Of a stretch of 64,000 bases of DNA, positions 1-64,000 are shown piece after piece (within the stretch, counting starts at the first letter, position 1; the number at the start of each line of letters is the position of its first letter). A model generated the notes under the pieces. It saw nothing but the letters and a program-made list of their open reading frames with translations, did not search any database and was not told where the DNA came from. The DNA lies in assembly GCA_965112735.1 (NCBI GenBank), contig OZ218959.1:2294001-2358000 (forward strand), in the 5' to 3' direction. The DNA is from Phaeosaccion multiseriatum. Taxonomy: Eukaryota > Protista > Ochrophyta, other classes. A program made the translations under genes and the position numbers.

Positions 1-58
1 CAAAGGCATCGGATACCCCTCTCCTTGCAGAAGCCTCTCGCTGCCCTGCCGTACTCAC

Positions 59-1038
59 TTGCACTCATGGTCATCCACGTCTTGCACATTCAGCTCCACC
101 CAGAGCTCTTGCTCCTCCTGTTGGCGCTTGTAGGCATAGCTGTTCTTCCGAGCCGCCATCGCACGCTCCGATTCCTTCTTCTTGTATCCTACCTGCAGGG
201 TTGTTGTGTGTGCGTTGCAAGACGAGCACGAGAGCGGACAGAGAGAGGGACAGAGAGGGAGAGAGTGTGTGTGAGAGAGAGAGGTTGTCAAGAACGAGGG
301 CGAGAGTGACACACAGGCGCGCACGGCGTGGGACCTAGCTCTACACGTGCTGGAAGGTTTAGGCGTTAGGCCTCACTCTCGCACCCACCCAACCATCTAC
401 CCACCCACCCACCTGCTGTACAACTGGAGCGGTCTTGGCCTTCTCCTTCTCCTCCTCCTCGTCCAGGTCAACTTCCACCTCTACGTCTCTAGCGTCATCC
501 ACGTGCTGAAAGGTCGGCCTCATTTGCATGATGGAATGTACAGGGGTGAGGAAGAGCTTATTGTCCTCCACAACACCCACTGCATAGTTGGTCACGGGCT
601 TCAGGGCGACTCCCGACGACTTGACAGTCGCCAGGCGTAAGTGTGCCGGGGCCTGGTTGTCGTAGTTCTTGCCATAGTCCATGATGGAGTGCTCGACCTA
701 GAGAGACAGAGAGGTACAGAGAGAGAGAGAGAGGCGGGGGAGGCAGGGCTGAGTGTCCACCACTTGCTTCCTTCCTCAGTGCAGGTAGCTAGCCTGCTTA
801 GGATAGATACACATGGTAGGATAGTGTACGTCTTGCGGCCTACCCTCCCTGCAGCTACCTCTCTACTGACCTCGAGGAGCGCGTTCTTCGGCTTAGCTCT
901 CGCCTTAACTGGGGGCTCCAGCGCCCGGTCCCTGGGCCTCAATGGATACTGCAGCAGATACAGGCGCTCTCGCATGCCTTGTGAGATCACCACATCCATC
1001 TCCCGCACCACGGGGTCGTCGTCCTCCGTGGAAGGCAT
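59..1038 (-). CDS. RPC5: RNA polymerase III subunit RPC5 (POLR3E/Sin-like), 5' part; gene runs off the window start
   Basis: Exons 1038-871, 697-413 and 192-59 join in frame at GT-AG boundaries: MPSTEDDDPVVREMDVVISQ..LYLLQYPLRP..TNYAVGVVEDNKLFLTPVHSIMQMRPTFQHVD. The DDPVV.E.DV, LYLLQYPLRP and QMRP.F.H.D motifs are typical of RPC5. Confidence 0.9.
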
Positions 1039-1975
1039 CCCCGACCTGCGACTACAAGATTAAAAAAACCCTTCTGGATCCTGCTTTTACAGCGCCATAC
1101 GAGGAAACTTTCGAGCCCCCGCTGCAAGAAGAAGAGCCTAGGAAAGAGGGGCTGCTGCTGCGATGGCTGCTTGACCCCTGATGTCGATGTCGAAACATTG
1201 TCGAGTACTCGTATTGCTTGGGCCCAGGCCCGATCGTTAACCGTCGACAAATACTTGTACTTATCCCAGGTGAGGTATACCGCGTCCATTCTTGCCCGTC
1301 AATCAGAGGTGCGGCAGCATATTGTTGTGCTTACACTTGGCTCATGCTGGGCGTTTTCTCGCGGGTTGGTTGGGCGCTTTGCTGTCTGGATGAAGAATTT
1401 TCTTCTCTCTTTCATTTGCCTTTTTTCTGTCTCACCTATACTGCTGCCAGCCTGATGCGTGGACTATTGAATGTCTTTGTCCCCGGATGAGTCATGGGAA
1501 TGGGGAAGCTGGTGCCGTGGAATACGCACTTGCCACGGCGCCTGGGATAGCAGCAAGACACTGGCAGCTATTCCCACCGGTCGTGACCTCCGCCTGTGCA
1601 ATCCTGTTGCAGACTCATATGCGTGTAGGCAATAGGCAGGAACTGGTCTTTATAGAAAAGGAAAGGTTCTCGCCGTGCCTCGATCTAGCATGCAGGACTT
1701 TTCTCCGTGGGAAGGAAGGAAGGCGCTGTGAAGACAGAGCCACATGTGCCTGTGAGTCCTTCCTTGCTGTCCTTCTGACCCCCGCTGCGCTCCTTGCCCC
1801 CTTCTTTCTCTCTCTCTCTCGTGGTCTCCCATATGCACACACCGATGCTCTCGATCGCTTGATGTTCTCCTCCAGAAGCCGTAGCTTAGGCATACTGAAA
1901 AGACAAAGACGAGGAGCCGGAGAAGTTTCTCATACACACAGTTAGTCACAGCAACCGTTAGTAAATCAATCCACC

Positions 1976-3529
1976 ATGGGGCTTCTCACACTGCTCCGGA
2001 AGCTGAAGCGATCAGATCAGGAGGCACGTATTCTGGTGCTGGGGCTGGACAACGCGGGAAAGACGACAATCCTAAAGAAACTGTCCGAGGAGGACATCAC
2101 CCACATTATGCCCACGCAAGGCTTCAACATCAAGAGCCTCATGCACGACGGCTTCAAGCTGAACGTGTGGGACATTGGAGGCCAAAAGTCTATCCGCCCG
2201 TACTGGAGGAACTACTTTGACCAAACTGATGCGCTGGTGAGTTGGTGGGGGGTGAGTGAGTGGAGTGGGTGGGTGAGTGCGTGGGTTGGTGAGTGACTGG
2301 GTAAGTGACTGGGCGAGTTAGTGGGCGTATGAGCGGGTGAGTGGGTGAGTGAATGATAGAGGGAAGGAGGGGGGGATGGAGCGATGAGTACGTGAGTGGG
2401 TGAGTACTTGAGTGAGTGAGTGGCTGCGTGGCTGAGTAGGTAGGTGAGTGAGTGGGTGAGTGAATGAGTGAGTGGGTGAATGAGGGAGTGAGTAAGTGAG
2501 TGAGAGAGTGAGCGAGTAAGGGGCTGAGTGAGTGAGTGAGTGAGTGAGTGAGTGAGTGAGTGAGTGAGTGAGTGAGTATGTGAGTGAGTGAGTGAGTGAG
2601 TGAGTGAGTGAGTGAGTGAGTGAGTGAGTGAGTGAGTGAGTGAGTGAGTGAGTGAGTGAGTGAGTGAGTGAGTGAGTGAGTGAGTGACCACCTCCTTTGA
2701 GGTCAGGACATATGCGTTTCTGTGCCCTGTGCATTCGTATCCTTAGTGTCAGGAATCACTGCTTTTTGGACATCACAGAATCACACATTGGCTTTGTTAT
2801 CTCCCCCCTCTCTCCTCCCTCATCCGTGTCCTCTCCTTCTTACTCTTTCCGCCGCATCGGGTCTCTCGTCCCTCGTCTCCTCCTCCTCCTCCTCCTCCTC
2901 CTCCTCCTCCTCCTCCTCCTCCTCCTCCTCCTCCTCCTCCTCCTCCTCCTCCTCCTCCTCCTCCTCCTCCTGCTCCTCCTCCTCCTCCTCCTCCTCCTCC
3001 TCCTCCTCCTCCTCCTCCTCCTCCTCCTCCTCCTCCTCCTCCTCCTCCTCCTCCTCCTCCTCCTCCTCCTCCTCCTCCTCCTCCTCCTCCTCCTCCTCCT
3101 CCTCCTCCTCCTCCTCCTCCTCCTGCTCCTCCTCCTCCTCCTCCTCCTTCTCCTCCTCCTCCTCCTCCTCCTCCTCCTCCTCCTCCTTCTCCTCCTCCTC
3201 CTCCTCCTCCTCCTCCTCCTCCTTAGATCTACGTCATCGACTCAGCCGACAAGCGACGAATGGACGAGACTGGGGTTGAGCTCGGTCAGCTGTTGGAGGA
3301 GGACAAGCTGAGCGGGGTGCCCGTGCTCATCTTCGCCAACAAACAGGACTTACTCTCCGCCCTGCCTCCAGATGAGATTAGCGAGGGCCTGCAGCTCACT
3401 TCGATTCGCGACCGCACCTGGGTGGTACAAGCCTGCTCGGCCAAGACGGGCGAGGGGCTACAGGAAGGCATGGAGTGGATAGTTGCCAACATGAACGAGG
3501 GGGGGGGCGATGGAGAAGAGAAGGGGTAA
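1976..3529 (+). CDS. ARL3: ADP-ribosylation factor-like GTPase 3 (ciliary Arf-like GTPase), 2 exons
   Basis: Exon 1 1976-2236 [53 protein letters not shown]; exon 2 3227-3529 [37 protein letters not shown] intron. Divergent from RPC5. Confidence 0.95.
2237..3226 (+). repeat. ARL3 intron filled with (GTGA)n (~2240-2690) and (CCT)n (~2875-3222) microsatellites
   Basis: Directly visible simple repeats; source of the SLTH, poly-L and poly-S ORFs. Confidence 0.95.
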
Positions 3530-4355
3530 AAGAGGAGGGGAGGGGGGGGGGGGCGCTGCGGAGGGAGAGAGAGGAGCTCCACCGGATCGGTGCCCTGCGT
3601 GCGGCGAAGCGTGCAGCCGATGAACGGAGGCGCAAGAGCAGCAGTTGGTGATACAGCAGCAGCCTCAGTAGTGCCAGCAGCACCAGCACCAGTCCAAGCA
3701 AAGCCGCCGTCATCGTAGCTCGAGTGGTAGGCTCTGTGAGCACAAAGGGCACAGGGGGGGTGACTAATCATGCCACCTCAGTTGCTCGCTGCTGTTGCGG
3801 AGACGATGGTGGATTGGGGGAGAGAGGGGTAGGGGGGGGGGGGGGGTGGAAGGAGAGAAGCTGGGGTAGGGGGTGGGGAAGGGCGGGGCGGTAGACGAGC
3901 GCGCGAAGGATCGCACGTCAGCCGACAAAGAGAAGGCAGCAGAAGGCGACACTGTTACACAGTTACACAGTCTATGCTGTTTGGTTGTCGATAAGTGGTC
4001 GGGGCCTAATAGACTGAAACTGAGACTGCACCGTACAGTCTGGAAGGACTGAAAGAGCGACGCTACGGCGGCGACGGGGGCTTGGGAGGGGAATGCCTTA
4101 GGCTGCCTTCCTTCCTGTTTAAGTGCTTTGCTTCTGGGAAGAGAGGAACCAAATACTTCAAAAAAATAAGAAATGCACGTCGCAATTTCTGTCCCGCTTG
4201 AAGAAGCCTAAACTGTCCCGGGCACGGCCGCGGCTGCGAGAGCCACAACCGTACCTACGTCCTCCCCACTCTCTTCTGGTCTCATCGAGCCAAGCAAGCC
4301 ATTCTCTGTGTGTATCAAATCTGCGCTATTCTAAATTAAAATTTGTGTACGCTCT

Positions 4356-5169
4356 TCACTCCTCCTTCCTCTCCTTCCCTTTGCTCGCGCTCGCGGTCCC
4401 AGTCACCGCAACGGCTCCACCGCCACTGCCCTCCCCGGTGCTGCTGCTGCTGCTGCTGCTGCTGCCACCGCTCTTGGCGAGCAGAGAGCGGGCCTCTATA
4501 AGGATGGTGGCCGCTGCCCCCTGTACCTCCTCCGGCGTTGAGTGCCTCCCCACCGACAGACGCATCGTTCCCAACCCAACATCCCTGTCCACCCCCATGG
4601 CTTTCAGCACCGGTGAAACCGTCGCTACGCCGACGCCGCCGCCGCCGGAGTGACAAGCTGCCCCGGCAGAAGCCGCCACCTCGCGCTTGACGTTGGAGAG
4701 GAGCTGTGCCGCCAGAATGCCTCGGATACCGATGCTCAGCTGTGACGACGGGTACACATGCGACATACACATAACCACGCAAGCACACACACGATAAACT
4801 GGAGTTAGTTACGCCTCTCCTCCTCCTCCTCCTCCTCCTCCTCCTCCTCCTCCCGCTCCTCCTTCTCCCCCCTCCTCGCTCCTCCTCACCCGTCAATCCT
4901 CTTTCGTCACCCCCCCCTCCGTTCCTTCTCTCCCCTCACCGTGTTGGGCAGCCTCTGCAGCTCAGCTCCCTCCTCCTCCTCCTCCTCCAGCCCCTCCTCG
5001 TCCGGCCCGTTGACATGCACCAGCCCCGGTTCAAACCCCCCCTTGATCCTCTTCTGCAGATAGTCTCGCAGGAGCCGCATGTGAGCAGAGGTTTTTTCCA
5101 GCTCCTCCTCAGCCAGCTGAGCAGCCTTGCCCAGGCCTATGCACACACGCGCGCACGCACGCACACACA

Positions 5170-5222
<53 letters not shown>

Positions 5223-7709
5223 ACACACACACACACACACACATGTATAATCACGCCCACGCAAGCCCACGCACGCACGCACGTAAACACAAAGGGGGCA
5301 GAGGAGAGATAAGAGGGAAGAGAGGAGAGAGGATATAGGATGGAGCAGAGAGGAGAGGGCTGAGAGGGGAGAGGGGAGGTAAAGACACCGTAGTCATATA
5401 ATAACGAACGACCCACAGCACGCGTAGGGGAAAATAAATACGTTGTAAGACAGACGGAAAAAGATGGCAGGGAAACTCTTTTGCCGCTGAGCTCCCATCC
5501 ACTGCCATCTTGCTCCCTCCCCCTCTCTGTCCAAAGTCTCTGACCTACCAACTCCCATACCTGTGATGAGGAGAACGTTCTCTGTGCCGCCCCTCCTGCC
5601 CCCTTCCTGCCCCCCCCCGTGAAGGAAAGGCGGCACATCGATGCCGTCTCGCACGTACAACGCTGCCACGCCCTTGGGTGCTCCGAACTTGTGCCCCACG
5701 AGGGTCAACATGTCAACCCCCAGCTCGGAAACCTTGAGGCGAACCTTGCCTACGATGGGAAAGGGGTGGAGGAAGGAGGGCGGGCGGGGGGGGGTGGAGG
5801 GCGTCTGTTTTCCTGTCTCTGCCTGGAAGGAGCTTGAGCTCTAAAGGAGGAGGGGAGATACTGTCCTGACACTCCCTCCCCTGTCCTGACACCCCCTCTC
5901 CTGTCCTGACACCCTCTCTCTCTGTCCTGACACTCCCTCCCCTGTCCTGACACCCCCTCTCCTGTCCTGACACCCTCTCTCTCTGTCCTGACACCCTCTG
6001 TCTCTGTCCTGACACCCTCTCTCTCTGTCCTGACACCCTCTCTCCCTGTCCTGACACCCCAGCAACGAGGAGTCGCTGCAAAACTCCCCCCAGGGACGTG
6101 GCGCCTCACCTCCGTGGAGGGTTGCTTCTCCTCTCAACTCCTCACCACCTTACGTTACACCAACTCATAAAAGCTCACCACCGCATTACCCTTAGACAGC
6201 GTGCGTCACTACCCTGCTCCTCTTTCTCGTATGGCTCACGCACCTGCAGACTGGGCGGCGTCCGTGTGCACGAGAAGGCCCCCTTTGGAGAGCCCCTTGC
6301 ACGTCTCCGAGATGTCCTTCACCGGCTGCAGGGTGCCCACCTGATTTGTTTTGGTTGATGGTTGATAGTTGTGAGGTGGGTAATGGGGTTGGTACAGCGG
6401 TGAGGACAGGGGACACCCGTCCCCCCCCCCCCCCCCCCAACACACACACACATCACCTCATTGTTGGAGTGCATGATGGTGACGAGCACCGTCTCGGTTC
6501 TGCATGCCGCCTTGACGTCGCTCGGGGAAACTCTCCCCTCCCCGTCGCAGCCCACCAAGGTAACGCTTATGGTGCCCTCGGCCTCCAAGTACTTGAGGTA
6601 TGCGAGGATGGCGGGGTGCTCGATGGTGCTGGATACGACGTGGGGAAGGGGGCTGCCCCGGAGCTTGGCACAGCGCTTCTTGCCGGCGTGTACGGCTGTG
6701 GAATGGTTTTGTGTGTTTGTGTGTTTGTGTTTGTGGTTGGGGAGGGGTCGGGAGATTTCTTTCAGCAACTGGCGTCCTTTTCTTCTTCTTCTTCTTATGC
6801 GCAATACACACACGCACGCACGCACACATACACGCACGCGCAAACACACACACACACACACACTCATACCGATGGCAATGGCATGGTTGTCCGCCTCTGT
6901 GCCGCAGCTGGTGAAGATAATCTCTGACGTGCCACAGCCAAGCATGTCGGCAACTCTCTGCCGAGCGATGTTCACGGCCTGCTTGGTGAATAGACCCCAC
7001 ACGTGTGTGCTGCTTGGGTTTCCGAAGAACTCCCCCATAAAGGGTTTCATCTCCTTGGTCACCTCAGGGAAGATGGGGCTGGGTCAGGGAGGGAGGGTTG
7101 AACGATGGAACATGAGGCGCAAAGACAAGATCCTTGCAGTGGTAGGGGGTATCGATCTATGAGGTAAGTACACGTAAGGCTAGGATGTGAATGTGTGTGA
7201 CTGGGTGGAGGCTCGACTCGTTCTCTCTGGACAGAAGACACCTTACCTGGTGGCATTGTAGTCCAAGTAGCACACGTTGCGTTGGTCGGGAAAGGGGAGG
7301 GCCACTCCAACACCGCTGATTGGGTCTGGCATAGGGGGACGAGAGGGTAGTGGCAGCAGTTGAGGCTCGTCAGCGATGGCTTCCTCCCTCCCTTTCGTCC
7401 CGTCCCCCCCTCGCTCCTCTTCTCTTCCCCCTCTTCTTCTACCCCCCTTCTCGCCCACGTACCTAAGAAGAGCATAGTCCCAAGGGCGAGGATGCCCAGG
7501 AAACAGAAGAGACCGGCGAAGCAATAGGCCGCCATCAGGTAGCCATCAGCGGCTCCAGTGTGGTAAGCCGCGAGGAGGATGAAGATGGCGTGTGACAGGA
7601 ACGCGACGCCCACCGGATGGAGGAAGCCGGGGTTCAGCTTGGCCCATATCGCTTCCGTCATGCCCACCCATTTCCTCTCTAAGACCACAAACATGTGCAA
7701 CCAATCCAT
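4356..7709 (-). CDS. PLP-dependent cysteine desulfurase / selenocysteine lyase-like enzyme (class V aminotransferase) with hydrophobic N-terminal extension, 8 exons
   Basis: Exons 7709-7463, 7325-7247, 7078-6870, 6695-6457, 6340-6244, 5749-5561, 5136-4940, 4739-4356, all GT-AG and in frame. Motifs [51 protein letters not shown] (PLP Lys), [20 protein letters not shown] (catalytic Cys), RLSVGR. Confidence 0.9.
5861..6060 (+). repeat. Intronic minisatellite, ~10 copies of a ~20-bp unit CTGTCCTGACAC(C/T)C(T/C)CTC..
   Basis: Repeated ctgtcctgacac core inside the 5750-6243 intron. Confidence 0.9.
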
Positions 7710-7758
7710 TTTAGGAGATGATGGGATTTTATATCAGGCCTCTGTGTGCGTGTGTGCT

Positions 7759-7811
<53 letters not shown>

Positions 7812-8264
7812 CGCTCGCTAAACTACAGGTACAATAGGGGCCTTTTTTCCGTGTGCCGCCGAAGAACATACGCGGTAAAGGATATCAAGACCGGAGCCAA
7901 TACACCGCAAAGACGAGTTGGGTGTACGTTTTGACATCTGTGATCTGATCCGTTTGTTCCCCTTCACGACGCCGCCGCCCGAGGCAGTGCGCCTGGACGG
8001 TACAATCTCTTCTACACGCCCTAGCCAAGCACGTCGTCTCCCGTACCGGGTGCACCGGCTCTTCCACCACCAAGGTCCACGTTCTCTCCAAACTTCGACG
8101 CCTCATCAGCTGCAACCACCGCCTCCTTTTTTTTCTTTCCTTTAGGATAATGATGACTGTGCGCATGTCCATCCCGTGCTCCTCCCTCTGTTCCTCCACT
8201 GCCCCGTGCAACAACACAGACGCCTCCCTCCCTCGCTAGCTAGCCCAAGTCCACAGTTAGCGCC

Positions 8265-8873
8265 ATGAAGCTTAAGACGCCACTCTTCCTGGTTTTCCCC
8301 TCCCTCTTTGCCCTGGCCTCCGCCACATCGGACGGCGGGGGAGGCTCCTACGACGAGAGGTGCAAGGCCAACATCCGAATCTCACTACAACGTGACTGCT
8401 CCGTCCCTCTCCTCCCCAGCGTGAGTGTGCCTGCGGATGAGCACCAGCTCTTGTCGTTCGACGGATCGCGGTTGGACGCCTCTCTCGCTACTTCCCGTCC
8501 CTCGCTCGCCCCCCGTCTGTGCCCTTGCTTCGTCGCCTACGAAGCTCCCACGCACACACCCACGTCCAAGCCCGTGTGGCCAGATTACCTTACCCCTTCC
8601 CCGACGGCCCCCTGACCCGAGTCCGAGGTAAGGGGTCATTTCACTCTCCCTTCTGGCTTGGCGGAGAAGCTGCCTGCCGTTTCTCCGTCTGCTTTGATGT
8701 ATTGCGTGGCTGGCTGTTAGACGCTGCCACACCTTCTCTCCATGCATGCGGCTAATCCTCGCTCCCTCTCGCGCCTCTTGTCGTCGCAACTCACCCCATA
8801 TCCTGACCCTCGCTTCCTAACCCGCAAGTTTCTCCATCAGGCGCCCACGTGCAAGCCCGTCTGTGTAAAGAAG
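8265..8873 (+). other. Possible small secreted-protein gene or gene relic (signal-peptide-like start, several splice-donor-like sites); structure unresolved
   Basis: MKLKTPLFLVFPSLFALASA looks like a signal peptide; GTGAGT at 8421, GTAAGG ~8628 and GTAAGA ~8873 are donor-like; no recognisable domain. Confidence 0.3.
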
Positions 8874-8940
8874 GTAAGAAGACATCGAATTGGTCGCGTT
8901 TGGCGGCTGGTACTGAGTGCGAGGAACCCTAACTGCCCAT

Positions 8941-9404
8941 CTCCTCCTCCTCCTCCTCCTCCTCCTCCTCCTCCTCCTCCTCCTCCTCCTCCTCCTCCTC
9001 CTCCTCCTCCTCCTCCTCCTCCTCCTCCTCCTCCTCCTCCTCCTCCTCCTCCTCCTCCTCCTCCTCCTCCTCCTCCTCCTCCTCCTCCTCCTCCTCCTCC
9101 TCCTCCTCCTCCTCCTCCTCCTCCTCCTCCTCCTCCTCCTCCTCCTCCTCCTCCTCCTCCTCCTCCTCCTCCTCCTCCTCCTCCTCCTCCTCCTCCTCCT
9201 CCTCCTCCTCCTCCTCCTCCTCCTCCTCCTCCTCCTCCTCCTCCTCCTCCTCCTCCTCCTCCTCCTCCTCCTCCTCCTCCTCCTCCTCCTCCTCCTCCTC
9301 CTCCTCCTCCTCCTCCTCCTCCTCCTCCTCCTCCTCCTCCTCCTCCTCCTCCTCCTCCTCCTCCTCCTCCTCCTCCTCCTCCTCCTCCTCCTCCTCCTCC
9401 TCCT
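8941..9404 (+). repeat. (CCT)n microsatellite, ~460 bp
   Basis: Pure trinucleotide run. Confidence 0.97.
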
Positions 9405-10342
9405 CGTCGCTCCTCCTCCTCCTCCCCTCCTCCTTCTCCCCGCGCCTTCTTCCTGCGTGTCCGAGGCCTCCTACTGCTGTTACTGCTGCTGCTCTGCGGC
9501 GTGTAGCTACTGCGGTGCTGCCGCAGCCGCTCCTTCTTTTTTTTCTGAAAGAGGGACTGCCATCGTCGAGGCAGCGACCATCGCCACTTTTTGGAGAAGT
9601 CGATTTCCGTGGGAAATAGCCCTATTTTTCAATTGCTATTTTTCACCTATTATATTTTTATTTTTAGGCGAGGGGACCGCATTGAAAAAATAAAATTTGC
9701 CCACCTCAGAGCCGAACAGAAGCAAAAGAAGAAAAGAATTGAAGGAAGGAAAACAAAGCCACTCACGGACGGAGAGGAGAGAGGCGGGGTGGGGAGGGCG
9801 AGTGGAAGGGTCAAAAAGATTCGCTTCCCATGGTTGCCGACGGCTGCTTATGGTTCCTTCACGTGCTCTTGATACTGCTCTTGCAGATCTGTGGCGCGCA
9901 GCCACGGGAATGCTGCTGTTCTCTTGTGAGAGGTGGGGGAAGCCGGTTGAACGATGGAGAGCAATTTTGAATTTTGAGGGGGCTTCACACAAAAGGCAAA
10001 ATGTAGCTCCACATCGATCCACACACCTCTCCTCTACACACCTCTCCTCTGCTCCCCGCACCTTCCTCGGGCACTATTTGTCACCTATTTTATTTTTGGG
10101 CGAGAGGGGACCCGCCCGCCGCCGCCGCACCCCGCCGCCCGCATTCGCGGGAAATCAATAATTTTTTTAAAGTGTAAATTTTCAGAGCTGAACAGAAGCA
10201 AAAGAAAAAAAGAAGTAAAGGAAGGAAAACAAAAAGAAAGGGGGGGAGGCAGTGCATAGTAAGTAATACCTTGCTTGTCAGTACCATTGTGGTGAAAGAG
10301 AGAGAGAGTTTGTTGAAAGCAGCAACAGCCTCGCTGAGCGTC

Positions 10343-13300
10343 ATGAGATCTTTCCTCGGTGCCCTGCTGCTCAGCAGCAGTGGTTTCGTCTTTCAGGTGC
10401 GCGCAAGGCAAGGGGGCGAAGCGATGCTTGGATCACCCCTCCTCCCTTTTCTTCTCCTTCTTGAATGGTATCATCCAGCCCCTCTGCAGCGCACACCGAC
10501 GCGTGAGCGAGCCGGGTCTGGCTGGTGTGCTTTCTTGCCTGGGCAGTCAGCCAAAGTAACCTGCGTCCTCTCCTCCTTTTTTTCCGTCTCTCCCTCTTTC
10601 TTCCCGGCCGGGCCTGTTCACTGCCTACCCCATCTACTACTCGCTCAGCTCGCGTCGGCGGCGAGCGGCACCGCCGCCATCGTGGAACGAGCTCTACACC
10701 AGTCTGAACAAGACTGCTCTGCCCTATGCCTCAGGGAGAACCCTGCGGAGCCCTGCTTTGTGGATCCTTCCTGCGCGAGTGGAGGTGAGGAAAAAATGCC
10801 CGCACTTCTTACGCCCCTCTCAGCCCGCCCGCTCCTTCTCCTCAGGCAGCAGCAGCCATCACTACTCATCTCTAGAGTGCGAAGCTGCTGACCTTCTTCC
10901 GTGACCTGACTGTCCTCCCCTCCCCTGCCTATCCTGCTGCTCTCGCTCTGCCTAAATGCGCACCCATAGGCATCGGGTGCAATGCTGCGGGACTTGGGAC
11001 GGAATGTAGATTCTGCGGCTTCAGCATCTTTGATCCTTGCCCGGCAGCTGACGCATCGACGGGAGCCCCCTCCGCGGCACCTCCTTCCCCTGCGTCACCG
11101 ACAAGCCCTCCGAGCATCAGCACCTTGTCCCCTTCTTCTCCGGCACCAACCCCTCCGAGCGACGCAGGAGTAGGAGACAGTTGCACCGTACGCTGTCGGC
11201 AGGAGAATCCGGCGGAGCCTTGCTTCTTCGACCCTTCCTGTGCAAGTGGCGGTAAGTGACGTCATCACTACGCCAGCACCAGCCATCCGCCAGTCACTGT
11301 CTGCTGCTGCCCTTGCTTCCTTCTCCCTCTAAGGTCTGACCTTCCCCCCGCCCCTCCCCGCCCCTCCTCCCTGTCCTGCTGCTCTCACTCTGCCTAAATG
11401 GGCATCCACAGGCATCGGGTGCAATGCACGGGGTTTGGGAAGGGATTGTAGGTTTTGTGGCTTCAGCATCTTTGATCCGTGCCCAGACGCCTCACCTTCG
11501 ACCTCCCCTCCGACGCCTACTTCCGTGCCCGCCGCACCCACCACGCCTTCTGCTCCTGCGCCGACAAGAGCCCCAAGCAATGCAGGAGGAGGAGGAGGAG
11601 GAGTCGACGACGCCTGCTCTGCCCGCTGTCACTCCAGCGAACCATGCTTCCTGGATCCTCTGTGCCTGGACTGCGCTAGAGACCCTCGCTCTTGTAAGTA
11701 GTAGCACTAGCTAGATTGTACGCCGCCGCCAGCCATCCTGCTTTGTGTGCCTTCCTCACCCCGCCTTCGTTTTCATCATGTCAACTAGCGCTGCTCACCT
11801 CCTCGCTCTCTCATCATCATCGTCATGTACCTCCCCCCCCCCCTACCCGCATTCTCTTGATTCTCTTCAATGTCCATAGGCATCGGGTGCAATGCACGAG
11901 GGTTGGGACAGGAGTGTAGATTCTGTAACTTCTCCTTCTTCCCGGACTGCCCAGCGGTCGCCAATACGGTGACCCCGACATCGCCACCGACGCCAGCTCC
12001 AGTGGCCATCCACACCGCGACGCCAGCTCCAGTGGCCATCCCACCCACTCAGGTTTGAAGCGTATCCTCTCCGCCTTGGGCTCTAGTCTCCCTTGCCTTG
12101 CTTGCCTTCTTTCCTCTCTCCTCTTGTCTCCCGTATAGCTACTCTCCACATCAGCACCTTTAGCTAATCCTGACTGGCCCGGCAGACTATGATTCCTTCT
12201 CTCAGGCATGTATTCATTCCGTGGTACGTTTTCTTGCTGTGGCTGCTTCTGACGCGTAATGCATGCATCCATCATACTCCCATCGTCTGGTGCTCTCCCC
12301 CTGCCTGTCCTGCGTCGTCTCGCTCTCCCTCAGGCCCCAACCACCGTCGCTCCAACCACCACCCCTCCGACCCCCGCGCCCTCGACTTCAGTTCCGACTG
12401 CTGCTCGGACTCCGGTAGGTGATATGACGCGGTGTGCTCCTTTTCTCTCTCCTCTTTGTCTCCTCCCGTATACCCTCCACATCAGCATCTTTGATCCTTG
12501 CCCGGCAGACGATGATTCCTCCTCTCAGGCATGTATTCATTCCGTGGTACGTTTTCTTGCTGTGGCTGCTTCTGACGCGTAATGCATGCATCCATCATAC
12601 TCCCATCGTCTGGTGCTCTCCCCCTGCCTGTCCTGCGTCGTCTCGCTCTCCCTCAGGCCCCAACCACCGTCGCTCGCGAGTGCCTCGAGGAGGGGGCGGA
12701 GTGCTCGGCATCCTTCTTCTTCGAATCAGCTTGCTGCGGTGACTTGAGCGATTTCGGTGCCGGCGGCTTCTGCATCGGCGACGCCACTGGCACCGGCCCC
12801 TTCATTGGCACTTGCTCGGCGAGTCGTGGCCAAGAAGGGGAGAGCTGCACGGAAATTTTCGGCGGCTCCTGTGACGAAGACCTTCTTTGCGTGGAGGGTA
12901 GCTGCGCTGCACCAGGAGGTGAGGGGGAGAGCTGCACGGGAGGTTTAAGCTACGACAACACCTGTGTCGAAGACCTCCTTTGCGTGGACGGTAGCTGCGC
13001 TTCACCAGGAGGTGAGGGGGAGAGCTGCACGGGAGGTTTATTCACCAACACCTGTGTCGACGACCTCTTCTGCGTGGACGGTAGCTGCGCTTCACCACGA
13101 GGAGGTGAAGGGGAGAGCTGCACGGGAGGTTTATTCACCAACACCTGTGTCGAAGGCCTCCTTTGCCTGGAGGGTAGCTGCGCTGCACCAGGAGGTATTG
13201 GCGACAGGTGCGAGGTGGACGAATTGAACATCTTTATCGATACGTGCGACGCAGAAGTTATTCCGATGCTTTTCTGCATCGAGGGGACGTGCAGCGAGTG

Positions 13301-13979
13301 CATCGTGGAGGGCGCGGAATGCTCGGCAACCTCCTTCCTCGAATCAGCTTGCTGCGGTGAGGAGGACTTCCTTGGAAGGGCCGGCGGCTTCTGCGTGGGC
13401 GACAGTACCACCACTGGCAACGGCCCCTTCATTGGTACTTGCGTGAGTCCTCGCCAAGAAGGGGAGAGCTGCTTGGGAGATTTCGACACTAACTCCTGTG
13501 ACCGAGGCCTCTTTTGCCTGGAGGGTAGCTGCGCTGCACCAGGAAATGTTGGTGATACGTGCGAGAAGGACGAATTCTTTAACAATTCGTGCGAGAGAGG
13601 ACTTCTCTGCATCGAGGGGACGTGCAGCGACAGCAGCGAGTGCCTCGTGGAGGGGGCGGAGTGCTCGGCATCCCTCTTCCGCTCATCAGCTTGCTGCGGT
13701 GACGTGAGCTTCTCTGGTGCCGGCGGCTTCTGCATCGGCGACAGTACCACTAGCAACGGCCCCTTCATTGGCACTTGCTCGGCTAGTCGTGGCCAGGAAG
13801 GGGAGAGCTGCGCGGGAGATTTACTGAACGGCTACTCCTGTGCCTCAGGCCTCTTTTGCTTGGAGGGTAGCTGCGCTGCACCAGGAGGTGTTGGTGAGAA
13901 GTGCGAGGTGGCCGAATTTGACGACTTTAACAATACGTGCGAGGGAGGACTTTTCTGCATCGAGGGGACGTGCGAGTGA
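10343..13979 (+). CDS. Secreted Cys-rich, Pro/Thr-rich (mucin-like) repeat protein, multi-exon
   Basis: ATG 10343 MRSFLGALLLSSSGFVFQ|LASAASG (signal peptide); three modules C..C..EPCF.DP.C..GIGCNA.GLG..CRFC.FS.F..CP separated by P/T/S linkers, each split by an intron; long final exon (~12657-13979) of acidic Cys repeats (GESC..C...L.C.EGSC; C..EGAECSA..F.SACCG). Confidence 0.75.
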
Positions 13980-13988
13980 TTCTAGGGG

Positions 13989-14174
13989 TGTTGTGATAAG
14001 TATCGCCATTTGTGACTGAGCACTATATCGACGTACAATATCGATGTGGATATCGATGTTCATGTATGGCCACGGCCATCACTTCCTTGAACGCATCTCT
14101 CAGTAGGTATTATTAATACACGAGTTGACACTACTCTAGCTTGTCCCTGTCATCGTAGAGGAGATATCGCAACA
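13989..14174 (+). repeat. 5' LTR of the copia element
   Basis: Identical by eye to 19208-19393. Confidence 0.97.
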
Positions 14175-14287
14175 CGACAGCTGTCGCGACACTTCACAGC
14201 TAGCTGGTTCTACGTAGTCGGCGACGGCACACAGGCGAGTTTTGGTCGGATAACTCAAGTGAGAGAGAAGGAGTCCTTTCGTTAGCC

Positions 14288-15256
14288 ATGCCAGGCGCGG
14301 AAGAAGAAGGCGTTGAAAAGGCGGACGCAGCGGCGCCCGTCAGTGCGAGTTCCGCGATAGAAGGAGACGCACAGCAGCAGATGGCTGAAATGATGGAAAA
14401 GATGATAGCGGCAGCGTTGGCCAAACACATCACACAGCAAGGAGTGCCCACGGCAGCGGCCGCAGCACCAGTCACTATCTCCTCAGTCGGAGGAACAGTG
14501 ACCCCCAGCGGGGGGGGGAGTACAGCACAGCAGCTGCTAGAACTCACGTTCAAGCCGAAGAACAATGAGTTTGACAAGAAGTTGGAATCGGAGGGAGTGA
14601 TGCCTCTCTTGCGATTTATGCGAGCGGTCACGGATCACATAGGGGGGATGGGGGCAAAGGCATTCTTGGTGGATAGTGATAAGATCCCCAACGCAGACGA
14701 CGCCTCCCGGGACTCTAAGTATGCCCTGACGTTCAGTCTGTACCAACAGACGGGCCTCAAGATTTTGGAGGCCATTCCCTCGGACATGAGGGATGCCATA
14801 GAAGAACGCACTCGCACAGCGCGGTTCCAAGTGGACCTGGTACTATTGATGCAGGCAATCAAGGAGGCAGTGATGGGGAGCACGCAGTCACAGCGACAAG
14901 AGTTTCTCACCTCCGAGATGCACGATCTGAGGCCAGGGGTGGGGGAGACGGGACTTGCCTACCTCAACAAGTTTCTCCAACTCAACGTGTTGATGACGGA
15001 GGAGCAGCTTCCTATGTCCTACTCCATCATCAAGGACAAGTTCCTCAGGCGTATGGGGCAGAGATGGGAGTCGTTCGGCCAAGTGCACGGTCATTCGGTA
15101 GAGACAGAGGACGAGTTTAATCGGTTCAAACAGCAAGTGCAGCGGTTTGACAGTGACCTCCAAGCGCAAGCGAGGGAGGCGGGAGAGGACCTTGAGCGGG
15201 GCCTTTTCCACATTTACCAGCAAAGGCAGAAGACACAGCAACCAGCAGGGGGGTAG
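14288..15256 (+). CDS. gag: Copia gag (N-terminal part)
   Basis: 322-aa ORF just downstream of the 5' LTR; the CCHC knuckles continue in the +1 frame. Confidence 0.8.
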   Translation: MPGAEEEGVEKADAAAPVSASSAIEGDAQQQMAEMMEKMIAAALAKHITQQGVPTAAAAAPVTISSVGGTVTPSGGGSTAQQLLELTFKPKNNEFDKKLESEGVMPLLRFMRAVTDHIGGMGAKAFLVDSDKIPNADDASRDSKYALTFSLYQQTGLKILEAIPSDMRDAIEERTRTARFQVDLVLLMQAIKEAVMGSTQSQRQEFLTSEMHDLRPGVGETGLAYLNKFLQLNVLMTEEQLPMSYSIIKDKFLRRMGQRWESFGQVHGHSVETEDEFNRFKQQVQRFDSDLQAQAREAGEDLERGLFHIYQQRQKTQQPAGG

Positions 15257-17426
15257 ACAGACCACCACAGGGGCAGGAGAGAAAGATCGGTCCAACACAC
15301 GCTGTTACAGGTGTGGGAGAAAGGGGCACATGCGGACGACGTGTCCGTCCAAGGAGGAGCTGTGTTTCAACTGCCACAAGCCGGGGCACCAGCGTGCAGA
15401 CTGCCCAAACAGCAGGAAGAAGAAAGATGGCGAGCATGTGGAAGGCTCCACCAGCACCATTTTCAGCATTCCGTGGACGCTACAGGAGAGGGGGAGCGGC
15501 CATTCTCTCTACCATATGTCCAAGCTGAAGTCGGGGGCGGATGGCACACGGCAGGGGCTCGCAGACAGCGGATCGGCGCTCAATGTGTGGCCCAACTTGG
15601 ATGGACTGTACGATTTCTGCGCTCATCAGAGTTTAGTGCAACTCGCAGACGGCAAGTCGCACGCGCAGATAATGGGCAAAGGGAAGGTGAACATCAGCTA
15701 CGTCTCCAACGACGGCAAAAGAGGACTGAAGGGGCTGGAGGTAGTGGTGTCGCCAGACGTACCTTTCTGCATTTTTGCAGAGAAGAACCTCTCAGACCTA
15801 CTGGGGGGGAGCGCAAGGCCAGCGGGGAAGCCAGTCTATTTCGGCCCCTCAGCAGACGCACCAGAGACGGTGCACACGACGCAGGACCCAGAGCTGGGGC
15901 TTGACATGCTACAATTCAAGATCGAGGAGGCCACGGAGCAGTGGAGTGATTACATGACTTACCACTGCAAGAAGGGCCACCGCAACGATCAAGAACTACG
16001 GCGACAGGCCAAGCTGGAAGGCGTGACACTGTGCGGGAAGAGGGCGCCGTGCAAGACTTGCGCAGAGGTGAAGATGACGAAGGCAGCTCAGAGTAAGCAG
16101 TTCATCGACTACCCCAAGGCACCGCTGGCACAGGTAACGCTCGACACCATTCCTCTCGAAGGAGAGCACGTGTTGCAGGCGTGCTGCCCGCACACGGGTA
16201 TGGGCTGGTGCAGGAAGGTGGGGGGAAAGACGGAGGCGCACTTCCAGAGCGTGTATGACGACCTCAACACCACAGTATTCATTCCAGGGGAGAGGACAGC
16301 GGGGTACAAGGTGCAGTGTCTGTCAGCAGACAACGGATCGGAGCTCATCAAGACGAAGGCCGCGAAGAAGATGCTCTACTCCCAGGGCATTGAGGTAAAG
16401 CTGACGGACCCCAATTGTCAAGCGCAGAACGGACTGAACGAGGCTCGACACAAGGAGCTGGCGCGAATGTCTATTCTTTTCATTGAGGAGGCGAAGCTGG
16501 AGGAGCACTCGAAGCAGCTGAGGTTCGTAGCGTACAAGTTGGCGCAGCTTCTCTACAACACCAGGTGCAGGAGGGGGCAGCAGCAGTCCCCCTACGAGCT
16601 GTATTTCAAGCGCAAGCCTGACCTACAGCACCTACACATCTTCGGAGAGCAGGCGAAGGTGCGGGTGGGCAACAAGAAGCACAAGCAGTGGCACAACGAC
16701 AAGACGCACTCGGCAGTGTACGTGGGACAGAGCCCCAACCACAGATCAGCCTGTCTCCTTTTCTACATCCCTTCACAGAAGCGGTTCATCTCCAGCTCGT
16801 CCTACACATTCGTGACGAACCGCAGACACGACGGCACGGTGTTCGGGAGTCACGTGGAGAAGGGGAAGCTACCAGAGACAGCGGAGAAGGAGGATGACAG
16901 CGAGGACGAGGACCAGCCCTCGAGCAGCGGGAGCAGCAGCAGGAGCAGCAGCAGGAGCAGCAGCAGGAGCAGCAGCAGTAGCGCGAGCGGGGGAGGTGGG
17001 GGCGGGACCAAGAGTGGAACCGTCACATGGAACACGAGATTAGAGGAGGCACAGCCAGCCCCACAGCAGCAACAGACATCACGCTGGGAACAGGTTCTCA
17101 CCCGAGAGTTCGTGGAGAAGTTACAACTCGAAGGAGAAGGCCTGGAGCGACGTCAGCACGCCGAGCGGCAACAGAGGGAGCAGACGGCAAAGCAGCAACA
17201 GAGAGAGCAGCAGAAACAGCAAGTAGAGCAGCAAGAGCAGCAGCAGCAGCAGGCAGAGCAGCAACAGGCAGAGCAGCAGCAGGAAGAGCCAACGCAGCAG
17301 GCTGAGCCGCCAGAGAGAGGCAAACTCTGGACATACGAGGTGGCCAAAGATGGCGACAAGGGAGCCAAGGAGCACGACTGGGGCCACGATCCCAGCCTGG
17401 GCCGCACGCGTAGCGGCAAGCACTGA
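15147..17426 (+). CDS. pol: Copia nucleocapsid, protease and integrase ORF
   Basis: Two CCHC knuckles (CYRCGRKGHMRTTC, CFNCHKPGHQRADC); protease LADSGS; integrase HHCC (YHCKKGH..CKTC) and D-D-E (TLDT, SADNGSEL, NGLNEAR). Confidence 0.92.
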   Translation: MTVTSKRKRGRRERTLSGAFSTFTSKGRRHSNQQGGRQTTTGAGEKDRSNTRCYRCGRKGHMRTTCPSKEELCFNCHKPGHQRADCPNSRKKKDGEHVEGSTSTIFSIPWTLQERGSGHSLYHMSKLKSGADGTRQGLADSGSALNVWPNLDGLYDFCAHQSLVQLADGKSHAQIMGKGKVNISYVSNDGKRGLKGLEVVVSPDVPFCIFAEKNLSDLLGGSARPAGKPVYFGPSADAPETVHTTQDPELGLDMLQFKIEEATEQWSDYMTYHCKKGHRNDQELRRQAKLEGVTLCGKRAPCKTCAEVKMTKAAQSKQFIDYPKAPLAQVTLDTIPLEGEHVLQACCPHTGMGWCRKVGGKTEAHFQSVYDDLNTTVFIPGERTAGYKVQCLSADNGSELIKTKAAKKMLYSQGIEVKLTDPNCQAQNGLNEARHKELARMSILFIEEAKLEEHSKQLRFVAYKLAQLLYNTRCRRGQQQSPYELYFKRKPDLQHLHIFGEQAKVRVGNKKHKQWHNDKTHSAVYVGQSPNHRSACLLFYIPSQKRFISSSSYTFVTNRRHDGTVFGSHVEKGKLPETAEKEDDSEDEDQPSSSGSSSRSSSRSSSRSSSSSASGGGGGGTKSGTVTWNTRLEEAQPAPQQQQTSRWEQVLTREFVEKLQLEGEGLERRQHAERQQREQTAKQQQREQQKQQVEQQEQQQQQAEQQQAEQQQEEPTQQAEPPERGKLWTYEVAKDGDKGAKEHDWGHDPSLGRTRSGKH

Positions 17427-17462
17427 CATGCTGTCTCCTCCATACTAGGCCCACTCTTTCTG

Positions 17463-19070
17463 ATGCCAGGCCTAAAGGAGAGCGAGGTACCGATACCGCG
17501 GTCTCTGGCCCAGGCTCAAGCAGGAGAGTACGCGGAGCAATGGACGGAGGCGTACTGGGCAGAGCTCAACGCGATCGAGCAACGCCAGGTATGGGAGGAG
17601 GTTGATTATCAAGAGGGGATGAATGTGCTGCATACAGTCATGCTATTCAGAGCAAAGGTGACTGGGGGACTTGTGGATAGGCTCAAGTGTCGATTTGTCG
17701 TGATGGGGAACGAGCAGATCGAGGGGGAGGATTACTTTGATACCTTTGCACCAGTGGTGGGGAGCTCGACGATGAAGATGTTCTTTGCTATCACGTGCCA
17801 GAAGAAGTGGGTATTGGAGTTTGCAGATGTGGAGACGGCTTTCCTGCATGCACCTCTGCATGAGGGGGAGTACGTGTACATTAGAGCACCAGAGGGCATG
17901 AGAAAGTTCGGGAAGGTGCTGAGGCTGTTGAAGAGTCTGTACGGTCTTCATCAGTCTCCCAAGAGGTGGAACGAGACAGTGGTGGCATTTCTACTCGCAA
18001 TGGGGTGGGTACAGTGCCCAGTGGATCCGTGTCTGTTCGCCAGGTTCGAGGAGGGGGAGCTAATAGGGCTCATCATTCTATATGTAGACGACCTAGGAGG
18101 GTCAGGGGAGGGAAATCTCATTGACTGCACTTTCAAGGAGATTGACGAGCGTTTCAAGTTGAAGCGTTTGGGGTCGAATGTGGGGAAATTTCTGGGAGTT
18201 GAAGTTGACTACGCATTCGAGGCGGGACAGCTCAGGCTTTCGCTAGGAGGGTATCTTAGAGCGATGCTTGAGAAGTTCGACATGACGGAGGTACCTGTGT
18301 ACGGCTCACCAGCAGAGCAGGGGGTACATTTGTCAGTGGGTATGGAGCCAAGCACCACAGAGGAGGAGGAATTCATGCAGGACAAACCATACTGCTCAGC
18401 GGTAGGGTCAATCCTATGGGTTGCCAACTGGGTGAGGCTTGATGTATCCTTCGCCATCATGCAGTGTGCTCGTTTTATGAAGAGGCCGGGGCCTCGACAC
18501 TGGGCAGCATTGCAGCGCATTTTCGGGTACTTTAGAGGTAGTTTAGACTTGGGAATTGAGTTTGATCGAGAGGCGGGGCTTCATCTGGAGGCATACGCAG
18601 ACTCGAGCTGGGCAGATGACGTCGACAGGCGCAGGAGCTCAGGGGGATACGTCGTGACATTCGGCGGGGGAGTGATTGCTCACAAGGCAACACTATTTAA
18701 GGTCATAGCACAGTGCTCTATGGAGAGTGAGTACATGGCCGCAGCGGAAGCAGTGAAGGAGTTGCTGTTTCACAGAGGGATTCTGGAGTTTCTGTTTCCA
18801 GGAGCCAACATGACGGAGTCGATTGTGCACGAGGACAATCAAGGGTGCATTCAGATGGCAAATGGCAACGCGGGCACCAAGCGCGTACGTCACATCGACA
18901 TTCGTTATCATTTCCTGCAGTACCACGTGGACAAGGGACACGTTCGGTTTCAGTACATCAGCACAAAGGACCAGCTTGGGGACATCATGACCAAGGCATT
19001 GGCACCTCAGGTACACAGCGGTCTGGCGGGGCAGATGCTCAAGAAGGGAGACAGGAAAGGGGGGGACTAG
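17463..19070 (+). CDS. pol: Copia reverse transcriptase and RNase H, in frame with the upstream ORF across one TGA
   Basis: RLKCRFVVMG, ADVETAFLH, LLKSLYGLHQSP, LYVDDL; RNase H YADSSWA, SMESEY, EDNQG, RHIDIRYHF, DIMTKAL. Confidence 0.95.
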   Translation: MPGLKESEVPIPRSLAQAQAGEYAEQWTEAYWAELNAIEQRQVWEEVDYQEGMNVLHTVMLFRAKVTGGLVDRLKCRFVVMGNEQIEGEDYFDTFAPVVGSSTMKMFFAITCQKKWVLEFADVETAFLHAPLHEGEYVYIRAPEGMRKFGKVLRLLKSLYGLHQSPKRWNETVVAFLLAMGWVQCPVDPCLFARFEEGELIGLIILYVDDLGGSGEGNLIDCTFKEIDERFKLKRLGSNVGKFLGVEVDYAFEAGQLRLSLGGYLRAMLEKFDMTEVPVYGSPAEQGVHLSVGMEPSTTEEEEFMQDKPYCSAVGSILWVANWVRLDVSFAIMQCARFMKRPGPRHWAALQRIFGYFRGSLDLGIEFDREAGLHLEAYADSSWADDVDRRRSSGGYVVTFGGGVIAHKATLFKVIAQCSMESEYMAAAEAVKELLFHRGILEFLFPGANMTESIVHEDNQGCIQMANGNAGTKRVRHIDIRYHFLQYHVDKGHVRFQYISTKDQLGDIMTKALAPQVHSGLAGQMLKKGDRKGGD

Positions 19071-19207
19071 TTTTAGTTCAGTAGTTTTAGTATGAGGTTT
19101 TCAGGACTTTGTCTCGGGGGGGTTTTAGGGCAAGTCAGGTGTTTCCTCATTGTGTTTGTGGTAGAGTGTCAGCTATCAAGAGAGATAGTGATTCAGTCAT
19201 AGGAGGG

Positions 19208-19393
19208 TGTTGTGATAAGTATCGCCATTTGTGACTGAGCACTATATCGACGTACAATATCGATGTGGATATCGATGTTCATGTATGGCCACGGCCATCA
19301 CTTCCTTGAACGCATCTCTCAGTAGGTATTATTAATACACGAGTTGACACTACTCTAGCTTGTCCCTGTCATCGTAGAGGAGATATCGCAACA
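19208..19393 (+). repeat. 3' LTR of the copia element
   Basis: Identical by eye to the 5' LTR; followed by TSD AGGGG. Confidence 0.97.
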
Positions 19394-20339
19394 AGGGGAG
19401 AGCAGAGTGCTCAGCCCTCTCCTGCCGGAGCAGCTCAGCTTGCGGTGGTGATGTCACCACCCGGAGAGGTGGCGGCTTCAGTGTTGACGAGGAGGACTTT
19501 CGCACGTCCACTTCCAAGCAATGGCTGCGTCAGATAGTAAGGCAGTGGTAGTAGGAAGGCTGGGAAGTCGTCGCCAAGACGGAGCGCTCTGAGCGGAAGA
19601 GAGCTCGCAGGACAAGCAGTGGTGGTGGTGTATCTCTTCCCTTTGTTACCATGCACTTCATAGAATTTCATTAACAGTACTTACTTGTTATAAAGAGAAG
19701 AAAAAAATGTTAGTCAGAGCGAGCGAGAAACATTCCTCTGCTGCTCCCCTCCCCTCCGCTCCTCCGCTCCAAAGCGAGTACCCACTGCTGTAGCCACACG
19801 CTCGCTCTCTTGGGGCTTCCTGCAGTACCGTCCAGCCCAGGCACACAGATAAGATTGACATATATAGTGAATGTGTTCTGCCTTTTTCGGATCACTCACT
19901 CACAGTTACGGAAATCCCTGACTTATGTCCACCTGGATATAAGGGGGATATATCAGGGATATATATATAGAGCTGCCCACGCACCTATCTCACTATACCC
20001 CTTATCGAATAGTCTCTACGTTGTTTATAGCCCGTACGTGTCAACCTCAGTAGTCTCTTCTATCCATTCTCAGTCGGGTTATCAACCCCTTGTGCTCTTC
20101 ACTCTACACTTCTCTTCTCCTCTTAGTCAAGTCTTCTTCTTCTCTCGTCTGCCTGCGGGCAGGCCGGACTGGCTGTCTCCGTCTCTCCTTCGGCTCGCTT
20201 GTCATCCCGTAAGTACTACAACAAAGATATCATGTGTGCCGGAGCTCTTGATGCCTTGAGATGAAAACAACCCGCACCCCCCCCTCCTGTCTTCCGCCAA
20301 CCTCCCCCCCTCTCCGCGCGCTGACTTAGGTACTGAATC

Positions 20340-21345
20340 ACCAACGGCCGAGGACCCACCACCTCAGAGTCACTCGGCGTGGCTGTACGTTGCAGCACTC
20401 TCTACGCGGCACGGGCGGAGCACGTACCGACGAGCCTGAGCCCCCCCCCCACCTGGCTGGGGCTGCAGCAGTTGGTAACTATGTGTGTCTCACTCACAGC
20501 CTCCTCTCCCCATACACCTCTACATCAGGCACACGCCTCTTCTAGGGCATGCTCTTATTCGCAGCAAGCAAGACCATCTCTTCCTCTCCTTTTCTCCATC
20601 TCCCTCCCTCCCTCCCTCCCTCCCTCTCTTCTCCCCTCACCTCCCTCCCTCTCCCCTTCCCTCTCCCTCCCTTCATCTCCTTCCTTCTCTCCCTCTCGTC
20701 TTCCCTCACCTCACTCCTCCCCCCCTCCTTGTTCCCTCACCTCCCTCACCTCCCTCCCTTCCTCCCTCCCTTCCTCCCTCCCTCTCCCACTCATCCATCC
20801 AGTGTGACTTTGCTGGAGGCTCGCCCTTTTGCAGCGTCTCTGCCCCGTACCTTCGCATGGTCGATGGCCTGTTCCTGGTGTTGCTTTGACGTTACAAGCT
20901 CCGAATCCCTTGACCAGCTTCAGGAGATGATCGCTCGCTCGGCCGGACATTGTCGGGCACCTCTGACCTTCCGTCAAGATGATCCTGCTCGGCACTAAGT
21001 GCGACTGTAGGTGCGTGCGGTCCAGAGGAGAGGATCGATCGCTCGCACGTTGAAATGATTCATGGGAAATATCAAGAAAAGGTGGCCTCATGCACACCCG
21101 TCGCTTCTCTCTCTCTCTCTCGCTTCTCTACGGACTCTCTTCTCTCTTCTCTCTCCTCTCCCCTCCCCTGTGCATCTTTTCCCTTCTTCCTTCCTTCGCC
21201 GTAGCCTGGAGGAGAGGCAGGTCTCAGATGCCCAGGGCAGAGCTTCGCCGAGCAGCTTGGCATCCCCTACATGGAAGTGAGCACCAAGGACGGCAATAAC
21301 ACCTCCAGAGCACTCTACCACATGCTTACTTCCGTTGTGCTAGAG
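20340..21345 (+). pseudogene. Degenerate Rab/Ras-like small GTPase pseudogene
   Basis: Frameshifted exon relics: DFAGGSPFCSVSAPYLRMVDGLFLVFDVTSSESLDQL (G3 region, after removing a 4-bp insertion), MILLGTKCD (G4), EERQVSDAQG(R/A)FAEQLGIPYMEVSTKDGNN (G5), with splice sites. Confidence 0.7.
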
Positions 21346-22400
21346 GTATGTGTGTATTACCAATGCGTGAGTGTTTGTGTGTGTGCGTGTGTGTGTGCGT
21401 GTGTGCGGGAGTGTGTGGGTGGGTCTGCATGAATCCTCTCGTCAAGCGGCTTCTTGGCTCACAGTCTTCTTCTGTCCACTCTCCCTCCCCCCCCCCTCTC
21501 TCTCCCCGTCTTCTCCACCTCTTTCTCTCCTTCTCCTTCTCCCTCTGATCCCAACCTTCTCTCTAGCATGCCATCGGCCCAGGGGGGTCTCCTCAGGGCA
21601 AGAAAGCGCGTGTGAGCTTCTCCGCAACATCGCAGCAGCAATGGTTTCTATCCGGACCAAGTAGACGGGGCAGCAGCATTGGGGGCGACGGCACTCTTAC
21701 AGCGGCAGTCAGCCCGGCTTCGTCGAGCATGGTGACGTCAGCAGCAGAGGTAGCGGGGGCTTCAGAGCTGCGGCGGAGGCCGCCGTGGCAAGCCTTGGGC
21801 GGGAGCAGGCAGAGGACGAGGTGGGCGAGGAGACGGCGGGGGGGCAGTCTGTGGCGTTGTCTCCTTCGTCTCAGCATCAGCGGGGTCGGGGATGGAAGGG
21901 CTCTTCCCGTCGAGGCTCCTCAGCCTTGCTTGATGAAATGAACATTACGTCGGCAACCGCGCGGCCGACGAAGCGTTGGCTACCCACCCTCGTCGCCAAA
22001 ACCTCGGCCTCTTCGTCCTCTTATGGCACCACCACGGCGGAAGAGGACCCTCATCGCACCAGACAGCGGAGGGGCGGTGACCGTTGTGGAGGAGAGTGAA
22101 GTTATGGAAAGAGAGCCACTGGTCCAACGTCAGCCGTCGAGCTCGGAGGTCCTTCCCGCTGCTACTGCTACTGCTGCTGCAGCTGGTGATGGTGATGGTG
22201 ATGATGGTGATGATGGTAACTGTCTCAACTCACGGGGTATGAGAAGAGAGCGAACAAGAACGAATCGTTCCAATCGTGGCTATCACCACTCGACACGAGC
22301 ATGTCGGCTTCGAACAGCGTCAACGGGGCGGACGGAAGCGTCAGTCCCCGAGAGAGAGAAAGGGTTCATGACATGAAGTCCCCCCCCGGGTCCCCGCCCG

Positions 22401-23470
22401 TTGCATGAGTGGACGAAATACGCAGTGGTCGATCTGGCTGAGTTTATCACATGCAACACTACGCACACCTTCCTCCGTAAGGGCTCCGGACGAGAGGCTC
22501 TGTCTTGGCTGCAGCAGCAGTTCGAGGGGAACCCGGACATCGCGGGCATGATGGCGATGGCAGCACAGGGGGGTGGTCTTGAGGGGGCTTTCGGAGCTGG
22601 GGGGGAGGCGACAGCAGCAGCAGCCAGCGCAGCAAGTGGCGGTAGATAAGCTGCCTCGCTTTACGGTGGAGGAGAACAGTTGGGATTTTGTTCCAGACCT
22701 CTCTCAAGCTCTTCACCAAGGCGACTCCTCAAGATGCAGTGTGCGTTGATGCGCTCTTCGCAGACTTCGCCCCCCCCCCCCGCTGCTGGCTGGGCCCCTC
22801 CTTGCAGCCCTCGTCCTCGCCGACCCTCCCACGGGCCATCCCCGCTACATAAACGGGACGGGGGAGGAAGACAAGAACTCTCTCTGCGGCTCTATTGTGG
22901 TGGTGGACCGCGGGGGGTCGATCTTTGCGACGAAGCAAGGCACTCGAGGCACAAAAGGCAGGCGCCAAGCAAGGCCGTAGCTAATCATCGTCCAGACGGT
23001 GGATGTGTGGCCCTATGTGGTGAGTGTAGCGTTGTCGTCTCGATCGGCACCTCCTTTGCGGACTGTGCTTTCTTTGCCTACTGGCCTGCTGCGCTCTCTC
23101 ACACTTCACCACACACCTGCTGCCCTGCCCTGCCCTTCGCAGATGAAAGACAGCAAGGGAGAGGCTGCGGAGGGGGGCCTGAGCATCCCCGTGTGTATGG
23201 TCGACCAGCGTGGGGGTAAGCTCATCAAGGCCATGGCTGCTAAAGGGGGCCACGGAGGGACAGGGATAGCAGCTTACATTGGCTTCATCGGCTTCTGCAC
23301 TTGCTGCGGCTGCTGCTCTGATCTGCGAAATGACCGTCAACGCGGCCGTCAGAGAAGGACTGCGTGGTGTGCGAGGAGCTATTCCAAGTGGGCACCACGG
23401 TCGTGCGTCTGCCGTGCGGGCATCTGCTGCCTCTACCATGAAGAGTTAAGACAAAGGCGCGCTGGCTGAG
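22401..23470 (+). pseudogene. PA-domain + RING-H2 E3 ligase pseudogene
   Basis: VDALFADF; GSIVVVDRGGSIFATKALEAQKAGAKAVIIVQ (PA motif, restored by deleting three 4-bp insertions); IPVCMV; CVVCEELFQVGTTVVRLPCGH-LYHEE (RING-H2 start). Stops and frameshifts present. Confidence 0.8.
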
Positions 23471-25267
23471 TCCTTTCCCTTGTTCTTTTGGCCTGACTGC
23501 TGTAATTGTCGTAGCTACCGTAGGGTTCTCTCCCTCTCTCCCTCTCCCTCTCCCTCTCCCTCTCCCTCTCTCTCGGTGCATGCTTTTCTCCCTCTTTCTC
23601 TGCAATAACACACCCACTCCCCCCCCCCCTCTCCCCTCTCTCAAACAAACGGCTGGTGCATAATTCATTGGCTTCTCAGCGCCGGCGTACCTGTCCTGTT
23701 TGCCGCCTCGAACTTCCTTCCCAAGACGCCGACGCCGAAGCTGCCCGGCAGAGGAGAGCGAGGGCAAGGGAAGGTGCAGAGGACTGGAACGACTGGTTCT
23801 CGTAGCTTGACAGGAAGGCCACGACGAAAGGATGGTAAAAGAGAGCTGACTCGATCATGCACGCGTGTTGTGGGCCCACCTTGGAGGAGACGAGTGGAGT
23901 GGGAGGTGCCAAGCAATCCAAGGGCCTCTGACGGAAGGGGAATGGGAGCATGTCTTTGGGCTTCGGGCAGACAAGTCAGACAAGTATGTCTGCTTTGTTG
24001 ACCACCGTGGTGGGGTGGAGGCCGCTGGAAAGGAGACTCCGTTACTCGAGCATTTGCTGCCGTGTGCTACTTGCGGTGCGGTTTCTGCTGCTGTTACTGT
24101 GGACATGTATTGCTCTGTTCGACCCCTGACACGCTATCCGCTATCCGCTATCGAGAAAGTGGGCGATAGCGTGTCAGGGGTCGAACACATACACACACAC
24201 ACACACACACACGCACCCACACTTCCGAACCTCCATGATGGGTTATTCATGTCATAAGTTACTTTCGGATATACACCCACTCCTGCGGAGACCCTCTTGT
24301 CTCGTCTCGCGAGTGCTTCTGCTGAGGGACGAAGGAGTTACATCTCTCCCCTCTCACTCTCCGTCGCCACTCCCCTAAGTAGCCAAAAATCCCGCCCCCC
24401 TTCTATTGACTGTTGGAAGGCCTCAGATGAGATGGTCCTTAATGGTCGGTGTGTCCTATACTACATAGATTCTGAGTGGCAACGGGCCGCTCAGTAATAG
24501 GTGAACTTGGTAAGGAGAGCCTAGCAGCAGGGCTTGCAAACGTGTTCCATCCCGGCTAATATACTGAGTGTTACCACTTGTCTAAGCGACTCTAGTCGCT
24601 TTTACATGACATACTACACCCTTACACCTCCCACTCCCCCACGGCTTCCTGGCTCTTGCTCCACAGCAGCTCCATGTTGTCCTTATTGTTGAAACGCTCA
24701 TCGATGGGCAGGTTCACCGCAGGGCCCCAGCAGCCCCCCATCTTGGTGCATCCGTAGTACTCCCCCGACTTGACCTCGGGCATGAAGGCACAAGTAAGGA
24801 TGCCGCAGGTGCCGTCCTCTGAGCTCTGGGCAAGCATACGTATGCCCCCGACCGCGAACTTTGGCATACCCCCTGACGGTGTGTGTGTGCGAGAGAGAGA
24901 GAGAGAGAGAGAGAGTGCGTGAGTGAGTAAGTGAGGAAGTGTGTGTGTGAGAGAGAGATTGAGTGAGTAGGTGAGTTTGTGTGTGCGTGTGAGAGAGATT
25001 GAGTAAGTAAGTGCGTGTGTGTGTGTGTGCGTGTGTATGGAAAAGGAAGGAGAGACACGACGAGGGGGCGAGGCAAGCGCGTGGTTCATTTAAAAGACAA
25101 TGTGGCTACATGAGGTACAGTTTTGAATGAAATGTGGCAATCGGGTCGTGTTGCGAGAACAAAGACAAGCATCCTGCCATCCACTGCCATGGCTTGGCTG
25201 TGACATCCACTGCCACCGCGTGGGTGTACATAAGATCATGTGAAACATCACGTACCGTCCGTCACAG

Positions 25268-25886
25268 TGTTAGAAGTCGTGCTTTTGCTAGACTGGTACC
25301 TACCCTCTGAATTTAGACCGGGAGGTATCAGTCTAGCAAAAGTACGACTTCTAACAAGACCGTTGCTAGAAGACGAACCCCCCCCCCCCACCGCACATAG
25401 TGGAGAGAAGTAACTCGCAGTCTGAGAATCAGCATCATGGGCCAGCAAGCTGGTAACAGTTTTCGCCGAAAAATACGCTTTTTCACAAGCTACAGCCAGG
25501 GTTCGAACTCGCAATGGCCTTGTGTTAGAAGTCGTGCTTTTGCTAGACTGGTACCTACCCTCTGAATATTAAAAAAAAAATTAATATTCAGAGGGTAGGT
25601 ACCAGTCTAGCAAAAGCACGACTTCTAACACAAGGCCATTGCGAGTTCGAACCCTGGCTGTAGCTTGTGAAAAAAGTGTGTTTTTCGGCGAAAACTGGTA
25701 CCGGCTGGCACCCATTAGTCTGATTCCCAGACTGCGAGTTACTTCTCTCCACTATGTGCGGTGGGGGGGGGGGGGTTCGACTTCTAGCATTAGGGCTTGT
25801 TAGAAGTCGTGCTTTTGCTAGACTGGTACCTCCCGGTCTGAATTCAGAGGGCAGGTATCAGTCTAGCAAAAGTACGACTTCTAACA
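25268..25886. mobile_element. Non-coding palindromic (triple-hairpin) insertion element A, 619 bp, 4-bp TSD
   Basis: Ends TGTTAGAAG...CTTCTAACA; TSD ACAG at 25264-25267 and 25887-25890. Removing the element and one TSD restores NLAMPTVTD, the same length as NLVTTTGTD in the paralogs. Hairpins at 25268-25356, 25523-25630 and 25798-25886. Confidence 0.92.
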
Positions 25887-26127
25887 ACAGTTGGCATTGC
25901 CAGATTGGTGGCGGATAGTCCCGGGTGCCCACACACGGACTTCACCTGCAGCGGTACGTACCACCAACCGTACCACCAAGAACAACAGGACCGAGCAGGA
26001 GAGGAGGGAGAGGGTTCGTCGTTCGCTTTTGTGATGTTGTGATGAACAACCACCCTGGTCACCCACACTCACACCCAAATTCACACCTGCCAGCCGAGCT
26101 CGGGAGGGGAAAGTGTGATGGTGCTTG

Positions 26128-27050
26128 TGTTACGATATAAGGCATCCCAATATGCCTTCAGTATTATCCAAACGTTTGGATAATACTGAAGGCATATTGG
26201 GATGCCTTATATCGTAACAAAAGGTGAGTTCCTTGAGCCCTACACCTTCGCACCGGGGGGTTGGCGCTACCGACACGTTCGTCCCTAAATACTGTCCCTT
26301 TGTTTATCCCACCAGTTTTCACGTGCTTTTTTCAACAGGGTACGACCCTCTGGTATCTCCTTGGGAACCCCCCTCGGGAAACATCATATTATTTTTTTCT
26401 CTTTCCTCAGGTAGGACTCGAACCCCTCTTTCCTCAGGTAGGACTCGAACCCCTCTTTTGTTACGATATAAGGCATCCCAATATGCCTTCAGTATTATCC
26501 AAACGACTCGAACCCCTCTTTCCTCAGGTAGGACTCGAACCCCTCTTTCCTCAGGTAGGACTCGAACCCCTCTTTTGTTACGATATAAGGCATCCCAATA
26601 TGCCTTCAGTATTATCCAAACGGATATCCATTTTTTTAAAAATTTTTTTTTTTAAAAAAATGGATATCCGTTTGGATAATACTGAAGGCATATTGGGATG
26701 CCTTATATCGTAACAAAAGAGGGGTTCGAGTCCTACCTGAGGAAAGAGGGGTTCGAGTCCTACCTGAGGAAAGAGGAAAAAATAATATGATGTTTCCCGA
26801 GGGGGGTTCCCAAGGAGATACCAGAGGGTCGTACCCTGTTGAAAAAAGCACGTGAAAACTGGTGGGATAAACAAAGGGACAGTATTTAGGGACGAACGTG
26901 TCGGTAGCGCCAACCCCCCGGTGCGAAGGTGTAGGGCTCAAGGAACCCACCTTTTGTTACGATATAAGGCATCCCAATATGCCTTCAGTATTATCCAAAC
27001 GCGCGTTTGGATAATACTGAAGGCATATTGGGATGCCTTATATCGTAACA
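26128..27050. mobile_element. Non-coding palindromic (triple-hairpin) insertion element B, 923 bp, 5-bp TSD
   Basis: Ends TGTTACGATAT...ATATCGTAACA; TSD GCTTG at 26123-26127 and 27051-27055; absent from the paralogous intron (single gcttg near 31000). Hairpins at 26128-26219, 26576-26715 and 26955-27050; 117-bp tandem duplication in the left arm. Confidence 0.92.
26723..26760 (+). promoter_or_regulatory. Tandem Pol III B-box-like motifs GGTTCGAGTCC in 27-bp repeats (mirrored on the minus strand at ~26400-26572)
   Basis: Match to the B-box consensus GGTTCGANTCC; unit GAGGGGTTCGAGTCCTACCTGAGGAAA. Confidence 0.55.
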
Positions 27051-29208
27051 GCTTGCTGCTGCTTATCCAAAGACCTCAGCTAAACTACAAAACACACACG
27101 CCTCAATGAAAATGCTTGTACTTTGGAGTGCTGTAACGTGTGTGTTTTTAGGGGGCGAAGAGTGGCTGATGGAGAGAGAGGGGAAGGGAGAAGACTGGAG
27201 AGGCAAGATGGGGGGGGGGATAGATGGAGAGGGAGAGGAAGGAGAGACAGAGACAACCCACAAACCACCCAACTAACCAACCAACCAACCAACCAACTAA
27301 CCAGCCTACCACCCGACCTCACCTTGGAGCCTTTGGTTTGGAGCTTCTGGTGCAGAGCCTGGGCGAAAACGATGTTGGCCTGCTTCGTCTGGACGGAGAG
27401 GGAGGGACGGGGGTACAGCAGATAGAAGAGACAGGACGAGCGGGGGATGGTGGGGGATCCGCAGGAGGGGAGGAGGGGGGGGAAAGGAAGGGGCGGGGTT
27501 CTATATCTCTCCCTCTCTTCTCTATAACCGAAAAGCAACAGACAGAAGGTTAGCTATAACCCAATCCACACTCACCTGCTGGTATCGTACCCACCGGGGG
27601 CCCTTCATCCCCCCAGCCGTCGAATCTCCCCCCAAGTCTCCCCCCTTCTTCTCCAAGTACTTGGCCTCCAGTGCCTTCGGCTGGTTGGCGGCTATGCTGG
27701 AGTGGCTCACTATGCGAGCTTCGCCCTTGCTCTCGGCCGCCTTTTCCAACAGGGGGAAGAGCTCCTTGCTGAGCATGAAGTGACTGAGGTGATTCGTCTG
27801 CCAGCCATTTGAGATTGCCATAGACAAGAGGGAGGGGGGGGGGGGGGTGAGGAGGTGCTGGAGACAATAGGGGTTGAATACCAGTGCCAAAGGCAGGCAG
27901 GCAGGGAGGGAGGGAGGGCGGGAGGGAGCGTAGCTTGAAGTGCTGCTTTGACCCCCTTGCATCTCTGCCACGTGCAGTGTGCACTAGGTTGGCATTCGAA
28001 GACACTAAAAGTATCCATCTTCATCTTCCCGAGCGAGATGCTCTTCCATGGCGTGAGGAGAAGAAACGAGGTGTGCTAGAGACGGACAGACCCGATCGGC
28101 AGTGTGGTGTGTCATCTCACCTGCATCTGAATGTCGTAGCCATCTTTTGTCGCTTTGTCGGCCATCGCCCTGTGCTCCCCCATAGAGATGGAGAGAGAGA
28201 AAGAGAGAGGGACAGAGAGAGAGAAAGAGAGAGAGAGGGAGAGGGAGAGAGGGAAAGAGAGGGAGAGGGAGGGAGAGGGAGAGGAAGAGGAAGATGGAGA
28301 GAGAGAGAGCGGGAGAGAGATAAAGAGATAGAGAAGAGAGAAAGAGAGAGCCGTGCATGTAGGGTGAGCCCAAAGCCAAAGCCAAACAAGGAAAGGCCAA
28401 CGAAGGCCAAGGAAGGCCAAGCAGCAGTAGAGGGCGCACCGCGCACCCCCCCTGACTCACAGCCCATTCACAGCGGACTCACATGATGCCTGCATTGTTC
28501 ACAAGCACATCGATCCCGCTCTTTGCGTACGCGGCCTTGATGGCGTCGATGGCGCTCTTGACAGACGCAAAGTCCTGCAAGTCGCAGTCTATCTGGGATA
28601 TCTTGGAGCTTGCACCGAGCTGCTCCTTCAGGTCCGCGAGGATCTTCTCAGATCTGTGTGTGTGGGGAGGGAGTGAGGAGTGGGTGGGGGGTGAGCGGTG
28701 GGGCACGAGCAAGCTCTCTTTGTCTCGAGTGGTGGGGCAAGGAGACAGTGTCTCTCCCTCTCTCTCCCTCTCTCTCTCGTTCTCTCTCCGGATTGATCAC
28801 TTTCGTGGCTTCAATTCCCTCCCTCGTCTCGTCTGCCCATTCCGTCTTGTTGCAGAAACCATCATCCCCTGTGCCAAGCCCCCCCCCCCCCCCTCTCCGG
28901 CTCTTCAAATGAACACACAGCACACGCACCTCTCGCTCCTTCTGTTAAGCATCACCACCTCTGCACCCTTCTCGGCAGCGGTCCGAGCAAACACTTCACC
29001 CGTTCCGGAGGTGGTGCCTGTGATCACAACCACCTTGCCATCCGCACTCGGGAGTTGGCTCAGCAACTTTGGGTATTGCACGGACTTCTTCGTGCCGGAG
29101 AAAGTGCCCCCCATGGTGAAATCTGGACGTCGAAAGAGACAGAGAAGGGAGCGACAGAGTGAGAGAGAGAAGAGTCGGCAGGGTGCGCGTGAGAGAAAGA
29201 GAGATGAG

Positions 29209-29246
<38 letters not shown>

Positions 29247-29330
29247 GTAGAGAAGAAGCGACGGAGTGAAGAGAGAGAAGAGAGGACAGGTTGCGAGGGA
29301 GAGAAGACAGGGCAGGGTGCGAGAGAGAAC

Positions 29331-29361
<31 letters not shown>

Positions 29362-30121
29362 AGAAAAGAGAAAAAGAAAAAATGGCGTGCGATTGATTTC
29401 GCCAAAACCCCCGCATTCCAGACCCTCCTGCGACGCTCTTTCCTTACCGCTGCTGGGGTTGGTGAGGTGCGATACACTTGGGGACGACTTGGGTGCGACT
29501 TTCCTCCTTGGTGAGCTACAATGGTCGTCGTATTATTTTTTACGTCAGAGTGGCTGGCTGGCCATTTCTTACTATGTCAACGATTCTCTCCTTCCTCCTC
29601 TATCACACACACTCCACACCTTTGGGTGGCCGCCTGTCCCTCCTCACATCCGTTGCGCGGGGGGGCATGTCGGTCCTGGCCGAGTTCTCCCTTGTTCGGC
29701 GGCGGTCGCTTCGGCGGCCTCCGCCGTTCGGGGTCTACTCTTGGTTCTCCAACAATCGTGCACGCGTCCCCCCTCCTCCTCACCATGACACTCTCGTCTC
29801 ACACACACATACACTTTCAGTTTCCCCCCATCACCATCACTACTATCGGATACCGGGTACCTCCGCCACCTTCGCTGACTGATTCAACCTCCAACCTCCC
29901 AGCCACTTCTGTCCCATCCCATCGCCCACCATCGCCTTCCTCGCTCGCACCTCTTGTAAAAGTAATCACCGTCCCCCCTTCAAAATCGTTGATATAAAGG
30001 ATACTCCTCACACACCCTTGAGAGTACATCTCTCCTGTCCGTCTGTCCGTCGCCACCCCCCCCCCTGGCTGAGCAGCCACAAGAATGCCCCACCCTTTCT
30101 GTTGACATACTACATACACCC

Positions 30122-31134
30122 TTACACCTCCCACTCCCCGACCGCTTCCTGGCTCTTGCTCCACAGCAGCTCCATGTTGTCCTTACTGTTGAAACGCTCA
30201 TCGATGGGCAGGCTCACCGAAGGTCCTGTGCAGCCCCCCATCTTGGTGCATCCGTAGTACTCCCCCGACTTGACCTCGGGCATGAACGCACAAGTGAGGA
30301 TGCCGCAGGTGCCGTCCTCTGAGCTCTGGGAGAACATACGTATGCCTGCTGTCGTGAACCTTGACACGCCCCCTGACAGCGTGTGTGTGCGCATATATAT
30401 ATGTACGTGTGTGTGTGTGCGCGCATGCGTGTGTGTGAGTGTATACGTGTGTGAGCGTATGTGTATGTCATGTGTATGTGCATGTGGAGAGGAAAGGAAA
30501 GTACAAGTATTAAAATCGCGTTGCCTAGCAGATTTGAACGACGTATGATGCCCAAATGTGTGAGACCTGCCGCATATATGTGTGTCCTGCAGTGCCTTTT
30601 GCAGCTTGGCGGATGGGTATGCAACTGTCCATTTCTCATGTCATTGGTACATAGCGGAGGCTGGCTCGTCCAGCCCTCGGTGAGGCGGTTGGCAATAAGA
30701 TAAGATAAGACATGTTTTGTGTTTCGCGAGGACAGAGACAAGCATGGAATGACATCCACTGCCGTCGTTTGGGTCTACGTATATAAAGATTACGTACCAT
30801 CCGTCCCCGTTGTGGTGACCAGATTTGTGGCGGACATTCCCGGATGCGCGCACACAGACTTCACCTGCATCGTTGTGTAGCCATACCACCAACCACAAAA
30901 AGACAAAGAAAGGGAGAGGAGGGAGAGGAGGGAGAGGTTCACGTTCCTGCTTGCGGTTACGCCCACCAGAGCCGAGCTCGGGAGAACAAAGTACGATGGC
31001 GCTTGACACTTGACATGCGGCTTCTTTGCTAAAGACTTCACACATAATATCCCAACATGCAGAATGTTTCCCAAAAGACTGTGCGCTGGGGAGTGTAACG
31101 GGCGTGTATGTGGAGGAAGCGTGCTGGAAAGAGA

Positions 31135-31185
<51 letters not shown>

Positions 31186-33047
31186 GAGACAGAGTTTACC
31201 CACCAACCAACCAACCAACCAACCAACTAACCCACCAACCTACCACCCGAACTCACCTTGGAGCCTTTGGTTTGGAGCTTCTGGTGCAGAGCCTGGGCGA
31301 AAACGATGTTGGCCTGCTTCGTCTGGACGGAGAGGGAGGGAGGGGGGGGACAGCAGAGAGCAAAGGAGCGCGTCATAGTCGGATCGAGACGGGAAGTGCC
31401 CATTTCATCTCCCACCCCCCTCTTCTCACTCTCCCTCTCTCACTCTCGCTCTCTCTTCTCTCTAACCTAAAACCAACAGTAGGTAGGTGGGGGTAAACAA
31501 TCCAATCCACACTCACCTGTCCGTATCGTACCCACCGGGGGCTCTTAAACCCCCCAGCCGTCGAATCTCCCCCCAAGTCTCCCCCCTTCTTCTCCAAGTA
31601 CTTGGCCTCCAGTGCCTTCGGCTGGTTGGCGGCTATGCTGGAGTGGCTCACTATGCGAGCTTCGCCCTTGCTCTCGGCCGCCGTTTCCAACAGGGGGAAG
31701 AGCTCCTTGCTGAGCATGAAGTGACTGAGGTGATTCGTCTGCCAGCCATTTGTGATTGTCATAGACAAGAGGGAGGGGGGGGGGGGGATGAGGAGGTGCT
31801 GCAGCCAACAGGGGTTGAATACCAGTACCAAAGGCAGGCAGGCAGGGAGCGAGGGCGGGAGGGAGCGTAGCTTGAAGTGCTGCTTTGACCCCCTTGCATC
31901 TCTGCCACGTGCAGTGTGCACTAGGTTGGCATTCGAAGACACTAAAAGTATCCATCTTCATCTTCCCGAGCGAGATGCTCTTCCATGGCGTGAGGAGAAG
32001 AAACGAGGTGTGCTAGAGACGGACAGACCCGATCGGCAGTGTGGTGTGTCATCTCACCTGCATCTGAATGTCGTAGCCATCTTTTGTCGCTTTGTCGGCC
32101 ATCGCCCTGTGCTCCCCCATAGAGATGGAGAGAGAGAAAGAGAGAGGGACAGAGAGAGAGAAAGAGAGAGAGAGGGAGAGGGAGAGAGGGAAAGAGAGGG
32201 AGAGGGAGGGAGAGGGAGAGGAAGAGGAAGAGGGAGAGAGAGAGAGCGGGAGAGAGATAAAGAGATAGAGAAGAGAGAAAGAGAGAGCCGTGCATGTAGG
32301 GTGAGCCCAAAGCCAAAGCCAAACAAGGAAAGGCCAACGAAGGCCAAGGAAGGCCAAGCAGCAGTAGAGGGCGCACCGCGCACCCCCCCTGACTCACAGC
32401 CCATTCACAGCGGACTCACATGATGCCTGCATTGTTCACAAGCACATCGATCCCGCTCTTTGCGTACGCGGCCTTGATGGCGTCGATGGCGCTCTTGACA
32501 GACGCAAAGTCCTGCAAGTCGCAGTCTATCTGGGATATCTTGGAGCTTGCACCGAGCTGCTCCTTCAGGTCCGCGAGGATCTTCTCAGATCTGTGTGTGT
32601 GGGGAGGGAGTGAGGAGTGGGTGGGGGGTGAGCGGTGGGGCACGAGCAAGCTCTCTTTGTCTCGAGTGGTGGGGCAAGGAGACAGTGTCTCTCCCTCTCT
32701 CTCCCTCTCTCTCTCGTTCTCTCTCCGGATTGATCACTTTCGTGGCTTCAATTCCCTCCCTCGTCTCGTCTGCCCATTCCGTCTTGTTGCAGAAACCATC
32801 ATCCCCTGTGCCAAGCCCCCCCCCCCTCTCCGGCTCTTCAAATGAACACACAGCACACGCACCTCTCGCTCCTTCTGTTAAGCATCACCACCTCTGCACC
32901 CTTCTCGGCAGCGGTCCGAGCAAACACTTCACCCGTTCCGGAGGTGGTGCCTGTGATCACAACCACCTTGCCATCCGCACTCGGGAGTTGGCTCAGCAAC
33001 TTTGGGTATTGCACGGACTTCTTCGTGCCGGAGAAAGTGCCCCCCAT
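30122..33047 (-). CDS. SDR copy 2 (intact; chimeric)
   Basis: Same 7 exons, YGQ|TK; MGGTFS start resembles an N-myristoylation motif. Confidence 0.9.
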
Positions 33048-33141
33048 GGTGAAATCTGGACGTCGAAAGAGACAGAGAAGGGAGCGACAGAGTGAGAGAG
33101 AGAAGAGTCGGCAGGGTGCACGTGAGAGAAAGAGAGATGAG

Positions 33142-33181
<40 letters not shown>

Positions 33182-34050
33182 GTAGAGAAGAAGCGACGGA
33201 GTGAAGAGAGAGAAGAGAGGACAGGTTGCGAGGGAGAGAAGACAGGGCAGGGTGCGAGAGAGAACAGAGAGAGAGAGAGAGAGAGAAGAGAGAAAAGAGA
33301 AAAAGAAAAAATGGCGGGCGATTGATTTCGCCAAAACCCCCGCATTCCAGACCCTCCTGCGACGCTCTTTCCTTACCGCTGCTGGGGTTGGTGAGGTGCG
33401 ATACACTTGGGGACGACTTGGGTGCGACTTTCCTCCTTGGTGAGCTACAATGGTCGTCGTATTATTTTTTATGTCAGAGTGGCTGGCTGGCCATTTCTTA
33501 CTATGTCAACGATTCTCTCCTTCCTCCTCTATCACACACACTCCACACCTTTGGGTGGCCGCCTGTCCCTCCTCACATCCGTTGCGCGGGGGGGCATGTC
33601 GGTCCTGGCCGAGTTCTCCCTTGTTCGGCGGCGGTCGCTTCGGCGGCCTCCGCCGTTCGGGGTCTACTCTTGGTTCTCCAACAATCGTGCACGCGTCCCC
33701 CCTCCTCCTCACCATGACACTCTCGTCTCACACACACATACACTTTCAGTTTCCCCCCATCACCATCACTACTATCGGATACCGGGTACCTCCGCCACCT
33801 TCGCTGACTGATTCAACCTCCAACCTCCCAGCCACTTCTGTCCCATCCCATCGCCCACCATCGCCTTCCTCGCTCGCACCTCTTGTAAAAGTAATCACCG
33901 TCCCCCCTTCAAAATCGTTGATATAAAGGATACTCCTCACACACCCTTGAGAGTACATCTCTCCTGTCCGTCTGTCCGTCGCCACCCCCCCCCCTGGCTG
34001 AGCAGCCACAAGAATGCCCCACCCTTTCTGTTGACATACTACATACACCC

Positions 34051-35063
34051 TTACACCTCCCACTCCCCGACCGCTTCCTGGCTCTTGCTCCACAGCAGCT
34101 CCATGTTGTCCTTACTGTTGAAACGCTCATCGATGGGCAGGCTCACCGAAGGTCCTGTGCAGCCCCCCATCTTGGTGCATCCGTAGTACTCCCCCGACTT
34201 GACCTCGGGCATGAACGCACAAGTGAGGATGCCGCAGGTGCCGTCCTCTGAGCTCTGGGAGAACATACGTATGCCTGCTGTCGTGAACCTTGACACGCCC
34301 CCTGACAGCGTGTGTGTGCGCATATATGTATGTACGTGTGTGTGTGTGTGCGCGCATGCGTGTGTGTGAGTGTATACGTGTGTGAGCGTATGTGTATGTG
34401 CATGTGGAGAGGAAAGGAAAGTACAAGTATTAAAATCGCGTTGCCTAGCAGATTTGAACGACGTATGATGCCCAAATGTGTGAGACCTGCCGCATATATG
34501 TGTGTCCTGCAGTGCCTTTTGCAGCTTGGCGGATGGGTATGCAACTGTCCATTTCTCATGTCATTGGTACATAGCGGAGGCTGGCTCGTCCAGCCCTCGG
34601 TGAGGCGGTTGGCAATAAGATAAGATAAGAACATGCGGTGGTGTTTTGTGTTTCGCGAGGACAGAGACAAGCATGGAATGACATCCACTGCCGTCGTTTG
34701 GGTCTACGTATATAAAGATTACGTACCATCCGTCCCCGTTGTGGTGACCAGATTTGTGGCGGACATTCCCGGATGCGCGCACACAGACTTCACCTGCATC
34801 GTTGTGTAGCCATACCACCAACCACAAAAAGACAAAGAAAGGGAGAGGAGGGAGAGGAGGGAGAGGTTCACGTTCCTGCTTGCGGTTACGCCCACCAGAG
34901 CCGAGCTCGGGAGAACAAAGTACGATGGCGCTTGACACTTGACATGCGGCTTCTTTGCTAAAGACTTCACACATAATATCCCAACATGCAGAATGTTTCC
35001 CAAAAGACTGTGCGCTGGGGAGTGTAACGGGCGTGTATGTGGAGGAAGCGTGCTGGAAAGAGA

Positions 35064-35106
<43 letters not shown>

Positions 35107-36936
35107 GAGACAGAGTTTACCCACCAACCAACCAACCAACCAACCAACTAACCCACCAACCTACCACCCGAACTCACCTTGGAGCCTTTGGTTTGGAGCT
35201 TCTGGTGCAGAGCCTGGGCGAAAACGATGTTGGCCTGCTTCGTCTGGACGGAGAGGGAGGGAGGGGGGGGGACAGCAGAGAGCAAAGGAGCGCGTCATAG
35301 TCGGATCGAGACGGGAAGTGCCCATTTCATCTCCCACCCCCCTCTTCTCACTCTCCCTCTCTCACTCTCGCTCTCTCTTCTCTCTAACCTAAAACCAACA
35401 GTAGGTAGGTGGGGGTAAACAATCCAATCCACACTCACCTGTCCGTATCGTACCCACCGGGGGCTCTTAAACCCCCCAGCCGTCGAATCTCCCCCCAAGT
35501 CTCCCCCCTTCTTCTCCAAGTACTTGGCCTCCAGTGCCTTCGGCTGGTTGGCGGCTATGCTGGAGTGGCTCACTATGCGAGCTTCGCCCTTGCTCTCGGC
35601 CGCCGTTTCCAACAGGGGGAAGAGCTCCTTGCTGAGCATGAAGTGACTGAGGTGATTCGTCTGCCAGCCATTTGTGATTGTCATAGACAAGAGGGAGGGG
35701 GGGGGGGGGATGAGGAGGTGCTGCAGCCAACAGGGGTTGAATACCAGTACCAAAGGCAGGCAGGCAGGGAGCGAGGGCGGGAGGGAGCGTAGCTTGAAGT
35801 GCTGCTTTGACCCCCTTGCATCTCTGCCACGTGCAGTGTGCACTAGGTTGGCATTCGAAGACACTAAAAGTATCCATCTTCATCTTCCCGAGCGAGATGC
35901 TCTTCCATGGCGTGAGGAGAAGAAACGAGGTGTGCTAGAGACGGACAGACCCGATCGGCAGTGTGGTGTGTCATCTCACCTGCATCTGAATGTCGTAGCC
36001 ATCTTTTGTCGCTTTGTCGGCCATCGCCCTGTGCTCCCCCATAGAGATGGAGAGAGAGAAAGAGAGAGGGAGAGAAAGAGAGGGACAGAGAGAGAGCAAG
36101 AGAGAGAGAGAGGGAGAGGGAGAGAGAGAAAGAGAGGGAGAGGGAGGGAGAGGGAGAGGAAGAGGAAGAGGGAGAGAGAGAGCGGGAGAGAGATAAAGAG
36201 ATAGAGAAGAGAGAAAGAGAGAGCCGTGCATGTAGGGTGAGCCCAAAGCCAACGCCAAACAAGGAAAGGCCAAGGAAGGCCAACGAAGGCCAAGCAGCAG
36301 GAGAGGGCGCACGGCGCACCCCCCCTGACTCACAGCCCATTCACAGCGGACTCACATGATGCCTGCATTGTTCACAAGCACATCGATCCCGCTCTTTGCG
36401 TACGCGGCCTTGATGGCGTCGATGGCGCTCTTGACAGACGCAAAGTCCTGCAAGTCGCAGTCTATCTGGGATATCTTGGAGCTTGCACCGAGCTGCTCCT
36501 TCAGGTCTGCGAGGATCTTCTCAGATCTGTGTGTGTGGGGAGGGAGTGGGGAGTGGGGAGTGGGTGGGGGTTGAGTGGTGGGGCAAAAGTGTCTCTCCCT
36601 CTCTCTATTTTCAGGATCGATGACCTTCGTGGCTTCAATTCCCTCCCTCGTCTCGCCTGCCCATTCCGTCTCGTTGCAGAAACCATCATCCCCTGTGCCA
36701 AGCCCCCCCCTCCCCTCTCCGGCTCTTCAAATGAACACACAGCACACGCACCTCTCGCTCCTTCTGTTAAGCATCACCACCTCTGCGCCCTTCTCGGCAG
36801 CGGTCCGAGCAAACACTTCACCCGTTCCGGAGGTGGTGCCTGTGATCACAACCACCTTGCCATCAGCACTCGGGAGTTGGCTCAGCAGCTTTGGGTATTC
36901 CACGGACTTCTTATTGGCGGAGAAAGTGCCCCCCAT
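34051..36936 (-). CDS. SDR copy 3 (intact)
   Basis: Same 7 exons; start MGGTFSANKKSVEYP; repeat unit ~3.93 kb. Confidence 0.9.
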
Positions 36937-37156
36937 GGTGAAATCTGGAGGTGGAGAGAGAAAGAGAAGGGAGCGACAGAGTGAAGAGAAAGAGAAGAGA
37001 TGGCAGGGTGCGCGAGAGAGAAAGAGAGAGAGAAACAGAGAGTGAGTGAGTGAGAGAGAGAGAGAGGCAGAGAGAGGCAGAGAAGAAGCGACAGAGTGAA
37101 GAGAGAGAAAGAAAGAAAGAGCGAGGCAGAGAGAGGCAGAGAAGAAGCGACAGAGT

Positions 37157-37203
<47 letters not shown>

Positions 37204-38451
37204 AGAGAGAGAGAAGAGAGGGCAGGGTTCGAGGGAGAGAAGAGAGGGCAGGGTGAGAGAGAGAACAGAGAGGAGAGGAGAAAAAATGGCGGGCGATTGA
37301 TTTTGCCAAGCCCCCGCAAATCCCCCGCATTCCAGGCCTCCCTTCCACTCTCTTTCCTTACCGCTGCTGGGGTTGGTGAGGTGTGATACACTTGGGGATG
37401 GCTTCGGTGCGTCTTTTCTTTTTGGTGAGCTGCAATGATGGTGTATCACTTTTTGTCCGAGTGAAGACGGACACGGCCGGAGGGTTTGATCCATGTAGTA
37501 TGTCAGCAAATATCGATGCTCGAGTTGGGGTTTCGAAATCGAAATCTCTCCAGGGGTGTGGCTGTGCCCACAAAGACAGACAATTGTAAACACCCACCTC
37601 TACACCAAGGTGAGAAAACGGGCCAGGAAAGCGGGGATTACGAGTGGGGGAGGGGAGGATGAAGATGCCGTGGAAATTTCATCCGGTAGCCTCGCGGTGT
37701 GGGCGAAGTTGGGGGGCTGCAAAAGTCTCTCGTGTGTCTGCATAGCTTTTCCCTCCACCCAGAGAAGGCGGTTGGATTGAGGGCCGGTGACGCTAGCGGA
37801 TGCGTGGAATGACTTGAGCAATCAGCGCATACCTCGCTCCCCCTGTTCTGCTTGTGAGGGGCCATCCTACAATACCTTAGTGTCTGTTTATCCTTCTTCT
37901 CTGGATACGATCTGGATACCACGATGGAGCGGGGATGGCGTGGTGTTCGTCGCCTTGTACGCCCACGACTAACGTGGAATGCGCTGTGAAGGCGTCATTT
38001 CCTTGGGTTTGTTTGAGCTGTTTGTATTCCAGCCTACATGAAGCGTCGTCTGTACTACCAACAAGACCCTGCTCACCTCCCTTGTCCCTTCACACCCTTC
38101 ATCACTCCCTCGCCATCAGCACAGCCAAATACGCTCCGCGCCACAGACCTGAGGAGCTACAGCAGGCAGGAGTACTAGCAAGGCAAAGGACGAGGAGGGG
38201 GGTTCGAGAGAGACGGGCGGTGTTTGGCCTTTTGGCCCACGCAGTGGCAGCAGCCTAAGGGGGCCGCCCGGCTCTGCACAGGCACTACACAGGCACTACG
38301 CTCGGCATCCGGAGGGACATGGACGTTTCATTTCTCCGCCCAATGCGATAGAAGGCTGCTGGGAGCCAGCGTGTGGGTGGGGGAAGGGGGGGGAGGGAGT
38401 GACAGCGGTGTGGCGGAAACTGGAGCTTGGGAGGCGTAGTTGCGGAACATC

Positions 38452-47893
<9,442 letters not shown>

Positions 47894-48073
47894 GGGTAGA
47901 GGGGCAGGGCCCCCCCGGGGAGGTGGAGAGGGAGTGTGACATCGAGAGGGGGATGGTCTCTCGCTCCTCTCTCTTCTTCTCTGCCTGGAGAGTGACATCG
48001 AGAGGGAAACAGATGGTCTCTCTCTCCTCTCTCTTCTTCTCTCCCTGTCTCTCTCTCTCTCTCTCTTCCTCTG

Positions 48074-48106
<33 letters not shown>

Positions 48107-48702
48107 TGTGCTTCACATCACGTACGTCTCTGACTTCGCCGTGAGAGAACCAATGGAAGGAAGTTCGGTGGTTTGCGTCCAGCCCGAGCGAGGAAGGGGA
48201 GCGGAGTGGGTCCACACCTTGTTCAGAGTAGGAGCTGTGCCCTGTGTTGGGAGGGTCTCGCGGGCCCAAGAGCAGGCAGTGGAGAGAATTGTGTACTCAT
48301 GCAGCTACTAGTCGGCCACAGGGAGCGCACGTCTCTTTGTGCTGTGCTACGGAATGCCTTTCTGTGGAATGCCTTAACTACGGAATACCTTACTGGCGGG
48401 GGTAAAAATAGAAAGCAAGAGTTGTCCTGTTGTCGAAACACGGTGCTTTTTTGTTTGTTTATTACGTAGTAGATGTTCCCCCTGAAGGGAAGGTCAGCAC
48501 CTGGCAGCATCTGCCTCATCGACTCTGAGCCCGCAGATGGCCCTGGGGGTGTGGCCGGAGAAACCCACCCTGGGGGTGCAATACGCCGGCGCCCACACCC
48601 TCTCGGAAACCCAAACCCACGGAACATGAGTTGCTTCACCTCTCCGAGCCCATCGGGGCACGGATTTACACGCACTTGATACGCTCTGCTGCAGAATCGG
48701 AA

Positions 48703-51700
48703 TCATCGCTTCGGTAGTAGCTGCACCTCTGCACCTCCTCCTCCTCCTCGTCCTCCTCCTCCAAAAAGCTGCTGCCGTTCCTGAGACTGCTCACGAGTCA
48801 CGAGCAGCAGCGGCAGGGCGACGAGAGCGGTGCGGTGCGGTGGGCTCCTTCCTCTCGCTCCTCGCTTCTTACGCTTCCTTCCCACGGACGCCTCCTCCTC
48901 CTCCTCCTCGCGGCCATCGTGGGGGGGCGCTTCATGAGCGCTGCCTCTCTCCTCGGCTTCCTCCCACTGCTGATGGGCGCGTGCCTCGCGCACACCATCC
49001 CGTCCATGCCTCCCCCCTCGCCTGCTTTTCACACTCCCCCCTGGTGGGAGCAGGGTGGCTTCAATAAGCCAAGATGCCACAGACAGGCAGTTGGTGCTTA
49101 TTGAGACTGCAAAGCCCTATTTACTCGATCCCGAGAAGGAGCGGACAGGATCATCACCATGACTTCCAATCAACTCGGTGTTCTCATTATGTCAACAACT
49201 CAGTGTTCTCATTGTGTCAAGGGCAAAGCGGCCACTTGGGGACAGCTTAAGTAAGAATCACGAAAGACTATTAAAAGTGCTTGAACATTGTGGATAGGTC
49301 TCCGCTCGCTCTGAGAACAAAATAGGGGGGCACGGTACCGATAGACAGACACAGACACAGGGATAGACAGACACAGAGACAGACAGACAGAGGGACAGAC
49401 AGACACAGGGACAGACAGGCACAGAGACAGACAGACAGAGGGATAGACAGACAGAGGGACAGACAGGCACAGAGACAGACAGACAGAGGGATAGACAGAC
49501 AGAGGGACAGACAGACAGAGGGACAGACAGACAGAGGGGGCACACATTACATACAGACGGGGATAGACATGCGGCGTCAGCGACCAATGCATGCATACAT
49601 CGTAAGGTAGGGCCATCCACGAGCATCTCCCGCCTCATCTCCGCCTCCGTATATGCCACAGCCTCTTCGTCTCTTCACTCTCTCTGCCACGGAGGATCAC
49701 ACACGGACCGCTTCCCACCCTCACCCAAACCAAGTCAAGTCGTTCACATCTGTGAAGAGAGGAACGAAACACCAACCTGTGCACCTCCTGCTCCAGGTCG
49801 GACAGAAGCGCGTCCCTCGCCGCTCGAGGTCTGCCTGCCCTGACGTGTGCCATGGCCTCGTTCACCACCGCCAGCACATTGTGGGAGAGGGTTGCCGACC
49901 CATCCACAGGTACGAAGGGTTGGGGGGGGGGGGCTGGTTGGGTTTGTGGTGTCCATCGAGAGAGATGCGGGGGAGGAGGAGGAGGAGGAGGAGGAGGAGG
50001 AGGAGGAGGAGCGTGGCGAAGGGAGGAGTGTAGAGACGAGGACTGCTTGGGGAAGAAGGAGGAGGAGGAGGGGGAGGGGGAACGGCATGGGCCCTTCTCG
50101 ATGCCTCTTCTTATCTGGCGAGAGAGCTGCGTAGGGGCGTTGGTGGTACAGGATAAGAGAAACAAGGAAACGGAGGGGCAGAGAAGAAGGAGCAATGTAA
50201 GCTGGGGGGGCAAGCGAGAGTGAGCCACAGTGGCAGACACATCACAAATGGCCCGCCTAGCCTATGGTAGACAACCAACACACCAACCTTGCGGGGGGCG
50301 GTGGTGGTGTTGCTTCTCCTGTCATTCTCCAGGCGGATTCGCGCCCTTTGAGCAGTGTGTGAGCCGACATTGCACTGTTGTTGGTTGGGAAGGGGCGGCG
50401 GAAATGGGTACATAGAGAATCATAAGCGACGGTGCATTGCTCCAAGAAGGAGGAGGGGCGGGAGAATGGAGACTACTTCGCTGACCGAAATCAGCTGGAA
50501 ATCTTTCATATTTTTTCGTACAGGGGACCATGGTAGATGAGTTAACACGTACACACGTACACACACACACACGTGTCGAGAGAGCGATCGATACACATAC
50601 ACATACACACACATACACACACATATACACATACACACACATACACATATACACACACATACACATACACATATACACGCACACACACACACATACACAC
50701 ACGTACACACACACATACACATACACACATACACATACACATACGCATACACATACACACACATACACACATACACATACACACACACATATACATACAC
50801 ACACATACACATACACACATACACACACATATACATACACTCACATACACATACACATACACACACATACACATACACACACACATACACATACATACAT
50901 CGCGCTTCCCCGTCGCCCAACTTCACAGACGTACTCCTTCTTCCTAACAGTCCTTACCTTCCCAGGAAGAGTCGTCACACAACTCCTCCGGGGGGCGACA
51001 GTGCTTAGGCCTTGATGCTCAGTCACTCTTCCTGACCGCTGTATCACCAACTGCTGCTGCTGCTGTTGCTGCCGCTTCTGCTGCGTGACGAGGGCCTCGT
51101 TCACATCCGATACACCGCCCGCAAAGGCCTCAAGCTGAGCCTTCTCCTTCATGGCCGTCACGAGCATCTCCTCCACTCCCTCTCTGTTGGCACGCTCAGT
51201 CAACACCGATGCTTCCAACTAAAGGAGAGCGAGAAAGAGAGAGAGAGAGGAACGAGAAAGAGAGAAAGGCGAGAGGGAGAGAGAGAGAGAGGAGCGAGCA
51301 CAACACCACAGAACAAGCGGAGGCATCCGAGAGACCGGATGAATCCATGGTGGGAGCAAGGGAGGAGCGAGAGTTATGATCAAGTGCGCAGTTTGGTTGG
51401 CTTGTGTACGTACGCTTGTACGCTTCTTGTTTGGCGGTGTGTGCATCCCTCCGTCACCCTCCTCCCCCGCACTTGAAGGCCGATGGCACGACAGCAGTCT
51501 CGTAAGTCAGTGGCGCCTCTCCTGCCCCCTTCCCCCGTCCCCTCTTGCTATCTCCATATTTCGCTCACTGCGACTCTCTCTCCCTCCCTCTCCCTCTGTC
51601 TCGCCTTCTCATTCCGTCCCTCGCTCTTCCCCCTCCCTCTGTCTCACTCTCATTCCCTCCCTCGCTCTTCCCCCTCTCCCTCTTTCGCCCCCTGTCCCTC

Positions 51701-51953
51701 CCTCCCTCCCTCTGCGCACACCCCCCTTCCACCGCTTCGTTGCCTTCAGCATGCTTGTCTCGAGGTGGCTGTGCTCGAGCCTGATGCCGCTCTCCTCTGC
51801 TCTGGCCTCCTCTCTGGTCTCCTCCCCCCTCCCTCTCCTTTCCCGTCCTCTCCATCCCCTGCGGCGCTGCTGCCTCTCACCTCTTCGAGCTGAGCGCGAG
51901 CTTTATCCAAAGCCGCAGCCTGCAGACGCCAAAGGGCAGGAGACACAGAGGGA

Positions 51954-51991
<38 letters not shown>

Positions 51992-52120
51992 GACGGACAC
52001 ATAGAGATAGGCAGACGGAGAGAGGGGGGGGGGGGATATAGAGGTTGAGAGACAGATATGAGACATAGAGAGAGGGACAGGCACAGAGGGGCGAGAGGGA
52101 GGGAAATCAAGGGGAAGAGG

Positions 52121-52167
<47 letters not shown>

Positions 52168-53358
52168 GATGGAGAGGGGAGGGAGAAAGGAGAAAGGAGA
52201 ACGTCAAGGCCCGAATGTGTCGAGGGCGATTGATACCGTGTGCAGGAAGTTTGAGACAAGAACAGAAACAGGACGGGTGAGACGGGACAGAGAGAGAGAG
52301 AGAGAAGGGGGGGGGTAGGACCGGGGCAAAACAGAAAAGTAGAGAAACGGATCATCCGGAGCCTCGAATGTTCTGCATATATGGAGGATAAAGCTGATGA
52401 TACCGACCTGGGCCCTGCTCTTGTGCTCTTGCTCGGCCTTCTTTCGGTCCCGAGCTACCCTAAGAGGAAGATAGGGGACGGAAGGGGAAGGGCAAGAGGA
52501 AGAAAAGGAAAGAAGGGGGCCGCAACAGGGCCTTGGCTTGAGGACGGAACAGAACTTTGGAGGGCGGGAAGGGGGGTAGCAGGGGGAGAAGGAGGCCGCC
52601 TAGGAGGACAAGGAGGACTCTTGAGTCCGGTTTGTGGAGCGCTGACATGGACTGGACCTTAGGTGGCATTTCTAAGCTCCGCAGGTTGCTTCCCCTTTTT
52701 ACCTGAGTCTTTCCAGCAGGTCCTCCAGCGTCTGAATACGGGAGAGCATAGCCTCGGAGCGGGCCTCTGCTGCCCTCGCTGCGGCCTCACAGGTGTGCGC
52801 CAATTCCTCCGCTGCCGCTGCCTCCTGCTTCAGCACTTCCTCCTGCCCTCGAATCTGGTGTTTGCCGATAAGAGATGTGACCATTCATTTTTATTCTCAT
52901 AGGGCGGTGAGCCACAAAGAGCATCGTCCAAGCTAAGGCACTCTGGTCACCTTCCCGAAACCACCCCCTTAGGGTTCTCTTCTTCTCACCTTGGACAGAC
53001 TCCGTTCGACACCTTCCTTCTCCACTAGCAGGCGTTCGTGCTCAATCCTGCTCATCGTGGTTCTCTCCTGCGCGTCTCTTAAGTCGGCAGTCATTAGGCC
53101 CTCGTGCTTCGCCCTCTGGAGCGCCACCTTCTCCTTCAAGGCCTCCACCTGTTCCCGACACACATTTCGCGCACACTCCAGCCGGGTCGCCTTGTCCTGG
53201 AGGGTCCGGAGAGCTGCAAGAGCCGCCTTGCTGCTTCGTATGCTGCCAATGGTCCCGCCACTGCTGCTGGTGGCGGCTCTGCTGCCGAAAAACGTCTCGG
53301 CAAAAGGAGCAACGGCAGCAGACGGACTTCCCGGGTAAGGGGAGAGTGGAAATGCCAT
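48703..53358 (-). CDS. Multi-exon coiled-coil protein with CEP57/translokin-like N-terminus (3' exon structure uncertain)
   Basis: Exon 53358-52990 SSKAALAALRTLQDKATRLECAR resembles the CEP57 motif (A...AL..LQ.K..RLE). Further coiled-coil exons near 52880-52703, 51925-51750 and 51218-50956; ORF pieces near 49950-49635 and 49080-48703 may belong to it. Confidence 0.55.
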
Positions 53359-53609
53359 GCCGCTGCCTTGTCCCACTGTATACACTACGCAAGGATCTAC
53401 AGCGCAAGGGGGGGGGGGGGAAGAGGGGAAGTTTCACGCTACTCTAAAGCTAAAGGGGAAGGCTGCCTTCTGGTGCCATCCGTTCTTTCCCCCAGCGTCT
53501 TATTTCCTCCTCCTTTCACCAGCTCCTTTAAGCCTTTAATCATGCCTGCTGCGCCGGCCGTAATCAGTAATCAGGTAATCTTGTCCAGAGCTGACTCCTT
53601 TTCCCTCTC

Positions 53610-54320
53610 TCACTCACTCACTCACTCATTCTCACTCACTCACTCACTAACTCACTCACTCACGGGCCCCTCACTCACTCACTCACTCACTCACTCACTC
53701 ACTCACTCACTCACTCACTCACTCACTCACTCACTCACTCACTCACTCACTCACTCACTCACTCACTCACTCACTCACTCACTCACTCACTCACTCACTC
53801 ACTCACTCACTCACTCACTCACTCACTCACTCACTCACTCACTCACTCACTCACTCACTCACTCACTCACTCACTCACTCACTCACTCACTCACTCATTC
53901 GCTCGGGCACACTCATTGACTGCCTGACTCACTCAGTCACTCACTCACTCACGCACGCACTCACTCACTCACTCACTCACTCACTCACTCACTCACTCAC
54001 TCACTCACTCACTCACTCACTCACTCACTCACTCACTCACTCACTCACTCACTCACTCACTCACTCACTCACTCACTCACTCACTCACTCACTCACTCAC
54101 TCACTCACTCACTCACTCACTCACTCACTCACTCACTCACTCACTCACTCACTCACTCACTCACTCACTCACTCACTCACTCACTCACTCACTCACTCAC
54201 TCACTCACTCACTCACTCACTCACTCACTCACTCACTTCCTCCCTCACTTATTCACTGACTCACTCACCCACTCACTCACTCACTCACTCACTTCCTCCC
54301 TCACTTATTCACTGACTGAT
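53610..54320 (+). repeat. (TCAC)n array 1, bounding the 7TM gene array
   Basis: Visible tetranucleotide run. Confidence 0.95.
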
Positions 54321-54899
54321 TGAGCGAAAAGCAAACCTAGTCACCTAGGGCACACCCTGAAGGCTGCTGTGGGGCCGATGGTGGCACGGCGTGCACCACA
54401 GCACCGTGTGCGATGTCACAAACTTAAAAGGAGGGTATATATTTACAAGGGATAGGCGCTATACATTGGGTCGTCCGTCGGCGACCCCTCCTCCGCCCCT
54501 CGTATGGGAACACAGGCCTACTCTGATGCAGAGCAAGGGTACTTCAGAAAACGACGTTTTCTTAAGTACCCTTGTGCAGAGGGAGAGAGACCCTATTCCT
54601 CTGACCGCGCGGTGTTTTCCAACGGCGAGAAGCAGCAGGTGTGCCTAGGGACCCACCCGTCGGCCCTCCTGCTTTCTCCGCCCCCCCCTTGAGCCTTGTG
54701 CTTGCACCCACCGAGCTGCCAACTCGGCTCGGGAAGTATGCCTAATGATGGCTCAACGCATCATTCCTCCTCTTCTTCCAACGGAGCCCGGCGGCATGGG
54801 CCTTTCCTCCCTCTTCCCTTCGGACCAGCAGGGTAGCGTGTGCCACAGCAGCACACAGAAGCCAACAGAGAAGAGGAAGAAGAGCCTGTAGCTGCACGC

Positions 54900-55988
54900 C
54901 TATCTTGGTGACCAATGTACGGGAAGAACCTTACTGCTACTCTTCCCACCTCCAATACTTGCAGCTGTCTTACTTACTAAAATGTTGATAGAACTAGGAC
55001 GGGGGGCGGCGACCGAATCTCTTCGAGTGAATGCCCCTCTGAAAACGCAGTAGAACACTATGAGTTCCCAGCCCACACCGATTAGTCTGAGCGGTATCAT
55101 TGCAGCAGAGGGCCGCTGACGCATCCACGTACTCATCGGATCAACGAGGGTGAACAGAAGGATACAGGAGCTTCCAACCCAGATGGAGGATACAGCACCC
55201 AGCACGTGCTGGCACTGCGTCTTGACCTTGCGCAAGTCTGGCCCTAGCTCGGGCATCGTCTTAAGCATGCCGAGCAGGCAGGTGGTGGCCACTACAATAG
55301 CTGCACAGATTGCGCTGATAAAGGGCAGCGCAAGGGCGAGCCCAGTCCAGAACGTGAAGTAGCCTGGGAGAACAATCAGTACCACACACGTTGATGTCCC
55401 TGCGATGGCCACAGCAGCCAAGATAACCCAAAATCGGCTCTCCACCCAGTTCCGGAGCCGAAGAGCGGTTGGTGCGCGAGACAGGAGGCTCCGCGGTAGG
55501 GCAGCAAGCCACAGACGAAGAACCAGCCATCCATTTCCTATGAGAAACCAAGTAGCAGCACCAAGAAAGCACCAAGCCATCATGGCGTCGTCCAGCACCC
55601 CTGTTCCACTGTAGAACCTCCCAGTATTGATGAGTATGGCTGTTGTGGTGAAGAGGATACAAAGCATTGCTCCTATCAACCGGGTTTGTGCTACACCCGT
55701 CTTCGTCTCCTGCAGGAGTGCCTTCACGCCTCCCCTACGCCGTATATGCCTGCCGAGGATGAACACCACATCGACCAGGTGGACAGCAAGGATGAGCAGA
55801 AGTACCATCTCGGGAACATCAAGGTACGCCTTGGCAACACAAGCACTGTCTCCCACGATGTTCTTGTCGTAATATCCGTCCCCACAGCCGCAAGTCGCCG
55901 TAGTTTCATCGCACACGCCTTCGCTGTGGCTTGGGCGGCCAAAGGTCGAGGCCGCCTCGTCCCGGCACACCAGCACGCACGCAGACAT
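54900..55988 (-). CDS. Intronless protein with N-terminal EGF-like Cys module and ~7 transmembrane helices, copy 1
   Basis: 362-aa ORF; C..C..HSEGVCDETTATC.CGDGY..SAC followed by seven hydrophobic segments; conserved in four paralogs. Confidence 0.8.
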   Translation of the reverse strand: MSACVLVCRDEAASTFGRPSHSEGVCDETTATCGCGDGYYDKNIVGDSACVAKAYLDVPEMVLLLILAVHLVDVVFILGRHIRRRGGVKALLQETKTGVAQTRLIGAMLCILFTTTAILINTGRFYSGTGVLDDAMMAWCFLGAATWFLIGNGWLVLRLWLAALPRSLLSRAPTALRLRNWVESRFWVILAAVAIAGTSTCVVLIVLPGYFTFWTGLALALPFISAICAAIVVATTCLLGMLKTMPELGPDLRKVKTQCQHVLGAVSSIWVGSSCILLFTLVDPMSTWMRQRPSAAMIPLRLIGVGWELIVFYCVFRGAFTRRDSVAAPRPSSINILVSKTAASIGGGKSSSKVLPVHWSPR

Positions 55989-56147
55989 CCTTCCTAAGAG
56001 TCGATATCATTAGTCGGTGACTGTAAGTAGATATTAAATGTGAAAGGGAAAGGGGAATGAAAAAAAGAGAAAAGAAAAGAAAAACTTCCGAAACCGTTCC
56101 AACACACACACACTTGCCGCCCCCTCTGCGGGAAGAAGAAACAAAAC

Positions 56148-57610
56148 TCACTGACTCACTCTCACTCACTCACTCACTCACTCACTCACTCACTCACTCA
56201 CTCACTCACTCACTCACTCACTCACTCACTCACTCACTCACTCACTCACTCACTCACTCACTCACTCACTCACTCACTCACTCACTCACTCACTCACTCA
56301 CTCACTCACTCACTCACTCACTCACTCACTCACTCACTCACTCACTCACTCACTCACTCACTCACTCACTCACTCACTCACTCACTCACTCACTCACTCA
56401 CTCACTCACTCACTCACTCACTCACTCACTCACTCACTCACTCACTCACTCACTCACTCACTCACTCACTCACTCACTCACTCACTCACTCACTCACTCA
56501 CTCACTCACTCACTCACTCACTCACTCACTCACTCACTCACTCACTCACTCACTCACTCACTCACTCACTCACTCACTCACTCACTCACTCACTCACTCA
56601 CTCACTCACTCACTCACTCACTCACTCACTCACTCACTCACTCACTCACTCACTCACTCACTCACTCACTCACTCACTCACTCACTCACTCACTCACTCA
56701 CTCACTCACTCACTCACTCACTCACTCACTCACTCACTCACTCACTCACTCACTCACTCACTCACTCACTCACTCACTCACTCACTCACTCACTCACTCA
56801 CTCACTCACTCACTCACTCACTCACTCACTCACTCACTCACTCACTCACTCACTCACTCACTCACTCACTCACTCACTCACTCACTCACTCACTCACTCA
56901 CTCACTCACTCACTCACTCACTCACTCACTCACTCACTCACTCACTCACTCACTCACTCACTCACTCACTCACTCACTCACTCACTCACTCACTCACTCA
57001 CTCACTCACTCACTCACTCACTCACTCACTCACTCACTCACTCACTCACTCACTCACTCACTCACTCACTCACTCACTCACTCACTCACTCACTCACTCA
57101 CTCACTCACTCACTCACTCACTCACTCACTCACTCACTCACTCACTCACTCACTCACTCACTCACTCACTCACTCACTCACTCACTCACTCACTCACTCA
57201 CTCACTCACTCACTCACTCACTCACTCACTCACTCACTCACTCACTCACTCACTCACTCACTCACTCACTCACTCACTCACTCACTCACTCACTCACTCA
57301 CTCACTCACTCACTCACTCACTCACTCACTCACTCACTCACTCACTCACTCACTCACTCACTCACTCACTCACTCACTCACTCACTCACTCACTCACTCA
57401 CTCACTCACTCACTCACTCACTCACTCACTCACTCACTCACTCACTCACTCACTCACTCACTCACTCACTCACTCACTCACTCACTCACTCACTCACTCA
57501 CTCACTCACTCACTCACTCACTCACTCACTCACTCACTCACTCACTCACTCACTCACTCACTCACTCACTCACTCACTCACTCACTTCCTCCCTCACTTA
57601 TTCACTGACT
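56148..57610 (+). repeat. (TCAC)n array 2, ~1.45 kb
   Basis: Nearly pure tetranucleotide run. Confidence 0.97.
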
Positions 57611-58156
57611 GATTGAGCGAAGAGCAAACCTAGTCACCTAGGGCACACCCTGAAGGCTGCTATGGGGCCGATGGTGGCACGGCGTGCACCACAGCACCGT
57701 GTGCGATGTCACAAACTTAAAAGGAGGGTATATATTTACAAGGGATAGGCGCTATACATTGGGCCGTCCGTCGGCGACCCCTCCTCCGCCCCTCGTATGG
57801 GAGCACAGGCCTACTCTGACTGCTCTGACTGATGCACAGGGAGAGAGATCCTATTCCTCTGACCGCGCGGTGTTTTCCCACGGCGAGAAGCAGCAGGTGT
57901 GCCTAGGGACCCACCCGTCGGCCCTCCTGCTTTCTCCTCCCCCCCCTTGAGCCTTGTGCTTGCACCCACCGAGCTGCCAACTAGGCTCGGGAAGCATGCC
58001 TTATGATGGCTCAACGCATCATTCCTCCTCTTCTTCCAACGGAGCCCGGCGGCATGGGCCTTTCCCCGCTCTTCCCTTCGGACAGCAGGGTAGCGTGTGC
58101 CACAGCAGCACGCAGAAGCCAACAGAGAAGAGGAAGAAGAGCCTGTAGCTGCACGC

Positions 58157-59248
58157 CTATCTTGGTGCCCAATGTACGGGAAGAACCTTACTGCTACTCT
58201 TCCCACCTCCACTACTTGCAGCTGTCTTACTTACTAAAATGTTGATAGAACTAGGACTGGGGGCGGCGACCGAATCTCTTCGAGTGAATGCCCCTCTGAA
58301 AACGCAGTAGAACACTATGAGTTCCCAGCCCACACCGATTAGTCTGAGCGGTATCATTGCAGCAGAGGGTCGCTGACGCATCCACGTACTCATCGGATCA
58401 ACGAGGGTGAACAGAAGGATACAGGAACCTCCAACCCAGATGGAGGATACAGCACCCAGCACGTACTGGCACTGCGTCTTGACCTTGCGCAAGTCTGGCC
58501 CTAGCTCGGGCATCGTCTTAAGCATGCCGAGCAGGCAGGTGGTGGCCAGTACAATAGCTGCACAGATTGCGCTGATAAAGGGCAGCGCAAGGGCGAGCCC
58601 AGTCCAGAACGTGAAGTAGCCTGGGAGAACAATCAGTACCACACACGTTGATGTCACTGCGATGGCCATAGCAGCCAAGATAACCCAAAAGCGGCTCTCC
58701 ACCCAGTTCCGGAGCCGAAGAGCGGTTGGTGCGCGAGACAGAAGGCTCCGCGGTAAGGCAGCAAGCCACAGACGAAGAACCAGCCATCCATTTGCTATGC
58801 AAAACCACCTAGCGGCGCCAAAAAAGCACCAGGCCATGGCGTCGTCCAGCACCCCTGTTCCACTGTAGAACCTTCCAGTACAGATGAGTAAGGCGGTTGT
58901 GGTGAAGAGGATGCAAATCATTGCTCCTATCAATCTGGTTTGTGCTACACCCGTCTTCGTCTCCTGCAGCAGTGCCTTCACGCCTCCTCCCCTACGCCGT
59001 ATATGCCTGCCGAGGACGAACACCACATCGACCAGGTGGACAGCAAGGATGAGCAGAATTACCATTTCGGGAACATCGAGGTACGCCTTGGCAACACAAG
59101 CACTGTCTCCCACGATGTTCTTGTCGTAGTATCCGTCCCCACAGCCCAAGCAAGTCGCCGTAGTTTCATCGCAGACGCCTTCGCTGTGGCTCGAGCGGCC
59201 AATGGTCGAGGCCGCCTCATCACGACACGCCAGCACGCAAGCAGACAT
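58157..59248 (-). CDS. EGF-like + 7TM protein, copy 2
   Basis: 363-aa intact paralog of copy 1. Confidence 0.8.
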   Translation of the reverse strand: MSACVLACRDEAASTIGRSSHSEGVCDETTATCLGCGDGYYDKNIVGDSACVAKAYLDVPEMVILLILAVHLVDVVFVLGRHIRRRGGGVKALLQETKTGVAQTRLIGAMICILFTTTALLICTGRFYSGTGVLDDAMAWCFFGAARWFCIANGWLVLRLWLAALPRSLLSRAPTALRLRNWVESRFWVILAAMAIAVTSTCVVLIVLPGYFTFWTGLALALPFISAICAAIVLATTCLLGMLKTMPELGPDLRKVKTQCQYVLGAVSSIWVGGSCILLFTLVDPMSTWMRQRPSAAMIPLRLIGVGWELIVFYCVFRGAFTRRDSVAAPSPSSINILVSKTAASSGGGKSSSKVLPVHWAPR

Positions 59249-59489
59249 CCGTCATAAGAGTCGATATCAAAAGTCGGTGATTGTAAGTAGATGTTAAATG
59301 GAAAGGGAGAAAAGAAAATTGTTTTGTTTTTTTCCGAAAGGGTGTGGTTCCCACACATGGGGGGGAGTGGGGGGCTGGGTTCTGCGGGTATCCTCCGCGA
59401 CTCTGCCTCCGCTCTCGCTCTGTGGAAAGCAGGGAAAGAAGAAAAAAGTATAAACTCACAGCCTCTGTCGCTCCCTCTTTGACATGAAA

Positions 59490-60020
59490 TCACATTCTCT
59501 CACTGACTCACTGTCATTCACTCACTTACTCACTCACTCACTCACTCACCCACCCACTCACTCACTCACTCACTCACCCACCCACTCACTCACTTCCTCA
59601 CTTACTCACTCACTCACTCACCCACTCACTCACTCACTTCCTCACTCACTCACTCACTCACTCACTTGCTCATTCATTCACTCACTCACTCACTCACTCA
59701 CTCACTCACTCACTCACTCACTCACTCACTCACTCACTCACTCACTCACTCACTCACTCACTCACTCACTCACTCACTCACCCACTCACTCACTCACTCA
59801 CTCACTCACTCACTCACTCACTTACTCACTCACTCACTCACTCACTCACTCACTCACTCACTCACTCACTCACTCACTCACTCACCCACTCACTCACTCA
59901 CTCACTCACTCACTCACTCACTCACTCACTCACTCACTCACTCACTCACTCACTCACTCACTCACTCACTCATTCACTCACTCACTCACTCACTCACTCA
60001 CTCATTCACTCTCTGACTGA
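59490..60020 (+). repeat. (TCAC)n array 3
   Basis: Visible repeat. Confidence 0.95.
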
Positions 60021-60334
60021 GTGAAGAGCCACCCTAGGGTAAGCCCCGGTGGGCCGGTCTGACGGTCTGGGGCCGATGGTGGCACGTTGTGTGCCGCAGC
60101 CACGGGGCAACACTTCATGCCCTGTCTTGTTGTGTGATGTGCATAAATAAATATTTTAACGCGGTCCCAAGGTGCCTACTGTAATATATATATCAGGCAC
60201 ACATGCGCTTTGACGGAGAAAAGTCCACCCCGCCCAGTACCTCGCTCTTCCCTTCGGACCAGCAGGGTAGCGTGTGCCACAGCAGCACACAGAAGCCAAC
60301 AGAGAAGACGAAGAGGTCGCCCGTAGCTGCATGC

Positions 60335-61420
60335 CTATCCCGGTGACCAATGTACTGGAAGAACCTTACTGCTACCCTTCCCCCCTCCAATACTTGCAGC
60401 TTTCTTACTTCTTCCTCTGTTGCTAGAACTAGGACTGGGGGCGGCGCCCGAACCTCTTCGAGTGAATGCCCCTCTGAAAACGCAGTAGAACACTACGAGT
60501 TCCCAGCCCACATTGAACATTCTAAGCGGTATAATTCCAGCAGAGGGTCGCTGACGCATCCACGCACTCATCGGATCAACGAGGGTGATGAAAAGGAGAG
60601 CGGAGCCACTAACCCAGAGAACGGATACAGCACCCAGTACGGACTGGCACTGCGTCTTGATCTTGCGCAAGTCTGGCCCTAGCTCAACCATCGTCTTAAG
60701 CATGCCGAGCAGGCAGGTGGTGGCCAGTACAATAGCCCCACAGATTGCGCTGATAAAGGGCAGCACAAGGGCGACCTCAATCCGCAACGGGAAGCCTGGG
60801 AGAGCAGTCAGTACCACGCAGGATGATGTGCCTGCGAAGGCCATAGCAGCCAAGATTACCCAGAATCGGCTCTCCACCCAGTTCTGGAGCCGAAGAACGG
60901 TTGGTGTGCGAGACAGAAGGCTCCGCGGTAAGGCAGCAAGCCACAGACGAAGAACCAGCCATGAATTTCCTAGGCCCAACCACCTAGCGGCACAAAGAAA
61001 GCACCTGGCCACGGCGCCGTCCAGCTCCCCTGTTCCACTATAGAACCTCCCAGCATTGATGAGTATGGCTGTTGTGGTGAAGAGGATGCAAAGCATTGCT
61101 CCAATCAGCCTTGTTTGTGCTACACCCGTCTTTGTCTCCTGCAGGAGTGCCTTCACGCCTCCCCTACGCTGTACATGCCTGCCGAGTATGTACACCACAT
61201 CGACCAGGTGGACAGCAAGGATGAGCAGAATTACCATCTCGGGAACATCGAGGTACGCCTTGGCAACACAAGCACTGTCTCCCACGATGTTCTTGTCGTA
61301 ATATCCGTCCCCACAGCCCGAGCAAGTCGCCGTAGTTTCATCGCACACGCCTTCGCTGTGGCTCGAGCGGCCAAAGGTCGAGGCCGCCTCGTCGCGGCAC
61401 GCCAGCACGCACGCAGACAT
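60335..61420 (-). CDS. EGF-like + 7TM protein, copy 3
   Basis: 361-aa intact paralog, more divergent in the TM3-TM7 region. Confidence 0.8.
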   Translation of the reverse strand: MSACVLACRDEAASTFGRSSHSEGVCDETTATCSGCGDGYYDKNIVGDSACVAKAYLDVPEMVILLILAVHLVDVVYILGRHVQRRGGVKALLQETKTGVAQTRLIGAMLCILFTTTAILINAGRFYSGTGELDGAVARCFLCAARWLGLGNSWLVLRLWLAALPRSLLSRTPTVLRLQNWVESRFWVILAAMAFAGTSSCVVLTALPGFPLRIEVALVLPFISAICGAIVLATTCLLGMLKTMVELGPDLRKIKTQCQSVLGAVSVLWVSGSALLFITLVDPMSAWMRQRPSAGIIPLRMFNVGWELVVFYCVFRGAFTRRGSGAAPSPSSSNRGRSKKAASIGGGKGSSKVLPVHWSPG

Positions 61421-61707
61421 CCGTCATAAGAGTCGATATCAAAAGTCGGTGTGTAAGTAGATGTTAATTAAAAATGGAAAGAGGGCTTTGTTGCTTTGTT
61501 GACTTGTTGTTCTTTTTCCCCGAAACCGTTCCCACAGATGGCTTGGTGATTATCTCTCTCTCTCTCTGTCTTCCGCTCTCGCTCATTGCGAAAAAAATAG
61601 GTGGGTGATAAGGCTACAAGGCGCTCCCTCTGCAGAAAGAAGGAAATAATATAAAGTCACTGCCTTTGTCGCGCCCTCTTCACAATATAAAACTATACTC
61701 TGTCACC

Positions 61708-62072
61708 GACTCACTCACTCACTCACTCACTCACTCACTCCCGCACTCACTCACTCACTCACTCACTCACTCACTCACTCACTCACTCACTCACTCACTC
61801 ACTCACTCACTCACTCACTCACTCACTCACTCACTCACTCACTCACTCACTCACTCACTCACTCACTCACTCACTCACTCACTCACTCACTCACTCACTC
61901 ACTCACTCACTCACTCACTCACTCACTCACTCACTCACTCACTCACTCACTCACCACTCACTCACTCACTCACTCACTCACTCACTCACTCACTCACTCA
62001 CTCACTCACTCACTCACTCACTCACTCACTCACTCACTCACTCACTCACTCACTCACTCATTCACTCACTGA
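61708..62072 (+). repeat. (TCAC)n array 4
   Basis: Visible repeat. Confidence 0.95.
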
Positions 62073-62759
62073 TTGAGCGAAGAGCCACCCCAGGGTAAGC
62101 CCAGGTGGGCCGGTCTGACGGTCTGGGGCCGATGGTGGCACGTTGTGTGCCGCAGCCACGGGGCAACGCTTCATGCCCTGCCTCTTTGTATGATTTGAAT
62201 AAATAAACTTTTAACACGGCCCCATTAATATTACATACTTCGAAGTACTTCTGTAAATCATGCAGACACGAATTTTGACGGAGAAACGTCCACCCCTCCC
62301 ACCAACCCTCTCTTCTCTCTCCTGTCTCTTTATTTATACAGCCCCGCCCCCCAATAAGACACAAAGTTCAAAAGGCTTCTCAGGCGCGTGCAGAGGGAGA
62401 GCGCGATACTCGTGTTCCACTTGCCCGGCGGGCGGTCTTGCCCACGGCCAGCACCAGCAGGTACACACACTCCGGTATACACACTGGCCGGCCGCTGTTT
62501 GTACCCCGCATCCCCTCGGTCCCCCGCTGCTCGGAGTCTGACTGCCTTCGACTTCTTCTTGTGTTTGCACCCACCGAGCTGCCGACTCGGCTCGGGAAGT
62601 ATGCCTTATGATGGCTCAACGGATCATTCCTCCACCTCACGGAGCCCCGCAGGCCTGGACCTTTCCTCTCTCTTCTCTTCGGACCAGCAGGGTAGCGTGT
62701 GCCACAGCAGCACACAGAAGCCAACAGAGAAGACGAAGAGGTCACCCGTAGCTGAATGC

Positions 62760-63882
62760 CTATCCCGGTGACCAATGTACTGGAAGAACCTTACTGCTAC
62801 CCATTCTCCCTCCAATACTTGCAGCTGTCTTACTTCTTCCTCTGTTGATAGAACTAGGACGGGGGGCGGCGCCCGAACCTCTTCGAGTGAATGCCCCTCT
62901 GAAAACGAAGTAGAACGCTGTGAGTTCCCAGCCCATAGCGCATATTCTATGCAGTATCATTGCAGCAGAGGGCCGCTGACGCATCCACGTACTCATTGGA
63001 TCAACGAGGATGAAGAAAGTGACAGAGGAGCCACTAACCCGGATGGAGGATATAGCACCCCGCACGTACTGGCACTGCGTCTTGATCTTGCGCAAGTCTG
63101 GCCCTAGCTCGGGCATCGTCTTAAGCATACCGAGCAGGGAGGTGGTGGCCACTACAATAGCAGGGAGGTGGTGGCCACTACAATAGCCCCACACAGTGCG
63201 CTGAGAAAGGGCATCGCAAGGGCGAGCCCAGTCCAGAACGTGAAGTAGCCTGGGAGAGCAGCCAGTGCCACGCAGGATGATGTCCCTGCGAAGGCCATAG
63301 CAGCCAAGAGTACCCAGAATCGGCTCTCCACCCAGTTCTGAAGCCGAAGAACGCTTGGTGCGCGAGACAGAAGGCTCCGCGGTAAGGCAGCAAGCCACAG
63401 ACGAAGAACCAGCCATCCATTTCCTATGCCCAACCAAGCAGAGGCACCAAGTAAGCACCAGGCCAAGGCGTCCTCCAGCACCCATATTCCACCATAGAAC
63501 CTTCCAGTACAGATGAGTATGGCTGTTGTGGTGAAGAGGATGCAAAGCATTGCTCCTATCAATCTGGTTTGTGCTACACCCGTCTTCGTCTCCTGCAGCA
63601 GTGCCTTCACGCCTCCCCTACGCCGTACATGTCTGCCGAGTATGTACACCACATCGACCAGGTGGACAGCAAGGATGAGCAGAATTACCATCTCGGGAAC
63701 ATCGAGGTACGCCTTGGCAACAGCCACAAGCACTGCCTGTCTCCCACGATGTTCTTGTCGTTGTATCCGTCCCCACAGCCCGAGCAAGTCGCCGTAGTTT
63801 CATCGCATACGCCTTCGCTGTGGCTTGGGCGGCCAAAGGTCGAGGCGGCCTCGTCCCGGCACGCCAGCACGCACGCAGACAT
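62760..63882 (-). pseudogene. EGF-like + 7TM protein, copy 4, frameshifted
   Basis: Two 4-bp insertions (63721-63726, 63733-63738) and a 26-bp tandem duplication (~63133-63188) relative to the intact paralogs. Confidence 0.85.
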
Positions 63883-64000
63883 TCATATATTTATATATTT
63901 GTCCTTCTGGTAGCTAGAGAGAGTGGTGATACGTTTTCCGAAACCGTTCCCACAGATGGCTGGGTTCTCGCTCTCCCCCGCAAGCTCGAGGCTGGGACGG

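Follow-up and report, generated by a model that had tools for sequence, protein, structure and literature searches.

Dead gene copies of the ochrophyte Phaeosaccion multiseriatum carry a recurrent small insertion in which a pair of bases is duplicated around a fixed GC (XY-GC-XY), most densely in a PA-RING relic on contig C10. The insertions are missing from the corresponding paralogs, favour pyrimidine-purine (YR) steps as the duplicated pair, are strongly clustered, and occur on four contigs of the genome. We tentatively propose that each of these scars records the repair of a double-strand break, cut at a YR step with a 5' stagger of 2 nt, in which a G was placed on each 3' end, and that the enzyme concerned was most likely a transposase. 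The window, i.e. the whole stretch of 64,000 nucleotides that was analysed (G000:C10:2294001-2358000), belongs to a genome of 67 Mb in 22 contigs, has a GC content of about 56% and contains introns of the GT-AG type. Scars were surveyed by all-against-all alignment of the window and 73 loci of the same genome, together about 330 kb, giving a total of 16 perfect XY-GC-XY scars and three variants (Table 1).

Two segments of contig C3 (loci L002/L032/L039; C3:2924247-2936118) make up the dead Rab and PA-RING locus, where they are joined in swapped order at 22480/22481. PA exon 1 runs to 23008 in segment B+C, which further holds a 135-bp intron, the RING exon and a 3' flank. Homology to C3 stops at 24122, right at the start of a 71-bp MITE (24117-24187, TIR TGTTCGACCCCTGACACGC); a search for the partner TIR of this boundary MITE found none.

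A search of the organism's own genome identified an intact paralog of the dead PA-RING copy on C3 (91% identity), and base-by-base alignment with this paralog gave the polarity of the insertions. The C3 copy (L002/L032) lacks each of them, and its open frames encode exactly FATKALEAQKAGAKAVIIVQ and GLFLVFDVTSSESL; they also read GLFLVFDVTSSESLDQLQEM. The ancestral state, which a first-pass annotation of the window had deduced by deleting the 4-mers, is thereby shown directly. Matched to Pfam exon by exon, without joining, the C3 frames correspond to the PA (2e-9), zf-RING_2 (3e-6) and Ras (3e-10) domains. The same parent reads FLVFDVT without the 4-mer of the Rab relic, as had been proposed, and lacks the insertion suspected near 23424 in the RING finger, which is confirmed as ctgctgcct, a +7-bp variant of the form CT-GCTGC-CT. 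All hexamers named in the first-pass annotation (aagcaa twice, tagcta, ttgctt, cagcca and ctgcct) lie where it had placed them (starts in Table 1). Its sites were thus correct, whereas its count was too low, as the PA-RING copy holds 11 private insertions relative to the C3 parent, spread over 892 bp (22621-23512): nine perfect XY-GC-XY scars, one CT-GCTGC-CT and one CT-GA-CT. Only 27 substitutions are found across the scarred stretch of about 0.9-1.1 kb (2.5% in segment B), and the C3 parent itself has no insertions of the XY-GC-XY kind.

Table 1. Scars and copied segments. Positions refer to the window unless another locus is named.
Feature	Position	Strand	Comparison and remarks
Dead-copy segment A, with Rab/Ras relic exons	20600..22480	+	paralog C3:2926142-2924247, 93% identity
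Dead-copy segment B+C	22481..24122	+	paralog C3:2936118-2934460, 91-93% identity
GG-GC-GG, dispersed repeat copy	20413..20418		private 4-bp insertion relative to paralogous repeat copy
TT-GC-TT, Rab relic exon	20881..20886		4-bp insertion only in window copy; compared with C3 parent
CA-GC-CA	22621..22626		C3 alignment; alternative reading as CAGC tandem duplication
TG-GC-TG	22787..22792		C3 alignment; split by BLAST into 4+1 beside a poly-C length change
AA-GC-AA, PA domain	22933..22938		C3 alignment
AA-GC-AA, PA domain	22967..22972		C3 alignment; alternative reading as CAAG tandem duplication
TA-GC-TA, PA domain	22978..22983		C3 alignment
TG-GC-TG, exon 2	23234..23239		C3 alignment
CG-GC-CG, exon 2	23343..23348		C3 alignment
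Variant CT-GCTGC-CT (+7 bp), RING finger	23424..23432		C3 alignment
TG-GC-TG, RING exon	23463..23468		C3 alignment
Variant CT-GA-CT, same 2-bp duplication, filler one base off GC	23493..23498		C3 alignment
TA-GC-TA, RING exon	23512..23517		C3 alignment
CA-GC-CA, 7TM copy 4	63721..63726		paralog comparison
CT-GC-CT, 7TM copy 4	63733..63738		paralog comparison; 8 ancestral bp from the 63721 scar
TG-GC-TG, C11	L018:984		all-against-all alignment
CA-GC-CA, C7	L024:1307		all-against-all alignment
Variant TA-GGCC-TA, C7	L024:1436		128 bp from the L024:1307 scar
CT-GC-CT, C4	intron, just upstream of 3' splice site		apparently intact aquaporin paralog

The duplication of two bases of varied sequence around a fixed GC, as described in the first-pass annotation, recurs at unlinked loci. 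The stretch around the scar at 20413 matches C16:610835-611217 at 93%. Both insertions of 7TM copy 4 are private to that copy and missing in more than 17 paralogs (a four-way, then a 17-way comparison), in agreement with the ancestral state assigned to them earlier. The C4 scar came from a pair of multi-exon aquaporin paralogs (L049 and L050; C4:2.265 Mb and C3:1.870 Mb) with exons that are 82-91% identical and introns that have diverged; the scar is in an intron of the C4 copy. Since this paralog appears to be intact and its scar is intronic, the underlying process acts at the DNA level rather than specifically on coding sequence.

Other lesions are found beside the scars in the 7TM family. 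In copy 4, 26 bp are also perfectly duplicated in tandem (63129-63187; GCTATTGTAGTGGCCACCACCTCCCT on the minus strand), which is an ordinary lesion. Another dead 7TM copy, a fragment (L012 ~3804-3882; C10, ~2367.7 kb) carries an independent 4-bp tandem duplication, GGCA|GGCA, near position 3860, only 2-6 bp from the copy-4 scar site, and the intact copies are all clean there. Judged from these sequences, the site looks like a recurrent hot spot on which selection has also acted.

Chance is excluded as the origin of the XY-GC-XY pattern. When random 4-mers were put into the window sequence and scored, 1.4% took this form, as compared with nine of the ten non-tandem 4-bp insertions in the dead copy (binomial p = 3e-16) and 16 of 44 across all ~330 kb examined (binomial p = 1e-18). 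Plain hexamer counts in the window proved unusable as a test, as microsatellites raise every XY-NN-XY class. Among the 19 events, all show an exact XY...XY duplication that is missing from the paralog, and 18 have a filler of the form G...C. The duplicated pair is YR in 11/19, against a background of 21% (p = 6e-4), and never RY (0/19, p = 0.01); it is TA in three cases, the remainder being TG, CA, CT, AA, CG, TT and GG. Twofold symmetry of the flanks is weak.

Simpler descriptions of the insertions were considered. A plain 4-bp tandem duplication fails for nine of the 11 scars of the dead copy, in which GC stands in place of different template bases; the scars at 22621 and 22967 can be read equally well as tandem duplications, owing to the C and G that happen to flank them. 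A 3-bp duplication with one added base (NNG-C-NNG) is ruled out by TA-GC-TA|A and AG-GC-AG|T.

The scars are distributed very unevenly. Within the 3.5-kb block derived from C3, 11 of 12 are packed into 892 bp (scan statistic P = 1e-4), with three inside 50 bp and two inside 12 bp, and the remaining 2.6 kb has one. Piece C (595 bp), although collinear with B in the copied block, has no scars against 11 in B. The other paralog alignments of the window (~8.5 kb, 94-95% identity, ~45 indels) contain no XY-GC-XY scar at all. The earlier suggestion of a major mutational force in this genome is therefore overstated and holds locally only. All 12 scars of the C3-derived block are in former exons or an ORF, and none in about 2.4 kb of non-coding sequence. 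Exon-specific targeting was nevertheless rejected, as the bias is inseparable from the regional clustering (for the 135-bp intron, the expected number is only 1.7 scars) and is contradicted by the intronic scar on C4.

We infer the stagger, the origin of the G and C and the involvement of a transposon from the form of the scars. A double-strand break with a 2-nt 5' stagger would arise at a pyrimidine-purine step, and filling in of both overhangs would duplicate the two bases (XY...XY). One extra G per 3' end would then yield joined ends of the form XY-G|C-XY, and two extra bases per end would yield XY-GG|CC-XY. If the enzyme is a cut-and-paste transposase, the scars would be excision footprints. 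The element would duplicate 2 bp of its target, carry 5'-G(G)...(C)C-3' ends and, as in Tc1/mariner, be cut one or two bases in from these ends. Dense clusters would arise if it re-inserted nearby time and again or if its targets were strong hot spots, and scars would survive only in places where selection allows, such as dead copies and introns. This transposase reading is ranked first because a constant, self-complementary filler beside a target duplication is the classical form of a footprint. The GC and GGCC fillers are the leftovers expected of symmetric G(G)... ends, and a dimeric enzyme would fit the preference for YR, the lack of RY and the weak twofold symmetry of the flanks.

In Tc1/mariner-type footprints, the duplicated target encloses terminal bases from each of the two inverted repeats. 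Excision footprints of Mariner and Stowaway elements, consisting of the target duplication and terminal repeat bases, have been described (PMC4561436). The scars resemble those of Tc1/mariner and Stowaway MITEs in combining a duplicated 2-bp YR target with a few terminal bases, and in leaving frameshifting +4/+5 scars in genes. However, the Tc1/mariner target is strictly TA, whereas the pair found here can be any YR and is sometimes RR/YY; the Tc1/mariner filler is of the CA/TG type, whereas the filler here is GC, with no matching element in the ~330 kb; and the density of scars is far above that of any reported footprint cluster. Footprints of known transposons are also usually more varied than the ~85% of one form seen here, which counts against excision. 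The footprint reading is further strained by the need for extraordinary cycles of insertion and excision at one place to produce 11 footprints in 892 bp, while 2.6 kb of the same segment has a single scar and 8.5 kb of other paralogs has none.

CACTA/En-Spm (Tpn1-type) footprints likewise consist of a target duplication with filler, and are small insertions that shift the frame. These elements duplicate 3 bp of target (2 bp in Mirage), and their CAC...GTG ends would leave C...G, as opposed to the G...C seen here. A CACTA-type 3-bp duplication with a 1-bp filler is excluded by TA-GC-TA followed by A. The first-pass annotation had offered excision footprints of a CMC/EnSpm-Mirage-like element or an unusual repair signature; this pair of options stands, but the CMC/EnSpm-Mirage assignment is not supported, as its ends would leave C...G.

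When larger insertions and inverted ends were screened in the ~330 kb, neither an element that duplicates 2 bp of its target nor one with G...C termini was found. Fold-back elements and MITEs with duplications of 6-8 bp were all that the screen of larger insertions gave. Two MITE insertions were seen in L021 (2795-2987 and 3091-3209; C2:1.73 Mb), with TCGG/CGAC-CCCTGACA ends and target duplications of 6 bp (AGAGTC) and 8 bp (CCACCAGT); both are missing in the tandem paralog L022. A Harbinger/ISL2EU candidate was also rejected, since DDE_Tnp_4 matched only a pair of 2.1-kb copies, 99% identical to each other, in which no inverted repeats were detectable; ISL2EU/PHIS targets are AT-rich. These two Harbinger-type copies (L042:1037-3163 and L043; C1:5.64 Mb and C5:3.47 Mb) represent a domesticated gene or, alternatively, a segmental duplication of recent date. 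Dispersed short 'words' that might serve as a mobile unit were sought in the window and none were found, and the literature on Fanzor and Replitron has no bearing on the scar. In all, neither an enzyme nor a mobile element behind the scars was found in the ~330 kb, and a literature search found no published description of the scar.

A transposon is unnecessary if the breaks were made by a cellular enzyme, in keeping with none being found in the ~330 kb. It is possible, if rather doubtful, that an undescribed element-free process is at work, in which a Spo11/topoisomerase-type enzyme or a domesticated transposase makes breaks in narrow hot spots that are sealed with a fixed G per end, riddling unselected sequence. 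More specifically, staggered breaks with protein-linked 5' ends may occasionally have been filled in and end-joined rather than cleanly religated, which we consider unlikely as the source of the scars. Spo11/topoisomerase VI, with a 2-nt stagger, and topoisomerase II, with a 4-nt stagger of which the two outer bases would be lost or unreadable, are the candidates; a polymerase would place the G at each 3' end, and the clusters would mark hot spots of cleavage in meiosis or in transcribed regions. The stagger of Spo11 and Topo VI equals the 2-bp duplication of the scar, which is compatible with such a 2-nt 5' stagger and equally with a transposase. Trapped Top2 is known to cause de novo duplications of 2-4 bp through end joining, and the cluster of ~0.9 kb has the size of a hot spot (scan P = 1e-4). 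Most of the placed scars are in exons, relic exons or an intron, leaving out those on C11 (L018) and at 20413; the two C7 scars are just outside the scored gene match. The scars also share with the Top2 signature (yeast top2 hyper-cleavage mutants; human ID17/TOP2A K743N) small insertions of 2-4 bp, local clustering and, on this reading, the fill-in of a staggered protein-linked break followed by end joining. Top2 events are, however, perfect tandem duplications, whereas the scars have a central G and C whatever the template, and only 2/11 can be read as tandem. Dead copies do hold plain, non-repeat 4-bp tandem duplications as well, but these are centred on RY, not YR, steps, and so look like a separate process rather than the faithful outcome of the same cut. 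A constant filler of two bases is not known to us from any scar of Spo11 or a topoisomerase, and a default G is ad hoc. Element-free breakage accounts for the clustering and for the lack of an element in the ~330 kb; the fixed GC is left unexplained by it.

Other processes have less in their favour. Scars could have been written in one event by a sloppy repair polymerase while the fragment was copied, e.g. in break-induced or templated-insertion repair. The scarred sequence is indeed a partial and rearranged copy, with A and B+C swapped relative to C3, and it combines many scars with only 2.5% substitutions in B; yet B and C form one collinear block of which C (595 bp) has 0 scars against 11, isolated scars are found in tandem family members and in the intron of an intact gene, and no polymerase is known to us that writes a fixed GC, so that error-prone copying appears quite unlikely. 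Inactivation triggered by duplication or guided by RNA, loosely comparable to RIP, would cut redundant copies and leave frameshifting scars. In common with RIP, redundant copies are heavily mutated locally with little change elsewhere: clustering is at its densest in dead copies that are redundant, and the 12/12 scars of the C3-derived segments in former exons or ORF, with 0 in ~2.4 kb of non-coding sequence, would suit such targeting. This exon bias, however, may equally be a matter of regional clustering, as noted above, with 1.7 scars expected in the 135-bp intron. Moreover, RIP makes C-to-T transitions in both copies, whereas here there are insertions in one copy and many duplicates escape: those of 94-95% identity are scar-free, and only part of the duplicated block is affected. 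As a scar is also found in the intron of an apparently functional gene, and selection alone can explain the untouched parent copy, we regard RIP-like inactivation as very improbable. An assembly or polishing artefact is scarcely credible. The known long-read error modes are errors in homopolymer and short-repeat length, not 2-bp local duplications around GC, and the scars are in one paralog per pair, in unremarkable sequence, on four contigs, and beside pseudogene indels of 1, 7, 9 and 26 bp.

A single stereotyped indel makes up most of the non-repeat 4-bp insertions seen, and its number can exceed one third of that of the point substitutions in a dead copy. It represents a mutational signature without description in the literature searched. 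If the scars are transposon footprints, this stramenopile-type alga would have a highly active element, not seen as yet, that duplicates 2 bp of its target, and the scars would serve as a marker of its past activity. If they are element-free, they would be a sequence record of the genomic targets of a staggered-cutting enzyme, and of the way in which this lineage repairs such breaks. In practice, +4 frameshifts of the XY-GC-XY form are to be expected in gene annotation of the P. multiseriatum genome.

Two further repeat families were noted. The window contains a young copia-type LTR element (13986-19393) with 189-bp LTRs that are 100% identical, and at least six full-length copies of this element, with 98-100% identity, are present in the genome. 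An intron sequence of RRN3 (L052 ~2825-3047, C7) belongs to a satellite of ~115 bp, which forms long arrays on C10 (708-715 kb) and has scattered copies on most contigs.

What the first reader, a model, noticed from the sequence alone, without database searches (positions are those of the whole stretch)
25268..27050. Two sequence-unrelated non-coding mobile elements with the same triple-hairpin palindromic architecture: candidate new class of non-autonomous element
Seen: both are true insertions (TSDs ACAG and GCTTG; empty sites in SDR copies 2 and 3). Both have the layout H-arm-H*-arm'-H. The whole element is a palindrome; the terminal hairpins (89-96 bp) and the central hairpin (with an A/T-rich loop) are each an inverted pair of one ~45-bp module, so each hairpin has its own TGTTA...TAACA ends. 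Both carry B-box-like GTTCGA motifs beside the central hairpin. Beyond TGTTA and the B-box, the modules (TGTTAGAAGTCGTGCTTTTGCTAGACTGG.. vs TGTTACGATATAAGGCATCCCAATATGCC..) and the arms show no evident similarity. Known: TG...CA ends with 4-5-bp TSDs are the signature of retroviral-type DDE integrases (LTR elements, Ginger). Ordinary MITEs, Foldbacks and TRIMs are not, to my knowledge, built this way. Inference: conserved architecture with unrelated sequence points to a mechanism. The layout resembles an inverted dimer of a hairpin-ended monomer, as from hairpin self-primed reverse transcription or rolling-hairpin copying, integrated by a borrowed integrase.
Basis: partly seen in the sequence, partly recalled or inferred. 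Interest (0 to 1): 0.92.

Follow-up and report, generated by a model that had tools for sequence, protein, structure and literature searches.

The report
Palindromic triple-hairpin mobile elements
Two short, unrelated, non-coding DNA insertions in one intron share a mirror-image layout of three hairpins and the end signature of retrovirus-type integrases. They look like an unusual variant of miniature parasitic transposons, but with one copy of each in view, how they are copied cannot be settled.

Summary
E1 (25268-25886, 619 bp, TSD ACAG) and E2 (26128-27050, 923 bp, TSD GCTTG) are true insertions: both are missing at the matching sites of the two other copies of a 3.93-kb tandem repeat. They lie in the last intron of a minus-strand short-chain dehydrogenase gene. 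Each is hairpin-arm-hairpin-arm'-hairpin, built from one 45- or 47-nt module with TGTTA...TAACA ends, and the two share no significant sequence. Neither shows a tRNA, a purine tract before the 3' hairpin, a TGG-type primer site or any coding capacity.

New here:
- E2's terminal 11 nt match the LTR end of a copia element in the window at 10 of 11 positions, and both make 5-bp duplications.
- The central hairpin tip differs from the terminal tips in both elements.
- Each arm has its own inverted ends.
- E1's terminal hairpin stems are identical as direct repeats, while their tips are inverted.
- E2 carries a one-sided 117-bp duplication.

Best reading: non-autonomous fold-back elements moved by an integrase-type DDE enzyme, with an inverted-dimer layout. 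No further copies were found in the window or in the viral and metagenome collections, and the host genome is absent from the protein collection. Family status and the copying mechanism therefore stay untested.

The parts
25264..25267 (.). left copy of the E1 target-site duplication (ACAG)
25268..25886 (.). element E1, 619 bp, non-coding imperfect palindrome with TGTTA...TAACA ends
25268..25356 (.). E1 left terminal hairpin (89 bp; two 45-nt modules, two G.T mismatches in the stem, imperfect tip)
25357..25522 (.). E1 arm; its first and last ~25 nt are related in inverted orientation
25523..25630 (.). E1 central hairpin (108 bp, perfect, A8 loop with an A/T extension absent from the terminal hairpins)
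25631..25797 (.). E1 arm', inverted copy of the arm (87-94% complementary outside the centre)
25798..25886 (.). E1 right terminal hairpin (89 bp; stem identical to the left one as a direct repeat, tip inverted)
25887..25890 (.). right copy of the E1 target-site duplication (ACAG)
26123..26127 (.). left copy of the E2 target-site duplication (GCTTG)
26128..27050 (.). element E2, 923 bp, non-coding near-perfect palindrome with TGTTA...TAACA ends; seven identical 47-nt modules
26128..26219 (.). E2 left terminal hairpin (92 bp, perfect)
26220..26458 (.). E2 arm, ending in two 27-bp units that carry GGTTCGAGTCC; its outer end is a diverged copy of that unit
26459..26575 (.). E2 extra module plus partial 27-bp units, present in the left half only (one-sided 117-bp tandem duplication, period 117 over 26399-26622)
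26576..26715 (.). E2 central hairpin (140 bp, perfect, T6 loop with a 20-nt A/T-rich palindromic extension on each side)
26716..26954 (.). E2 arm', inverted copy of the arm (2 mismatches in 333 nt including the module)
26955..27050 (.). E2 right terminal hairpin (96 bp, perfect; 4 nt longer at the tip than the left one)
27051..27055 (.). right copy of the E2 target-site duplication (GCTTG)
13989..19393 (+). neighbour: copia-type LTR retrotransposon, candidate source or relative of the enzyme that moved E2. The 186-bp LTRs (13989-14174 and 19208-19393) are identical, with TGTTG...CAACA ends and a 5-bp duplication AGGGG
24116..24187 (.). third, solitary hairpin with TGTT...AACA ends (72 bp, 23-nt perfect arms), no duplication seen; possibly a solo hairpin of a third family

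Best explanation
E1 and E2 are non-autonomous, non-coding mobile elements of the fold-back (nearly all inverted repeat) kind.

Shown: each was inserted once into an intron through a staggered cut of 4 bp (E1) or 5 bp (E2). Each ends in TGTTA...TAACA.

Inferred, enzyme: they move at the DNA level, in trans, through a DDE enzyme of the retroviral-integrase kin (LTR-element integrase, Ginger/TDD or IS481EU-like). That enzyme would bind the 45-47-nt module and act at the outermost TGTTA/TAACA. For E2 the enzyme is likely that of the resident copia lineage or a close relative.

Inferred, layout: the layout is an inverted dimer. The basic block is 'module plus about 25 nt'. Each arm is bounded by two such blocks in inverted orientation. 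Two arm units lie head to head around an A/T-looped hairpin and tail to tail at the outer hairpins. That is the pattern expected when a strand ending in a palindrome folds back and primes its own copying. It then persists because it offers perfect matched ends.
For: - Insertion with duplications and empty paralogous sites.
- TGTNR ends with 4-5-bp duplications are the stated mark of Gypsy-type LTR elements and Ginger1/2 (PMC2836005). TGT...ACA with mostly 4-bp duplications (one 5-bp case among 11 full-length copies of one family) marks IS481EU, which also has non-autonomous families.
- E2's first 11 nt match the reverse complement of the copia LTR 3' end at 10 of 11. Both make 5-bp duplications, and the copia LTRs are 100% identical, so that element is young.
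- ARAGORN finds no tRNA and Rfam gives only sub-threshold generic hairpin hits. There is no purine tract before the 3' hairpins and no TGG-type primer site after the 5' hairpins.
- The ~25 nt after each TAACA are related between outer and inner positions in both elements (30-35 of 3000 shuffles reach the score).
- The central tips carry an A/T extension that the terminal tips lack, in both elements.
- Two sequence-unrelated elements share this layout.
Against: - Only one copy of each is visible, so neither a family nor repeated mobility is shown.
- No matching transposase lies in the window; Pfam scans of most ORFs of 150 aa or more find only the copia proteins.
- A retroviral-type integrase needs a free linear DNA. 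If copia integrase itself is the enzyme, the source of that DNA is unexplained.
- The duplication lengths differ (4 and 5 bp), so two enzymes or a loose one must be assumed.
- The target sites fit neither Ginger1 (CCGG/CCGT) nor Ginger2 (AT-rich) preferences.
- E1's terminal hairpin stems are identical as direct repeats and share two mismatches. That is more like copying of both ends from one template than like cut-and-paste.
- The 10-of-11 end match has my own rough chance estimate of about 0.01 after allowing for the comparisons made. It is suggestive, not decisive.
Confidence: 0.5

Rival explanations
1. Ordinary long-inverted-repeat MITEs with no special copying step. Each half is one end of an unseen autonomous DNA transposon that carries three copies of its transposase-binding module. 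The palindrome arose once by internal deletion or end duplication, and the likeness of the two layouts reflects a shared superfamily only.
For: Reiterated end modules and long inverted repeats are usual in fold-back elements (my own knowledge of that class). E1 is an imperfect palindrome: 25 mismatch or indel columns lie outside the central 94+94 nt. That suggests the palindrome is inherited rather than remade at each move. E2's one-sided 117-bp duplication shows that modules multiply by slippage.
Against: The repeated modules are 45-47 nt long, include the cleavage end itself, and are 100% identical in all seven E2 copies. That is far more than binding-site reiteration usually shows. The arms' own inverted ends and the two alternating tip types have no reason under this reading.
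Confidence: 0.18
2. TRIM-like non-autonomous LTR retrotransposons with palindromic terminal repeats. The RNA is copied in the particles of a copia- or gypsy-type element and integrated by its integrase. The three-repeat form is the known tandem form, with one internal part flipped by recombination across the palindromic repeat.
For: - Tandem TRIMs with n repeats and n-1 internal parts are common (PMC6934838).
- E2's ends mimic the copia LTR end and share its 5-bp duplication.
- E1's two terminal hairpin stems are identical as direct repeats and share two G.T mismatches, while the arms differ by 6-13%. This is expected if both ends are copied from one template.
Against: - There is no purine tract next to the 3' repeat and no TGG-type or tRNA-like primer site next to the 5' repeat.
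- The central hairpin is not a copy of the terminal ones; its tip is extended by 18 nt in E1 and 46 nt in E2.
- The internal parts are inverted, not direct.
- A full-length transcript would be a near-perfect double-stranded RNA.
- E1 has a 4-bp duplication, unlike the resident copia.
Confidence: 0.15
3. One reading: a hairpin-ended monomer multiplies by rolling-hairpin or self-primed copying into head-to-head, tail-to-tail concatemers. A dimer-length piece is then integrated by a borrowed integrase.
For: Such concatemers predict exactly what is seen:
- Every junction is a palindrome of the same terminal module.
- The arm has inverted ends.
- Two junction types alternate, outer-central-outer.
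- The whole piece has mirror symmetry.
- E1's terminal tips are inverted relative to each other while the stems are not, a flip/flop-like state.
Against: - No nickase, resolvase or other replication gene is seen in the ORFs scanned in the window.
- Full flip/flop inversion would also swap the two stem mismatches, and they are not swapped.
- E1's outer parts are 6-13% diverged while its centre is perfect, which does not fit a freshly copied dimer.
- My literature searches found no eukaryotic mobile element of this kind.
Confidence: 0.12
4. Assembly or sequencing artefact: the palindromes are fold-back chimeras, not genomic sequence.
For: Long perfect palindromes, especially E2, are a known product of fold-back read artefacts (my own knowledge). 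Neither read data nor long-read support could be examined.
Against: Both elements sit between exact duplications at sites that are uninterrupted in two paralogous copies. E1's halves have diverged in a patterned way. E2 has a one-sided duplication and unequal terminal tips. An artefact would give none of these.
Confidence: 0.03

Closest known systems
Non-autonomous Ginger1, Ginger2/TDD and IS481EU elements (integrase-related DNA transposons)
   Same: TGTNR / TGT...ACA ends. Duplications are 4 bp (Ginger1, most Ginger2, many IS481EU) or 5 bp (TDD-4/5; one IS481EU-7_TV copy). Inverted ends of some tens of bp. Non-autonomous derivatives are known.
   Different: Target sites do not fit CCGG/CCGT or AT-rich RTATAY. 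IS481EU is known only from parabasalids. None is described with the terminal module repeated as a full hairpin at each end and again at the centre. No such transposase is seen in the window.
Fold-back elements and palindromic MITEs
   Same: Small, non-coding and almost wholly inverted repeat, with reiterated sub-repeats in the arms and a short A/T-rich centre. Rfam hits to MITE-like plant miRNA hairpin families below threshold reflect the same shape.
   Different: As I recall, the classical fold-back families make 8-9-bp duplications and lack TG...CA ends. Here the duplications are 4-5 bp and the ends are integrase-type. Each hairpin carries complete outward-facing ends of its own.
Tandem TRIMs (terminal-repeat retrotransposons in miniature)
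   Same: Size under 1 kb. Terminal repeats near 100 bp with TG...CA ends. A 5-bp duplication in E2. The repeat-internal-repeat-internal-repeat form.
   Different: No primer binding site or purine tract. The repeats are palindromes. The internal parts are mirror images. The central repeat differs from the terminal ones.
KolobokP composite-like DNA transposons
   Same: Terminal repeats that have their own inverted ends and can stand alone, plus multimers of the form (repeat-internal)n-repeat, at the DNA level.
   Different: KolobokP repeats are 450-660 bp, direct and not palindromic. The internal part encodes a transposase and a nuclease. It belongs to another superfamily, with another target duplication as I recall.

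Membership tests
MITE / non-autonomous inverted-repeat DNA transposon | small, no coding capacity | tested here: met
   619 and 923 bp. The only long ORF over E2 is a mechanical read across the palindrome. No protein family is involved.
MITE / non-autonomous inverted-repeat DNA transposon | terminal inverted repeats flanked by a target-site duplication | tested here: met
MITE / non-autonomous inverted-repeat DNA transposon | many copies in the genome and an autonomous partner with the same ends | not testable with these tools
   One copy each in the window. None in viral or metagenome contigs. The host genome is absent from the protein collection: best RT identity 45%, best RPB2 identity 71%.
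TRIM (non-autonomous LTR retrotransposon) | primer binding site complementary to a tRNA next to the 5' repeat | tested here: inconclusive
   No TGG-type site within the first bases after any TAACA, and no tRNA-like hit. Host tRNAs are unknown, and the resident copia also lacks a TGG start.
TRIM (non-autonomous LTR retrotransposon) | polypurine tract just before the 3' repeat | tested here: not met
   The bases before the right-hand TGTTA are not purine-rich in either element. The resident copia does have such a tract.
TRIM (non-autonomous LTR retrotransposon) | identical direct terminal repeats, internal parts in direct order in tandem forms | tested here: not met
   The arms are mirror images and the central hairpin differs from the terminal ones. 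Only E1's stems behave as direct repeats.
Ginger1 | TGTNR ends with 4-bp duplication of CCGG or CCGT/ACGG | tested here: not met
   The ends fit, but the duplications are ACAG and GCTTG.
Ginger2/TDD | TGTNR ends, 4-bp (5-bp in TDD) duplication, AT-rich target | tested here: inconclusive
   Ends and duplication lengths fit. Neither of the two target sites is AT-rich. With n = 2 and no transposase seen, this is open.
IS481EU | TGT...ACA ends, inverted ends mostly under 50 bp, 4-bp (rarely 5-bp, or about 15-bp) duplications, DDE transposase of the IS481 kind | tested here: inconclusive
   Ends, module length (45-47 nt) and duplication lengths fit. No transposase is seen. The family is so far known only from parabasalids, and this host is an intron-rich eukaryote of about 56% G+C.
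tRNA-derived SINE / Pol III unit | tRNA-like region with A and B boxes | tested here: not met
   ARAGORN finds none. No tRNA hit in Rfam at E up to 10. Only a B-box-like word is present, 8 of its 9 window occurrences inside the elements.
Rolling-hairpin or hairpin-telomere replicon | terminal palindromes in flip and flop states plus a nickase or resolvase | tested here: inconclusive
   E1's tips are inverted relative to each other but its stem mismatches are not swapped. No such gene in the ORFs scanned in the window.
Fold-back elements | element made almost wholly of long inverted repeats with sub-repeats | tested here: met
   The duplication length typical of the classical families, as I recall it, is not met (4-5 bp here).

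The most novel reading that the evidence does not exclude
A class of tiny non-coding elements that multiply as hairpin-ended DNA by snap-back or rolling-hairpin copying, giving head-to-head, tail-to-tail dimers. They would be inserted by the integrase of resident LTR retrotransposons whose LTR ends they mimic, without the primer site and purine tract that reverse transcription needs.
Probability: 0.13. Interest if true: 0.85.

Novelty: new variant of a known kind. Interest (0 to 1): 0.55.

Why it matters
If the layout recurs across many copies and families in this genome, it would be a distinct way for a non-coding parasite to exploit integrase-type enzymes: each hairpin is a complete pair of ends. 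It would also give a concrete case for the long-discussed link between LTR-element integrases and DNA transposons, here on the copia side rather than the gypsy side from which Ginger is known. In practical terms, both elements lie in an intron and would fold into long perfect hairpins in the pre-mRNA. They are therefore candidate sources of small RNAs and of local instability in one of three gene copies.

Tried and rejected
- **Other copies.** Exact and 3-mismatch module searches in the window found only the copies inside E1 and E2. A sensitive blastn of both elements against the masked window found nothing.
- **Host identity.** An exact look-up of a window protein failed. The best copia RT relative is 45% identical and the best RPB2 relatives 70-71%. 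A relative's contig gave no clue to taxon. The prokaryote genome collection was not scanned, because the host is a eukaryote.
- **tRNA origin.** Rejected.
- **Shared sequence between E1 and E2.** Rejected. The best local match beside the inner modules is 12 of 16, reached by 187 of 3000 shuffles.
- **Sub-elements with their own duplications.** None found. That call's printout was swamped by microsatellite pairs, and only the non-microsatellite rows were used.
- **Strand bias of E1's palindrome mismatches.** G.T-type 8 against A.C-type 2 on the + strand. This is too few and not independent, so no conclusion is drawn.
- **Literature.** Searches found no description of this layout.
- **Failed call.** One Pfam call failed on arbitrary coordinates and was rerun without them.
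Full report
**Setting**

The window is nuclear DNA of an intron-rich eukaryote with about 51-59% G+C and many microsatellites. It holds:
- a multi-exon RPB2 gene;
- a copia-type LTR retrotransposon;
- a 3.93-kb unit repeated three times in tandem, each unit carrying a minus-strand short-chain dehydrogenase (SDR) gene in several exons.

The best database relatives are only 45% identical for the copia RT and 70-71% for a conserved RPB2 stretch, and an exact look-up failed. The host genome is therefore not in the protein collection I could search. That limits everything below to this one locus.

**The observation**

E1 (25268-25886) and E2 (26128-27050) are as described. Each starts with TGTTA and ends with TAACA. 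E1 is flanked by ACAG on both sides and E2 by GCTTG. I aligned the three flank pieces of copy 1 separately against copies 2 and 3. The host sequence runs straight through both sites there, with a single copy of each target. The unit spacing of 5500 against 3929 bp accounts for the added DNA. A scan for TGT...ACA inverted pairs with exact 3-6-bp duplications found only these two.

The insertions lie 241 bp apart. They sit between the exon that encodes the region just after the SDR profile's positions 101-150 and the last exon (about 24615-24891), that is, in the last intron of gene copy 1.

**Anatomy**

- *E1.* Hairpin 89 bp, arm 166, central hairpin 108, arm' 167, hairpin 89.
- *E2.* Hairpin 92 bp, arm 239, an extra 117 bp, central hairpin 140, arm' 239, hairpin 96.
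- *Modules.* All hairpins in an element are inverted pairs of one module, 45 nt in E1 and 47 nt in E2. The six and seven copies compare with none in shuffled sequence. All seven E2 modules are identical.
- *Folding.* As single-stranded DNA the hairpins give -36.6 to -76.2 kcal/mol, with z-scores of -12.5 to -24.
- *E1 against E2.* They share nothing significant.
- *Correction for E2.* It is not a clean palindrome. A tandem duplication of period 117 (26399-26622, 100% identical) adds a module and 27-bp units to the left half only. The right terminal hairpin also has 4 more bases at its tip.
- *Correction for E1.* It matches its own reverse complement at 568 of 626 aligned columns.

**Features not in the finding**

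1. *Longer repeated block.* The repeated block is longer than the module. The ~25 nt after each TAACA are related between the outer and inner positions in both elements (30-35 of 3000 shuffles reach the score). Each arm therefore has its own inverted ends.
2. *Two tip types.* The terminal hairpins have short tips. The central hairpin has an A/T-rich palindromic extension around a homopolymer loop: A8 in E1 (18 extra nt) and T6 in E2 (46 extra nt). The order outer-central-outer is an alternation of two junction types.
3. *Uneven divergence in E1.* No mismatch lies within 94 nt either side of the centre, yet 25 mismatch or indel columns lie in the outer ~210 nt. The outer asymmetries probably predate this insertion, or the centre has been homogenised since.
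4. *E1's terminal stems.* Both terminal hairpins carry the same two G.T mismatches on the + strand, so their 34-nt stem arms are identical as direct repeats. Their ~21-nt tips are reverse complements of each other, apart from two bases. Simple mirror symmetry would swap the mismatches. Simple direct repetition would keep the tips. Neither is seen. I cannot explain this fully. Conversion between the two ends as direct repeats plus a tip inversion, or copying of both ends from one template, would each produce it.
5. *E2 and the copia LTR.* E2's terminal 11 nt (TGTTACGATAT) match the reverse complement of the 3' end of the resident copia LTR (TGTTGCGATAT) at 10 of 11, and match the 5' end at 8 of 10. 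Both make 5-bp duplications. That copia has 100% identical 186-bp LTRs. With TGTT taken as given, I estimate the chance of such a match at roughly 0.001 per comparison, or about 0.01 over the comparisons made. E1's ends do not match.
6. *A third hairpin.* A solitary 72-bp hairpin with TGTT...AACA ends lies 1.08 kb to the left (24116-24187). Its arms are perfect over 23 nt and no duplication is visible.

**What it is not**

- *Not tRNA-derived.* ARAGORN finds nothing, and Rfam at E up to 10 gives only sub-threshold hits to long plant miRNA hairpin families, which merely reflect the hairpin shape.
- *B box unproven.* The B-box-like word is concentrated in the elements: 8 of 9 window matches. These collapse to one independent occurrence per element, and two sequences of this size are expected to share about two words of that information content. 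A Pol III role remains unproven.
- *Not a standard TRIM.* There is no purine tract before the right-hand hairpins and no TGG-type site after the left-hand ones, whereas the copia has a purine tract. The internal parts are mirrored, and the central repeat is not a copy of the terminal ones.
- *No transposase nearby.* Pfam scans of most ORFs of 150 aa or more found only the copia gag/pol and host genes. In this copia copy, pol is split by one in-frame stop. Gag lies in another frame that overlaps the start of pol, which may be programmed.

**Mechanism**

The insertion step is shown: a staggered target cut of 4 or 5 bp and joining at TGTTA/TAACA. These are the marks of the integrase-related DDE enzymes:
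- LTR elements and Ginger1/2 have TGTNR ends (PMC2836005).
- IS481EU has TGT...ACA ends, mostly 4-bp and occasionally 5-bp duplications, and non-autonomous families (PMC10045372).
- GingerRoot/IS3EU make 6-bp duplications with mostly TA...TA ends and do not fit.

I infer movement at the DNA level. The usual signals of reverse transcription are missing, and a full transcript would be double-stranded. For E2 I infer an enzyme of, or close to, the copia lineage.

The layout is best described as an inverted dimer of a unit bounded by 'module plus 25 nt' blocks. That is what fold-back self-priming at a terminal palindrome would give. It is also what a head-to-head, tail-to-tail concatemer of a hairpin-ended monomer would look like. 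I put 0.5 on the DNA-level integrase-type fold-back reading as a whole. The dimerising step within it carries perhaps one chance in three.

**Rivals**

- Plain long-inverted-repeat MITEs with no special copying step: 0.18.
- TRIM-like retrotransposition: 0.15.
- Artefact: 0.03.

**Comparison with known kinds**

- *Integrase-related DNA transposons.* The ends and duplications place the elements beside Ginger/TDD, IS481EU and LTR elements. The target-site preferences of Ginger1 (tested, not met) and Ginger2 (two sites, not AT-rich) do not fit. IS481EU is known only from parabasalids.
- *Fold-back elements and palindromic MITEs.* The palindromic body places them beside these, but with other ends and duplications.
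- *Tandem TRIMs and KolobokP.* The repeat-internal-repeat-internal-repeat form recalls tandem TRIMs. Terminal repeats that are themselves complete mini-elements recall KolobokP.
- *Prior description.* I found no account of a module that forms a full hairpin at both ends and at the centre. Repbase and Dfam could not be consulted.

**Verdict**

The claim of a new class rests on two single copies and cannot be tested here. I rate it a new variant of a known kind (integrase-ended fold-back non-autonomous elements), interest 0.55. The decisive evidence would be a genome-wide census of copies, forms, duplication lengths and hairpin states, plus matching of ends to resident integrase-bearing elements.

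The form of the degenerate patterns counted came partly from that memory.

Noticed in passing
window 24116-24187: Solitary 72-bp hairpin with TGTT...AACA ends, 23-nt perfect arms and a 26-nt loop, 1.08 kb left of E1. No target duplication is visible, and its right flank runs straight into a (CA)n tract. It may be a solo hairpin of a third family.
   Followed up: partly
window 13989-19393: Copia-type LTR retrotransposon with 100% identical 186-bp LTRs, TGTTG...CAACA ends and 5-bp duplication AGGGG. Pol is split by one in-frame stop, and gag lies in another, overlapping frame. The first bases after the 5' LTR form a 12-nt perfect palindrome rather than a TGG-type primer site. Its LTR ends resemble E2's ends.
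   Followed up: partly
window 25268-25356 and 25798-25886: E1's two terminal hairpins share the same two G.T stem mismatches on the + strand (direct-repeat behaviour), while their tips are reverse complements of each other (flip/flop-like). The central hairpin is perfect. No single simple model gives this pattern.
   Followed up: partly
window 26399-26622: One-sided tandem duplication of period 117 bp inside E2 (module plus 27-bp units). It breaks the mirror symmetry. The junction falls inside a 27-bp unit, with one or two shared bases.
   Followed up: yes
window about 24600-37100: Three tandem 3.93-kb units, each with a multi-exon minus-strand short-chain dehydrogenase gene. Units 2 and 3 are nearly identical. 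Unit 1 is about 10-23% diverged in the intron that received E1 and E2. Two independent insertions within 241 bp, plus the third hairpin nearby, hint at a local hotspot.
   Followed up: partly
window 54900-61420, minus strand: Three tandem ORFs of 361-363 aa. The first two are 94% identical. The sequence reads as hydrophobic, suggesting a membrane protein, and there is no Pfam match.
   Followed up: partly
window about 39500-47700, plus strand: RPB2 gene split by many introns rich in (GT)n/(GA)n. The best database identity over a conserved domain is only 70-71%, so the host lineage is poorly sampled.
   Followed up: partly
window about 8940-9450: Very long (CCT)n microsatellite, about 0.5 kb, inside overlapping mechanical ORFs.
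   Followed up: no
window 12582-13979: 465-aa ORF with internal repeats of about 93 and 342-351 nt and no Pfam match. It ends 9 bp before the copia 5' LTR.
   Followed up: no
window 25500-26780: Rfam E-value scan gives many hits to plant MITE-like miRNA precursor families (for example MIR869 at 131.6 bits against a gathering score of 330). All are below threshold and reflect only the long perfect hairpins. If transcribed within the intron, the elements would be hairpin-RNA sources.
   Followed up: no

Follow-up and report, generated by a model that had tools for sequence, protein, structure and literature searches.

Palindromic foldback-type elements with integrase-type ends in a 64-kb window that also carries a young copia retrotransposon

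Two palindromes, A and B, each inserted as a single unit into the window (the whole 64-kb stretch of DNA that was analysed), with a staggered cut of 4 bp for A and 5 bp for B. Both are probably non-autonomous, non-coding foldback-type mobile elements, and a solo hairpin, C, is probably another. A DDE enzyme of the retroviral integrase superfamily very probably inserted A and B, judging by TGTT..AACA ends that fit the TGTTRNR motif and by TSDs of 4 and 5 bp. The likeliest mover is, at a little under even confidence, a Ginger2/TDD-like cut-and-paste transposase whose gene would lie elsewhere in the genome. The start of B matches one end of a copia element in the same window at 10 of 11 bases, and this match is too short and generic to show that copia moves B.

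Insertion and anatomy of the palindromes

Elements A and B occupy an intron of a minus-strand, short-chain-dehydrogenase-like gene. This host gene is one unit of a tandem array (minus strand, window positions 24600-37600) that repeats about every 3.9 kb. Units 2 and 3 of the array are 97.7% identical, and the unit with A and B is about 84-90% identical to both. The two other paralogous units have neither A nor B; their flanks are continuous across the sites, with a flank identity of 84%, and the B target GCTTG is single in each (31001-31005 and 34930-34934). These empty sites in the tandem array identify A and B as insertions with the boundaries given in Table 1. Each family has one copy in the 64 kb, and the rest of the window contains no further copy of either module. 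Exact-pattern scans found no copy of the B module in metagenome, viral and prokaryote genome contigs, and no copy of the A module in metagenome and viral contigs.

Table 1. Positions of the mobile elements, their component parts and the paralogous empty sites in the window
Feature	Position	Strand	Description
Copia 5' LTR	13989-14174	+	3' LTR at 19208-19393; each 186 bp, 100% identical
Copia ORF	15147-17426	+	Zinc knuckle, protease region, divergent integrase; closed by in-frame stop
Copia RT ORF	17463-19070	+	
Hairpin C	24116-24187	.	72-bp solo palindrome, ends TGTTCGACC...GGTCGAACA (TGTT...AACA)
Element A	25268-25886	.	619-bp palindrome, ends TGTTAGAAG...CTTCTAACA
A TSD	left 25264-25267, right 25887-25890	.	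ACAG
Element B	26128-27050	.	923 bp, non-coding, near-perfect palindrome, ends TGTTACG...CGTAACA
B TSD	left 26123-26127, right 27051-27055	.	GCTTG
B left terminal hairpin	26128-26219	.	46-47-bp module M joined directly to the inverse of M
B arm X	26220-26458	+	Inverse X' at 26716-26954
B tandem duplication	26399-26632	+	117 bp, left arm only; supplies seventh M copy (26459-26505)
B central hairpin	26576-26715	.	M, A/T-rich palindromic spacer with T6 loop, inverted M; -76.2 kcal/mol
B right terminal hairpin	26955-27050	.	As left terminal hairpin, with 4 additional tip bases (CGCG)
Empty paralogous site for A	30797-30815, second 34726-34744	+	
Empty paralogous site for B	30995-31009, second 34924-34938	+	

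The sequences of A and B are unrelated and their layout is identical. From end to end, module M and its inverse form a first terminal hairpin of about 90 bp; arm X leads from it to a central hairpin, and the inverted arm X' leads on to the second terminal hairpin. In the central hairpins the same end module surrounds an A/T-rich spacer, and the homopolymer loop is T6 in B and A8 in A. TGTT...AACA bounds every hairpin of both elements, and the TSD flanks the whole element only. Each terminal hairpin repeats its partner in both orientations, direct and inverted. Full arms measure about 300 bp in A and 380-500 bp in B.

Element B starts with TGTTACGATAT at 26128, and its other end is the exact inverse. 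Seven perfect copies of module M are present in B, and the DNA fold of the left terminal hairpin has an energy of -50.4 kcal/mol (z = -23). Arm against arm, B differs by one mismatch, the 117-bp duplication and a 4-bp indel at the tip of the terminal hairpin. The arms finish in two 27-bp tandem units containing the B-box-like sequence GGTTCGAGTCC, which occurs in the window only in B. A tRNA-derived Pol III (SINE-like) element is not indicated, because no A box was seen by eye upstream of GGTTCGAGTCC and ARAGORN and Rfam found no tRNA.

Element A starts with TGTTAGAAGTC. Its end module is present in six copies, and each terminal hairpin is accompanied by a further, degenerate copy placed 8 bp inside it. 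Between the arms, identity is essentially complete over the inner 113 bp and about 93% over the outer portions. Arm-to-arm transitions in A, read on the plus strand, comprise eight G.T and two A.C (one-sided binomial p = 0.055, not significant). The two terminal hairpins (25268-25356 and 25798-25886) have identical stems, with two G.T wobbles in the same (direct) orientation. Their bulged tip, roughly 21 nt, is inverted between the two in a flip/flop-like manner. When the terminal hairpins are compared by eye with the central copy, five of the six distinguishing transitions resemble C-to-T changes at CpA on the plus strand.

Hairpin C is about 1 kb from A and has no recognisable TSD. Its first 15 bases match a motif beside the central hairpin of A (25644-25658, mirrored at 25495-25509) at 12 of 15 positions. 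A, B and C are all located within 3 kb, and no such palindrome occurs in the rest of the window. None of the three has coding capacity, a tRNA (ARAGORN, Rfam) or a curated RNA family, and Rfam reported no family at the gathering score. The motif GTTCGA is enriched in A, B and C, and in A one GTTCGA is part of a degenerate internal copy of the end motif. A permissive Rfam scan gave only sub-threshold matches, nearly all to plant or animal miRNA-precursor models; we rejected a miRNA-precursor reading because such generic scores are expected of any perfect long hairpin.

The end of element B and the copia LTR

The copia element extends from 13989 to 19393 and is flanked by the TSD AGGGG (13984-13988 and 19394-19398). 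Its U5 end, ATATCGCAACA at 14164-14174, reads inward as TGTTGCGATAT, and its U3 end is TGTTGTGATAAG. The copy is young, as its LTRs are fully identical. Despite this identity, an in-frame TGA at 17424-17426 splits the integrase ORF from the RT ORF. The reading frames of copia gag and of the ORF that follows it differ by a +1 offset, and the two overlap at 15147-15256 (within the region 14288-19070). The integrase ORF is open, and its second catalytic D and E align with those of other copia integrases; the integrase core has no Pfam rve match even at E = 10. The closest relative of the RT is 45% identical. As a protein anchor the RT had no match in genome or viral contigs, and exact look-ups of two ORFs from the window also gave no match.

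A preliminary description of this DNA proposed that the termini of B mimic the attachment ends of the copia element. It was correct on the start of B, the match of 10 of 11 bases to U5, the U3 end, the distinct end of A and the TSD lengths (5 bp for B and copia, 4 bp for A). Over longer stretches the match of B to the inward U5 sequence is 10/14 and 10/16, with identity ending at base 11, and against the copia terminal inverted-repeat consensus TGTTGYGATA it is 9/10. The 11-base match to U5 is specific to B (A matches at 5/11 and C at 4/11). A search of the window for the B 11-mer with one mismatch or fewer finds the seven B modules, the two U5 ends and nothing else (expected anywhere, 0.17).

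Chance similarity was estimated with an end-anchored test conditioned on TGTT, which is common to all five ends. The probability that at least six of the next seven bases match after TGTT is 0.0013 under uniform base frequencies and 0.0014 in a composition-aware estimate. Of the 357 TGTT sites in the background, about one independent site per LTR end matches as well as B does. The end match has a chance p of about 0.001-0.003 per comparison, and of roughly 0.01-0.02 for two LTR ends and three palindromic families. Matches of 10/11 to U5 do arise by chance in this window, as the background sequence TGTTGGGATAT (31047-31057 and 34976-34986, minus strand) has this identity to copia U5 and is not an element end.

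Beyond the terminal 11-mer, B and copia have nothing else in common in these comparisons. When A, B, C and their modules were aligned by Smith-Waterman to the LTR and to the complete copia element, the scores fell within the shuffled range, and short-word BLAST of A, B and C against copia returned nothing past the 11-mer. B and copia have no primer-binding site, polypurine tract, leader, R or LTR body in common; the sequence following the left hairpin of B and that preceding the right one are not similar to the LTR-adjacent regions of copia, and no purine tract is present upstream of TGTT. Lacking a shared primer-binding site, polypurine tract, R or packaging region, B has no visible route into linear cDNA in a copia particle. 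B as a deletion derivative of copia was considered and rejected, since the terminal 11-mer alone is shared. The end match is suggestive rather than compelling, a borderline case marginally beyond chance. With a borderline p and identity that ends at base 11, mimicry of the copia ends by B is not established.

Candidate enzymes and modes of origin

Profiles of LTRs identify TGTTRNR...YNYAACA as a general integrase recognition motif, and it is the terminal 8-15 bp that carry the specificity of an integrase (PMC3601003). Ginger1 and Ginger2/TDD DNA transposons have TGTNR ends (PMC2836005). Ginger2/TDD elements have TIRs of 45-297 bp and TSDs of 4 bp in metazoa and 5 bp in TDD-4/5, and short non-autonomous derivatives exist (PMC2836005). 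The ends of B (TGTTACG) and A (TGTTAGA) fit both TGTTRNR (PMC3601003) and TGTNR (PMC2836005), and their first five bases are alike (TGTTA). The TGTNR termini expected of Ginger2/TDD are thus present in A and B. The module length of 46-47 bp falls within a TIR range of about 45-300 bp, with the full arms of B above the published range. The TSDs of 4 bp (A) and 5 bp (B), confirmed by the empty sites, are the two lengths found in this group. The AT-rich target preference (RTATAY / TATA) is not seen at ACAG and GCTTG, which are only two insertions, and the preference was described for metazoan families.

The preliminary description named equally good matches to many unrelated LTR ends, as a sign of chance similarity, among the outcomes that would refute its proposal. 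This has come about in part. B matches the published end of an unrelated insect Ginger2 MITE (Ginger2_NA, Bombyx/Rhodnius; PMC3845634, Table 1) at 9 of 11, 12 of 14 and 12 of 16 bases. At 11 bases it is about equal to copia U5, and at 14-16 bases it is better (12/16 compared with 10/16 over 16 bases). The TGTTRNR end is generic, and short matches between LTR and TIR ends are no sign of partnership unless joined by genome-wide evidence.

Ginger2/TDD is ranked first because this superfamily alone covers TGTNR ends, long TIRs and both TSD lengths, and because A and B look like one class. The internal copies of the end module also argue for this ranking, as a sequence-specific transposase could make use of them and an LTR integrase would have no use for them. 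Reiterated end modules are typical of DNA transposons with several transposase-binding sites. In the mechanism we propose, a DDE enzyme would recognise the TGTTRNR...CA ends and insert each element by a staggered cut of 5 bp for B and 4 bp for A. The reiterated end modules inside the arms may serve as extra transposase-binding sites, or they may be alternative ends that would yield solo hairpins such as C. The identity of B to U5 at 10 of 11 bases would then combine a motif common to the substrates of the superfamily with a few bases of chance or convergent identity.

Several findings count against a Ginger2/TDD-like mover. The match to the copia end, at a p of about 0.01-0.02, would have to be coincidence or convergence, and the terminal hairpins of A share their stem markers in direct (LTR-like) orientation. 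The window has no other copy of the modules, and no integrase-like transposase besides that of copia is visible among its ORFs, which were checked in part against Pfam. The targets are not AT-rich, and in the literature we found no Ginger element or other DNA transposon with perfect-hairpin ends.

Integration of B in trans by the integrase of this copia element or a close relative, through U5-like ends, with A inserted by a different integrase that makes 4-bp TSDs, is an unlikely alternative. The U5 identity and the 9/10 match to TGTTGYGATA, both specific to B, are consistent with it, as are the 5-bp TSDs of B and copia, the young copia copy and its open integrase ORF with the second catalytic D and E aligned. 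A recognition site confined to the terminal 8-15 bp (PMC3601003) would also suit it. Against it, the p of the match after multiplicity is only about 0.01-0.02 with identity ending at base 11, and the Ginger2 MITE end fits better across 14-16 bases. The reiterated internal ends would be roleless, and the copia copy itself shifts frame after gag and meets an in-frame stop ahead of RT. A copia integrase acts solely at the ends of linear cDNA made in the particle, and LTR integrases do not excise chromosomal DNA. Ginger2/TDD is ranked above copia because an LTR integrase needs linear cDNA ends and B has no feature for reverse transcription in a copia particle.

Of the proposed integration of B in trans, the part that calls for an integrase-superfamily enzyme is upheld by the TGTT..AACA ends and the TSDs, and the assignment to copia specifically is not, with the 11-mer alone being shared. 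A separate 4-bp-TSD integrase for A found no support. A and B have a common layout and both begin with TGTTA, and Ginger2/TDD covers TSDs of 4 and 5 bp; the two elements therefore need not use different enzyme classes, and one class is suggested. A general strategy of parasitising integrases, also suggested earlier, is likewise unsupported, as it draws on two single copies in one window. If the copia integrase truly moves B, then B would be the first case of a hairpin-built, non-LTR element that parasitises the integrase of an LTR retrotransposon, and about 11 terminal bases would suffice to hijack the enzyme in vivo. The likelier reading adds an unusual triple-hairpin foldback layout to the integrase-related (Ginger/TDD-like) DNA transposons, from an unsampled protist lineage.

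Several known systems are similar to A and B in part. Ginger2/TDD elements and their MITEs (Ginger2-1N1_NV, and Ginger2_NA of Bombyx and Rhodnius) are like A and B in TGTNR termini, TIR length, 4- or 5-bp TSDs and the existence of short non-coding derivatives. However, the sources consulted describe neither Ginger ends that form perfect terminal hairpins nor a third central hairpin, and A and B have both. Metazoan Ginger2 elements also prefer AT-rich targets, unlike A and B, to which no transposase is linked. Non-autonomous LTR elements (TRIM, LARD, SMART and Cassandra) are like B in having TG..CA ends that fit TGTTRNR, a 5-bp TSD and an enzyme supplied in trans. B does have terminal repeats with TG..CA ends and a TSD (GCTTG) in the 4-6-bp range of TRIM and LARD. 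However, it has no primer-binding site or polypurine tract beside the repeats and no shared LTR or leader, its identity with a partner is at most 11 bases, and the whole of B is an inverted rather than a direct repeat.

Foldback and long-TIR families (Drosophila FB, Galileo, Tetris and IR/DR-type Tc1) have two long inverted arms, internal repeats of the end motif and no coding sequence. A and B likewise have long, internally repetitive inverted arms without an ORF. These families differ in their end motifs, in belonging to the MULE, P and Tc1 superfamilies, and in having 7-9-bp or TA TSDs; a TSD of about 9 bp (7-8 bp in Galileo/P) is expected for foldback and MULE elements, whereas the TSDs here are 4 and 5 bp. 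KolobokP composite-like elements (PMC9587614) also have terminal units bounded by short inverted repeats, solo units and unit-internal-unit multimers. They differ in having a Kolobok transposase, other ends and TSDs, and terminal units that are long direct repeats instead of 90-bp hairpins (PMC9587614). Dimers of the parvovirus rolling-hairpin type have the order hairpin, genome, turn-around hairpin, inverted genome and hairpin, with a tip flip as in A. In contrast, A and B are chromosomal with TSDs, have no replication gene, and the stem markers of A are unflipped. Overall, A and B are unusual representatives of the integrase-related foldback or MITE-like transposons; the proposal of an integrase-type enzyme is supported, and copia specifically is undemonstrated and not favoured.

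Another improbable reading, though less so than those that follow, makes A and B turn-around (snap-back) dimers: a hairpin-ended replicon would have primed its own copying, and a borrowed integrase would have inserted the product. A single-stranded hairpin-X-hairpin primed from its 3' hairpin would give hairpin-X-hairpin-X'-hairpin, and the order of parts in A and B is exactly that of the rolling-hairpin turn-around form. The terminal and central hairpins of both families have the same stem with different tips and A/T homopolymer loops at the centres; the flipped tip of the A terminal hairpins and the excess of G.T over A.C transitions in A also point this way. However, the stem markers of A do not flip with the tip, as they would in true hairpin transfer, and the 8:2 bias does not reach significance. 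Neither a Rep/HUH gene nor a polymerase gene was found, and no second copy shows monomers or higher multimers. TSDs are not known from rolling-hairpin replicons.

It is even more doubtful that A and B are an undescribed hairpin-ended class in which self-primed snap-back copying makes turn-around dimers, every hairpin carries imitation LTR ends, and a resident LTR integrase (copia for B) performs the insertion. If this were true, such elements would be integrase parasites at the DNA level, with no need of a primer-binding site or polypurine tract.

Perfect short palindromes trigger fold-back inverted duplication, and the solo hairpin C 1 kb away would suit an origin in place, in which small hairpin MITEs inserted and fold-back replication errors then inverted and duplicated the surrounding DNA; this least probable of the readings is rejected because A and B are each bounded as a whole by TSDs and the empty paralogous sites have no arm sequence, and the lack of TSDs at the inner hairpins and the identical layout of two unrelated families also speak against it.

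Genomic setting of the locus

The window is DNA of a eukaryote other than human, and it contains a single LTR retrotransposon, of the copia type, along with several arrays of tandem genes. An RPB2 gene with introns is located at about 39.9-46 kb of the window, and the nearest relative of one RPB2 exon ORF (searched singly, by reference) is 69% identical. The copia insertion point is 9 bp past the stop codon of a 465-aa ORF (12582-13979) that is internally repetitive, with DNA periods of about 93 and 350 nt, and has no Pfam match.

Another tandem array extends from 53600 to 63900 on the minus strand; it comprises four or more paralogous ORFs, each about 362 aa long, at about 90-95% DNA identity. 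By eye these encode multi-pass membrane proteins, and they have no Pfam family match. A perfect 12-bp microsatellite of about 1.4 kb at 56057-57616 has an open frame that reads (SLTH)n, with a GC skew of -0.72. A dispersed repeat of about 350-450 bp is present at 2237-2688 and, inverted, at 53936-54283 and 59546-59993 (79-87% identical), and it may represent another repeat family.
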